This document shows, piece by piece, positions 1 to 64,000 of a stretch of DNA of 64,000 nucleotides; within the stretch, counting starts at the first letter, position 1, and the number at the start of each line of letters is the position of its first letter. Under the pieces are notes generated by a model. That model was given only the letters and a program-made list of their open reading frames with translations, did not search any database and had not been told where the DNA came from. The DNA is from Fimbriosthenelais zetlandica (taxonomy: Eukaryota). A program made the translations under genes and the position numbers. The stretch covers positions 31,124,001-31,188,000 of the forward strand of contig OZ365115.1 in assembly GCA_977030845.1 (NCBI GenBank), in the 5' to 3' direction.

Positions 1-238
1 TTTCAATTGTTTTTAGATAGCAGTGGTAAATATTTTCCATTTTGTTTCCGTTAACAGTTATCTCGTCCCCTCATGTTTGAAATATACATTGGTCAGGGTT
101 CAAATTAAAGAGATTTTACAAGCACGTAATGGGCAAGAGTTATCATATTATGATGTGCACATTGTGTTATTTTTTTCAGTGAAATGGTTTTTTAAGGTGA
201 CCTTGTTGAACTTCCTTATACAAAAATCTCCTTTGTAA

Positions 239-244
239 TTTATT
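239..244 (-). other. Candidate polyadenylation signal AATAAA about 1 kb after the stop codon
   Basis: The hexamer is present on the minus strand, but in AT-rich DNA it could be chance. Confidence 0.25.
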
Positions 245-1264
245 AATAGTAAGCGAAGTCCAACCAACGGGGGAGACGTATATTTCTGTAGACTCTACAC
301 GTGTATAGTTACCACAGTTTTACCAGAACACTTGTTTCATATCAAATTACAGGCCCCAAAACTGACATATATCTGACATCTGTTTGACCCACTGATTGAC
401 CTTCTAACACAGCTAATATACAGTGATCATGAATGACAAAAAAACCAGTCAGCCCTTTTTGATATAATGCTAGAGCCTAAATGAAGAGATGTTTTCATGG
501 CAATAGCAATAGAGTCCCTTGACTGTACATTTAGCCATCAGTACATAATGCAATTATCAGTTCTCGCAGCTCAAAAACTACAAACGTTTGACGAAGGGAT
601 GATACAAAAGGAAATGATAAAGGGTTGGTTAACATACTAATTAGTCATTTAATTACATAATGTGTACCTCTGTACATTTTAAGACCCTTACATTTTTGTA
701 GTGCTTCGTGGCAGAGAATATACTGACACTCCGAAGCAGGCCTAGTGCAAACAACAGCAATTGTACAAATATTTAGGAAAATGGCGAGGAAAATTAACAA
801 TATGATGAGCATGGGTAACAGTATTAATTGTGTTAAATATTTGTTCATCTTGTGTGAGACAAGTACAGAGAAAACAATCCCTCTCTATGGGGAGAGCGAG
901 GTGCAGGAAGAGCCTGGTACAAGAAGCTGCAGATAACCAAACAGATAACTTGTACTGGAAGTTAATACTGGTCGCCTTCCGAATAACTGCTCTTATTTGA
1001 ATCACAGATGATGTAGTATACTCATTAACCGGAGAAACAAGAACATGAACACTCCGTGAAAGCATTATTGTGCTTGTATTCCTCATGTTTCTACTTAGTT
1101 AAAAATCTGCATGAAACAAGAATAAAAGGAATATGCAGAATGATACTCTCAATGCTACCTTACATAGACATTAACATAATCATTGCCTTCTTCACCGGTG
1201 GCCTATTAATTAATGCTCTTCTATTATACATTTAAATGTCCAAATTTCTTGGATGTCTACTTTC

Positions 1265-1930
1265 TCAAACTGCTTGCATTGATTGGAATTTGGCCAACAA
1301 ATTACGTGTGATTCCTTGTTCTGGAAGGTCTTCGCTTTCATCTTTATCTGTTTCCCGGACCACGTCTTCCCTATAGATTGGTATGTTCTCATACTCTCCA
1401 CCATCTTCATAATGCTCTTCTGGTGATGTGTGCTCAAAATCATCAGTGCCGTCTGGTTGTTCACGTTCCTCTGATGTTTGAGAGATCAGCCTTATAGGTT
1501 GGGCACTGATGGAATTTCTCACCAACTTCTGTTGTTGTAAGACTCTCTCTGGGGTAGGTACTGGAGCTTCGACATCCTCCATAGATTTAAACTGAGAGAG
1601 TAAGCGTCTCGTGGTGTCAGGTGCTGGCAGGTCCTCCTCGGCTGTAGTGTCTGAGCGGATAACGCCTCGTTGAATCTTCCTCCTCCTCTTCTCCTCTCTC
1701 CTGCGCACATTATCAGGATGGTGTGGATGGTTGATTGGATATAAAGGATTCCCATGCTCATCACATTCTAATTCTATATCATCTACATACTCTTCATGGT
1801 CGTCTTCACTGTCGGAGGAAAAGACTTCACCATTTTCCTCATGTCCATTCATCGCCTCCGGGGTAAGTTGCTCCCGGCTAGGAACACCGCCCCATAAAGG
1901 TTTGGCCTCTCTCACTTCCCACTTAAATTG
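1265..1930 (-). CDS. Terminal coding exon with two more repeat copies, ending ...ITRNLLAKFQSMQAV*
   Basis: Acceptor ttctgttttacttctgtcAG, phase 0 matching the 5461 donor. TGA at 1267-1265. Confidence 0.92.
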   Translation of the reverse strand, partial: QFKWEVREAKPLWGGVPSREQLTPEAMNGHEENGEVFSSDSEDDHEEYVDDIELECDEHGNPLYPINHPHHPDNVRRREEKRRRKIQRGVIRSDTTAEEDLPAPDTTRRLLSQFKSMEDVEAPVPTPERVLQQQKLVRNSISAQPIRLISQTSEEREQPDGTDDFEHTSPEEHYEDGGEYENIPIYREDVVRETDKDESEDLPEQGITRNLLAKFQSMQAV

Positions 1931-4900
1931 CTGACAGAAGTAAAACAGAAGCAAAATCAGAACTACTCAACTCAAAATCCTACTAAAAAAGAAGAGGAAA
2001 GGAGGTCGTAGAAAAAAGCGCAGTTGGTTTGGGAAAGTAAAAGCCAAATCCTGTCACCGCTTGCAAATAATATGTATAAAGGTAGATGGAAACAAGGATT
2101 TGGGTGATTGTACGTCTCCCATTAAGAAGCGAAATTAATCAGAAAGCTGAGAGAAAAGAAAGAGAATGGTTAGAATTGTCGAACTCCCTTAACCGTCCAT
2201 TTGAATTCCTGAAAGCAACAGCAAATAGAGAAATATAAGTCTGTAAAATGGGAAAGAGGGACAAAAGACTGTACAAGATGGAAATATTTGTAAGGTAATT
2301 AGCTTAGAGATCTACTTTTATCCAAATGGTATTAAAAGTTACTTGAAGAAATTAAAAAGTTCACCAAGTATAATTATATAATGCAAATTAATAAATTCTA
2401 CGTTGCTCGAGTGGGAACTTTAATTATTACTTATTGAAAATAAAATTATAGATCATTAAAGAAATCTACTCGTGTAAGATAATAAATTCATACTATTATC
2501 AACTTCAATATTAGTATTATAGGTATATGTTGCAGCCTGACCCAAAGGCACTGATGGCAAGAATGTTATTAGCTATTTTTGGTGCACAAAAATCCCAAAA
2601 TACATAAATATTATTAACATTTTTTGACATCTTAGCAATCTTTAAGAAAGGTAAATTCTGGGCATATCAATTCAAGATGCATTATATGAAAATATATTCT
2701 TGTGTTACCCTTTTCAATCAAAGGTACTTGGATATGGTAATTCAAATCATCAGTCGTGATTAATAGCAAGTACATGCACTAGTGATTAAAATACGTGAAT
2801 CATCGATAGATATAATTTAATCAAATCTGGTCAAATGAGCTTGGAATAATTTTAACGTTCTTAATCTAATATTAAAATATATCTTTAATAATATAACATT
2901 GATGTAATCTGCAAAGCTCTTAATATTTATAAGATAACTTACATTTTGATAATCAAATAAAATACTGAGAATTCGGAAATGGCTCCATAAAAAGGAAACA
3001 TGAAAGGTGAAGTGCTACATCACCCCATCTTATCATAAAATATTCTCCAAATTAATTCAAAATTGATTCACTGATTAGCATTGATAAATGTGGCTATTTT
3101 ATCTCCTTAGATAGGGTCTGGCTATATATACAATGTACTTAGCTTCATTGGGATCGTTAGCATGACTGTAATTCTTACCAAGTACCTTTAGACGAGAGGA
3201 TTATCTCACCCTAATGGTGTGAGAGACCACACCAGTCTTAACTTAGCATTTGAAAGGTATGACACCAATGCTTAATAATGCATCAACCCCCACTTAATCA
3301 AGAGCACTGTCAGTGATAGTCCCTGGCATGCCATTAATAGCAAAAACAATCACTCATCAGTTATAATTTGTCAAACCTAGCGTAGGAAAAAGGTGCAAGT
3401 GCACATCTAGGTATCAAGTCTTACCACATCTTGTGAGGAGGCATGCTACAACACATTTACAGGGTTTCAATTACTGAGGGCATTGTTAGAGACAATATCC
3501 AAAAGAAAGGCAAGCATGTATACATATGATAAAAAGTGCCATCAATGTCAAAGTCAAGCTGCAACAAAACTTAGCTACTGATAGAGATATATATATATAA
3601 AATGGACATGGCTCGCTCAGGAATGTTTTATATATAGTTGGAGACTGGCACATCTACCAAAATCCTAAGCTATAAACATAGGATCCCCAAATCTTGAGAA
3701 CTTTCACTTTGTCCAAGAGCACATATTGTGTATCTGTGTGTTGGACAGAGGAGCAGGACAAGGACAGAACATGGACTAGTACAAAGAGTTAATTGTTTTT
3801 TGTTTGTTGTTAGACTACATGTAAAGCTAATGAGCATTGTGGTGCAACGGGAACCTTATTTCAATGCAGTGTTTTGGAAATGAGCTATTGACTGGTCCGA
3901 ATTGTATGAATGCATTATATTTACTCAACATAATTGGGATCGGTGTATGTATGCGAAGGTTTGTTTTTATTAATTTGCGATAAATTTCATATATGTTCTT
4001 TTGAATCACAAATATGAATACCCCACTAAGGCATCCCATTTGCTTTGTTGTGTTGCCCCAAGTTATTTTCTTAGAATAGAAATAATATAATACATCATTA
4101 CTGGTACCAATAAAGTGCCCTTATAATTAATAGGTTAAGGTAAATTCACATGTTGGGGAATGAATTATCTTGGTTCCAGTGGAGCGTATGTATTATACTA
4201 GAGCAGCATACACGACATACATGGTGATGAACATCCCAATGGGAAATATAGCTATTTCACAAAGAGAATCACCAGCACAAAACACTGGAGAACAAAGATG
4301 GTGAACTTAGAAGAACCCTTGAACATCCCACATAAATCCAAATATCCAAACTTAATAGTTAATATTGAGTTTCTTCTAAAATGGGTCAGTTTTCAGTTGT
4401 ACAACGGAACCGGAAATGCAGAAACGAGAACATAATTTGCAATATATTGGGCAGAGATTGAAAGGGCCTAACACAAATTTTAATTCTTCGGAGGAAAAGA
4501 TAGACAGTAGTTCTTTCTTAATGCATCTTCTGGAGCCATTTTTGTTGTGATTATTAAGCCCAACTGATCAGCTGAACATCTAAAGCAAACCATGCCACTA
4601 TTAGCATGTACACTCGATGTACATGTGTTAGTATAATGCTTCCATCTATATTAATACACCTAGCATAGAAAAGAAACAATATAGCCTAAAACGTTGTCCA
4701 AAGTTAGCATATTTTGAACTCAAATTGGAAAATGGATCTTTTCCGTGTGCTCTTGTGGTATGAGATCTTCAAGGATTTTATTTTTACGTACTGCAATGCT
4801 AGCTGAAAGCGTCTTCCTTTCTGTTCTTTCATTCTGTTAAAAGTACTTCCCCCTGAGTACAAAAAATGTCAATCCCCTGTCATAATCGATTTTTGAACAT

Positions 4901-5460
4901 AATTCTCGAACAAAAAGTCCCACCCTGCTGAAGGAAAATTGTTTAATTATATAGAGAGAAAAATATCCAAAAAGCAGCAAAATATGGCTGGTTAGGAATT
5001 GTGGACTTGGAAGATTAATCTTAGAACAAAATAAATGTTCCACAAGAAAGAAAATTTCCTCTTCCTAATTCAACAAGGTGAGAAGTATTCCAATAAATTT
5101 AAAACAGTGAACCAATGTGCCATTGATATACGAAGCTAAAGCTGTACAAATTTACAGTACACATCTGTGTATTAGAATAATTTGGCACAAACATTGGTTA
5201 TTTTACAGTTAAGACAAAATTCGCAGTGATGATTGGGTAGTATCAATATATTTGTCGTTCTTCCAAATAAAGCAAATCTGACCAAAATGCTGCACATGTT
5301 TCCATCAACATACATACACCACATGGTAAACAGCATTCTCTGGTAATGAATCATTATTGTTTTATATATTCGGGGAAAATCTGTCCAATAATTTGATACA
5401 ATATGCAAGTAAAGTCTTCACATTGGGGAGTCAGTCTGTGAAGCCTGGGAGCTAACCTAC

Positions 5461-6313
5461 CTTTTTGTTGGAAGAAGAGCCTTGGTTACTGGCAGTCTCA
5501 TCTTGGAGGGTCTGGAATTTAGCGAGCATGTTTTTAGTGTAAGATGGGGGTGGGAGGAACTCCTCTTCATTGGTATCCGTCTCTCTCACCACATCGCGGT
5601 CACCATCCTGAGAGTTGGAAGGTGAAGCATGTCGGTAGGGTCCAGCACTTCTACCTGGGGTCGTCTGACGAGGGGCAAGTGACTTAGCCGACTCAGCTGG
5701 AGCGGTTTGCTCTATTTGTCTCCACTGTGCTAACAAGGACTTGGTAAAGCCTCTCTCGGGTAATTCTTCAGTTTCGGTCTTGTCGGCTTCACGCAGGACC
5801 TCTGGTCGGTGACCATTTGTGGAGGGCTCGGTGTCTGCTATACCTTCATCAGGGGAAGCACGGATGTTAGTATGCGAAGCAAATTGTTGGTGAGAAAGAA
5901 CTGTACGTTTGGTGGGACTGACGGCTGATGAACGAGCAGGACTTGGCGGAGGGTTGGTGGTATCTTCCATCTCCTTGAACTTGGCTAACATGTTCCTTGT
6001 GAATGAGGGTGGGGGGCGCTCATCTTCCTTCTCAGCGGATTCGTCAGACCTGATGATGTTGGGGTCTCTGTCCAGGCTCTCCCGTGCGTAGGTCACATCC
6101 CGGGCCAGTTCTTCCCTTGGCGGTGTGATCTTACGGACTGGCTTTCTCTCGCTGGGGCTATCCGATTCCATGTCTCTGAACTTAGAGGCCAGGTTACGGG
6201 TGAGGTTTGCTGGTGGCAGCTCCCTCTCCAGTATTTCCTCTTGGCTCTCGGACCGGTTGACCACCTCAGGTGGTGTGTGGTCACCATTCACGTGGCCATT
6301 GGTCGGAGTTGTG
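5461..6313 (-). CDS. Internal exon carrying four copies of the ~32-aa repeat
   Basis: Lies within the 306-aa ORF. Acceptor ttttgattaacAG, donor AAG|GTAGGT, 853 nt, phase 2 to 0. Confidence 0.92.
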
Positions 6314-6741
6314 CTGTTAATCAAAAGTTCATTAATGTTATAGAAAAAACGGTTTTTATTTTTACTCACCAAACCGAAACCTCTCTGAGCCTGATTTTTA
6401 GGATAAATTTGCGCTTATAATTAAGAGATACAGACAACAGGCGTGTGATAGGCAAGTGCAATGATTAAGTGACTGTTACAGTGTATGTTTATATCAAATA
6501 GATCATGCTTAGATTTTTTTGTCAAAAGATGAGGTTATAATGATAAAGGGATTAATATTGCAAACCCAAGGTAAGGGCAAACTTTGGAAAAGCAAAGTAT
6601 ACAGATTTCATAGGCTAATTTACCCGTGTAGAGATTAAAGTGCATGCTCTTACGTAATGATAATAGATTTTTCTGAGGTTCCTACTCTTAATATACTGGG
6701 CGTACTCAACAAATCAGGGGAAATGTTAATGTTCGTATTAC

Positions 6742-6859
6742 CTCTTCGTAAAGGAACGATCGCCAGGCATTGGTGGTCGCTCATCATGGCTTTGGAATCG
6801 AGTTTTGATGTTGCTAATGCTCTGCACTGACTCAATGCCATCCTCAACCTTATCATCAG
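6742..6859 (-). CDS. Internal exon (x-DDKVEDGIESVQSISNIKTRFQSHDERPPMPGDRSFTK-S)
   Basis: Acceptor tttcctgtctttgcAG, donor GAG|GTAATA, 118 nt, phase 1 to 2, in frame with exon 6313-5461. The ORF track shows this region in the wrong frame. Confidence 0.9.
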
Positions 6860-7334
6860 CTGCAAAGACAGGAAATTGAATACATTTAGTCACAAAGTTA
6901 GAAAAAATCAGATACTAGAAACTATATGACAATCCAACTAGATGGCCATATATGGGGAGAGTGTTAAAGTATGCAATGTGGGATGAATTGACTCTGAACT
7001 GTGGCCTAATCCTCTTATGTTCTGTTAATCCTATTACTCTATCGATATACCGCAGACAATCCGGCCTGAACCCCAACAGATACACAGTCCCGAGTCATCC
7101 AAGGTGAAACATAACATACCCATTGTCTCACAAAAGTTAATCTCAATAAAAGACAACAGGGTCGCCACCTTTACTACAAAATAACTACCATGTTATGAGA
7201 ATCATTTTACCTTGAAAAACATAATGTTCATTCCAGATTCACAAACTAGTCAAAATGGATTAACACAAATAGACAGAAAGTACATGTCCTTTAGGTGTTC
7301 AATTGAGTCCTCTTGGACTGGAACTAATCCTTAC

Positions 7335-7997
7335 TTGTATCATAGGCAATGTTACCATATGCCTGGCCTTGATGTCTATAGTATCTATAGCCTCTTGGTT
7401 GCCGTGTCACTGTTCTGAACTGTCCATTGTACATAATAGTCTCAGACTCGACTTTGAAAGGTCTTGATATCACAGGCTGACTGGCCCCGTGAGATGGGGC
7501 CTCACATATCACTTTATTCTTATCACCAGGCACTAAACCCATACCATCTGTTTGTACACCGACCTCGGTCCTTTGTGCATTACATTTACAAAGGCAGGCA
7601 CAAATTTGAGTATTGCATCCGATCCCTAAAGGCAACCCTGAGTTCAGATCATGGCCATCTGAGCCAGTTAAACCCCAATAGCTGCCATTTTCATCATGGC
7701 TAATTTGTGATCTGCTCTCTTTTGAACTGCTCGGCGGGAGCTTCTCAGAGTTTCTGGATATTGCGAGCGACCCCAGCTCAATGGCCTGAGGTCTTTGAGG
7801 ATCGCCACATAAAAGCGATCCAATGGAGCAACTTGGTCTGCATCCCTCCTGCTCCAAGATGGAACTTGACCCGCGTGCTCCAGCCGGCCCCGTCTCTTGT
7901 TCATCATATGAAGTAGCTTCATCATTAAACCACGATTCTTCATCTTCATCAGTGGCTCCGAAAAGACTCCGGAACAAAGGCAATAGATGAAACATGG
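7335..7997 (-). CDS. 663-nt symmetric exon (MFHLLPLFRSLFG...AYDT); cassette exon or first coding exon of a short isoform (ATG at 7995)
   Basis: 223-aa ORF in the track. Acceptor gatattcAG lies 2 nt before the ATG and donor CAA|GTAAGG is at 7335/7334. Phase 1 to 1, in frame with exon 6859-6742. Confidence 0.75.
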
Positions 7998-9145
7998 CTG
8001 AATATCAGATATGGAGCTAAATCCCCCAAATGCTGTTTCAACGCAACAGGAGAATGGTTGTGAATGGCATATGTCAGGGTGTTGGTCAAGGACTGGTCAA
8101 TGAGACCACCATGGAAGCTGGTCAGAGATTAGACCATGATCCATGCTGCTTTAGCATGCAGCAATCAGCAGCTGATTAGATGGCCAGTCAGCACCACTGT
8201 TGATTTCATGATATATACCAAGGCCAGTAGACCAATACATGGTGATAAGCTGCTGCTCCACAGGTCATTGGTTTAAAACACAGAGATCTCATAATGCTTT
8301 AATTCACAGTTTAAGCACACAGTTTGAATTGAGTAAATTCATAAATGGATTCCATGGTCAAGAGACCATTCGTGAGACCGCACTGTTATCTTCAATCTCA
8401 ATTCAGATCTTAGAGATACCTTCCTTTGATGTCAAATTGACAGTCAATCTGTCAAATGTATCCTAGATCCTCAGATCAGATGATAATCTTCCAGCACAGG
8501 ATATGCTTCTCAATGCAGGGCAATTGCCTTCGATGATAATTTCTCGGAGAAGCCTTCCAAGAATAAATACAAAGAGTAAACCCTTCATATAGAGGTAGTA
8601 TGCTAGTCTTGGCCTTCCTCCAGCCACACTGTTGTTGACTATGCAGACAACATCCATCCCAGTTTACAATATGAGACCGGCCCAGCACCAACCCACGGTG
8701 ACAATACCTCACAGGCAATCACGATTCCCATCACGGCACCATCAAGACAAGGGTTAATGTCAGGATACCGCCATTTATATCATGGTATATGGATGTATCC
8801 ACGTATAATCCTTCCGACCGCGGCCGGAATCCATGGGTGCTGGCGTTGTTTCCACTGATATTGTCCATCTTTCCCCTTGTTTTACACACAGACGCCTCCA
8901 CCCACTCTTCTCTATTAAACATCCAGGGTCTCTGCTCATGCATTTACTCCAATGACTGATATTGATCAAGACCAACAGGGGAGAAGCAATAGTCCACAAG
9001 ACCAACATTGAGTTTGGACAGTCAACCTATAGGCTGGGTTAACAAGAGCATATCGCTGGACTTTTAGCTTTGGGCCGGTACCCGAGGAAACACAAGGGAC
9101 AAGGGGGAGTAGCTGGGTGCAAATGTAAACGTCTGACAAAAGGGG

Positions 9146-9275
9146 CCACGTCACCCCTTCCCATAGTTGCCATGGCAACAATGCCTATGAATGGAAGATG
9201 GCGGCTCTCCCGCTCTCCGGGAGGGTTGTGAGATGGAGTGGTGGGCAGATGTGTCCGTGTGTTTTTGCTGAGTCA
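9146..9275. promoter_or_regulatory. Candidate internal promoter/enhancer: TGACGTGG (ATF/CREB3-type), perfect RFX X-box, YY1 motif, AP-1 site
   Basis: CCACGTCA 9146-9153; GTTGCCATGGCAAC 9166-9179; AAGATGGCGGC 9195-9205; TGAGTCA ~9269-9275. The patch is locally GC/CpG-rich and ~1.2 kb upstream of exon 7997. Confidence 0.55.
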
Positions 9276-11246
9276 TGCTATAGGGCTTCGAGTTTCAGAC
9301 AGGCAGAAGAGGGAGCCTTTAGCTTGAAGTGATTCCCTGTCAAGGTCATACACAGAGTCCATCAGACTATTCCCAGGGTCAAATGCTTCCCATACACCAA
9401 GAGCAAAGTCAAGGATGCTTAGAAAAATAGATATTGGAAGCAATATAGGAAAATAAAAAGGGTCATAGTGGACTTGTACTCTATGAGGAGGTGATCAATG
9501 CGATGTGGTCAAAGATGAGGATCATAACTAAAAGATGCAATGCCATTATGCCAATGTTTCCACTCTTTTCGTTACTGGTCTTTAAGTGTGTAAAGGCTTC
9601 TTGCAAGTGTCAGTGGTCTAAATGAATATTTCAGTAGCCCACAGTAAACACCACCAGACCCCTTCCTTAATGTGTAACGTTACATCCCAAAAGGGTATTT
9701 CATAACTGTATCAACACTGATATAAAATACATGGCCTGAAGAAAAGAACCATTTCCATATGCTTCTATGGAGGTCCAACCTCTTATATTGCCCCAAGCAA
9801 GTATGCCATATTCCCTATGAAGAGTGTTAATAAATGGCAGGTTGCTAGCATGGAATTCATAATAAAAACCAATGATGACAGAGAATAGGCCCATTGTGGA
9901 ATGAAACAACAGTGCAACTTTAAACGCTGGCAAGCTTCCTAAAAACTCAATTGCAATTGGTGCCAATTCAGCACAATTGATTGGAAATTTGAACTAGCAA
10001 TACACTGTGCTCGGTGCCACCCCTCCGGTGCTATTAAAGCGAACCTGCCTATCAAAATTCTCCATCAATGAGTCAGAAAGAGATCCTTTCCCTGCCTAAA
10101 TATCCCCTCCCACCTGCTCCTCTAGAGCTCCCCATGCAACCCTGCCCCACCCAACCCATGCGCCCCATATCGCCTTGCGCCCAACCCCTCCCGCCTTCCC
10201 ACAATCCAGACAGCCCTAATTGAAGCACATTAACCCAAATCTGTCACAACAGCAAAAACTGTCGTCTGCTGCATTCATTACGTGATAAATTAGACATGTT
10301 TTTACCAAGCACTGTTGCACTTCTTCAAAAGCTGTTGCTTGGAAAGAACCAAGAAAAAATGGGTGGGGGAAAATTAAAGAGGTGCCAAAACCAAAGAGGC
10401 AGTCTGATTAAAACAACTACGACTGAAGAGGAAGAAACTTAATAAATGACATATTTTGTGCGACTGGTAATTGGAAAAGCTAATATGTGTAATTGAAAGT
10501 GCCACCTCTCAAAGCCAGTGGTGGTATAGGGCCCTGGGGAGAAGCTCATTCTCTCAGTGACTCTTTGTCAGGCTCAACGTATAAGGGCATTGTGTGCCTT
10601 TGTATTTGCTGTAATAATTGGCAGGGTAAGGCAGGGTAAGGCCCAGAGTCTTTGATACTATCTTAATTAGACTTCATAACAATGGAGCAACTGAGAGCGA
10701 CTGGGCTACTCTCAATGAGCAATTATGAGCAAAAGGCATTACATGCATACCAAAAACTATACTTTACATTACATACTCTTGAAAGAAATAATGTCAGGAA
10801 ACGCCTTTTTTTCTTCTTTTTTTTTAAGAAAAACGTCTTCTAATGATGTTTATTCGAATGTCATTTATTTATAGCTTGAATATTTTAATGAATAATTAAC
10901 TGATGGCTTGTGAAATCTGTCAGTCCATAGCAAATATCGTTATCAGAGACAATTGCCAGGTGTGAGCCTTGAAGGCAATGACTCAAGAAAAAAAAACAAA
11001 TGTGAAAAATTACTCAGAAGTGTTGGTGTGTCACAACTCATTGTGATCCAAACAATAGACATGCAGTCTGCTGGATTCAGTCTGGAATTTGAGTGAATGA
11101 CTTTTCAGGCATGTTCTATAATTCATCCTGAATGTCAAAGAAAAATGATGAGGAACAAAAACAATGACACTTTGATATTTAGAACTATGACTCATGACTT
11201 TGTGTCTGGTACAGTATAGGGTACGAGTCTGTAGTTCCCAAATATT

Positions 11247-11261
11247 CCACTAGATGGCAGC
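11247..11261 (+). promoter_or_regulatory. CTCF-like motif CCACTAGATGGCAGC
   Basis: Fits CCASYAGRKGGCRS with no mismatch. Confidence 0.45.
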
Positions 11262-13711
11262 AATGTTATACCAGTGTTTGGCCATGTATGCAGCTGCTGC
11301 AGCGGAACTACATTGAGTGAAATCACATCCCATCAACATCAATTGAGGATCAGATCATCTTGTGGGTATTAGTAATGGTTGAGACAGAGCATGGAATAAT
11401 AAAAATTATAGCAACTTGAAAATAACATCCTGTCTGTATCACAACTTTCTTCAAATATTTGGAACAGATTATTAGTCCTATTACAGGCCTGAAAATAACT
11501 TGGGAAAACCAAATTAGGCTAATACTAGAATAATCCCTATTTAATTAATAATGAAGGGTCAGATCAGTGACCTAAAGCTAAAATAAACAACTAGGCATTG
11601 CCTTCAGAATGACCATTAATCATCATAAAATGTAGATAATGGCACAAGCAATGTGTGTATTTTATTTGAGGCTGGAGACCCTATGTGTTGTCATGGACAC
11701 CCGAGTCATGATGAGTAGCTTTCTAGTTTGACATGTGACTCATACATTACTCATACACAAAGCCATAGGGGGGCGCTGCTCCCCTGGGGAGCACTGGTTG
11801 CACTCTCACTGGAGGACGGGAGAGGATTAATGTGTATACATACATGTGTATAAATATACATTTTATATCTAAGTTATTCGTAATAATGTATGATGTTATT
11901 GCTAGAGTCATCTAACTCCAAATCATGAGAACTAATTCTCACTTCATTAATTCAAAGCATCCAGAAACGACACAGGGAAGTCAGCATGAGAAGAGGATAC
12001 ATACATCTTAGAGTAAAAGCATACATCTATGATCTTAATTTGTAGGTCGTCACCATAGAAACCACCCCCCAAGGGCAGACATATTATATGCACGGTTTGT
12101 CCTAGTTCACACCCATAATATTTTAAGCAAAGCTCCCAGTCCAACTTAAAGAAATAATTTAGAGCAAAGAGCCCATGAAAGCATCTCGTGAAATCCCCCT
12201 GAGAGCTGGAACTATTACTTCCCAGCCGTTTCAATGGATGCCTATAAAGATAAGTGTCATTGGTCCCTGGTCTCTACGAAACTAACCATGCTAGTGATGT
12301 AGAAGGGAGGTGGCCAGGCAGTATTCATATCCCAGAGGTGTGCCATAACCATGAGTTAGAGTAATGAAGCGGCTTCTAACCTGAACCCAACACTCATAAA
12401 GCTAGGTGCGTATGACATTCTCAGTTTGGTAGATTACTATGTAACTACTCACTAGATTTATTCAGACATCTTTTCTAAAAGATATAGGTTAAAAAGATGA
12501 TTAAGATGGGGCTCTCATCTGTATAAATCAGTAGATAGGCCTATTGGAATCGCGGAATGAGCAATCGCGAAGCTAGCAGACCGGAAGTGACATCACAACC
12601 ATTTTCCCAGCACTGTACAAGAGAACTAACTTCCTGTCTGCCAACAACATGTGAGATACTTATTGTGGCCGAGGCCTGGTGGGTCTAGAGCAGTACCAAT
12701 ACACGTGAGACATGAAAAGGATGGATTAAACAGGAGAAAATAATCCCTGCGGCTGCCTGCCTCTAGCAGGCCACTAATTGTGAAATCAATGCTGATAAAC
12801 AGCCACAAGCTTTATACGCCTGTCTGCTCGCATCAAGGTCAAAACCAACATCATGCTTACATTATTCGCACCAAAATAAACATGTAATCACATTGTACAT
12901 AGGCCCATGTACATAATGTCTAATTCTATAGACAATCAACATATGGAAAAGACTTAATCACCTGTCAATGAAATATAAAGGCTAAGACAATCTCCCAATT
13001 TTTCATACAGTCTAAAGTCTGTTCAAAAATGACTTTATCCTCACAAAAGAAACAGGATTATCAAAACTGATGAGCCTTTTAGTATGACTAATTCATTTGT
13101 ATGTATACCATTCCAACTTAATTGGAGGCAAACATGTTATCCTGATAAACCGCTTGTTATGACCTTGCTAGCTACAGGCATGAGCCCCTGATCTATTCCA
13201 CTGTCTGGCTTACAGCAGAATGACATGATCAATGGCCTCCTCTATAGAGAGGAGCTGGAGTTTTCAGGGGTCGGGAAGCATAAAAATACTAATGTTCCTC
13301 TAGACTGATTTGTGGATCGATGGTAGGGAAGATAGCCCAGCAACCAGCCTCAGCCTAGCGCTATATCATAACATCCATCATTGGTCACAGAAATATATGG
13401 CAAGCCAGAAAACCATTAAAAACGGATTCGACGACAGAGATATATTATGGGTAGTCAAATGCTATCAAAAGCCCATGGATATTCTGGAAAGGGGTAAGGC
13501 AAGGACGGAATGACAAAATGATGCTCTAGGTTATCTATAGAGAGGGACAAAGTCACACAGGTGGGGCAACTAACCATACGTCCTCACTGGACTCTTTTAA
13601 GCCGTAATGATATATGCCATTAGCCTCTCTGATTGGTTCATTTCATCAGAGACAATATGCAAATCAAGTCCTATCCACCATAACTACCCTTATCTCCATA
13701 CCACCATGTCG

Positions 13712-13725
13712 GTTACCATGGTAAC
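13712..13725. promoter_or_regulatory. RFX X-box (perfect palindrome GTTACCATGGTAAC)
   Basis: Exact 14-bp palindrome matching the X-box consensus. Confidence 0.55.
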
Positions 13726-15549
13726 AGATTATCCATTATGCACTATCAGTACTGGCGCCATTTGTCAGAGGGGAAATGTTGCTCTCACATGACCGTGGTC
13801 AGCCCAGCACATTGCTCATCCTCAATATTTTCCCTGATGTTACATTAAAAAGCAGCTGGCAAAATAATGAACCAGATGCTTCCTTTAAAGCAGCCAAATG
13901 CTTTTAGTAACTTCACGATGTCCTTCACATAACCGAGCAAACTGATGATAAAGATCAGAGCTTTCAACAAAGAAATACAGTATAATTATGACCGCAGAGG
14001 AAAATTCATTTTATTCTAAGATATGACAATGCACAGAGCGACCAATTAAATTTGTACTCTATAGATACTCAGATTGTTCCAAGAAATTTTCTGAGAAATC
14101 AGATCTGCGTGTTCTAATGGTGCTCAGACTCCTTAATAACCTGTACAGTTATTGTATTTTACCCCTGAGTGTTCGCAATGAATATTCCTCTCATTTCATA
14201 AGATAGAATATTACAATATATATATTCCAATGTTCGATGGCCATCAAAGTAAGACATTTCAAGCTCCTTTTAAATATGCAGAACTTCCTTGTGAGGAGAG
14301 CCTAATCTAATGGCTCTCAAGTCAGGCTGAAATTGAAGCCCGGAATAAAGAGTGATGGATGTAGATAGGTGTGAAGAGTAGGGGTAGGGGAGTGGGAGAG
14401 TAGAAGGAGTAGAGATTCTTTGATTTAATCTCCCTCACACTCGATGGATTTCAGTGCAATTCACTTAGAATCTCTCGGCGTCTTATAGGGCCTAGTCATA
14501 ATGTGCACGCTTTAGGAGGAGTGTGTGATGAGGTGGCACGATAATCATTAGTGTTTGGTGGATATGAATATGAAAATCCCAAGAAAACATGCCAAGTGGG
14601 GTTGATAACAATACTAACATGTAGGTCTATGGATTTTAATTCTTGATTGGTAATGAAATATTGGCACAATAGAGCACTTAAAGAACCGGGCATCATGTTT
14701 ACGTTTGGACTGAGAAACCCCAATGTAGGTTAGCCCAGAAAATAATCTGAGGAAAAAGGAGGAAAAAGAGGAAATAATCAGGGAGTGCATCCTCTATCAG
14801 GAAATCAGGCAATCGGTTATACTCTCGGAGCTGTACTTGAAGCTACTAGAAGCTAGACGAAGGCCCAGTAGGGCAAGTTCCATTTTGAACACAAGCTGTC
14901 ATAGAGTATATGGTAAACCATGCTAAAAACCTGATTTGTCCAGTATATTTAGCAGAAACCGACATAAATAGTTAATAGGAGGACAGGGGAACCTCTATAC
15001 ATTGTATCTAACCATCATTGCCTCAGTTAATGTTTTTGGGAGTGACAGCCAATAGATATGATACGTCATTACATTCACATGTATGGACTTTTTACTTCAA
15101 CATCCTAAAGCAATCAATTTCATTGCAATTGCGTCAAACTAGTGTACACAATTTATTTTGTTGCAAGTGTTTTTGATGATTATAATTAGAAAACTTTAAG
15201 CAAGGGAAAGAGGTTTGCTTAAGGGATGTACGTGTTTAAGGGGACAGAGACTTTTTGTAGCCATGGAATGTGGTAGTGTTTATGAAGGTTTTTTTTTACA
15301 CAGTGAGTCATTATGCCTTAAATGAGGTTAGGTGTTATAGTGCACAGCTCCCTATTGAAAGTTAAGACCGAATATTGAAATTGAAAAATGTGAAGAGTAC
15401 TATACAGGCTAAACATGGCCATGACAACTATTTAGGATATGTCATTAATTTGTCGTTAAATTAATATAACGTAAAATAGAAAGAAAATGATAACAAGACA
15501 ACGAAACAGGCGCTAAGTATGTAGACAGGCTATGTATGTAGATATAACA

Positions 15550-15653
15550 CTCATCTAGTGGTTAATAGTCCTAGCCTTTGTAAATAACATGTACGATCCT
15601 GAGGGCATTATATTAATAGCGCCCTCAGGCCTACTATAGAACCACTATATGAG
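15550..15653. mobile_element. Possible decayed palindromic MITE (~104 bp)
   Basis: Imperfect ~20-bp terminal inverted arms (CTCATCTAGTGGTT.../...AACCACTATATGAG) and a perfect internal 9-bp stem CCTGAGGGC/GCCCTCAGG. No TSD recognised. Confidence 0.35.
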
Positions 15654-18600
15654 ACGTGATATAATAAGCCAGTATGTGTTATGACCAACATCAATCGATT
15701 TCCTTGTTCAAGCAAAATCACTAAAATTTGACAAACTAAGGTAGAATATATATATACCGACCTTCTAACTGAAGGTCAAATACCATTCTATTCTGGAGCG
15801 TCCTTTGAAGGAAAGCTCATTTCAACACAGAGGCAATTGATCAAGTCGAGCCAATTGTGATTACAAATGCAATCAGAGATAATGCTAGCAGTGTATTGAG
15901 AATGCAATCCAGGTCAATGTATGCACATTGCTACCAGCAGCCCTTTGTTATGGTGGGGTGAAAGAGGTAGATTGAGGGGTTGCCCTATTGGCAAATAAAT
16001 ATCGATCAAAAACCAAAGAATGCTTTCATCAATGCAGAAAGCCAATGGGAAACTTTAAACATACATCAATGTCATGGTTTCCCATTCCGTCTTAAGAAGA
16101 CTGACAGAAGCCTTGGTGAAAACAAATATTTCATTTTAGCAATGAAGACTTGTGCAGAGGATTATCGGGTCGTATATCTTCATCATACATTGGGAACAAA
16201 TGTCTGCTTGTTTTCATTTCATGACATTCCTAAAGACAGACCTTTAAATAATATGTTTCTAAATTTAAATCCATACAATTCAAATTCAGGTCCAAATGAT
16301 AGCTTACTGAAATACTTTAAAGATCAGTGTTTTTACCATGCAGGCATGAAATACCTTAGGATTTTATCAATTTAAATCGAGATTTATTTAAACTAAGATT
16401 TATTTAGACACAGGAAAAGATGTTGACAAAACAGCTGAGGTTATATGCAGAACATACAGCACTGAGGCTAGAAATAGCAGAATAAACAGGACAATTTATG
16501 TGTTTAATGCAGTAACTGGATGGAAAAAATCTCTGGGCAAATATATACTTAAGACGGAGATTTCAATGGAAAATCACAAAATATTTAATATGGAAATTAC
16601 TACAGTACTTCCTCCCGTACCTAGGCATCTATTAGGAACTTCCACCACCTGGGGTACAATTTCATAAGATGCTACCCATTAGCTATTTCTGGGCGAATTG
16701 AGCATATCTGTCTTGTCAAACAGGGCTCGAGTACATCCACTTCATGGGTAATAATATTATTTACATAACATAACCTTAAGAAGCATTATTGTCGATTAAA
16801 TTTAACAAACAGATGATGGCTCTGACATTCCATTTTCCAAATTCACCAAGCATGTATAAGAACACTTCATAATGTGTCGAACAAATAGAGACAAGCCTTG
16901 GGAAATCTATATCTACTTCACCATAGTCTACGACAAGACGTTGGCAAACAAACGGTGAAATGTAGACTTGAGGTCTTCATGACTTGCATGGATCAGAGGC
17001 ATCCGTCAGTGCATTGATGTGATGGGGATGAGAGGAGGGGAGGGGAGGAAAAAGCTGGACAATTTACCATTATTACGCTCCCTGTTGCCAGACGGGCTTA
17101 TCAGCTTGAACCAGAGATAAATGAGCAATTGTAACCAACCCCCGACAGACGGAGATCAGTTGATGGTGTGCCGCGGATTCACTTGGCTTGCTCTTTATCG
17201 AAATAAGAGAGGATTATTGTAACAAACACAGGAGGGATATGGCGTGGGGGAAGGTGTAATGGGTACATTACTTGGTTAATGGAGGGATGGGTGTGTCCTT
17301 ATATCTATAATGGAACATATATGATATCATGGGGAGAAAATTCCACACTGATCCATGAGCATGAGCTTGATTTTAATACTGGAATTTTTAAATGGATATA
17401 GTTCAAATGACCGATGATCCATGGCCTTCATAAAGTAGAGATAAATGGTTTACAACATCAATTTGATGCATCATCGAGCATTAGAAATTGAACAATAAGT
17501 GTATGTGCCTAAAGCATTATTTTTCAGATAGAAGGTCTTGGAGAAAAACTTTCCCAGGTCTCGCACTGCCACAATATCTCCATCGTTCATAATTAATTAG
17601 TGAAAATCATTCAGGAAATGGAGCAATTTTGTGCACTGATGGAATGTTTCATTTTGACTGAACATCTTTAAATTGACACACTCCATTATTTCATGCTCGA
17701 GGGAGGAAGACGTTCAAATATTAATTTAATCATCTTAAGTTCAATCAAAGGGAACTTCCCAAACAATATGGTTCTCCCGAGCTGATACAAAATAATGATG
17801 TAGGTCATGGAGGGAATTCTCCCACTATTCTACCAAATGCAATGGGATAAGATTAAGAAATGTAACAGGTAGCATGGGATATTGTGACATCCTTGCACAC
17901 AATGCATCAGTATGATTTTTCAGCAAATGGCATTTTCTTTTTTCCGACAAGGATTAAAGTTTGGGGCTAAATCCATTTGGCCCATTGCCAAGCAAGAAGA
18001 GCCAATAGCTCCCTGTAGGGTGCTTCGTAATGGGAAAACGATGGATTTAAGATGCAGCCTTGAGGGGAATGCTCCGGCGAGTGGCTCTTCCATCACCTTA
18101 ATTCAAAAATAATATTGAGAGTAACTCTCTGACTCAGTCAATGTCACGCACGAGTCCATCATCTTCTAAAGCATGTACTCGCTTATTGGTAAAGCACCGG
18201 TGTCATTTTCTTTAAAATGTTTAATGATTAAATGAAGGATTGTGCAAGTTTATGAGACATGGCCTAAATACTGTGCTACATCATATATGAGCATGTATAG
18301 CAACACCCTTAATCAGTGAAACATATCGAAAACAAAGAATTTATCTTTCTTTGGAGTAATAGAACACACTAGCCCATTGAGACATTCCAGAGAAAAGATT
18401 CCAATTAGACAAGAGATTGACATATCAAGTACAAGCATTTTCAATGCTGTCCTACAACTTTCTTCAGGTGAACTCCTCGCGGGGACAAAGTCTTGGCTCT
18501 AACTCACAATATAGCAGAGAATGCTTGCCAAGCATCCAATCAGTTGTAAACATTGAAGGTTCCTTGCCAATGATCATTAGGATAACATGAAATATTTGTT

Positions 18601-21600
18601 TCGAAATGGATTGTTGGAAGAACCTGAAAAGTATCATTAAAAATGCAAGGGGAAACAGAGGTATCAGGGTTATATGGTTTAAAGGAATTGTGAATAATTC
18701 AGAAGAGCTTGTCAGGAATCATGAATTATGGCACTGTGGGGTCATGATACCTGTCAGGATACATAAACAATTTATTCAACTATGCTTCCATTAAGAAAAC
18801 TAAAGTATGCTCATATATGTACAGTTCATTTCAAGAAATACACCCTGTGCCGTTGGCCATTGAAAATGGTCGAAAAGCATATTTCTGGTGTTCAAATGGA
18901 AATGGAAGTTCAAATCAAAAGGCAAGAAGGGACATGAAAAAATGGAAAATTGAAATATCTTACCCATATACTCATCAGTATAGGCATACTCCAGGGTGCT
19001 CACCCCATGACTTATATTAGGAGTGATGGTCGGAGTAGCTTTTATGTGATGATGCAAACGTTTATACCAATCTGGTGTTTTGGGAGAAGTAGCAGCCATG
19101 TTTTCAACTTTTCTTAAAAACACTTTAAATTTACAGGAATGATGGATGTTCTCTTAATAGTTTTGGACAAGAAATATTCCTTTGGTCCTTTGTTCCTTTG
19201 GTCCCAAATTGCTTCTTGTAGTTTGACAATGGATAGTAATTCAGGATATGAATCTTTGTCTCATTTCCACAATTCAAGATGCAGTTCCTTGAATAGCTTA
19301 GTTTAACAGGATACTCAACTCAATGGTATTTCCAGGGTGCATAGAAATATATACGACACAATAAATGTCACAATTGTCAACAGGTCCTGACCACGGAAAG
19401 TGTGCAATACCAGGGTCTTTATGATATTAATATGCTTTATAATGGCATAATATACATGCGGGCTAATCCAAATGAACTATAACATATAAGCACTGGACGG
19501 ATGGACCAAATGGCCAGTTAAGGTCATGGAGCAAGTCACAACACTATGCAGACCAACAGTGACCAACTCCCTCCACTGCTTTTGGAATCTGGACAAATAA
19601 AACCTTGCAGCTTTAATTGAGTTTGCCAAATCCAACCACTCAAGTTCAATGTACAATTTATCCAATAGACTCCATGAGCAATACTTGAAATGGAACTTGA
19701 GTAGGACTAACGATGAACATTCAGTCCACTTGTAATGGATTCCGGGACTGAGAGCAATAAAAAAAAACTCAAATAAAATGTCCGGTGTGGGTGAAATATG
19801 ATGATTATTAATACTCAGTGGTTAAAGCTGGATGATTGGAAGGCAGGGGAGAAAGAGATGGAAAAAATGGGGTCATAATACGCCACTCTTCCCTTAGGCC
19901 AACCTTCAATGGTTATGTCCACTTTCCCTACGGCAATTGTCCCGATCGCAATTGATTATTGTGGGATCCAGTGAAAACAAATGTTTTGACTATCACAGAG
20001 TTTCAGGGAGGGAATGACAGAGGCTGGGCTTTTTGCACTCACTTCACCCAGCTATTTCAACGATCTCACAATCCTCCTCTTCTCTTCAATTCCAAATCTG
20101 AAACTGCCAACGCAGAGAGACTGGGAACAGTACTGGTCTATGGGAGAGATATACTGAATAGGTTGTGGTTCCCAACTGAACACATTCACCATCCCCACAT
20201 GCAGACTCTGGGTAAGTCTGTGTCAACCATTCCCTGCCACTTTGACTGGTATGTGTGTGTTCTTTCTGGCTACACCACACCCACAAAAATGTCCCCTTCA
20301 AGTGATCAAGTTGGAATCGTTTGGAATTCCTTCGGTAGAAAGTGGGTTTATTATACCACTTGTAGTTCCAAAGGTACGTACGGAGGTTGCTAAGTCCTAG
20401 TTTTATGACCTATTCCGGATGAATGATCTTGAGATTTGATCATCATCAGTAATGCATTCTTATAATGCACCCTTCCTCCTAGTCTTGACACTTGATGGTT
20501 GTTTTATGTGGTGGTATACAAAAGCATCCCACTGTGGTAGGATGGATACCAGTACTGCAGGTAGTGAGGAACCATTAACTGGTGTATATATATACCTTTC
20601 CAACTTATACCAATATTTGCTGTTTGCCAGCCAAGTGGTCAGGTGAATACAGAGTAGCAGGTGCTTGCCTACCAATTTGGAATCCAGGTGAGATGGGTCA
20701 ACTCCTGGGTGGATGTGTATGCTCATATAGGGGACTGGTATACATATGTACTGCTCATCCTGGCCCTGAATCATGTGTCAGTCAGTGAGTATATGTGTGT
20801 AATCATGCGTGACCCAAGCTCTTCCCCAGTCCTCCCTCCAATGTGTAACTGGGATCCAATGGTGCCTGGCAGATATAATGTAAATGGTATAGACTACATA
20901 CCATGCAGCACTTCCATGCCTACCGGATCCAAAAGGTGTGCCTACCAGCCTCTCCTCACCTGTCTCCCCATCCGATACCACTGCTCCACTAGCCACCTGT
21001 GATCACATGTACACCTATAATGTACAGGTCTATGGGGCTGATGTTAAGTGTTTCAGTTACGGATCAATGCATTCCGGTGTACACATACTCATCCACTATT
21101 CAATAGACCATCACCTCCCCTACTTCTATATATATATATGCCACATAGATCTATACACATTAAGAAATAGATATGTGTATAGGATGTATTAATGTACCTA
21201 CCATATAACTCTGGGGTGTTTAATGGTTCCACATGAGTGACCGCCTCTAGATATACCATCTAAACATAGCATACACCTTTACTGTCGAGTTTAGGTCAAT
21301 CATCACCCTATAAATTCAAGTGAGATCTCCTATTTTGGGTTCCCAATTTAGGAACCAACAGATATTTGAAATATTACATGTATTTATCCTAATTATATCA
21401 AAATTTATTTTTCAATTATCTGTTCAACGTTGGAGATGATCTATTTAATCTGTCATGCGAATCCAACCACATATATTTTCACATAGACCATAATCATTAA
21501 CCCATTTGACTTTTATCAGATCGTAAGTTGATTGCCTTAGATTTCCAAAACAAGTTCTCAGGTATGGTCAACCCCTTGAGGGCACTAAGTATAGAGTCCA

Positions 21601-24600
21601 GATCTAAGATAAGAATCCGAAAAGGGCATCAAGTCCAAAGTAGGTCTGTATAGTGTTCCCTCCAGAGCACCTATACCTCTACCACCTTCCTATGCCAGCA
21701 TAATAAGTCACAGATACCTGGTATTGCAACCACACTGAACAGGAGCAAGTGATGTCAGGGGAGCCAAGTATGCGCACCTTGGTCCATAGGTTTTCTGGAC
21801 GTGACTTCAAAATAAGTGCCTCCACCTCCTCCAACAGTTAGTGGGGTATGATGTACTTGCATGTGTGTATGGTCTGTGTCGACGTGTGTCTATGTTTGTG
21901 AATGTGTGTGAGTAATGGGGAACAGAGGATGGGAGCATGGGAAGCTGGGGTAATATTTTTATGAGTGCTCAGTTTTTTGGAGAGATGACTGTGATTAATT
22001 GTTATGTGAAAAGCCACTAACATTTTATGTCATACGAGATGTTGGAAGGGAGGGAGAGAGAGAGTTTTCTCCACCACACATAGCCCCCACCTCCATCTCA
22101 TTGATCTTTGACCCTACACTCTAAACAGTGAGTAATTTGAGTATGTAAAGTGACATTCCAAGCAGAAAATAAAAGTTTTACACACTCAAATCTATTGTTC
22201 AGTCAATCCTAATCTATGAGATAACAGGAAAGAAAACAAATCTAAGTCGGCCAATTTTCCACCAGATGGTTGATGCCCACACGAATTCAATCCTTGAATT
22301 TTAACTCTACATTGTCAAAGCCATGATTATGGCCATGCTTTTGGAAAGATCGTTATTTATTTCCATTATCATCTGCATCTTGGAGTCAAAATGACAAAAA
22401 TAGTGGAACACAGCAGGTACTTAGAAGACCAAGGTCATCCCAAGCAGTCTGCCAAAGTAAATCATCCCAAAAAGCAATTGTGTTGTGAGTTCTGCCAACT
22501 GCTTTTACCTCATGATAAATTCAGAGAGCACAACTACAACCATATGGTGTCAGCTTTAAATAGGAACATGATGCTCCATCCACGCTATCACTCCATGCCT
22601 TTGATCATTCAGTATTTTCTTAATTCATTAAATCATCCATCCTAAGTCGGTATAGTCAACAGTGAAGAGAACATGGGTAATGATCATTTCAGCATCCTTT
22701 TCTTGGGAATATGTCAAGGTTTGAGAGGGGGAGGACAGGCAGTAAACATAAGGTCACAGCAAATAAGCTTCATTCAAGGGCAGTGAGAAATGTGTGACAT
22801 GATCGGAGTGACATTTGGAGAGAAAGAAATAAACATCTCCTTTGACCAGTCTGCCAAATAAGATGGTTTTTGTCTTGCTATGGGAGACTACCTGTCACAG
22901 TGGGTGAACCGAAAAAGCCCGGAGAACCAATAATGTCACTTAATATGATCCATATTGGAAAGGTCTTTTTAGCAAATTGGTATTTTGTGACAATAGAACT
23001 GGAAAATTGCACGAACCTACATTATGAAAGAGCTTGTGGTTAGCAATAACCTAATTCCATGCAACTGGCTAAAATGACTTAAAATGCAATAACAGTTTAT
23101 TATTGGCATTGTTTACATAGCTCCAGTCACATGTTTTAACACTGGAGGGAGTCCAGGAGGAATTCATGGATGTTAGTTTGAATTCCCCTGGCCCAGATAC
23201 CATCTCTTCTAACATTGTCACTAAAACATCAAAGGGCTAGCTCTGAGTGCTAGCAGCTACACTCTAAAAACTAGTCACATTCATCACAGTACATAATTAT
23301 ATCAGATGCTATCCTGGATGTTCTCTATAATTTATACAACAGATACCCATGAAGGAATAAGGCACAAGGAATAAGCAAAATAAATAACTTTTCCTAGCAG
23401 ACCATGGCATAACCATGATGACTTTTCTTGGAAAGAATTTCCTGGATGGTCATCTACATCATCACAGGACCCCATATTGCACTTAGAGTGTCAACGACCT
23501 AGTGGCGAGACTCTGAGAATGTGTGTATGTGTGGGTGACATTTTTAATGGTTAATTACTCCAGGGTTCCATTAATATTATTGTGGCATGCCGTGACAGGT
23601 CGAGGCCTACATTATAAGTGGCCATAGCAGTGGTCACACCAGGATGTGAGAGCTATGTTGTCTATAATGAGGCAACTTCACAGGCTCTAGTTTATATATC
23701 TATGTCATGACCTTATAGATACTTTGTGTTCATATACATGCCATCCGAAAACAAAACAATAAATATACATTTGTGGCATTATTTTCTCATAATGTATTAT
23801 TTTCGTCAGAATCTATTCTGGGATAGATATTCCATTAAAAGGGAGTGTGATGGATAATATTGAAATGGTACGGGCAACTTGTTCAAGAGTAACTGCTCTG
23901 AGAAACAATCTAATCTTCCATAGAATTAAGCACTCCCGCAGCTGGCTGGTTTCTTGTCAAGATGGCAGTAAACTGCAATATCTACGAGAAAGGCACCTTG
24001 GGGTTAAAAGTGGCTCATTGGGTTTAAAGCCAAGAGTTTTTCCTTGGCCAGTGTAGCACGCCATCTGTGGTCCACACTGGCTACTCAGACCAGTGAATAC
24101 TTAATGACAACTAATGGTAGAGGTACAGAGGAAAGGCGAGGGGGAGGAGGTAGACGAGTGGGGTCACTTTTTTAAAGCTCAAGGTCAATTTAGATTTCCA
24201 GGAACCTTCGAGAACATCCTGACCAAAGTACTTCCATGTAGGCTGGCTATTTCCCTTAAACCTTAGAGTAAAATTCATTTTACTCTAAGCTTAAACATAA
24301 TATTAAATGCTCCATAGACCTGTGGCAGCTACAGGATATTCCAAGGTTAAATTTTTCACCAATTTCTGAAAGCATCCCAGTTAAGGACAAGGGCATTTTA
24401 CGAGTGATTCTGAGGGGAATCCCCTTGTCACTCGACCCTTCCATCACAATGCCCAAACTCGGCTTAAAATCCCATCTGTCATTATCAAGTCAGTGATGGT
24501 AAATGAGTATGGATGGTCTTGGGGTTGGGAGGGCTGAGGTGTGCATCTTTGATGGGCAGGCATCCATGATACGGGTTGGGATGGCGGTAAGGGTTGTGAA

Positions 24601-27600
24601 GGTAAATGAGGGATGGGTTGGAATATAGGAAGAAAAATGCCACTGTTGATACATTTTTCACAGATAAGAGGCAAGAATCATTCCCAGAGGGCGAGGATAG
24701 GTCATACATAAATATCTGGTTACAGAGAAGCTTGTGTTATAACGCATGAGGAATGGACATCTTTGGCAGGAAGGCTACCTCAGAGATCCTCAGGAACTAA
24801 AAGCCTGGGCCGAGTGGCCAGCCCGAGGGCCGGAGATGCCTTGAAGTTGTATCGGTTCTGGGTGCGTTGGTTCTTTCAGACCATTGGCTTCACAGGTTCA
24901 TTTAAGGACACCTAAGTGAATACTTAGGCCTACATGACCAGCATTCTTACTCAGATCTGACAGAATGTATAAATGTTCAGTTGGGTGATTGCTATTTTAC
25001 GATTGCTGTCGAAGCAACAGTCGGGACATTCAACGAGTGTGCTCAATTCAATAAGAGATACCGAATTTTCAATTTCATTCCAGCATCCTGGGTTAGAGAA
25101 GGCTATAGGATCTGTCACCTATCATTTTATACCTGACCTATCTGTCAATATGGCCGCTATGTGTCATCTGCAATGACGTCATCAATCACAGACCCGTCCT
25201 CTCACGTGACCTGTGTTTTGGGGTGTTGATATTGATGGAACTTAATCAAGCGACAGATGTGGAAACGGGCAGGGGAACGCTGAGAGATTTGAGTTCAGAA
25301 TATTTTATATCCACTAGGAAAAAGTACAATTTAAAAAATCCTTTTACACGTGCCAAAGTCAACATAATTTATGCATGGTTGGTGTCTGGGAACTGGGGAG
25401 GCCTGGGAATAATGGTTTGGGTCTGAGATTGAAAGTATAGGGGCTGCCTCTGATGCTAGAAGCATATAATCTGACGAAAAAACTGAACACTTCTTATAGA
25501 CCCGTATAATAGTGGCCAATGCATCATCCCATGATGGATCATGGTGGTAAATGCAGCCCAAAACTAAGTATATAAGCGTCAAATTCAGACAACCAGTTGG
25601 GATGGCCACTTCAAATTATTGCTGAATTTGGAGATAAATTTAAGCCTCAATAACGATATGAATAATCATTAAAATCCCAATTACATCACAAATAGGGGAT
25701 TATATCTTGTGGCCAGATTATGATTGCTGTATGTTAATGCTCGGTCTCCAGGGGCTGGTTGCATACTCAGACTGAGCCTGATGGGTACATGGCCGGCCAC
25801 AGATTGCCTCTAACAGTGTCTATATCAGCAGCAAGGCAAGTATTGACTACACCAGCGTGGAACCACCCGCCATCCCTACCCTCACACCATCAGCCTACCA
25901 ATTACTACAAGACCATACCAGCCTGCGCCACTATCAATCTATAATATTATAAGAGGGTCTAGCCGAAGAATGAGTGAGGAGAATGTTGCAATAGAACCAC
26001 ATTCCCAAAGGATATGCTTGGTAATCTCTTCCGGATCATGGCCCAGTTTTTGGACAAGTTTTCCTATCTAGGAAATCTCAAGAACAGACTCTTCAATTGT
26101 CTTATATTATTTTTGTTCAAATATTTTCATGGCTCATGAATATGGTTTTGAGAATCCATCTTTTTATTAAAACAATGCTCAAAATATTGGAGACAAGAGT
26201 GGTCAGTCTTCAAGTAGCACTGGGTCATGTACCGAACCTGTCAATCTTTGATGTCTGCCTTGTTAAGCATGAGCAAAGACAGCCTGATGGTGTTTATTGA
26301 CTAGGCAGTACCTTTGAAATGCTTAGACACAAGCTTCCATAAAGGGTTATGTTACTAGAAAACATTTTTGGGAGGTCAAGGGAGATCCCTGCCTAATCAC
26401 AGAATCGTGTGATTGTATTTTGCTCGCTTGAGATCTAAGCTCTATCTTTTCCTGCTCAAGTTGAGGAGGTCTTTCTCCCTTTTATGGGCCCGTTGCCTCT
26501 CCAGACAAGTTTATGTCCATTCTAAACCAACGACCGGGCCAACAGACCAACCAGCAGCCTTCTTTACTGCAATAGCAAGCCACGGACCAGACAGTAAACT
26601 CTGGCACCAGACAGTCCTCTGGGTCCCAAGCAGGCACACTTGGAGCCATACCCTGTGCCACCTTCAGTTCAGGGTAGGTCAATATGGGCAAGCTTTGACG
26701 GGGCACTGTGAGCATAGGTTGGCATGGAGTATACATAATGTGTTTCAGTAGTGGGACTTCCACCAAACACACCCTCTGATGGAGAAGATATGAAACTCTG
26801 GCAGCTGGTGGTGGGAGAGTTTGTTCTCACTTTCAATGGGAGGGAAATATCAACAGAAATAGGAGAAAGGTGATGATTAATTTCAGCTTTAACCCACCAA
26901 TAGGCCAGGATTTAATTGATTTTCTAGCTAATGCCTTTCACAGCTGCAGCTCGGAATAGGCCCACATGGAAGGCAGCCTTTAACAATAGCAGTTTTATTA
27001 TTAATGGAATGTTCCTGTAGAAAGAAAAATGCATTACTAGTTGAATAAGACCTTATTCTGGCCTACATAAATATTAATTGAAAAATTCTTAATCAAACTC
27101 TCTGGAAGCTGAAACTGAAATCGGGTCATGCATGAAAATCATCAAGGTATAGAGTAATAGCGATAATACATGTATATGTAGAAAGAATGGCTTTATCTAA
27201 AACTGGTAAAGAATTAAACCGCCACGTCCTCTGGTGTTAACCAATGATAATGTTAACCTCCACTCCCGTATACTCCATGCAGGTTTAGGTCTAGCACTGT
27301 ACATATCTGGGCCACGATATATAATGACACAGAGTATATATAGCATGTCTTCAGCCATTTACACACTTAGACTAATGGTAATGTCCATATTAGTTATACT
27401 CGGCTTACATACAAAAGGCATATAATACAAAGCTGGGTAAAGATTTTGGTTTAGGAGAGAGCTTAGAAACTGGATTATGCTGGGCTTAATATTATGATGA
27501 AAAGAGTGTTTTCAATTAATTTATCTTTTAGTTAGTTGAAATAATTGAGGGAAAATGTTTAGAGGTTATTATTGTTATTTACTTTACATTTATATTCAGT

Positions 27601-27826
27601 TCTGGCTGAATTGCTCTATTTAAAAGTTAAGTTGCAAACATAAATAGGGTAATTAACTATGGAATTGGCTAGGCCAACGGAAAAATAAACTTTAAGAGAA
27701 TTATATTATCAAAATTATGCAAATATATACAGTGGAAGCATTAGCTGGCTTTGTTAATTCTGGATGATAATCAACCCGCGAGGATGTGAGGATTTAATGT
27801 CATCAGATAGAGCACCATCACCATTG

Positions 27827-27840
27827 GTAACCATGGTAAC
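27827..27840. promoter_or_regulatory. RFX X-box-like site GTAACCATGGTAAC overlapping the intronic end of the 60-nt exon donor
   Basis: Matches GTNRCC-AT-RGYAAC. Confidence 0.45.
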
Positions 27841-27844
27841 TCAC

Positions 27845-27904
27845 CGTGAACTACGTCGTCAGATAGCGGCGCTGTTTCTTCTGTGGTGGCCACCGTTTGT
27901 GACA
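27845..27904 (-). CDS. 60-nt symmetric internal exon (x-SQTVATTEETAPLSDDVVH)
   Basis: Acceptor gatcctctttttAG, donor CACG|GTGAGT, phase 1 to 1, open frame, GC-richer than its flanks. Confidence 0.8.
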
Positions 27905-28530
27905 CTAAAAAGAGGATCAAGATCTAGGATCTTAGTCACATATTACTATTAGTCATATTATTTTATTTAATGCACTATTAAATCCCTTATATTTTAATGC
28001 TAAAGATTTACTTCATTTTTTTAATTGCATGTTGTTTCCATTTAATTTCTCTGATCAATTTCCACTTAAATTTCAACGCTCTTAAATTAGATAAGAGAAA
28101 TGGACCATTTCTCAACAATGCACTGATATTATCTTGCTTCAGCCTAATTCTTACCTTTCCACAAAAGCCTGAACCTTGGGGTGCCATAGTAAAAACCTAC
28201 CCACCCACCCTCCAAAGCATTTTTCACCTCTCCCTCCCCACCCCAATCTTCCACTGCCTCCACAGAAAGCCTAAATCTATATAATCTCAGGGTTCCCATA
28301 GCAGCAGTGAACTGATAACAACTTTCCATTAGTGCGATAAGAACACCAGCTTAACAGTGATGTTGAGTAAGATTCCCTCAGCGCATTTTGGAAGAAGCTA
28401 ATTTCCCCAAGGCAATCCACTCTATAACCCAACCCATTTCAATAAACCTTCACAGAGTATGGCTACACAATGGGTATATATTTATATTGGGTCTAAAGCT
28501 CTTCTTTGAGAGGCAAAGGGAGTGAGAGAG

Positions 28531-28533
<3 letters not shown>

Positions 28534-28582
<49 letters not shown>

Positions 28583-28602
28583 GGAGAGAGAGAGAGAGAG
28601 AG
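28534..28602 (+). repeat. (GA)n microsatellite with one interruption
   Basis: Directly visible; it is the source of the spurious RERERE ORF. Confidence 0.97.
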
Positions 28603-31530
28603 CTGGGGGTGGGAGGTAGACAGCAACACAGTGAGTCAGCACTTGACCACCTCTTCCCTCAATTGCCCACACTATTTTCTGTCTCTCCTTCCCTTATCTG
28701 TCCCTATCTTTTCCCTGTCATCTGTGCATCTTCCGCTTGGCCTTCTTGTTCACCCACTCCTTCCCTTACAAGGCAATGAATTGAAATGAACTGCATCTCG
28801 AAAGAATGCCAATACCTATACAACAGGAGAATTCTAAGCCTGCACATTCCATATGTTCACCCCTGGAGTTACAAAGGCGCAATAATGGGAAGGGCTGAGG
28901 CAATGCATGTCAATGTATCTTAACAAAATATTTTCCTATATAACATTTCAAGGGCAGGAGGATGTCAGTATCCTGGAGTGCAAGTCACAACATATAGCAC
29001 TACTGGGTCATGTTTACACCTAAAAAGGTATGGAGAATGAAAATGTTATACGAGAGGCCATCGACTTAAGGCCAAACCACTAATCTGTAGATTAAATTCG
29101 GGAAGTGAGAGTTATATACATGTATAATGGTTCTGTAGAGGCAAATGCCTCGTACACAGGGAAATTGGATCCTGATTTTCAGGGGGAGCAGAGGGCCTTT
29201 TCAATCACTGGGTTCAAGCCCTCACAATGTATCAATGGAAAGGTCTCTCTGAATTAGTCATGGATTAGTCTAGCGACAATGACCAATGACTCAGGGTCTA
29301 AAAATAGCACCAGCTCAGACTCCAAGAGCTTTTCTTTAGCTCCTGCTCCCCAATTGGAGTAGGTGTTAGCAATTTAAACAGACCGAGGAAGAAAGTTGAT
29401 GCAGCTTTCTTCCAGAGATTCTATGATGATTTGAAGACATCCCTACAGCTGCACAGTGGATCTTGACCTTTAGAGAGTAGCTCGGAAGCGGCACCTTTGA
29501 TCTCTCCTCATAAAACGCGGTGATAAGAGAGAGGGATGTGGAGCTAGGGTGGGCCATATCTCCTCAGGCTCAAGGTAAAGGGGTGTGAAGGCTCGCCACT
29601 TTTTCCTGAGCTACACATCTGAGGCCTCGCTACTCCATTCACACGTTCAGGCCAAGGAAACTGATACTTCTTTTAATGCCCATGCATGTCTCCGACACCG
29701 GCTATGGTATAGGACTTGGGTAAAAGGGCAACACGCAGGAACAGAGAAAGATTTGTAAATACTTCTTCCCAGATTAAGCTGTACAAATCGCTTTTTCGTA
29801 TTGCATTAATTGCTGCAGTCGGGACTGAAGTAAACCAGTGGTCTGGAAAACTTCCCAAAGACAGAGATGTCCATCAAACGAGTCGATTTATTTACAGAAG
29901 AACCGATTCATTTATTGACTACATGCGGGAGAAGACTCCAATCGCACGAGTGCAATTCTTGCTATGCTCCACAGATCTAAAAGTCTTCACTTCGACTCTG
30001 AAAGATCTAAAGGCCTTAAGACTCCGAAGAACGATCCGCATGCAGTGATTCCACTAGAAAATAGCACAAATTTCTTTCATGGGATTTCTGCCAACCTATG
30101 TATCCGAGGTCAATATTAGAAACAAGCTACTACATTTGGCCTAGTATTGTCCCATGGAATTACCAAATGCCCTCAGCAGGTACATGGTGACACCACACAA
30201 AGCTTTGATGACGTGTTTTAGATGTTCTTTACCCAAGTTGGCAAATCACAGAACTTCAAAGCTACACAATCGCTGTGACCTATCCCAGTACATTATCCTT
30301 AGAGTACCACCTGATAAATAGGAACAGGGACCCATTTCATAATAATAAAATTGTCCCACAACAGTCAATGGTAAGCCTATGGGCTAATGCAATACATTTT
30401 TGTTATGAAACAGCCCCCAGGACAAGGACCCAGGGGGCCCATTGAGGATATAGACAACGACTAAAGTGTAGGGGGTCACATATTTCAAACTGCATCTAAA
30501 AGGAGGGATTGTCATGGCATCGAGACATGGAATGTTCCATGAGAGAGAACTGTGAATGTATAATACAAACATTATTCAATGGGAATGTAAATAAACTGGC
30601 ATAATTGACATTATGTGGACATAAGCATATATTTTGTGTGCTATTGGGAAACAATTAGGCTTAATTATGACTTTTATAAATGAGTCATTCACCTAAAATA
30701 CCCAAGTAATGAGGGCATGTTTATCAAAAAACAGAACCTAAACAAAGATCGTGAATGGAATAAAACAACTTTAAACAATGAATGTGCTTTCTGGAAATGT
30801 CCCCTCATAAACCAAAACAATTAAACATCCATATTATCCCCCATCCCATGCACCTTTTCACAATAAACTGGTAACATTTTTAACAACTATCCAAGGTCCT
30901 GCAACTTTTTATGCTTCACTTCAATGCTTTTCTATGCATTAGCACATCGTTTTCCAGCCTTATCAGAAGTAATATAACCACCTATGAGTTCTAGATTGGG
31001 AGTTTTAAGCGGATAATAAACACGCAGAACTCTTATTGTAGGCACATTAGGGCTGGCTAGAGACACATCTCTGGAATGGTCTGGATGGTACTAAACACCA
31101 ATATCCTGTTATAGCGAGCAGGATGCGCGCACAAGCCTGTACCTCCATTGATGGTTTGCCAAGCGAAAACAATTAACAAAATAACCAACACCCAAAAACA
31201 GCATTGAAGTGTATTAATAATGACTCTAATCAAGATATAACTTTCAGTGAAAAAAGGTACCTAACAAAAGTGGATTGTAAATCAGTCCAACAGAGTGGGA
31301 CATAATAAACAAAAGATATATACATTTGGATTACCATAATCCATATATATATCTAATGTTATTTCATATGGGTCTGTATAATATCTTCAGGAATCCATTT
31401 TATGTCATTATGCAGCTCAATAAATCAAGGTAGTCTACATAATATGAGATTTGGTTGTACTGCAAATAATCTGAAAATAAATGGTAAATTAATATGATCA
31501 AAGAGAGACCAATATGATATGAATCCTCAC

Positions 31531-34099
31531 TTGTTTCCTCTGGTACATGCTGCCCTTCCTCCTCTTCCACATTAGGGCTGGGATGCTCAATAAAGGTATC
31601 CACCTCTTCATCACTCTCCTTCTCTTCCTGCTCCTCTTCCTCTACCACAGCCTCCTGCTGTTTCTCCTCCACTTGCTCCTCTTCTTTGGTAGGCTCCGCG
31701 AAATCCACAAGTGTTTGCTCCTGCGAACTCTGGTCTGCTAAGGGTGTGGGTTCGATTCCGTCCATGGTAGAACCCTGGGGCTCAGCTGGTTCTTCCTGCT
31801 GTTCTTCTTCCTCCTGGGACACATCAATAAGCCCTGGAGATGATTCATTTTGCACTGGCTGGACCTCTTCTGCTTTAACCCTTTCATCACCATCCTCTTT
31901 CTCATCCACTTCCTCTGTGGCATTCTCCTCTAGAGCACCCAGATTCACTAGGTCATTAGTTTCTTGCATAGAAAGGTTAGTGACAGCTTCTTTCTCCTCC
32001 TCTGGTTCCGCTGGGGGTTCGACCTTGTTATGTAATCCGTCATCTTGCTCCTCCATCTCTTGGCTTTCTTCCTCTGGTTGTCCACTTATCACTTGTTGGT
32101 CTTCTTCGTCCTCTTCTGGTTTCTCAGCCATCTCAATCAAATATGGGCCAGGACCAGTACAAGGCTCTTTGGGCAATTGCCCTTGTTCTTCCTCCACCAT
32201 CTCCTCTTCTCCTTCATTCAATCCCTTCTCATCAGACACATCCTTATCAGCAGCATCTATGTCCTTTTCAAGGCTAATCAGTTCAGCAGTATTGTTTTCA
32301 AGTGTTGAAGAAGAATCTATGGCAATGGAAGGAGGCAGAGCTGCATCCACCTCACCACTGGCTGCCCCGGCGTCATCTACATTCTGCTGGTGAGCTATCA
32401 TATCTCCATCACTTGGACCCACACCACCATGATCAGCTGTATCTATGTCTTTCTCCTCTTCAGCCTCCTCAGTCTTACCTGTCGTGGCAGACATATCCAT
32501 GCTGGAGGTATCCGCAGAGAAGGCCTCACTCGCATTCGTGCAGCAATTGTCGGTCTCTTGCGGAGCAGCGGCTGATGCAGTTTCGCCGGTCTCCGACGAA
32601 TCTTGTCCGTGGCATGCCGTATCCACTACTTCCACATCACTTAACTTCTCCGCGTCCCTCTTTTCTTCCTCACTGTTCGATCTCTCCATCCTTGTACTGA
32701 GATAATCCACAAAGTTATCAGATAATCCCTGGTTCAATCCAGTGCTGTTATCCGCGGGGTTATTGGGACTGGCAGGGCTGGGTGAAGGGGACCTTCTACC
32801 TACGAGCTCTAAGGTCTCTGTACTACTGGAGGACCTCTTGGCAATGAATGAATCCTCCTGCAGCTCTTCCTCCACCTGCTCCTCTTCCTTCTGCTCTTCC
32901 TCAGTGACTGATGAGTGTAGTGGGGGAGAGAGTGGGTTGTGGCAGTGAGTTGTGGTGATGTCTGGACCTGGGGAAGGACTGTGAGGGGAGGATATATGGG
33001 AAGTGTTGCTAGTAAAACCCGGTGCAGTGTCACACTCCACTAACACACTCTCCTGCTCTGCTGTGGTGGTGGTCGTGGCCACAGTTAAGGATGTGAGCTG
33101 GTGGTGAGGGAGGGAAAAGCTGCTGCTATACAAGCCCTCCTTCTCCACTACCTCCTCCTGCTGCTGAGGCTGCTGCAACTGCTTCCCCTGGTCCTCCATC
33201 TGCCCCTCCTCCTCCTCCTCCCCCTCCTCCCCATCTAGTACCACACATGCATTGCTGCTCTGGCCCTCTTTCTCCACAATTGCAATACTAGAGCAATGCC
33301 CTACAAACTCATTCTCTCGAGCACCACCATTGCAGTCAATGGAAGTGGTGGTGCCAGCCAAAGTGGTGCTGGTGGTGGGAGTCTGGTCAGGGCTTGTTTT
33401 CCAACCAGACTGCTGGCCATCCTCGGCTGAATTGATGTCCTCAGTGCGTCCATTCAGACCAATGCTATTCAATTCAGATTGAGTATCCCCAGACTCTCTA
33501 CATCCCAGATCCTCATCCCTTACCGTGACAGGCACGCCTTCCCCTCTCACACCACCATCCCTGTCCATTTCCTCAGTATCTATTCCATTCTCCCCATCCC
33601 TATCTTTTGAGTTATGTGATATATGTTTCTCTGTCCCTGTATCCTTGTCCTCATCGGGGTCGATGTCATCACTACAAAGTGAATCGCGGATATTTTCACA
33701 ATTTCTCAAATCCTCCTCCCCCTCAGAAACCTCCATGTCCTCCTCCTCTTCATCCCCTGTTTGAAATTTCCTCCCGTTTTTTCTTTCATTCTCGATGTTT
33801 TCTTCACCGGTCACTCTTTCTTCACAAACTCTTGAAGCGGAGGAGCCAGGATCACCTTGGCTCATGTGATTGTTCCTACAACTATTGTCCTCATCCAGTG
33901 AATCCCTCTCAGGATCAGAAAGCACCTCCTCTTCTCCTACCCCTTCTTCCCCGTTGGCATCTCTGAGCATGATAAATCCATTGTATTTGTTATCCAGATC
34001 ATTGTGAGCTCCGTTTCTTCTCAGATCCACCCACTCTTCCTCCTCTCCCCCTGAGGAGCTATAACGTCCATTGTTGGCACAGTAACCATTTGAAGCCAT
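31531..34099 (-). CDS. Giant exon encoding ~856 aa of acidic (E/D-rich) low-complexity, probably disordered sequence; alternative first exon, or internal cassette if the AG acceptor giving an exon start at 34113 is used
   Basis: 899-aa ORF in the track with ATG in ATAATGG context. Coding-like composition ends at the phase-1 donor CAA|GTGAGG (31531/31530). A weaker phase-1 acceptor tgtAG would give a symmetric 2583-nt exon. Confidence 0.85.
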
Positions 34100-35411
34100 T
34101 ATTCCATGTGTATCTACAATGCACCTTAATATATAGGTCCTTTAGGTAGAAATAGCCTTTGTGAAGCGCTGATGACTTTGTCGGCTTGTCGCAATGATTC
34201 ACACAGGTGTAAACTAGTGCAGTGAGTTGGGAGTCTGGTCGTGGGACAGTCAGGGGTGGAATGACTCGCCACGCTAGATGACGATTGGGTTTTGTCTGGC
34301 AGGGAGCAAACACTAATCAACCAACCAGGTCCCATGCTTTAATTCACCCCCTTTAGCCCCCACCCCTTCACACCCACCCCCCATTACCCCCACTCTTTCC
34401 TCAATGAACGCACCACCCCACCCACTGGGTCTCCACTCCCCTCCCACCTGTCCACCACACACCTAATACTCACAATGGGATTTCATTCTAAAATCCATGC
34501 AAGCTCCGAGCCAAACCATTTGGCAGTTAAATATCTAAACGTGTCAGTTTAACCTGAGGCAAGCCCCCCTGCCACATGTTCATATAGGTAGAGTATAATA
34601 TAAATCCCAGTCAAATTAAATCAGATTTAATGAGATTGAAGCATGCATTCGTTCCACCGACCTACTAATCCACCTAGCCACCCAGTCATGGCCTTCTATA
34701 ATCTAACCGACATCACAGCCAGACTGAAGAAAAACCCGGGATAATGAAGAATCCCACCAGGTCACATATTTGCTAAGCCACATCACCGCCCCTCCCAACC
34801 CTCCACGCCTTCCATTATTCAATTGACTGGATAGAACTTGAGATTAACAAGGACAAAAGTGCAATGAGATCATAGCACCGACCCCCCCTCCCCCGTCAAC
34901 CCAACCCCTTATAATCTATTATTTGTAATGAAAGGGTCACAATGTAAGCCTATGATTATACCCCAACCCCCGTCTGAGCCAGATACATCTTAGGGCATGG
35001 GGGTAGGCAAAGGGGCTGGGGATAAGAAAACCTAAGAAGATTCTGCGAAGGTTTACTTTAGATACACCCCAACCCACGCCATTGGGAAAGAACCCAAATT
35101 AAAATTGAACTCATGACCTTAATGATTTAATAATAATTAGTGCTTAAAGCTTAAGCATCACAAATCCCTAAATACCAGACCCCCCTCCCCCCCCCCCTTC
35201 AACCCACAACTTCTACATCTGCTAGTTTTCAGGCCAGACATTAACGCTGCACCCTACCACAAAGTATTCAGCGCTGACTCATTGCTCAAACCCGTCACTT
35301 GTATGAGCTCATCAGCCTCTGCCTTCAGCCTCAGCTTGTTATTGTCATCATTTCAAGGCCACGTGCACGCTGAAAGGTGCCGGCATATAGCCTCCAGCAC
35401 TGAGGCTGCAT

Positions 35412-35470
35412 GAGAGATGGGGAAGAGAGATGGGGAAGAGAGATGGGGAAGAGATGGGGAAGAGGGGGAA
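35412..35470 (+). repeat. 13-bp tandem repeat GAGAGATGGGGAA, three full copies plus two shortened copies
   Basis: Directly visible. Confidence 0.9.
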
Positions 35471-36107
35471 GTACCATTACGTAGAGGCGATATGTAATTA
35501 TTCGTAATTGCCTGGTATCAAGTTCATAAAAAATACCCTACCGACCCTAGTCACGCCAAAATAAGAGACCCATCAGTAGACTCCCATCCACCCAAAAACG
35601 TACATTTTCCAAACATGGTTGAATGGAAAGAAGGCCAGGAGCCTACCCTATAGTTAGGGCCTATAGAAATGCTGATCGATTTCTACCCCTGAAGGGCAGA
35701 GGGTCAGGTCATTCATGGGTTAGGATTCAAGGAAGCAATGCTTCCTCTTCCAATGGAGGACCAATGCAGGAAGCAATGATGCAGATTTTTTTTCTTCCAG
35801 CCATTTTTACCAAGATGCATTGAAGGCTAGGGCATAGATTATAGTACCTACGACACTGTCTGCATGGTCAACAGGCAGTGGGCTATGATACAGTAATAAT
35901 TCATGAGCACTAGAGCTTAGCACCACTGACCATCTGCGTTCACCTCTATAATATAACGGTCAGTCTAGAGATACACTTTAATCTTGTCCTCAGTTTATCT
36001 ACTGTTATACAGGATATACAATATACCTCATTTTTCTCAGTTTTTGTTCAGAAATAACTATATATAACAAGGCCTCATAATAAATGTTGTAAAAAGGTCG
36101 GACTTAC

Positions 36108-36190
36108 CACACCTAGGTTATCAAATTATCCATTACGGACTCGCAGAATAACTTACCTGCAAAAGAAAATGGGAAGATCATCATTAGTAA
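36108..36190 (-). other. Recursive splice site (ratchet point) at 36157/36156 with a 49-nt cryptic RS-exon (36156-36108)
   Basis: Minus strand reads TACTAAT (36189-36183) gatgatcttcccattttcttttg CAG|GTAAGT, with a second donor GTG|GTAAGT 49 nt downstream. Confidence 0.7.
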
Positions 36191-39100
36191 TGTACAGATT
36201 GAAATAAACAAGAGATGATTAAATAATAATTATCTACAATTAATGGTAGACTACGGTAAAACAATACAATTGGCAGAAATAATTGTTTCATTTGTCGTTT
36301 GGTTCCATAAATAATTGTAATTATTTTAAAGAATAATAGTCGCTGGAAATGACTAAGATATATAGCATTCATCTATTACAAAGACCTGTGACAGTGTGCA
36401 AGGGCTGCTGTTGGGGGTATATGGGAGAGAGTGTTCTGGGGGCAGCTGCCTTATTTGCTGATCATTTCTAGGAACATTAGCTGAACATAACCAAAATAGA
36501 TGGCTAGAGTGGCTCTACTAGGAAACGTTCGTTATTATAAAAACACCCATGAGTACCAAGACATACTACATGATTTATTTAGCAGAATTGTGGCCATATG
36601 AGCTACATTTGTGTTAACCTATATGTACAGTGTACATGAGCAAAATTCCTTATGTCTATGCTACATTCATTATAACATTATCCAGATAGTTATTCCACAG
36701 AACATATGGCCTAAGAGACACTGACAAATTCGGCATTCAATTATAAATCCAGAGACGCAAGCCTGTAACTTCAAGCCATAGATTCTGTGATTCAATTTAG
36801 ATATGCTGTCAGAATTGACATCAGTAACGTTCCCATTATTTTCTCTGCCCCCTCACATCACTCACCCCCTCCCACCCATCCCTCCATCACCGGTATTTGA
36901 CTCCTCCATGTCTACTCCCTCTCTCAAGCTCCAGTCTCCGTCCATTTTTTCTTCTATTACATTATGTATATATCAGCAAACACTAAGACAACACTGCTGG
37001 CGCCAAGACTTTTGATACTAGTACAACAGGGAAGCCCGATTGTCATACTGCCTTTCCTTTACTGTAGACTACTTTAACCCATGGCTCTCTCTCCATCTAA
37101 TCCCGCCTGTCTCTATATACTCCACTCACTCTTTTATTGATGGCTTCTGCCATAATACACTTCGTGCTCGAGCATGAGACATACTTTTCAAGTGCCCTAT
37201 CTAGTTTTCTGCTATGCAAACAGTTTTAAAAGTACACTGCAGACAACGGAAGGACATGTTTGATACCAAAAAAGTCATCTTGCAAAAGCCCGAGATATCA
37301 AATATCAAATAGTATTTAGGAACTGAGGTATCAGGCTTCACTGCAGAGTCACTGAGAGCTTGCATGACAATAGTATACTAGACAATGTTGTCCGATTCAA
37401 GAGAGGTTTGTCTGGCTAAGTTGCAAGTTGCATGGATCTTTGCCCAATTTGTGGCTAAATGTTAATACATACGAGATAAATATGTGTCAGCTATGGCAAT
37501 GTTATTACCACTATATGAACACAATGTATATCAAGTATATTATGTATATCAAGTTTAATAAATCTGTCTAGAGGTAAAGAAAAATAAACCCTACATAAAG
37601 CCCAATGATATAATGAGATTATGAGAGAAGCTGAGGCTGAATGTACAGGTAAATGATTTTATATTACGAAGTGAAAACCCCAAGCTGGGATGTGAAACAT
37701 AAAGCAATAGCCCTGCTGGTTATTACAGGTGCAGTATCTATTACAGATAGCTTCTGTTCTATCTTGGGGAAGACCCACGCTGAGATGACGAGAGTAAATA
37801 TCATAAACTTATAACAGCTCACCACGGGAAGCTGTGGGTAATATTAACACTAGATATACTGATGTGGCATAACAAGCCATCAGGCAAATTGATGTGGCAC
37901 ATCTGAAACCATCACCTACAACCATTATCTGATATGAAAGTGGTAGGACATCATATGTAATCTATATATTGAATATGAATTATTATCAATATTCCACAAT
38001 ACATAGAAAAACATTGGACCAAAGAAAATATATTTAATACATAATTATACCTATGTGTTAGATTCGGTTACTTTGCCTAATATTCATATTGGTTACAAAT
38101 GGATGGGAGGCTAACACTAGAACTGGCACCACTCACACCATCACTACCAGCATCACTCCATGACAAAGAGTGGTGCTTAGAATGCCTGGCAGGATAGGGA
38201 CTTGTACAACACTGCCTTTTTCAATAGGCAGTCTGCATACAAATCCTCCAAGGGTTGAGAATAGATGTCTCTGCTCAAGCTGCTCCGAAGTGAATCATTC
38301 ATATTCAAGAGACGAATAGAATTTTTAATTTATTAACAAGGTTTCCTTGAATTCTAGGCGTATAGTATAATATTCACTCCGCTGTTAAATCACCAGTGAT
38401 TGATAGAAGCGATCAATTAAATTACACTATGTTCAGGGAGTCTACCTCCATGCATATTATAGAGAACTTTCTTGAAAATATCTCACCCATACCACAAATG
38501 CATCGCTTGATTCGCAATTTCGCACCCATCATTCATCCACGGCCCAATACTTCATTCATTAAGAGTTAGTTTACTGAACCTATTACTATGACTGGGTGTT
38601 TGTAAATGACCAAATTTCTTCACAGCCTAAAGCCATCAGTTGTAAAATACCTATTTCAGAGCACTATAGCTATTCAAAGTAAATTACACAAAAGGTTTTC
38701 TACAAGCATTGTTCAGTTAGAACTTTAAAAACTTTAAGAGCTCAACCTTGCCTTAAAAGAATATAGCTATGAGGAGAATACTGTTGGTTTTTCTGTTATG
38801 CTCCCTTGAGAGGTCCTGCCAAATTGGTCATACAAGCGTAAGATGACTCGTGCCACCGAATGTAACATTCTACATGGAATATCTTATTTCTGAGGATTGC
38901 CTTTTTCTGTTAAATATGTTGAGGACCGGAAAGGACAAAAACCTCTAACAAGCTTACAAAAGGCTATATGGTAAAGATCGGTAATGTAAAATCAGGTCAC
39001 TAACTTGTAAACATAAGAAATCCCTATAGTTTCTTGAGGCACGAAATAGGGATGGACGATAGACAAATATGTTCTAGCATCTGCAGCGAAAGCTTTGGCT

Positions 39101-42100
39101 CACAAGCTAATCCATGTCTTGAAGAGTCATTACAAGTTTTTATCATTTTCCCTTAGTCTACTTAGCGTAAACAAAGTCTCTTCCCGAGCTGTCTTTGGAG
39201 TAGGTAATTGATTGTGGGGACTCGGGCAAGATTAGTAATTTAGGTGTAATGGGAAGGCTGGAAGGAACAGACCGAGTAATGAAAAGTGGAGTGATAAGAG
39301 TAGGAGACGAACTCATAGCAAACGCTCCAGACATTCCTCCACATATACATGTAGATAAAATTATTGTCATTTATTAGGGGTTAATAATTTAATTCATTAT
39401 ATACTATATAATAAGTCCTCAATTTATTACATAATGCAAGCCCGTAATGGGACGAATACCATGCGCACTGCATGTATGGGATTCCTGGACTCTAGGAAAG
39501 AATGGACATTCATAATAGAACCGAATAGAGCACCAACGTTGTCTTGTATATTGCTACAGGCAGGGGAAATAATGCCTTTTCCTGCACGAGGCAACCACCC
39601 CTGAATATCAGCAATGAGCCGGCCCTCCCTATACTACCCACACCTCATGGACACCCACTGAGACCAACAATTGAGATCTAGGGCCTACCGACTTTTTCTC
39701 TAAGGAAATACCACATAAAAGTCTCCCAACTTGTCTTTATTTTCTCTTATGTCAAATGTAGGTGCTGCTAAGTACTAATCTTATCCTTGCGATATAGCTT
39801 TGGTGAATGATTGCGGAAACACTTCATACGTCCTTTCTTAGAATGGATCCGATAGAAAAACCAACTAAAAATTTACTTTGGCAGCTTTTAATTATACCAG
39901 CTCTATAGATTTCTCTGAGTTTTGTATTTAAAATAAAATTATGTCCCTTTACTTATCAGCTAAAAGACCTGATTATACAGCTGGAAACAGAAAAGACCCG
40001 ACATGCCAAAAGAAATTTAAGGTTCATGAAAGGACTCAGTATATTATATTCACTATACATCCATCTTTGTCATTTCTGGGAGTACCAGGGTCAGTCCGCC
40101 TCTGACACAAACCAGTTATCACGTTGCAGCAGGACCGATATTTTGCCCACCTTCATGGAGACATGAATCTAACCATGATACACCAGGCTTTGTTTCCAGG
40201 GCAACTGGTGCCAGGCGACAATCTGTCTACAGCATCCCTAGACAGGGGGAGACAAAGGAAAGGAAAACTGGCATAAAAAACTGACACCTAAAAAACTAGA
40301 GATTACATAATGGGTCTAGCAGACTGATGACTTTCAATACTGATAACGCTATATTATCATATCTTTTTGACTTTTTAATAACGTTATAATATAACGACTA
40401 AATTGTCAGATCAATGAAGTCTTAGAGTAAAAAGAGTAAGATGTTTATTCTAAGACGAAGCCAACAGATATATCAATTTTGTTGGGAATTTTGTTGGAAG
40501 TTTTTTCCTACATTAGGATAGAAAATCAAGTATGCACATAACTGGACTACAGGATGTACTGGTAACACATAACACCATATAAGGTAAGGTATTGACTTCA
40601 TTGAGAATGAACATTCTAATCTCATCCTAACATACTTCTCGATATTCAATATTATTGATCAAATTATTATATCATTAAATCAGCAAGTCAAATTACAGAC
40701 ACCAACTGGGATCTCATCATCTCCCCTTCTTTCAATTTTAAACTTTTGGGGAATCATTTATCTGGTTTGCTCATCGTCAGTTTAAAGTTTCTGGGAGTGA
40801 GCCAATGCACTCGAACAATCGAATCACAATATGTTTTTGACGACCCAGATAGAGACTTCAAAGCTTTAAAAAGCATCAAACCAGTTGGCCTACTTAAACA
40901 TTTCTCACAGAATGGAATAACATAACTCTAACACCAGGACCCATTCATGTGGAATCGGACATACATGTGCATGGTTTTAAAATAAATCTATACAGCTATT
41001 GCCATACTTATACATCCCTATGTTAATTAATAGTCCATGATATAATGGAATAATTTTCATGGTGAGGGAATAGATATAAAAGCCTCTGATTTTCCCAAAG
41101 CCTATTTTGCAGTATTTCTTCCTCTTCTAGTTGTGAAAATGTAAGTCCTCTCAAAGCCAGTACACATGTTTATAAACGACCAGCCCTAACAAAAAAAGAA
41201 CAAACTAATACAACCACTAGGGAGGGGAAGGCTTGGCCTCTCCCAGACACAACACAAGTGGGGAGAATTTATGTCACTTGAAAGGCGAGTCTTTTCTTTT
41301 TCAAGTGAGGAATGGGGTTGCAAATAAAAAAAAAAAAATATTTCAGTGCCATTATATGGCCAGGCGACTTCCAGGATGTGTGTGGCTGGGCGGCCTACCA
41401 GACGTAGACTTGTACTATTCTCCATGAATTATTCAACACTTGATAAATTCTAAATCCCAGACCAACTCAAGGGCCATAGCTCTAACACCTTCACTATAAT
41501 TCTTTCTGATGTATATGTATAAATTCAAGGAGGGGTATCTAGGGGAATTATCTTGTCATACATGTGCGATTTAATTCGGTTTAAGCCAATATCCTTCATG
41601 AAATTCATGAACATTCAATACCTTTTTACCATTTGGGATTTAGAACGGAAAGGCATTGTGACAGTGACTGAAACAACCAATTATGTTTCAAGTCCGCCCA
41701 GAAAGTCAGAATTTCCATTATGTTTTCTGGAAGACGCTTTTTCAAAGGAATATAAATAGGGCAATGCCAAATGTGCCATTTTACAAAATCCCACGTGACA
41801 GGACTTGAAAAGTATACATGCGAACATCAAGTCACATTTTCTATTGATTTTCAGGGAGGAATCGGGCTGCCAGCCAGTGGGAAGGCGGAGGGAATTGCCC
41901 CTAATGTTACATTTCACCCAAATACAGTTGTCTCCATTTTCACGCCTAATTTCCTTCCAATTTCCGGGTAGGAGACCTGTCGTCATTATAAAAGGAATCC
42001 CGATAAAACAGACAGACATGAAAATGGTTTACTGCAGAATAAAAAACGAGGTCCAGCCAATGCTCCAATTAATTGTAATCAACGAATATTAGAATGTACT

Positions 42101-42499
42101 CGTTGTTGTAATCAAAGGTCACATTTACTATGACATGCTATCTGTGATGCATTCATGTCAAATTTATAACTTGTTTGTCTTGTGAAAATTATTTTTTTCC
42201 ATTGGCTGCCAATCAACCTTTCAAAGCATCCCATTCCTATCCTATGAGATCCATCAAGGGAAAATCCCCCTAATATACAATACTTACATTCTATTTGTGA
42301 AACCCCCAAGGAAAGAATGCTAAGATTTAATTAGAAATGACATAATAAATTCCAGGAATCACAGCAATACGTTGATCCCAACTATCCATATACATTACCC
42401 AGATGTTTATCGTCTGATCTAATGCTAAAAAAATCCCCAACCATGTCAGAGAGTCCTCCAACATATATACACACAATACAGAACATAGATCTATCTGTG

Positions 42500-42558
42500 C
42501 CCGCCCACCATCCAATCATTCCCTGTTTGTCCTTATAAGGTCCCGTTGCCATGACAAT
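42500..42558. promoter_or_regulatory. Motif cluster: GC box, CCAAT, CArG box, X-box-like site
   Basis: CCCGCCC 42500-42506; CCAATCA 42512-42518; CCTTATAAGG 42531-42540; GTTGCCATGACAAT 42545-42558. Confidence 0.35.
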
Positions 42559-45500
42559 ACCAGGCTTCTCTTCCTCAATGTTGGGAAGTATTGGCCACCT
42601 AAAAAAACCCGGTCCTCGCCCCATCTGTTGGCATTATGTATAGAGGTGGTACCCGTGGCCATGTGGTGTTTTGATGATTTTATTTTTATTTTTCTTCAAG
42701 TTTTTCCTTCATTAATTCATAGCACAATGCCTCCATTAGTTGATGAGGGCACCGTGGGATGCCTAGGTGTATGTCATAGTATATGTGTTTTAATATGAAC
42801 TTTATATGTTGCAATCCCCGAGAGACCTTGTTAATGACATATATTTGTCAAAATGAAAAATAAAATAAAATAAAGATTGAAAGAAAGAAACAAAAAAACG
42901 GAAGTCTGATTCATATAGCAGGACATGCCATAGATTCAGAAACCTGAGCCTAACTACAGATAGAAGGATACAAGAAACAGAAGCAAAAATGTTAGAAATA
43001 GGACACTGAATGTGGGAGGAGCAAAATGCGTAGAAAGATCCTGTCTAAATTGCCCAAACCAAATATCAAGTTTCAAGGTTCCCTTTTGGATCACAAGAAA
43101 ATAAGAGTATTTGGAATATAGTTATTCAATAGTGAAATTGATTTTTTGGGGGGAATATAAAATAATAACTGCAACAGATAATGCAAGAGGGTGTCCCTAT
43201 TAAAAATATGAAATTTGAGCCTGTTATCATCATTGGAAGGATTCAGTTTTGCCACAATTTGATTCCATTATGGTTGTCCAGAGATGAGGATCATTTGACA
43301 ACTGACAGTCCAAACGATGCCTGCAAACAAGATATTGATAGCAATCTCCAATGGAACCATTGCCTTTCAAAAACAACCAGCGTGGAAATTTGGTTCTGAT
43401 GTCTGTGAGGCAACACATCATTTTGGTAGGGAGTCTGGCTTCACAGAGGTTCCCGTTTCCTCTTTCTTTATTCCCCTGCCAACACAGTCTGCATCGACTG
43501 TTAACGTGCCTTTAATGCATACTCTGTCCAGAATTAATGGCTTCAAATAACAGGAGGTGGATTGGAGGATCCTTTTTTTCCATGGCCGTAATCTGGTTCT
43601 CTATTGATCCTCAGTATGAGGAAGTGCTGCTGGTAGGCTAGCTTTTCTAACCAGACCAAGCCTTTGTTCATGGAAGGCTCCAGTGCAGTTGGCATGGTTT
43701 ATTTTGTTCATGGGGCTTTCTTATCACTAACAAGTCTCCCCTGTTATGCATTTCTTTGAGGACTTTGTTACTGATTCAATTAAAAGAGCTGTGTCTGGGA
43801 GGTGTCACTGAAAGCTGTGGCAATATAGGGGCAATATCTATTCGCACACAGTAACTATAGTGGGTGAAATATGACCAATTTATTTCATGTAAAACCACAT
43901 GTGGGACAATACAAAGTTCTTTATAGGACACAATGGAGGGGAAATCCATTAATATACATCGATAGCTGATGCTAGAATACATCCATATAATATTGAGAAA
44001 ACATAGCAGTACTTGTATTTAAGATGGATTTAAATTATACAAGACACTAAGCTTCACACAGGGGCAGTAATCTATCACTGCATATCATGTTTTATTAACA
44101 CTACAAGGGCATAAAGAAGCCAGTATTGGCAATATAACATCTTGGATCTATCTGCCTTATACAGTAGAGTATATTGTGGCTCGTGGTACACTGTCTTCAG
44201 TATATTCTAGCGATCAAAGGATAAAAAACCTAATCTACAGGGACAGCTCTCCACAGTCTCTGGAGGCATATTTCTCACATATTCTTTCTCTGCCAAATTG
44301 GACAAGCTTCACACTAAAAACTGAAAGTAAATTGTAAAGTGAAAGGACTGAAATGTTGCGCAAAGAACACAATATATAGAGTGTTCAGAAGGGATAAAAT
44401 CATCCTTAAATCAAAATCCTCGTTCGCTATTGGGAATGGAAAGGAAAGAAGGACAAAAGAAGTAAAAGGAAGTATGAAAGGAAGAATGGGAGAATAATCT
44501 TTCCGGGCACATTTGGGTTGTAGGGAAGATTTAGGGTATTTTGGAGTGGTTGTTTCAATCAAATTGAGCTCCAAACATCCCAACAACATTGATTTGTGTC
44601 ATGAATGTACATGAAGCTTGTGGATTGTGTCGCGGGGTAATCTACCAAGCCATCCAAAGCTATAGGCCCTCCCAGCCCCACACGTTCAATACCATCCAAT
44701 CGAATAGTCAAACAAACCAAGCTTCTAATATTGTTAGCACAGTGACCCCTATATGTAGCAATCCATATAGCTTGGCAATTACATTTGCATCCATATTGTA
44801 CAAATATATATGCATTGTATACATTGTGTATGTACACATGGGCGCCAGGTAGAAATGATGTCAATCTTGGATGAAATTATAAGTAGTTGTATTCAAAACC
44901 AAACAATACTAGAGGAAAATTCCAAGAGCACAAAAGGATTGTATTGCCATAGTAAGGATTTATCTGGGGCGTCTAAGAGCAGTCCCTACATACCACCAGT
45001 TCAATAGCAGTCCTGTACCAACAGTCCTATCAGTAGTTACTTGTGGTCCCAATAGCAGACTGGTGTAAGGGATGCTGACAGAGATACCTGAGGGAACCAT
45101 ACATAATCTTCATGTATGTATACAACTCTCCCCCAGGTTAAATAAGCCTTAAGAGGAGTCAATGGCAACTACAGTATTACATACATGCATGGTTACATCT
45201 CAATGGCACTTATTTATAACACTGCCCTCGAAATGAAAGCATCCAGTTAACTCTTTTCAATATTTTGTTGCCTCAATGATTATTCATTTCCCCCTTCCCC
45301 ACTCCACTTTAGTCCTTGGGTGGACGCCAGGCCAGGTCATTCGCCTCTGGGAGTCTGCAGTGAGGGTCTGCTTATAGTCCAGTCTCCTATAGGCTGGTAT
45401 TTTGTATGCAGGAGAGGCAGCCTACTCTGTGAGTAGTACTGGAAGATGGGACCTTGTTGCTGGCACCCACTTAAGCCTTAACTTTCCACGTTGGAAATAT

Positions 45501-48500
45501 GGAGAAAATGATTCAACTAAGCATGGTAGTAAATTTGAATCCGCTGGTAATGCCAAAATGGTCATTTATCATGTCTTTCACATCATTTAGTGACACTTCA
45601 ATGATCTTATACCAGGACTGACCAAGCGATGGAAATTTACGGCAACGCCCATGCAGTGATTTACAGCAAGAATTCAAGCTAACAAAAATATGTCCCATTC
45701 AATATGAATCAGCCACGGGCAGCCAAGAAGGCCAGGGCAGATATGAGTAATACATCATTGCCATGTCCTAAAATAATGGAGAATTTTCAATGGAAATGGA
45801 CCAGTACTTTATAACTTCCGGAGTTCCCAGATCAGGAAAGACACAAACATCAGACAGTATTAATCAATGCAAGACGCTCATCTTTTTCTTGGGAGAGATA
45901 CCCGGCAGTACGGAGAAAAGACACCAATATTTCATACATATGGCCTCGCAGTTACTGCCTACAGAAGCTTTGCCTACAGCAGACCGAAAGCGGGGCTCCC
46001 TTGTCACCAATACATCAATCTCAAATCGAACTAACTTTCAAGCTGCCGGGGCAACATCAAAATCCTCTCGTAATAACCCTTGAAGAAACGCCATTTGAAA
46101 GGAAAAACTCAGTTATATCCTGATTGGATTGCTTGGTTACGTTTTATAGACTTGAAGGGTTAAAACATTCCGAGGCAATGGGAAGTTTAGAGTTAACATT
46201 GGTACGAAAGAAGTACGATGGTCCATAATCGAATCAGCATAAGGATGGAACTTGTATAGAAAGTAGGGATGGCTCGAATACACCGCACCAACTTCTTGAT
46301 TAGCAAGAACCTATTTGATTATTCTTTCCAGAATTTTCTCCGCGACCTGGACAAATTCTGAATCTCTGATTTGAACAACACTAGTTTCCACCAGTTTTTG
46401 GGTGCAAGGTCTTGTGTTAAGGGACCGGATGGACCCATGAGCGTTGAAAGATCAGAGGAGAGCCATCTCTGAGATCTGCTGGAAAATGTCAAATAATCCC
46501 ATCAAATATTCAGGAGGCTGAAAGATACTGGGCACAACAATGAATGGTGGAAATTCCACATAAAAAAGGTGCCAGGATTGAATTAAAATTCATTGGGATA
46601 TATTGAACAGACCCAGTTAGGCATGGGGGGCATGGACAGGAGTTCGTGGCCTCATACATCAATGCCTGGAACTGGGATGATGTCTTTAGATGTGACAAAT
46701 CACCCCTGGTCATTCGTGGAGGAGATACATGAGCCAGTATTAGAGGGACAATGGGCGAGCTTATACCGCAGACCAACCAGGTGATGGATGTCTCTTCTTT
46801 TATCCTGCAACAAGAAAGACCTGGGTGTTTCAGTACCACTCCCGGAGTCCAGCCCCCTACAGAAAATAACAACTCTCTCAATCAACCTAATCTACGAGAG
46901 CGATGGGCTGTTTCGGGGAAAGTGTCACATCTGTTGCAGAGGTGGTTGGTTGGGAGACCTTTCATATCTGAGTCAGATGGGTTCGTGAGGTGTCTTTTAA
47001 TAAAATAAGGATTTGAATTCCAGATATTCATCTCCCTGTTCAATATTGTAATGAACCCAAGTGTATGTGTAATAATTAGTCATACCATATTGAATTACCT
47101 CAAATTCTATGCCTGTACAGTATATTAAATTGTGTTTTACCTAGTAAAAAAAATTGCAAACCATTCATCATAGGAGCTGGGTGTGGAATGACCTGGATTA
47201 TTGTGCTCCATATTGATGACCTATCAGGCCTGTACTCGTGACATGCTCAACATGCGTGAACGTGTAATTATTTCTGCAAATATAAGCGAATGATGAAGAG
47301 TCCCAGGGCCAATTGACTATGCACACCCTGTCTATATGGGTTTTGTATACGAAACAACAGTCAACTAGAATCCTCGGGAATTCTTATAATTTGTCCAGTA
47401 ACAGTTTCGTATCAGGCAATTGACACTATTTTTCAGATCTCAGACAGAATCTGATAGATTAATCTTGAAAGAATAGTTTTATGGGGGGTTAATTATGTAG
47501 GCAGCCCCCATTAGTATGAGCATCACACGCCCCTTGTCCAGGGGTAACATGGGGACTGGACCTCAGGAGGCCTACTGTCCAGCATACAGCTTTGTTCGGT
47601 GTTAGTGTACAGCATGTACTGTGTACACAGTAGATGCAGATAAGGTCTGACTAGATGGCAAGGGGCGCCATTATGACAGGGGTGTTAAGTGACATGGGGC
47701 TTTGGTTTTACCACACGAAGCTATACCATTCATGGAAATATGGCTGCGTTTAAGCCAGTGTCGTGAATATATTATATTAGGCAGATAAACTGAAGAGTGA
47801 TGGCTCTCGGTTCTATTTGTGCAGTCTTGGGGTATATGTTAATTTCCAGCAGCAATGATTGAGTTGGTTGCTTTGTGTGGCATTTATGGAGCCCGAGCTT
47901 GATTGCTTACTTTATGTGGGTGTGGAAATGAAGGTGGTGCTTCATATACAGTACACCCATATCCGACCACCTCCCTAGGACGACCACTCCGAATAACATG
48001 ACCATGATCTGGCCCTATGGTAGCGTCATGTTAGTGTATCCCATCCCGTAGGAAAGCAAAACAGGGAGACAATGCACACACAGAGTGGCTTTAAATGTTC
48101 GCACGTCCCCTGGGGAAGAGGGGAGAAAGGGTCAAAGTGAAAGGTGGGGATTGTCCTCATCTATTCCTGTCAGCAACCTTTGAGTTCAACATGGACAGGG
48201 GACATTGGTACACGATCAGTGGTAGAAGGTTTAAGGCAGTTGTTTATTCATATGTAATGTCCACTACAAGCCTATCATATTTACAATAGCGTCATATTGG
48301 ATAATAACATGTCATCTATGTATGCTGCTATTACATCTATGCATCTCGTAATATGCCAGATGCCTAGACAACAATATAGGCAATCCCAGTGTATCCTCTA
48401 ATATGTAAGTCATTCATATTAGGGAATCGCATGATGGGTATTTTCAGTTTTAACTTAAACAATCTAATTAGAAAATTCTGACAACATAATTTGAAATGCC

Positions 48501-51500
48501 CCATCTTGTCATAGCATGATGAAAGAAAACCATCCCTGGGGATTAATTTCATCTGAAATTGCAAGGGACATGCACTATTGTCATTACAACATTTCAAGGT
48601 AGGAATTCCCCATGACAGATGAGGCTTTGCATAAGAGGAGGTGGACTTTTGGCTGCTGAAGAGGGCCATTGTCATTAGCAAGAACGTTAGCCATTATACA
48701 TTCACATTATTACAATGGCCCCAAAAAATCTCTGAGCTGATTTAGAGCGACTCTTAGAGCGACTCACTTCTGATTTTGGTTTGTCCAATTGTATTAAATT
48801 CCAACCGAAATGAAAGGATTTCACCATGGCTTGTGAGGGAAAAAAACTTAATTGGATTTCATTAGAAGAACACGGATCAGACGAAGGGCAGGCGTCCTAT
48901 TCTATCAACACAGGCGTTGTACCACGGGTACAGGCAGGGACTAGTTTTCCTGAATTCATCCGCCAATAACCTGTTTATATTGTGAATCATCCACGGAATG
49001 AATTATTAGTGAAACGTTGATTAAAACTAGGATGGAATTCCTGATCGATCAGGTTCATGACGAGGAAAATATTGACAATTAAACAATCAAATTTGCAAAT
49101 GACATCATTCAAATGGCATCACAGTCAATCGTTTAGTAAGAAAAGTGGATCTTTCTCTGCTCGTCATCATGGAATGCTAATTCACATTAGTGAAATATTC
49201 ATGTCAGTAATATCAATTCGGGTGGCATCCCAGAGGCCATCTTCAGAGGATATAAAAGGTGTCTAGGGGGAGTATGTGGTTACAGACCAATAGGCATGAC
49301 TGGATGTGGTTGACAGGCGGTATCATGAGCTGGGGGTATTCCCCCATCACGCCATCAAGTGGTATACCCACAAAATGAAAGCCATCCCTCTAAGGGCGCT
49401 ATATGCTATATCATTTATGGATCCTAAGCATGAAGAGCAAAACATTTCTCCGGGTGAAATGTATAATAGTTATCCCTAAATATAAATATACAATATTGTT
49501 TCCATATCAAATCAGACAGAGGCTAACAACGACATTTTGGAAATTCCCGAGACCTTAATATTCTAGGGGCATTCCGCATGCAGCTGATTACAAATCGGTT
49601 GGGAAATTGGGTTTATGTTGGCCTGCATAAGTAAAGGCTTATAACCTAAGTGTGAAATAGATTTCTCGATACAATTTTGTTCCAAACTCAGATATAGGCC
49701 ACCAAGGATATTTCGACCATTTTGCAGCTGATCGCAAATGGGTTGGACAATTGGCTTAATGCGGGTCTGCCCTATAATCCCATTCCCACTGCTGAAGCTG
49801 ACCAGCGTTCGATTTCACCAGCCTGGCCGACCTAAAGATAGGATTGCCATGGTTACTGATACCATTTTCTGATACCTCCAGCGCCTGGCATTGATTTCAC
49901 CAGGAGGAATGACTTCTTGGTAGGCTGCGGTAAAGAACATGGGACATTAAGGGCCTATGTCCTTTTCCAAGGTTCGAAAGGAGAACTCTTGTTTTTATGG
50001 CCTCGCGGAGGACTTGTTTTTATGGCCTCACCCTACCTTCCCCTATCAACTAAGAAATCCTCTTGCAAAGCTGCATGTAATCTGAATCAAGATGTCTTAT
50101 TAGTTTTTCCCCTTTTAAACATTATTAATATATGAAAGCTGACACCATCTTCATCAAAACGTGTTCTGGGAAAGGCAAAAATGAATTCCAGGCATGCAAT
50201 CGATGCACGTCTTACTTTATTTCCCAACCTGGAGAAGAAGTGTTGCTTGCCACATTTTTTCCAGTAACCCCGCGGGGCCGCTCCATCGCTAGCATCAAGG
50301 GCAATTAGTACACGTTTCAGTCCCCGCTGACAAGCACTAATCATTAGAAACATAATGAGTGCCATATTCATTATTGATCATTCCATCAGGCATGGCAGCA
50401 TTGCTCATAATAAAATACAAGACCACAGCTGATGTATGATAACTGGGTTATAACTGTTCTACTCTGCAATATTGGATGCAGCCAAAGAATGCACGGTACA
50501 TTTTTTTATCGCAAATCTTCAGACAAGAACTTGTTATTGATTTTTAAAGGAATGTATATCGTAATGTTAAAAACACTAAAGGTAACGACTTCAAAGCTTT
50601 CTCGGCATTTGAAAACAGGATTTCACAGAGCATCAGGGGTTTGTGATATTTCCTCAGATATAGTACTACAGTTTTGTCCTTGAAGGACAAAAGGACAGGT
50701 TAAAACAACATGGATGGTTGTAAAGGTAAGAAATACAGCTGAAACACATTATGACAAATGGATCTGGATGCTTGAAAATATTAAGAAAGCTAGAGAGATA
50801 TGGCAATTCTTTGTGGCCAAGATTCATATAGAAAGACCTTTAATATAAAGAACAAAGTTCTGCGTATTAAGACCAAGGAAGCCCTCAATGGAGGTATATC
50901 TTTATAGCTGAGATTGACTGTAAGATCTACAGTAATGGTCTAGTAGCCTGATGGAGGCTAGCATGTCAGCAATCAGTCTATAACTTCCTGGGAGGGAGAA
51001 GTGATTTCTAGGACAGCCTGAGTCTGAAGAAGACCTCTGTGAAGATTGCTATGACCCAGCACGAGTGTAGAGGTCCCTCAAGACTGGAGGCGATCACGTG
51101 CTGCCAGGGTGGCTGTATGTAGGGGCATGCAAGCCCACCACCCGACAACACCAGGCATAGTCAAATGACCTACAACTGTCTATCACCAACAGTTTTCTTT
51201 AAAAGAATGACAAACAATAACAGTGAAAGGGATATCTTTTTGCATAATGTCAAGAAGAATGGGTAAAAACATCAAAATCATCTTATTACTGCAGGACTAA
51301 GACAAATTTTTTTTGTCTTTTGACAGAAGATGATCCCTTGAATACTGGTGAAGGAAGAAGTGTACACCAGAGGCCAGCACTATAGTATGTATCATCCCAG
51401 TCTTGTCTATATGTATAAAATGATAACACTAAACATATCATTTATATTAAAGTATTTTGACACACAAGGGAGTTATATTTCACTATCCAAGTCTCATTCA

Positions 51501-54500
51501 CTCCTTATCAATTTATCTATAGACAATCTAACCACTTCAGAATTTCAGAGTACACAATAGATGGTAATCCTTTATATGTATGGCTTACACCTACCGTGCA
51601 TATTGAAGGTAGCCATAGGGATATATACACTGGACCGCTCTTGTATAAATAAATCCCCTTTATATCTTTCTCATTGTTAGCTTGTATTATTGTGAGGCTC
51701 CAGAATTGTCCATTGTGGAGAGCAGCGGGAGGGGAGAAGTGCTCGATCTAAAGCTGGCTCGGCAGTGAATTGCACACCAAGTTAAGCTATTTATCTTCTG
51801 TTTTTGCGCGAAGCTAAAAATGCCATTTGTACCTCCTTGATCCTCGGAGTTAAAGGCGCACTCAATATAACAAAGACCACAAACTGTAAAGATTTAAAAT
51901 CATGAGGAGTCCATTTAGCACACCTGGGTGTCGGTGGATTAAAGACTGATGTTCTATCGTTGGCTTTAAATCCACAATGAAATTATTTAACAGGTAGCCA
52001 AACCCATGTCAAAAACCAAAGAGACAAATCCCGAAAGGATGCCCCTTTAAGTGTGTCCCGTTCTTATGACCATACCCTTGGCCTTTACTTATAAACTGAG
52101 ACAGGCGGTAAATAAAGCAATCTTTGTTTTTTTTATTCAGCCCAGCCAGCCGGAATGACTGCCACTGTACGTGAGAGGAAACTAAGTCCCTACCTTGACC
52201 TGGGACTAGGACATGGCATGGTGAAAGGTCTACTACTAGCAAAACACACCAGACCTCAGGGGTTAATAACTACTTATTGCTGGGAGAAAAATATGAGCTC
52301 GCCTCCTGTTGGATCTTAGACACAAAGGGAGAGTCATTTGTAGAATTTGGATACTATCAGTAGGGGAGTTTGGGAACAGTAGATCTTTATGTAGGCAGAG
52401 TATACTATCACTAAGTGTCAATACCATTATCCTTACAAACAAGACTCTGATAGAAAGGGAAGGTCCGTTTTTTTATGAAGGAGTGTCCTTTCCAAATCTG
52501 ATGTCAAATTTTAAATTTAAATTTAAATTTAAACCGTGTGTTATGTATTATTGCGTAGGCGATTGCGTAAATGCTTGATGTTCAATCAGCAATTTTCCAG
52601 CTGCACATTAAATATTAGTCACATTTTGCAATTGAATAGAGACTGTGTTGTTGGTTTTAAGATAGTTGATGGTGTAGTTTACTTCCTTAGAGTTAATCTT
52701 TCGAGTTTTAATGAAAATGCATCAGGTGGGAATCAATTATAGTCAAGTGGATGTCCTCGAGGACCCGAGGCATTAGGCCCTCTAACATGGAGCGAGTGAA
52801 ACCCACTGGAGCTACATTAAAAACTACATCTTAGAGTGGCCATTCCAGACACCTGCTTGATCCCTGATCCATCTTAATCTGCCCGCTTAATGCTGCCCGT
52901 GGTAATCCTGATTAAATGGCACGTGATATATGAGCCATCAGGGGTATATAGATTAAGGAAGAGTTGGGGTTTCATTAGGTTATTAAAGTGTTAAAAAGTG
53001 GTATATAGAAAGGCGCGCATATCCAGGCTAATGTTTCTCGGTTGTAATAAAAGGTTTAGATATGGGGGATGCAGAATTGAAATATCAATCCTTCAGACTG
53101 CTGTTGCTAATTGATTTCAATACGAAGTTATACTTCACAGATAGAACATTTCTGTTGCTGCAGGCTTCCTTAATCCACTTTCTGCACAGAAATGATAAGA
53201 CATGGTTCTGCCAACATCAAATAAATTGCAGAGACATTCATAGTTACAGTAAAAATATTGTTTCATCGTTCTGAAATGATTTCTGCTAAGTAATGTGGAC
53301 GGGACCTTAAAGAATCAGGAGAGCAGATGCCAATATACTCTACCTCTCAACCATATAACAACGGCATTTCATCTACCATATTACTCATCCCAAGGCATTT
53401 GAAAGTAGGACTTCTCAATTGCAATGCTTTTCTTCATTTGGTAAATCCAATAAATTTAAGTAGATTAAATAATAGTAATTAACTTGGATCGATGCGTGAG
53501 AAGAGGATTCATACAGGATTGACTCCCTTTTACTGGTAGCCAGTATTGATCTGGAAGGGGCTGGGCCTATAGGGAGTGGGGAGGGAAAAGCGGGGAGTTC
53601 TGGACTCCCCTGTTCAGACTGTGTGACTCGGACGATAATAGCAGTAACTGAGGCAATAATGCCATGCCTCAACGACTCGAGGCTATTCATTTATTCAATG
53701 TGGATCAGACGGATCGTGGGGAACAGTTTAAAATATTTGCTTCCCCGAAAGAAAAACACTTTGTTCGTCGGAAGAAAAAATCCAGTTCAGGGAGAGCGTG
53801 TGATAATGGTGGCATTGAGGGTTGAGCATGTATAACGGTGAAAGTATTGTGAAGGGGAAATGTCATAATTATAGAGCACTATTAAATACAAGGAATAATG
53901 TAGATGGCAATGCTTATATCTTATATGTGTTGTGTCAAAGGGTTTGCCTGAAGCAAAAGCATGGCTTCAATTTATCCTAAATGTCAATCTTCTTTCATAA
54001 AATGACAGTAGTCTCTGATGACTTGACGTCAGATTCAGATAAAAATGATCTCACTTCATGTTCCTGTGCAGATACATGTATTTTGGGCGCTGTCAGATAT
54101 TGATCATATAGGTTTAAGGTTAAATGATATCAGATCGTGCCATGTTAAAGAGTTCAGTAAATGACATGTCTTATCATGAGATCAAAGCATGCTGTCACTA
54201 CTTCACCCAGACTTCTACACCCATCAGATGAACTCTTCAAGATAAGCCAAGTCTCGTGAAGAGAAAAATGTTCAAAATGTGCAAAACAAAACCTGACGAT
54301 GTCACAAGAAAATGATGAAAAGTGTACTTCATTCTTGTCTAAGGAAATGTATAAGGTGGATGACCTTTGGAGTCGAATTAAGTGTTAAATTCTGCTCCAG
54401 GTAATTTCTACAACGATATCCCGTCTAGAAATGACCGTTCCATTACACTCCATCTAGATTTAAGCCTACGATTTATCAAAACCATCTTAATCAGAAAAAT

Positions 54501-57500
54501 AGAGAAGCAAATAATTAGTTCAGGTCTCACCTCTAATGACGCTTGCCATTCTTCTCTAGACTAGGAATCCCAACACTTTTACCCAGGATGGATGCATCTA
54601 ACAAAGCCAATTCATCAGTTAATCCAGACCTGCAGCTTAAATCCCTCTAAATTAAGGTAATCCACAATCAAGACAATCAACATCCACCACAACCAGCACC
54701 GAGCAAGAAAATAGTTCCAGACAGAGGAAATAGTCCCAGGTTTTAGGCGATATATCATGAGAAGATTCGGATGGGTAATGACATGTATTCTCCGAGTGTA
54801 TAATATTATAATAGCACATACGTGTATATAGTTTGTATGGTTAGACTGTTTCTATAAAGTACAATAGTGCCCATACATGACTATATATATATGTGAGTGT
54901 GAGTGGGAACTTGTTGACTGGAGTGATCTATAAAATCGTGCTCTGACTTACAGGTTAGAAGTAGGAGGAGCAGTCATTTTTCAAGTCGGGGATTTTTTCC
55001 TGCCAATACAATTTCTTAAATAGTATGTATACATACACCGATATGTAAATTTGCCCACGTTTTCTAGTCTAATAAAACAAATGGAATGTAAAATGTCAGT
55101 AGAAAACTATTAGGTCATCAATCAATTTTTCACATGTGAGCAGCTTCATTATTTTGAACCCCACGACTGATCATGATTCAAACAATGCTTGAGCGAGCAA
55201 CCTCAAAGAGCCGGTGGCAAGTAATATTAAAAAAGTTTCTTTCCACCCTGGATCCAAACAATGCTTGTCCCTATTCACTGCTTGTCTGTACTGGCAGTCT
55301 TGAGTTGGGAATGGGAATGGAACCACCAAATATACTCTGTGCTACTTCATGTTCAAACAATAACTCCAAAGGCTTAGTACGGAAAGGTAGTGATGTGAAA
55401 CATTGAACAAGAGTTGTCATAGAGTATACCACCATACTCTATTCCCTTAGGTGCAAGCGCGGTAACAACCTCTCACCTACTCGAGCACCTTACGAGGTGC
55501 TTCCATAGGTTTAATGATATATGAGCACAATTCAATAACCATCTAATAAACATATAACTCATACTACAAGATTCCAGAGATAAACCTGATATTGGTATAG
55601 GTCAAGAATCATGCCAGACCAATATCAGCTTTATATTTGATCTCAAATTTGATTTATATAGGTTCTGCACACCTTTAATTATAGATCAGAATTTAATTTA
55701 AATCTTAGATGATAAAAGGAGGTGCAAATATATTCATTTACAGAAATTATCTTCAATAATTCCTTAGTGGTGGAAATCATAATTCTGAGATTATGGCGGT
55801 GATTATTATATCATTATTGATTTGTTATCAACAATGGATCGATGTTCACAGATCTAGGGCAGAACCACATTCCACCCATTTCAAATCAATTAGTTTCCCT
55901 TGTTTTCACAAACAACCATTCGGCCTGAGGATGTCAAGGGATGAATGAGTTGAAAAGAACTACTTTTTAAGGAAGTCATTTCCTGAATGGTGACTTTCTA
56001 TTACAAATTCCAGTAGATTTTATCTTGCCCAAACACACCCTCAAAGAGTGTTCGGATCAAGTATTTTCCAGCTAAATTATAAAACAGTGATTCTCTGAAA
56101 TGGCCTCGATGGACTAAAATCAGATGTTAGACCAATATGGGAAGGGAATAATGTAAACTCTGTCATTGAAAATTAGTATTCTGATCAGAGAATGAGTACA
56201 GAAAGGTAACAGGTGGTGGGGAGCTATCTAATTCTCATTCATCACGATTGGTGTCAGAAATCAATGACAAAGATCAATCACAAACAATGCTTAATCCCAT
56301 CATGCATCCTCCATCTCGTTCACTTCAAATGAGGGAATAGCCTACATTTTATAATCAAAGGATGGTCTGTTGAAAATGCTGGCTTTCTTCTGAAGAAAGT
56401 GTGATGAGTACAGAAGCAAATTGTCAATAGTTTTCAGGGAGAGTTATAAAGGACGAGAGAAAGGACGGAATGGGGGAGAGAGGGCAGACGGACGGAGAGA
56501 AGGAGAAACAATATGAATAGAATGGTAAAGTTTAAGCCTTACCTTCTAATGAATTGTCAATAGTCTCCATGACTGAACCTTTAATGTCCTTCCTTAAAAT
56601 GAGGTTTAAAATCTGTCACCTTCAGTGTGAGGACACTTTTATCTATGTCAAATCCCGATGATGGTATCGACAGTTATTGATTAGACAATGGGACAAGTGA
56701 TAAGCTATCGAATCAATATATATGATAGGTTATATATATATCAGATACTAATTAATGTTCTATATACCTGGTACCATTCAACATATTCATCGTAACCAAC
56801 ATTGGGATGATGAAAAATTTCAATTCGTGAAAATTGTTCTTTAAATTTTCAAACATCTTTATGATCTTTTAAAGAATTTAATGGCAGTGATTAAGGCCAA
56901 GTCTATGGACTTATCAAGTCTTAGCAAATAGAGATAAGTGGCATCCTTTGCCCTTTGGTCGTCTATTTCGCTGCCATTGAACGTTTGATGTTTAACTCCA
57001 ATAGCCCCTGAGATTTATCAAGGTAGAGGAGTGACGAGTTGAGTGTTTGACTTGAGCTAACATGTTAAAACACGAGGTGGATGTGGTATGTACTTTTCAA
57101 CAAGAAAAGGCATTCCTGACATTTACTCATTCCTAGTGTTGACCTCTTGTTTAGATTTCAATCAGCCTACCGGGAGTTGGTAGGAAATACCATTAAGTGC
57201 CTACATGTCTCTTAGTCATCACAAATGAAATGTTTCACGCCTGAATTTTACACGCACTTGTGAATGGATTGGAACCGGAAGTGGCGAGCCATCTTTGGGA
57301 AGACCTTGACCTGGCTGTGCCATTAGAAGTGAGAAGCTACCTGATAAGACAAAATGGGCAAGCAAGCCGGTTGTTAATTGATCAAGGTGTTCTCCGGTAG
57401 CAGGTCTTTGTAAGAGGAGCTCGGCATTTCACGGCTGGGTGGGTCGTGTCTGTGGTAGGGGTAGATATCATTGTCTGTCTGAGGGGTAAACCGATCAATG

Positions 57501-58383
57501 TCTTCAGGAAGCTTTGGCATTTGTCTCAGCCTATACATGTATAACCCCCATCAGGCTTTGGTTTCTCATCAAGTCATTGTTTCCAGGCCAATGACTCATT
57601 AAAATTAATCAATACATGTAAAGGGAGACCTGGGAGAGATGCTATATTCCAGGCTATATTTGTGAGACATAATGGATTGGCAATTCAGGCTATTTCTGTA
57701 AGAGCACTGCATACTCTCCTGTAATGCATGGTAAGAGCAATTAGCAGTAATAGAACGGGGGCAGGGAGGGCTTTCTAGACGTAGTAAAGCTAATGAGAAG
57801 CGACATCTGTACGGTTAATTGAGGTAATGTAGGAATGTCCAGCCACATTCCACCCACGTACACTAGATCTATAGGCCTTATAGGATAAATCCATTCACTA
57901 ATTTAGGTCCTTTGGTACAATGCCAGGCAGGAATGGCACCAAGAGGCAATTGTTCTATAGGAATTCAATCCTCATGTATACAGACGAAGTATTGGAATGT
58001 ATTGAATCATGGATATCCACGAAAATGCATCGAATTACCCAATGCTCATAACATAATTGAAAATTCATACATTGATGCATTGCACTTAATTCTGTTCAAT
58101 AGGCAACTGTCTTAGTAAATTAGACCAGCCCATTCAGGGTTCTAGCTAAACCTCAAAATGTAGGAGCCATTTAGAAATGTGGCCAATTGGGGCTCTCTAT
58201 GAGCAAAATGGAAAAGAAAGAAGCCAGGGGGCGGGGGTAATTTTATAATACATGTATAACAATCACATCACGTTAGGTGTTTGGAACTGCGTATGTCCTA
58301 GCTTTTGACCCCCTGTGAAGCTTTCTACCAACTGGTGTGCTTGTGAAATACAATGCATGTTCACCTGAATGGTTGGCCTGTTG

Positions 58384-58634
58384 CTTCCAACTAAACTACC
58401 CCCCCCCCCCCCCCAACCCAGCAATCACCCCACCCCCTCGCCAATACACACACCGTCCTGTGCCTCGAACCACTCACCACGATCAGTAACACCCCAAACT
58501 ACTTGCAATTAAACTACCCCCACCTCCAATGGACATAACCGATCCTCTGCTGCATGTGTGAAAGCTATTGGGCCGACCTGTGCCTCGAAGCCACACCAGA
58601 TAATCCCACCCCAAACTACTTCCAACTAAACTGG
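58384..58634 (+). repeat. Degenerate ~117-118-bp tandem repeat, about 2.1 copies, including a poly-C tract
   Basis: CTTSCAAYTAAACT recurs at 58384, 58502 and 58619; CTGTGCCTCGAA...CACCCCAAACTA occurs twice. Confidence 0.8.
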
Positions 58635-59047
58635 TGGCTCTTGTCAGAGAATTTCTCTGTTTATGACAATTATGGAGTGGCCTCTCAATAAGTAGCCAAT
58701 CGTGTAGTCAACTGCAAGTCCATAGTGACCAAATAATTACAGAATAACCAACTAAAGATTAGTGGTTCTATTAGGGCGTTGATGTTTACAATTTGGAGAA
58801 CCATTTCTTTCAGAACACTAAGATCTTCAAGACGAATGGACGATCATCGCTATAAGGTCACGGGAATCTTTAGCAAAAGGAAGGCTAACCAGAAGTGTTC
58901 AATGATGCTGCCACCTAACGTCTTCCATGGCAACAAGTCAGTTTGAGTTGAATTATAAACAGCAACTAAGGTATAAGGATTTTAGCAAATTCATATGAGA
59001 ATGTCTAGGAAATTTTGGTTGCTATTATGTTTAAATTATTGACTCAC

Positions 59048-59114
59048 CATGCATTTTCTTTTTCTGCAATAACTTCTGGGTCAATCGAGGGAAACAGGAC
59101 ATCAATATCCCCAT
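59048..59114 (-). CDS. Alternative first coding exon, MGILMSCFPRLTQKLLQKKKMH, for a LIM-less and probably lipid-anchored isoform
   Basis: ATG in ATAATGG context with an in-frame stop upstream. 22 codons plus 1 nt, then strong donor ATG|GTGAGT. Phase 1 matches all downstream acceptors. The sequence has G2/S6/C7 plus a basic cluster. Confidence 0.7.
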
Positions 59115-60750
59115 TATGATAACTTCATTATCCCAAATCCGGAATTCAAAATACTTGATCCATTGGAATCACCATGGATGCCTCAGGCCCAAATCGTAAG
59201 CATAAAATGATCCAAAACTTGGAAACAATAACAGAAGTGTTTTACTGGGAAGGTATATCCAGAAAGTGCGACTTAGACAATCACTTCTTCCATGTGAGAA
59301 AAATGGGTTTTAAAAGCACACAGGTAAGAAGATAGCATGTGCCTTCTTTCCTACCATCCAGTAAGAGCTACAGGTGTAGGTAATGTGTCCAGGTGGACCT
59401 GATACATCAATCAACGTGTGGAAAAAACATCTGTAGCAGAGTACGTAATTGTTATATTATATTTCCTTAATACGTAGCAGTTCAACTGTTGCTTGGTCCA
59501 ATATGGAATACTGCATCAATAGCAGGGTATGCCTCCGCGACTCCCTGAAAACTAATGGGTATGGGAAAGCCAGGATTGGAACCAAATTGATTCTGATGAT
59601 ATATGAGAGGCTGTAGTGTCCACTGATCCCATCACCAATGGGATAATATTCTATAAAATCTCTCAAACCCCTTTCACAATATGAATTGCTTTTTTAACCA
59701 CACAAATCAGCTATTGTGCTTACACTTAAATGATTGAAAACAAAAAGATAAAACCATTATTTTTCATTTGTTGCATAATACTATCATGAGATTTTGCCAA
59801 TTATTACAGGTGAATGGGGTTTTATATGCAGTTATTTAACACCAGTTCACAACAAGAGAATGAATACTGGCTCCTGTCATGAGACCTGTCCCGGACCCCT
59901 CACTGACCATGGCACAGGATGAGGAACCAATGTGTTCATTGAAAATCATTCATGCTCATCCAAGTTAAACTGTGAGCAGTAGCATGTGCCTGTGTGAACA
60001 ATAGCTATAAAATGACTAGCCATTATAATTGGTGTTGTATACTAGTTCACAACTTCCAGCAGAATCCATGTTTACTAGAAATGATAGTCAATAATGTGTT
60101 GAATTGTTGGAACAGTTCACAACGCAAATCCTTGGAATGCCAAGTATCAGCTTCAAGTGGAAATCTTCAGATTAATCACAGTAGATTTCTCATCCTCTAT
60201 CCTCAGCACAACTGACACAAGTGCATTCAGAATGTAAACAATTGAAAGTGGATCTTCCACAATTGAAATTCCTTTCCGAATCAATGTATCATGGCCTAGT
60301 GTAAGGCCATGCCATCCACAATGACTGGTACTGTTCAAAGTGACAAGTATCCAGACATAATAAGGTCCTCATCCTAGACTAGGCCCATCTACTTACACCA
60401 ACCATCATCTTACCTTATTACCTATTACTGATTGAGAATGACTGATGTGAAAATCTGTTCCCAAGAAGGAAAAAATGAAAAAACCTAACAAGTCTAATGA
60501 CTGGGACAGGCTTGGTTCTTGAAAACTACACCAGGCTGTTAGAGAAACAAAAGCCTGGAGAAAAATAACATGGAATAAGTCAAAACTAAATACATAGCAC
60601 GCAGCAAGGAGAACTGAAATCCAGAACATAATTGTAGTGGAACCTTCTCATGGAGCAGTTTTTCCGGGCGATAAGTTGGAATGAAAAGATCTGGGTCTGA
60701 CACATGTATCACTTAAATGTGTAAAAATCCCAAAAGGTGGAGCCACGTAC

Positions 60751-60825
60751 CTGCTCTCTCTACTGGTACTTCCTTCTGCCACTGACGGCTGTGCTTCTCC
60801 TTGCCGAATCCCTCATCATAGTTTC
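60751..60825 (-). CDS. LIMA1-like: Post-LIM exon (G-NYDEGFGKEKHSRQWQKEVPVERA)
   Basis: Acceptor gacttcccatAG, donor CAG|GTACGT, 75 nt, phase 1 to 1. Produces KGNYDEGFG...H...W, the conserved extension after the LIM domain in LIMA1/LIMD2/XIRP2. Confidence 0.95.
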
Positions 60826-61100
60826 CTATGGGAAGTCAAATATAACATTAAGTAATTGCTATGATAATCAAATGTACACAAGTACATACTAAGGTATATT
60901 GATATGGAGGGTAAAATATACAAAAGTAATCATGAGATTATATTTGGAAGATAAAGAGCAACAAATTTCAGAATGATTTTATGATAGAAATCTGACAAGT
61001 CACAACTCTGACAGCCTTACACTCTTTGTGTCACAGAGTGATCTCATTAGTAAAGTCCCCAAAAAGTATACTCAGTGGAGTTAGATGGGTTAGAACTCAC

Positions 61101-61174
61101 CTTTGGTCTTGAATATCTCGATGAAGTGAGGCTTGCAGTAGACTTTGCCTTCCATGGAGGCGAAGTTACCAAGA
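61101..61174 (-). CDS. LIMA1-like: LIM-domain exon B ([26 protein letters not shown])
   Basis: Acceptor catcattgcAG, donor AAG|GTGAGT, 74 nt, phase 2 to 1, in frame with exon A. Completes the LIM domain (x17-C-x2-H); YCKPH is typical of EPLIN/LIMD2-type LIM domains. Confidence 0.95.
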
Positions 61175-62364
61175 CTGCAATGATGGAACATAACTTGTCA
61201 ACAAGACTTTCCAACAATCACACCAGGAGAATAATTAGAACCTCCATCATTAGTCCTATATAGACCTATGGTCTATTTAACTACCCACAGCTAGGGACTT
61301 TTTCCTGAGATTTTTTTGGGTCATAACATATGGTAGGATAACATTTGTTCCAAGTGAGATCTAGGTCCACAACCTTTAGATGGTTTCGTTTCTTTAATCC
61401 AAAGAGATCCAAAGAGATTCAATATACAGTCATAGTAATCTAATGAATATTCATCAATAATCCTTTATAATAAGAAGATTCCCTTGAGAAAACTCCAAGG
61501 AGGATAAATTCATTGTTGCTTCTCCCTAGACCTATATTTAAATCCACTATAGGCAGGTGAACTTTTTTCCTTGGAAACGCTGAATGAATCATTTTAGAAT
61601 AGAATATCTCTTCCCATTGGTCATCTCGACCTATACATAGGTGGTCAGCTAGGATGACCGGAGTGGACATAAAGGATTGAATGACCTCTGCGCTTGAACA
61701 GCTGGCCATAGCCACCTAGTGGGAATCTGGATCACCAAAACCAGAATGTCCCTTACTAAGTGTGAAAATCCTTGTTGCTACGGTGACAGGTGGAGGGGGA
61801 GGGGGGTGTGGATGTATCATTAATTGGCTCAGTATATACTGATTATATGTTTAATCTAGCCGTGATATTGACGGGCATCCATCATGTAAATACATGGCCT
61901 TTGGCTCACACCGCCGCACTGTCACTGTCGTGTGACAGCTGTCAGTGACTGACGCACATCGACATGTCAACTGTTCTGATTTGTGACCATTCCCTTTGCA
62001 ATAAACAGATAAACTGTCTAAGTTAATGTGAATAATATATAATACCTCAGGTAGTGGTTATTATATAATTATGCCATTACGAACCTACCTTAGTGTGGCC
62101 ATGGGGTATTTTTGTATTACTTTTGTATACAACTTATTTCATGTGTACTTCATGGACTAAACATGGGCTAAGGGGGCTAGATTAAGAAATCACCCCAAAC
62201 TTCCTTTCTAACTTCCATAATTATCTATCAAGGGGATCGGGATTGATACTATGATAGAATGTGATGAAAAGGGGTTCCCAATTGCATATATCGGTGTTGT
62301 GGTATAAATTTCAGTAAATGATCATACGAAAACCGAAACTGAAAGAAAAGTAAGAGAATGGTAC

Positions 62365-62489
62365 CTCAGGATCCGCTTGCAATGGGTACACTTGAAACAC
62401 ATCTTGTGATAGATGTTTTTGTCGGCGATCATTTTTTCCATCTCGTAGACACGCTTGTCACAGAGGGCACAACGGTTATCCCCAGCTCC
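62365..62489 (-). CDS. LIMA1-like: LIM-domain exon A (GAGDNRCALCDKRVYEMEKMIADKNIYHKMCFKCTHCKRIL-S) of a LIMA1/EPLIN/LIMD2/XIRP-family gene; the upstream exon lies outside the window
   Basis: Hand translation. Acceptor gttgttttcAG, donor GAG|GTACCA, 125 nt, phase 0 to 2. Contains C-x2-C-x17-H-x2-C-x2-C-x2-C, the first part of a LIM double zinc finger. Not in the ORF track. Confidence 0.95.
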
Positions 62490-64000
62490 CTGAAAACAAC
62501 AGTCGAAACATCGTTATGAACTACATAGAAATTAAAATAATAGTTACATAGTTTGTAGTCAAGGCTAGAGGCATGATTATCTCGCTGAAAAATTATAAAG
62601 TATTGTAAAGTTATGTTGAGATTTAAAGGTAAAACATTTATGATTCTCACAGATTAAAATCAGGTAAATCATTTTTATTATTAAAAATTCTGTAATAAAA
62701 ATAAAAAGGTACTATCTCTCTAGAATAGAAAGAACTGAAAATATGTTTATACTTATGTTATTTTTGGTAGAATTGGAAAATAGTCTGTCAAAGAATTTTA
62801 TCAATTTGTATGAATTTATATCATATAAATCATGTACAGGATTTAAGGCTTTATGATCTATTTCATCTTGAAATTTAAATCATTACTACACGAGAGAGGT
62901 ATATTATAATTCCATACAAAAAGCAATTATTTACAAAATGAAATGGCCTGATTAAACCATTCAAAAAGATTTCCGAATGTTTGTATATATTAATTCAGCC
63001 TTGTTTTTTTTGCTTGCATTCAAAATAATAAACATGCAACAGTTCTGTTTTGAGACATTGACCCATGCTTTCCCTGAAGCTTTTTGCGTCGAGACTGAAG
63101 AGCCCCAAAGATCATCCCATAGCAATATTATATATGACAACTTTACAAATACCATAGTACAACTGGTAAATTACTATTACACATTTTAGCAATACCATGG
63201 TACACATTTCTTGAGTAACTAATAGTCTTTCCTATACCCATTAATATTAAGATCTAACCTATCAAATTCTAACCCTATATAGCTAACCCAAGATAATGCA
63301 CTACTTTTCCTCCAGAAATTATCACTAGATTCACTACACAATATTTTTACAAGCTTAATTCAATATCACTGCTCTATAACACATTTTACTTCTCAGAAAC
63401 CGATCTAAAGTGCATTAAGTTTGAGGCTAAATGCTTATTCCGTCATAAAGGTTTTGTATCTAGAGAAGGAATTGTTAGTGTTAGTACAGAGGCCTGCCCG
63501 TATCGTGCCTTAATTGTATATTGTTAGATGAACCATGTTCATTTCAATGCTTAATGATCAAGTTTCAATTCCACTCTGGTGTCCACCATTCCCAGTTCCT
63601 GAGTGATAAACATATTCAATTCTCAAAAGTCAATTATTGATTCCTAAAAAAACTTTCAATTTACAGAATTCAAATATCTGACGTTTTGTCAGAACTACTC
63701 GCATTTATTTCAGAATTTAAAATGGAATTTGGAATGAATTAACTAAAATAATTTTGATAAAGCAATTGATATAGCTGTGACAATTGAACATGTCATCATA
63801 TCAGAAATGGGTGAAGCCAATGGTGAACGACCAATGTGCAATACTGTGAAGGGAAATATCCCAGATTGAGCAGCAGCGTGTAGGAGTCACAACCTGTGAA
63901 GGCCCATAGATTAGTACAAACTGCATGATTTATATATATACAATATGACAACAGAAAGCTGGTGTCTAGTTATGTGTCAATCTGGCAGCTTGAGAAAGCC

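Follow-up and report, generated by a model that had tools for sequence, protein, structure and literature searches.

A candidate recursive splice site with a cryptic 49-nt exon in the long post-LIM intron of an EPLIN-like gene, probably from an annelid

Recursive splicing has been shown experimentally in flies and vertebrates. A 64,000-nt stretch of contig OZ365115.1 (hereafter the window) carries on its minus strand an acceptor fused to a perfect GTAAGT donor, with a second GTAAGT donor 49 nt downstream. The locus raises the question of whether this arrangement represents a ratchet point (an intronic recursive splice site) whose RS-exon is a cryptic unit of 49 nt, an ordinary short exon, or a chance cluster of splice-like motifs, and whether the DNA around it is the intron of a single gene. 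We consider it rather probable that the site is a ratchet point in the long intron that follows the LIM exons; this is the best available interpretation and a prediction from sequence. The features on which the argument draws are collected in Table 1.

Table 1 Features at and around the candidate ratchet point (window coordinates; a slash marks a splice junction)
Feature	Position	Strand	Details
First LIM-domain exon (core of match)	62367..62480	-	Pfam LIM E=9.5e-8; tblastn and blastp matches to Owenia, Tubulanus and mollusc proteins
Upstream exon, LIM-domain tail (GNYDEGFGKEKH...)	60751..60825	-	Ends ...GCAG, phase 1; native donor CAG/GTACGT
Candidate alternative first coding exon (MGILMSCFPRLTQKLLQKKKMH)	59048..59114	-	Donor ATG/GTGAGT; sequence present
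Branch-point motif TACTAAT	36183..36189	-	Branch A 36184, 27 nt upstream of acceptor G 36157
Polypyrimidine tract CTTCCCATTTTCTTTT	36161..36176	-	15/16 Y
Candidate ratchet point CAG/GTAAGT	36151..36159	-	Acceptor AG at 36158-36157, directly followed by donor GT at 36156-36155
Predicted 49-nt cryptic RS-exon	36108..36156	-	Stops in all 3 frames; length not a multiple of 3
RS-exon donor GTG/GTAAGT	36102..36110	-	7/9 to consensus; U1 duplex -9.1 kcal/mol; GTAAGT starts at 36107
Candidate giant acidic exon, 2,583 nt	31531..34113	-	Phase 1-1; weak acceptor tgtag/AT between 34114 and 34113; weak donor CAA/GTGAGG between 31531 and 31530
Candidate next small exon, as proposed earlier	27845..27904	-	Phase 1-1; ctctttttag/TG, donor ACG/GTGAGT; splice signals and frame only

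Anatomy of the junction

Read directly, the minus strand from 36190 to 36100 is ttactaatgatgatcttcccattttcttttgcag/GTAAGTTATTCTGCGAGTCCGTAATGGATAATTTGATAACCTAGGTGTG/GTAAGTcc. The original prediction had named a branch point, a pyrimidine tract and CAG/GTAAGT here, all of which are present, and had placed a second donor, GTG/GTAAGT, 49 nt downstream, which is exact. The acceptor-donor junction lies between 36157 and 36156, GTAAGT occupies 36156-36151, and the gap from branch point to acceptor (36184-36157) is free of AG. The 49-nt unit, which had been said to carry a stop when entered in phase 1, indeed reads GKLFCESVMDNLIT followed by a stop; inspection by hand showed that the remaining two frames stop as well and that the unit contains a six-codon ATG...TAG mini-ORF.

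The branch-point motif and the tract are scarce on the minus strand. TACTAAY occurs only 12 times across the 64 kb, and tracts with at least 15 pyrimidines make up just 0.45% of 16-nt windows. The ratchet core with its tract, CTTCCCATTTTCTTTTGCAG/GTAAGT, has one occurrence in the window, and YYYYYNCAGGTAAGT likewise has a single occurrence with both strands counted, where dinucleotide-preserving shuffles predict 0.02. GTAAGT itself is depleted on the minus strand (6 seen against 9-21 expected), and two of the six copies belong to the RS-exon unit. The junction had moreover been described as the sole perfect AG/GTAAGT of the window, and this held: AGGTAAGT was found once with both strands counted (128 kb of strand), and a relaxed AG/GT scan of the window returned no site comparable to it.

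An origin of the site from a repeat or transposon was considered and dropped, as the stretch at 34.1-38 kb has no second copy within the window. A known structured RNA at the site was likewise dropped, since no Rfam match was obtained.

Host gene and intron

The host gene lies on the minus strand and is probably an EPLIN-like LIM/actin-binding gene of an invertebrate, probably an annelid. Gene identity and strand follow from the first LIM-domain exon. The Pfam LIM match spans 62513-62325, and the domain goes on at ~61185-61093 and then in exon 60825-60751. Repeat-rich exons that match a family widespread among lophotrochozoans lie far downstream on the same strand (8004-7327, 6869-6780, ~6300-5455, and 1966-1268).

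At 65% over 43 residues, the LIM domain of the window resembles the Owenia type most strongly, and it is closest to the Owenia/P0118 layout, in which one protein carries LIM, then a DKVE...NI[KR].RF motif (DKVED...NIK.RF), and then the repeats. Annotated proteins of Owenia (P0036, annelid) and Tubulanus (P0051, nemertean) likewise place LIM before the motif and repeats. In mollusc proteins (Haliotis, Mercenaria, Gigantopelta, Magallana, and Liolophura) the repeats come first and LIM is C-terminal. A mite protein (P0146) has the order LIM-repeats-LIM. The domain orders were compared among P0036, P0051, P0118, P0146, P0020, P0026, P0033, P0035, and P0038, and the window has the Owenia order. Because the LIM exons at 62.5-60.75 kb and the repeat exons at 8-1.3 kb share a strand and follow this order, the interval from 60750 downwards is likely to be an intron of one gene, and we hold this with good confidence. 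The site would then belong to the sense strand of a long intron, a placement made by homology only.

Within this interval, the giant exon, the exon at 27904, and the exon at 59114 are candidates proposed from reading frame and splice signals. The exon at 59114-59048 ends in phase 1 like exon 60751 and could thus join the same downstream exons; it is a candidate membrane-anchor first exon. If donor 60750 is left unused, the frame stops 11 codons on at TAA (...ERAGTWLHLLGFLHI and stop; 60750-60715, minus strand). A short isoform ending just past LIM would result, resembling mollusc C-ends.

The giant exon lies in an open frame of 913 codons (34141-31403, minus strand) whose product is very acidic and of low complexity. 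The RS-exon donor precedes it by 1,994 nt. Its acceptor is the only one compatible with phase-1 upstream exons, and its donor has a U1 duplex of -6.6 kcal/mol. An ATG in good context (aataATGG) stands at 34099, 14 nt inside the acceptor, and is preceded by an in-frame stop. The exon had no Pfam match, and protein searches with the whole exon, its less acidic middle, and its first 270 residues returned no homologues. The frame may be lineage-specific, or may represent a nested or alternative-start unit. Between the RS-exon unit and the giant exon, the minus strand at 34300-35470 has G-rich runs (GGGGTGGGG type) and, at 35412-35464, a tandem repeat with a 13-nt unit in 4.2 copies. The GC content is 0.47-0.50 here, whereas the intron on either side has ~0.38.

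Sequences from relatives covered other parts of the locus. Two 2.9-kb Logan contigs of the only close relative, L001 (ERR14368249) and L003 (ERR14368248), are confined to the region of the exon at 6.3-5.4 kb; around it, exons are ~85% identical to those of the window and introns are largely diverged. An exact 22-mer scan of metagenome contigs gave no match. The Capitella orthologue (L002) is a compact gene, and the orthologous loci of Capitella and Tubulanus are organised too differently from the window for a comparison of the site. Occurrences of AGGTAAGT in Tubulanus (L007) were examined as counterparts and dropped, as one is an ordinary exon donor and the other an AG/GTAAGT ~110 nt before an exon. 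The latter, in Tubulanus polymorphus (L007:19585-19616, plus strand), reads ...aatttcctgcatag/GTAAGTTATT and is itself an acceptor fused to a donor, ~110 nt upstream of an exon of the LIM part. Both this junction and the window site start with GTAAGTTATT, which is probably a coincidence.

Donor competition and the predicted splicing route

Whether a cryptic exon of this kind is kept or removed should depend on the donor that the first splice rebuilds. Joining exon 60751 to 36156 creates CAG/GTAAGT, which matches the consensus at 9/9 positions and has a U1 duplex of -13.5 kcal/mol, compared with 7/9 and -9.1 kcal/mol for the RS-exon donor, so that skipping of the RS-exon is predicted. It should be noted that donor strength here is U1 pairing energy only, not the output of a trained splice-site model. 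On the same scale, the native donor of exon 60751 reaches -10.4 kcal/mol.

The proposed route is as follows. The 49-nt unit would be recognised by exon definition, through its strong branch point, tract and CAG acceptor, and its downstream GTAAGT donor. Exon 60751, ending in GCAG, would be spliced to 36156, removing 24.6 kb. The perfect donor formed by this join would beat the weaker GTG/GTAAGT and would be spliced in turn to the next acceptor, which is either 34113, at the giant exon (2.0 kb), or 27904, at the small exon (8.2 kb). With the regenerated donor used in this second reaction, the 49 nt would be absent from the mRNA. Use of the RS-exon donor instead would add these 49 nt to the mRNA, and with them stops in all three frames.

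The original prediction of a recursive site is thus partly supported. All of its sequence features stand, including an acceptor fused to a donor and a ~50-nt out-of-frame, stop-bearing RS-exon with a downstream donor, and the intron context is upheld by homology. The segment split and the adjoining giant exon fit less well. A division into ~24.6 and ~8.2 kb had been proposed, and this remains valid if the next exon is that at 27904; however, because the giant exon lies so close downstream, the segments become 24.6 and 2.0 kb when it is used, which are not the even pieces typical of flies. The lopsided placement, and an intron shorter than many that are recursively spliced, count against a ratchet point.

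A more elaborate possibility is that the site acts as a promoter-coupled switch. Joining exon 59048 to 36156 gives ATG/GTAAGT with a U1 duplex of -9.6 kcal/mol, approximately equal to that of the RS-exon donor, and pairing energies alone suggest that inclusion of the stop-bearing exon is then possible. Transcripts carrying the LIM exons would discard the 49 nt, and those starting at 59114-59048 would often keep them. The first step would also place a perfect donor 2 kb ahead of the giant 2.6-kb exon, and since both the acceptor and the donor of that exon are weak, it could be recursive splicing that allows the exon to be included. We regard this switch as speculative and improbable.

Known systems and alternative readings

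The ratchet reading gains from comparison with well-studied cases. Intronic ratchet points of Drosophila are tandem acceptor-donor sites of strong consensus with a cryptic RS-exon of variable length (~50 nt) that is closed by a downstream donor; the ratchet donor usually beats the RS-exon donor, so that the cryptic exon is removed, and a weakened ratchet donor leads to full inclusion (PMC8605326). Cases with RS-exons include Ubx, kuz, and Bx (Hatton 1998, Burnette 2005, Duff 2015, and Joseph 2018, as summarised in PMC8605326). The window site shares with them the (Y)nNCAG/GTAAGT junction in a long sense-strand intron, the out-of-frame, stop-bearing cryptic exon of ~50 nt closed by a second donor, and a regenerated donor stronger than that of the RS-exon, from which complete skipping is predicted. 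However, its host belongs to the lophotrochozoans (it is probably an annelid) and not to the insects, the site is single, the next feature downstream is a giant exon with weak definition, and the site is known from sequence alone. Fly recursive sites also tend to cut introns into ~9-15 kb pieces, which is a tendency and not a strict requirement (Pai 2018, PMC6110457), whereas the window site gives one segment of 24.6 kb and another of 2.0 or 8.2 kb.

In vertebrates, where RS-exons carry stops, the same donor competition has been proposed to act as a binary switch (Sibley 2015, as described in PMC5126111), and RS-exons repressed by the EJC are known (PMC6224609). As in that switch, inclusion of the window unit would be a poison event owing to its premature stops, and the outcome should hinge on the donor rebuilt by the upstream exon, CAG for the LIM exon and ATG for the candidate first exon. 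However, the vertebrate introns exceed 100 kb and belong to brain genes, whereas the window intron is ~27-33 kb, and the dependence on the upstream exon is here a prediction from U1 pairing energies only. A full-text literature search for recursive splicing together with mollusc or annelid returned incidental mentions only and no dedicated paper.

Three other explanations have to be weighed. The motifs could be a functionless chance or decayed cluster that the spliceosome never uses, or uses only as noise. The motif had been sought deliberately across many windows, and the core octamer is not rare in itself, because bare AGGTAAGT is expected 0.5-1.2 times per strand by Markov estimation (analytic expectations of order 0-3, combined below with empirical rates from the minus strand). 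The full composite of CAG, a 15/16 tract, TACTAAT at -27, an AG-free gap, and GTAAGT at +49 is another matter. The core CAGGTAAGT has a Markov expectation of 0.1-0.24 per 64-kb strand, the empirical probability of a GTAAGT 30-100 nt downstream is 0.0065 (0.65%) on the minus strand, and the product of core, tract (0.0045), and downstream GTAAGT is ~3-7e-6 per 64-kb strand even with the branch-point motif left uncounted, or well under 0.01 over the ~700 windows of this genome. The site is thus far beyond chance even after allowing for that number of windows, and two GTAAGT copies 49 nt apart stand on a strand that is depleted of them; we find a chance origin very hard to credit. It is about as doubtful that the LIM exons close a separate upstream gene, leaving the site intergenic or within intron 1 of another gene starting downstream of 60.7 kb. 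The stop 11 codons past an unused donor 60750, giving a C-end like those of mollusc proteins with C-terminal LIM, would suit such a division, as would the Capitella annotation, which separates the LIM part from the repeat part. However, in the Owenia/P0118 type, LIM, motif, and repeats belong to one protein, and the same order on the same strand in the window makes the two-gene model less likely; exon 59114-59048, if real, would in any case still place the site in a ~23-kb intron.

The more serious alternative, which we consider possible albeit unlikely, is that the 49 nt form an ordinary expressed exon, either a 5'-UTR exon of a LIM-less isoform from an internal promoter or a regulated poison cassette exon, its GTAAGT start being incidental or only transcripts from the upstream promoter hopping over the unit. 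In the leader-exon version, a first exon ending, for example, at GGG/GTGAGT (36865) would be spliced to the unit and on to the giant exon, where the ATG at 34099 would start translation. The giant exon's own ATG, behind its in-frame stop, means that the unit just 2 kb upstream could be an ordinary leader exon, the candidate donor at 36865 is strong (U1 duplex -11.2 kcal/mol), and RS-exons that are expressed have precedents in both flies and mammals (PMC8605326, PMC6224609). The promoter and first exon of such an isoform are putative, however, and the unit itself contains stops as well as an upstream ATG. Poison cassette and 5'-UTR leader exons do resemble the unit in being short, closed in each reading frame, not divisible by three in length, and flanked by strong sites on both sides, but they have no reason to start with a perfect GTAAGT. 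As this hexamer has a frequency of ~1e-4 per position on the minus strand, an unrelated exon would begin with it only rarely (~1 in 10,000), and the perfect start is the feature that would mark the unit as recursive. Transcripts that splice a LIM exon into the unit would regenerate the 9/9 donor, so that recursive splicing would remain available to them. The ratchet and ordinary-exon readings are not mutually exclusive.

Recursive splicing is a known mechanism, and the window site on its own would be one further predicted example. Its special points are that it adjoins a weakly defined giant exon and that its predicted outcome depends on which upstream exon is joined; if the switch described above were true, a lophotrochozoan would possess a recursive-splicing switch coupled to promoter choice. 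The site, in what is probably an annelid gene, shows every sequence-testable property of fly-type ratchet points that have a cryptic RS-exon, donor competition included. Candidate sites of this kind suggest that the ratchet mechanism and the architecture of the ~50-nt cryptic exon may be common to protostomes rather than an insect speciality.

What the first reader, a model, noticed from the sequence alone, without database searches (positions are those of the whole stretch)
59048..59114. Hidden alternative first exon replaces the LIM domain with a myristoyl/palmitoyl/polybasic membrane anchor
MGILMSCFPRLTQKLLQKKKMH has Gly2, Ser6, Cys7 and a basic patch. Established: M-G-x-x-x-S is the N-myristoyltransferase consensus, and a nearby Cys or polybasic stretch is the second signal for plasma-membrane or raft targeting (Src-family and G-alpha type). 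It lies 1.6 kb downstream of the last LIM exon. It cannot be an in-frame internal exon because of an upstream in-frame stop, and it has a strong phase-1 donor. It is too short for the ORF track. Inference: a lipid-anchored, LIM-less isoform tethering the repeat array to membranes, which I do not know for this family.
Basis: partly seen in the sequence, partly recalled or inferred. Interest (0 to 1): 0.78.

Follow-up and report, generated by a model that had tools for sequence, protein, structure and literature searches.

The report
Conserved lipid-anchor alternative start exon
A 67-base unannotated exon inside an annelid EPLIN-like LIM gene starts a shorter, LIM-less protein with a Met-Gly-x-x-x-Ser-Cys plus basic-patch signal, and the same exon sits at the same place in two distant annelids, so it is very probably a real membrane-anchoring alternative start and not a chance reading frame.

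Summary
On the minus strand, 59114-59048 reads MGILMSCFPRLTQKLLQKKKMH plus one G, followed by GTGAGT. It lies 1,637 bases after the third LIM exon. Its phase-1 donor matches the phase-1 acceptors at 34113, 27904 and 6859.

No RNA run was listed, so use of the exon could not be seen directly.

The decisive evidence is comparative. In Capitella teleta, an unannotated ORF MGSLCSCFPFKRRPRI +G|GT sits in the collinear intron of gene model ELU14546.1. A third annelid contig (L009) has MGNICSCFRKKRRPSP +G|GT. Introns are otherwise unalignable. Between Capitella and L009, conservation starts one base before the ATG and ends eight bases past the donor. Gly2, Cys5, Ser6 and Arg13 are kept there through synonymous codon changes. 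In both capitellid-type species the coding piece is 49 bases, so it cannot be an in-frame cassette. Only initiation at this ATG reads the conserved peptide.

The conserved residues (Gly2, Ser6, Cys7, basic cluster) are those that N-myristoylation plus palmitoylation need.

Not shown: a promoter of its own, the acceptor used, and the lipids themselves.

Alternative first exons that add a myristoylation signal are a known kind (ABL1 1b). This is a new member, in an uncharacterised family. The scan lists this stretch once more (s1-181655), without a follow-up.

The parts
59048..59114 (-). Coding part of the alternative 5' exon: ATG plus 22 codons plus the first base (G) of a split codon. The N-terminus MGILMSCFP is followed by a basic patch.
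   Evidence: Orthologous exons in Capitella (L005:13305-13353) and L009:242-290.
59042..59047 (-). Splice donor GTGAGT, phase 1.
   Evidence: Same phase and same split-codon G as the Capitella and L009 donors.
59115..59175 (-). Unconserved upstream stretch (5' UTR or promoter-proximal). It holds three short upstream ATGs, an in-frame TGA 18 codons up, and a weak AG at 59124-59123.
   Evidence: No DNA similarity to other species upstream of the ATG.
62365..62489 (-). LIM exon 1 (phase-2 donor).
61101..61174 (-). LIM exon 2 (phase-1 donor).
60751..60825 (-). LIM exon 3 (GNYDEGFG... tail), with phase-1 donor CAG|GTACGT. This is the exon that the alternative start bypasses.
31400..34113 (-). Large acidic exon, probably optional, with a phase-1 acceptor at 34113. 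Its 3' end lies somewhere before the ORF stop at 31400 and was not determined.
27845..27904 (-). 60-base phase 1-1 exon (VSQTVATTEETAPLSDDVVH). It is the counterpart of the capitellid '...EATEIIR' exon and a likely acceptor for the new exon.
   Evidence: compared.
6742..6859 (-). Conserved exon ADDKVEDGIESVQSISNIKTRFQ..., with a phase-1 acceptor. It is the first exon shared by all homologues after the LIM.
5461..6313 (-). Main repeat exon, an array of LPxxxxT[KR]xLLAKF motifs.
1265..1930 (-). Last coding exon (QFKWEVREAKPLW... with two more repeats, then the stop).

Best explanation
The stretch 59114-59048 (minus strand) is a genuine, evolutionarily conserved alternative 5' coding exon of an annelid EPLIN-type LIM/repeat gene. 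Transcripts that contain it begin translation at its ATG and splice from the phase-1 donor at 59048 to one of the phase-1 acceptors downstream. The most likely acceptors are 27904 and/or 6859, and 34113 is optional. The product lacks everything upstream, including the LIM domain, but keeps the C-terminal LPxxxT[KR]xLLAKF repeat array.

Inferred mechanism: Met1 is removed and Gly2 is N-myristoylated co-translationally (Ser6 is the preferred residue at that position). Cys7 (Cys5 and Cys7 in capitellids) is then S-palmitoylated at membranes, and the Lys/Arg cluster adds electrostatic binding. The repeat array is thereby tethered to the cytoplasmic face of membranes instead of being targeted through the LIM and N-terminal part.

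Shown here: the sequence features, the phase compatibility and the cross-species conservation. Inferred: transcription and the start site, the choice of acceptor, lipidation and localisation.
For: (1) Capitella teleta locus L005. In an intron of gene model ELU14546.1, at 13305, an unannotated ORF MGSLCSCFPFKRRPRI plus G is followed by GTATTT. It shares 7 of the first 9 residues with the window. It was the best ATG-peptide match out of 809 in the locus, with BLOSUM score 38 against a maximum of 29 in 150 shuffles.
(2) L009, a third annelid. MGNICSCFRKKRRPSP plus G is followed by GTATTT at position 242. That is upstream of the same two exons as in Capitella (GAPIQMS..., then AEDKIEDDRENLPSIGNIKSRFE).
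(3) Footprint. Between Capitella and L009 only two islands align in the interval, a known exon and this exon. The second runs from -1 of the ATG to donor +8 at 70.7% identity. The window's intron shows no DNA similarity to either species.
(4) Coding signature. Between Capitella and L009, Gly2, Cys5, Ser6 and Arg13 are kept with different codons. The window adds further synonymous variants at Gly2, Leu4, Ser6, Phe8 and Pro9 (read).
(5) Phase. All three orthologues end with G|GT in phase 1, as do the flanking introns.
(6) In Capitella and L009 the coding piece is 49 bases. The only nearby AG sites give exon lengths that are not multiples of three, and an in-frame stop lies 5 codons upstream in Capitella. 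The conserved peptide is therefore read only by initiation at this ATG.
(7) The motif ATG-GGN...YTN...WSN-TGY-TTY-CCN occurs once in the 447-Mb genome, at this exon, and never in the reversed control.
(8) The conserved residues fit the N-myristoylation minimum GxxxS/T with Gly2 essential (PMC2133112) and PROSITE PS00008.
(9) LIM-to-repeat splicing is real in relatives: the transcript-derived P0126 and P0160 carry LIM plus the LPSI.N motif. The new exon is therefore an alternative to the LIM-containing form.
Against: There is no transcript evidence of any kind. No sequencing run was listed for this genome, and no protein beginning with this peptide is in the protein collections searched. Three short upstream ATGs lie within 60 bases of the start, so the transcription start would have to be close or the uORFs tolerated. 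No promoter signal could be assessed. In one further annelid (L008) the best candidate (MGSVWCSFPTDCLSKS plus G|GTGCAA, also 49 bases) is not statistically distinguishable from chance (9 of 150 shuffles), and its donor is weak. In another (L010) nothing was found in the 7.1 kb available upstream of the conserved exon. Ile3 and Leu4 are bulkier than in typical NMT substrates. The second Capitella paralogue, which carries the LIM, has no such exon.
Confidence: 0.7

Rival explanations
1. It is the normal first coding exon of a separate downstream transcription unit, not an alternative start of one gene. On this reading the upstream unit ends with or just after the LIM, and the repeat protein is mainly made from this ATG.
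For: Many molluscan homologues end about 30 residues after a C-terminal LIM. Reading through the LIM exon 3 donor reaches a stop after 14 codons. Capitella has the units in tandem, and its annotation splits them into separate genes.
Against: Transcript-derived proteins of relatives (P0126, P0160, P0151) and the Owenia model P0034 join the LIM directly to the downstream exons. LIM exon 3 has a strong phase-1 donor that matches the downstream acceptors. This reading still makes the exon a real lipid-anchor start and changes only the word 'alternative'.
Confidence: 0.12
2. It is a real conserved start exon, but the N-terminus is not lipidated. The conserved Cys/Ser/Phe/Pro and basic residues would serve another purpose, for example a binding or degradation motif, metal binding or nuclear targeting.
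For: Lipidation was not tested. Ile3 and Leu4 are not optimal for NMT. The L008 candidate swaps Ser6 and Cys7.
Against: Invariant Met-Gly at the very start, Ser6, adjacent Cys and a basic cluster together form the classical signature (PMC2133112). Gly2 is kept through three different codons.
Confidence: 0.1
3. It is an internal in-frame cassette exon (59122-59048, 75 bases) spliced between LIM exon 3 and the next exon. It would insert 25 residues and add no lipid anchor.
For: An AG at 59124-59123 gives a phase-1 acceptor and a length divisible by three. The frame is open from there.
Against: There is no pyrimidine tract in front of that AG. In Capitella and L009 no acceptor gives an in-frame cassette, since the coding length is 49 bases and Capitella has a stop 5 codons upstream. 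Conservation begins exactly at the ATG.
Confidence: 0.04
4. It is a chance open reading frame next to a chance strong donor in a 54-kb intron, with no function.
For: MG-ORFs with a GTRAGT donor and the PROSITE pattern occur 0.25 times per window by chance. No RNA evidence exists.
Against: The collinear orthologous exon in two distant annelids has the same phase, the same split-codon base and synonymous codon changes, inside introns that are otherwise unalignable. The motif is unique in the genome.
Confidence: 0.04

Closest known systems
SH4-type dual-acylation signals of Src-family kinases (Fyn, Lck) and G-alpha subunits
   Same: Met-Gly start, Ser at position 6, a Cys close to Gly2 and basic residues within the first 10-20 residues. 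Myristate plus palmitate and/or a basic patch gives stable binding to the inner leaflet (PMC2133112; PMC2136224, listed).
   Different: Here the Cys is at position 7 (5 and 7 in capitellids) rather than 3, 5 or 6. The cargo is a disordered repeat protein, not a kinase or a G protein. No sequence homology is claimed and lipidation is untested.
ABL1 isoforms 1a/1b (alternative first exons, only 1b myristoylated)
   Same: Alternative 5' exons decide whether the protein starts with a myristoylation signal. PMC8115115 gives the alternative first exons. That only 1b is myristoylated is from my own knowledge. From my own knowledge, CYB5R3, PKA C-alpha and AKAP12 are similar cases.
   Different: In ABL1 the myristate is an intramolecular autoinhibitory latch and both isoforms keep all domains. 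Here the alternative start removes a whole targeting domain (LIM plus the N-terminal half) and is predicted to anchor to membranes.
Vertebrate EPLIN/LIMA1 alpha and beta isoforms
   Same: The LIM domain of this gene family is EPLIN-type: the best solved-structure match for relative P0160 is 2D8Y EPLIN, E 5.6e-25, including the GNY[DE]EGFG tail. EPLIN also makes a shorter isoform from an internal alternative promoter and has actin-binding regions on both sides of a central LIM (PMC2172667).
   Different: Both EPLIN isoforms keep the LIM and neither is reported as lipidated; a search for EPLIN with myristoylation gave no natural case. The annelid repeat array has no Pfam family, and homology to EPLIN outside the LIM was not shown.
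Capitella teleta CAPTEDRAFT_199500 (ELU14546.1) and Owenia fusiformis CAH1787453.1
   Same: These are the nearest named homologues of the window's gene, with the same exon order after the LIM position. The Capitella locus carries the orthologous start exon.
   Different: The Capitella model lacks LIM exons and does not annotate the MG exon. The Owenia locus could not be fetched.

Membership tests
N-myristoyltransferase substrates | Gly directly after the initiator Met of the translated product. | tested here: met
   ATG GGG at 59114-59109. Met-Gly is invariant in the Capitella and L009 orthologues, with three different Gly codons. That this ATG is the initiator is inferred from conservation starting at the ATG.
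N-myristoyltransferase substrates | Ser/Thr (or a small residue) at position 6, no Pro at 7, and an uncharged, non-aromatic residue at 3 (GxxxS/T; PROSITE PS00008). | tested here: met
   G-I-L-M-S-C fits. Ser6 is conserved in the three robust orthologues. The rule is from PMC2133112.
N-myristoyltransferase substrates | Myristate is actually attached. | not testable with these tools
   Needs metabolic labelling, mass spectrometry or an in-vitro NMT assay.
Dual-acylation (SH4-like) membrane anchors | A palmitoylatable Cys within a few residues of Gly2 and/or a polybasic second signal. | tested here: met
   Cys7 in the window and Cys5 plus Cys7 in Capitella and L009. Basic residues: R10, K14 and K18-20 in the window, KRRPR in Capitella and RKKRR in L009.
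Alternative first exon (own promoter) | Transcription start immediately upstream, with no splicing into the exon. | not testable with these tools
   No RNA, CAGE or read data were available. Capitella has an AG directly in front of the ATG, so a non-coding upstream exon cannot be excluded.
Alternative first exon (own promoter) | The donor is used and joined in frame to downstream exons of the same gene. | tested here: inconclusive
   The donor sequence and phase are compatible with acceptors 34113, 27904 and 6859 and are conserved across species. No junction reads exist.
EPLIN/LIMA1-type LIM proteins | A single LIM domain of EPLIN type followed by the GNYDEGFG tail. | tested here: met
   Pfam LIM hits on the window exons. 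A close relative's LIM has its best match to EPLIN 2D8Y, E 5.6e-25. The window reads GNYDEGFGKEKHSRQW.
EPLIN/LIMA1-type LIM proteins | Actin-binding regions flanking the LIM; orthology outside the LIM. | not tested
   The repeats have no Pfam family. No comparison with vertebrate EPLIN outside the LIM was run.

The most novel reading that the evidence does not exclude
An ancient start-site switch, shared by distant annelids, toggles one cytoskeletal scaffold between two targeting modes. With the upstream half and the EPLIN-type LIM it goes to actin or junctions. With a 16-22-residue myristoyl/palmitoyl/polybasic anchor it goes to the membrane. The same LPxxxT[KR]xLLAKF repeat array would thus be deployed at two different cellular sites. 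That would make the uncharacterised repeat array a membrane-cortex linker and give a first functional handle on this lophotrochozoan protein family.
Probability: 0.45. Interest if true: 0.6.

Novelty: new member of a known kind. Interest (0 to 1): 0.52.

Why it matters
This case shows that a 67-base exon, too short for ORF tracks and missing from the GenBank model of the model annelid Capitella teleta, can be recognised from sequence and confirmed by phylogenetic footprinting. It predicts a lipid-anchored, LIM-less isoform of an EPLIN-like scaffold, which has not been described for the EPLIN/LIMA1 family in the literature searched. The conserved residues (G2, S6, C7, basic patch) give precise point mutants for testing. 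Because Capitella carries the orthologous exon, the prediction can be tested in an established laboratory species. The finding also improves gene models for this uncharacterised lophotrochozoan family.

Tried and rejected
RNA evidence:
- Two run searches, one on the 6-kb region and one on the 2.2-kb acidic exon, listed no run. Read laying therefore could not be used.
- Protein-collection searches for transcripts starting with the peptide found none. This covers the representatives search with the repeat exon, P0003 and the Capitella segment P0002:160-420.
- P0003 is a 5'-truncated transcript and says nothing about the start.
- A search with the LIM exon 1 ORF, meant to anchor genomic contigs of relatives, found no candidates. 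The 39-residue version was below the tool's minimum.

Orthologue hunting:
- Owenia P0034 is not on record.
- P0008 and P0005 came back without DNA.
- L007/L008: no LIM exons within 17 kb upstream, and only a non-significant candidate at L008:6425.
- Walking further failed because the called genes there do not translate.
- L010 has no candidate in 7.1 kb.
- L011 and L012 have too little upstream sequence.
- L002, a closer relative at about 75% DNA identity, covers only the repeat exon.

Rejected ideas:
- Transposon or repeat origin: the stretch is single copy.
- A paralogous copy elsewhere in the genome: the strict motif is unique, and looser MGxxC[ST]CF hits are unrelated.
- A read-through micropeptide: similarity between Capitella and L009 stops eight bases after the donor.
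- A signal peptide: the hydrophobic run is only about 7 residues and is absent in the capitellid orthologues.

Full report
**1. The observation**

On the minus strand the window reads ATG GGG ATA TTG ATG TCC TGT TTC CCT ... ATG CAT G|GTGAGT.
- The ATG is at 59114-59112 and the last exon base (G) is at 59048. The donor is at 59047-59042.
- The peptide is MGILMSCFPRLTQKLLQKKKMH.
- The start context has A at -3 and G at +4.
- An in-frame TGA lies 18 codons upstream, and three short upstream ATGs lie within 60 bases.
- The stretch is single copy in the 447-Mb assembly.

**2. The gene around it**

The gene runs on the minus strand.
- The LIM domain is split over three exons: 62489-62365, 61174-61101 and 60825-60751.
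- The third LIM exon ends ...VERA plus G, with donor CAG|GTACGT in phase 1.
- Homologues from the representatives search and tblastn place the next universally conserved exon at 6859-6742. It reads ADDKVEDGIESVQSISNIKTRFQ... and has a phase-1 acceptor.
- After it come the main repeat exon at 6313-5461 and a last exon at 1930-1265.
- Between the LIM and 6859 lie a 60-base phase 1-1 exon at 27904-27845 and a 2.7-kb acidic exon with a phase-1 acceptor at 34113.

Earlier notes of the scan say the gene continues upstream of the window. On that account the LIM is central, as in EPLIN. I did not check this.

A close relative's LIM is EPLIN-type: its best solved-structure match is 2D8Y, E 5.6e-25, including the GNY[DE]EGFG tail. 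The repeats have no Pfam family. The named homologues are uncharacterised proteins of Capitella, Owenia and molluscs.

**3. Chance**

In 300 third-order Markov simulations of the window, counted on both strands:
- an MG-ORF with a GTRAGT donor appeared 1.24 times per window;
- 0.25 of these also fitted the PROSITE myristoylation pattern;
- 0.007 additionally had a nearby Cys and at least four Lys/Arg.

The real window has exactly one such ORF. The criteria were chosen after seeing the sequence and the scan reads thousands of windows, so this alone is not convincing.

**4. RNA evidence**

None could be had. Both run searches listed nothing, so no reads could be laid. No protein in the collections starts with this peptide.

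**5. Comparative evidence, which decides the case**

*Capitella teleta.* I fetched the locus of the best long homologue, ELU14546.1 (L005), and mapped its exons.
- The intron between the model's exons at 12555-12605 and 13871-13936 lies just upstream of the orthologous ADDLVKDDREDLPSIGNIKSHF exon.
- In it, an unannotated ORF starts at 13305: MGSLCSCFPFKRRPRI, then G|GTATTT.
- Seven of the first nine residues equal the window's (MG.L.SCFP).
- A basic cluster follows, and the donor is phase 1 with the same split-codon G.
- Among all 809 ATG-started 9-mers of the 27.5-kb locus (both strands), it is the best match to the window peptide by far. Its BLOSUM score is 38, the runner-up scores 19, and the maximum in 150 shuffles is 29.

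*A third annelid.* Contig L009 has MGNICSCFRKKRRPSP, then G|GTATTT, at position 242. That is upstream of the same two exons in the same order as in Capitella.

*Footprint.* Between Capitella and L009 only two islands align in the whole interval. One is a known exon. The other is this exon: 58 bases ungapped at 70.7% identity, from one base before the ATG to eight bases past the donor. The window's intron has no detectable DNA similarity to either species. These lineages are therefore far beyond neutral alignability.

*Coding signature.* The kept residues use different codons (read):

| Residue | Codons seen |
|---|---|
| Gly2 | GGG / GGT / GGA |
| Ser6 | TCC / TCG / TCT |
| Cys5 | TGC / TGT |
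| Phe8 | TTC / TTT |
| Pro9 | CCT / CCC |
| Arg13 | CGT / CGA |

This is the signature of selection on the protein.

*Uniqueness.* The back-translated motif occurs once in the window's whole genome, at this exon, and never in the reversed control.

**6. Start exon or cassette?**

In this species an AG at 59124-59123 could make a 75-base in-frame cassette.

The orthologues settle the point.
- In Capitella and L009 the coding piece is 49 bases.
- Capitella has an in-frame stop five codons upstream, and its only nearby AG abuts the ATG.
- The flanking introns are phase 1.
- Any inclusion as an internal exon would therefore shift the frame and would not read the conserved peptide.
- Conservation begins at the ATG.

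The only reading that explains the conservation in all three species is translation initiating here. Whether transcription also starts just upstream, or a non-coding exon is spliced in front, cannot be told. The AG in front of the Capitella ATG leaves the second option open.

**7. Weaker and negative comparisons**

- Another annelid (L007/L008) has MGSVWCSFPTDCLSKS plus G|GTGCAA at L008:6425. This is also 49 bases and phase 1, and it lies 11 kb upstream of its ADD exon.
- That match is not significant (9 of 150 shuffles), its donor is weak, and a second MG...FP ORF lies 400 bases away. I count it as inconclusive.
- L010 has no candidate in the 7.1 kb available.
- L011 and L012 have too little upstream sequence.
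- The second, LIM-bearing Capitella paralogue has no such exon in its 250-base intron.

**8. Mechanism**

The invariant or near-invariant features are Met-Gly at the start, Ser6, Cys7 (plus Cys5 in capitellids), Phe8 and a Lys/Arg cluster. The minimum N-myristoylation consensus is GxxxS/T, with Gly2 essential and Ser/Thr at position 6 preferred. Myristate plus palmitate on a neighbouring Cys is the Src-family and G-alpha way of stable membrane binding (PMC2133112).

I infer the following.
- Gly2 is myristoylated co-translationally.
- The Cys is palmitoylated.
- The basic patch helps binding.
- The LIM-less repeat array is thereby tethered to the cytoplasmic face of membranes.

Transcript-derived relatives that join the LIM to the downstream exons (P0126, P0160) show that the LIM-containing form also exists. 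The exon is therefore an alternative start. Lipidation and localisation are untested.

**9. Comparison with what is known**

- Alternative first exons that add or remove a myristoylation signal are well known. ABL1 1a/1b is an example (PMC8115115, for the alternative first exons). CYB5R3, PKA C-alpha and AKAP12 are further examples from my own knowledge.
- EPLIN itself has alpha and beta isoforms from alternative promoters, but both keep the LIM (PMC2172667).
- A search for EPLIN with myristoylation found no natural lipidated isoform.

This is a new member of a known kind of switch, in an uncharacterised lophotrochozoan family, with an exon missing from the Capitella GenBank model.

**10. Verdict**

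- Observation: confirmed.
- Interpretation: supported by conservation, but with no RNA or biochemical proof.
- My probabilities: about 0.9 that this is a conserved coding start exon, and about 0.7 for the full reading (a LIM-less, lipid-anchored isoform).
- Interest is moderate. The prediction is solid and testable, and it improves annotation, but the mechanism class is familiar.

Noticed in passing
L005 (Capitella teleta KB294418.1) 1-23000: Three homologous units lie in tandem: the end of a 3,035-residue gene, gene model ELU14546.1 (no LIM exons), and then LIM exons at 19061-19577. The LIM exons are annotated as a separate 89-residue LIM protein, yet they are followed by an LPSIRNLK-type exon (19835-19915) and repeat exons up to 22959. 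The public gene models there look fragmented.
   Followed up: partly
window 59122-59048 (-): An AG at 59124-59123 would allow a 75-base in-frame cassette (VII plus the MG peptide) between the phase-1 introns. The acceptor is weak and the feature is not conserved in other species.
   Followed up: partly
window 27845-27904 (-): A small phase 1-1 exon (VSQTVATTEETAPLSDDVVH, donor GTGAGT) supplies the 'DDVVH' half of the first repeat unit. It corresponds to the capitellid '...EATEIIR' exon.
   Followed up: partly
window 60708-60750 (-): If the LIM exon 3 donor is not used, the frame ends after 14 more codons. That would give a protein ending just after the LIM, the architecture of many molluscan homologues with a C-terminal LIM.
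   Followed up: no
L008:6425 and L008:6827: Two MG...FP-starting ORFs lie 400 bases apart in another annelid's intron (MGSVWCSFP and MGITSQWFP). The first has the same 49-base, phase-1 layout as the capitellid exons but a weak donor. This may be a diverged orthologue with a local duplicate, or chance.
   Followed up: partly
own genome, loci L013-L024: The looser motif MGxxC[ST]CF occurs 12 times in the genome against 5 in the reversed control. None lies near this gene and none has the basic cluster plus donor. Some may be N-termini of other acylated proteins.
   Followed up: partly
L002 (Logan ERR14368249 contig) against window 4223-6870: A related species aligns at about 75-80% DNA identity across the repeat exon and its flanking non-coding sequence. 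A closer relative therefore exists in public data and could be used for fine-scale conservation of the new exon.
   Followed up: no
window 58260-58620: A G-rich / C-rich low-complexity tract (runs of GGGGG / CCCCC, read as poly-Gly / poly-Pro ORFs on the two strands) lies about 500 bases downstream of the new exon, within the intron.
   Followed up: no
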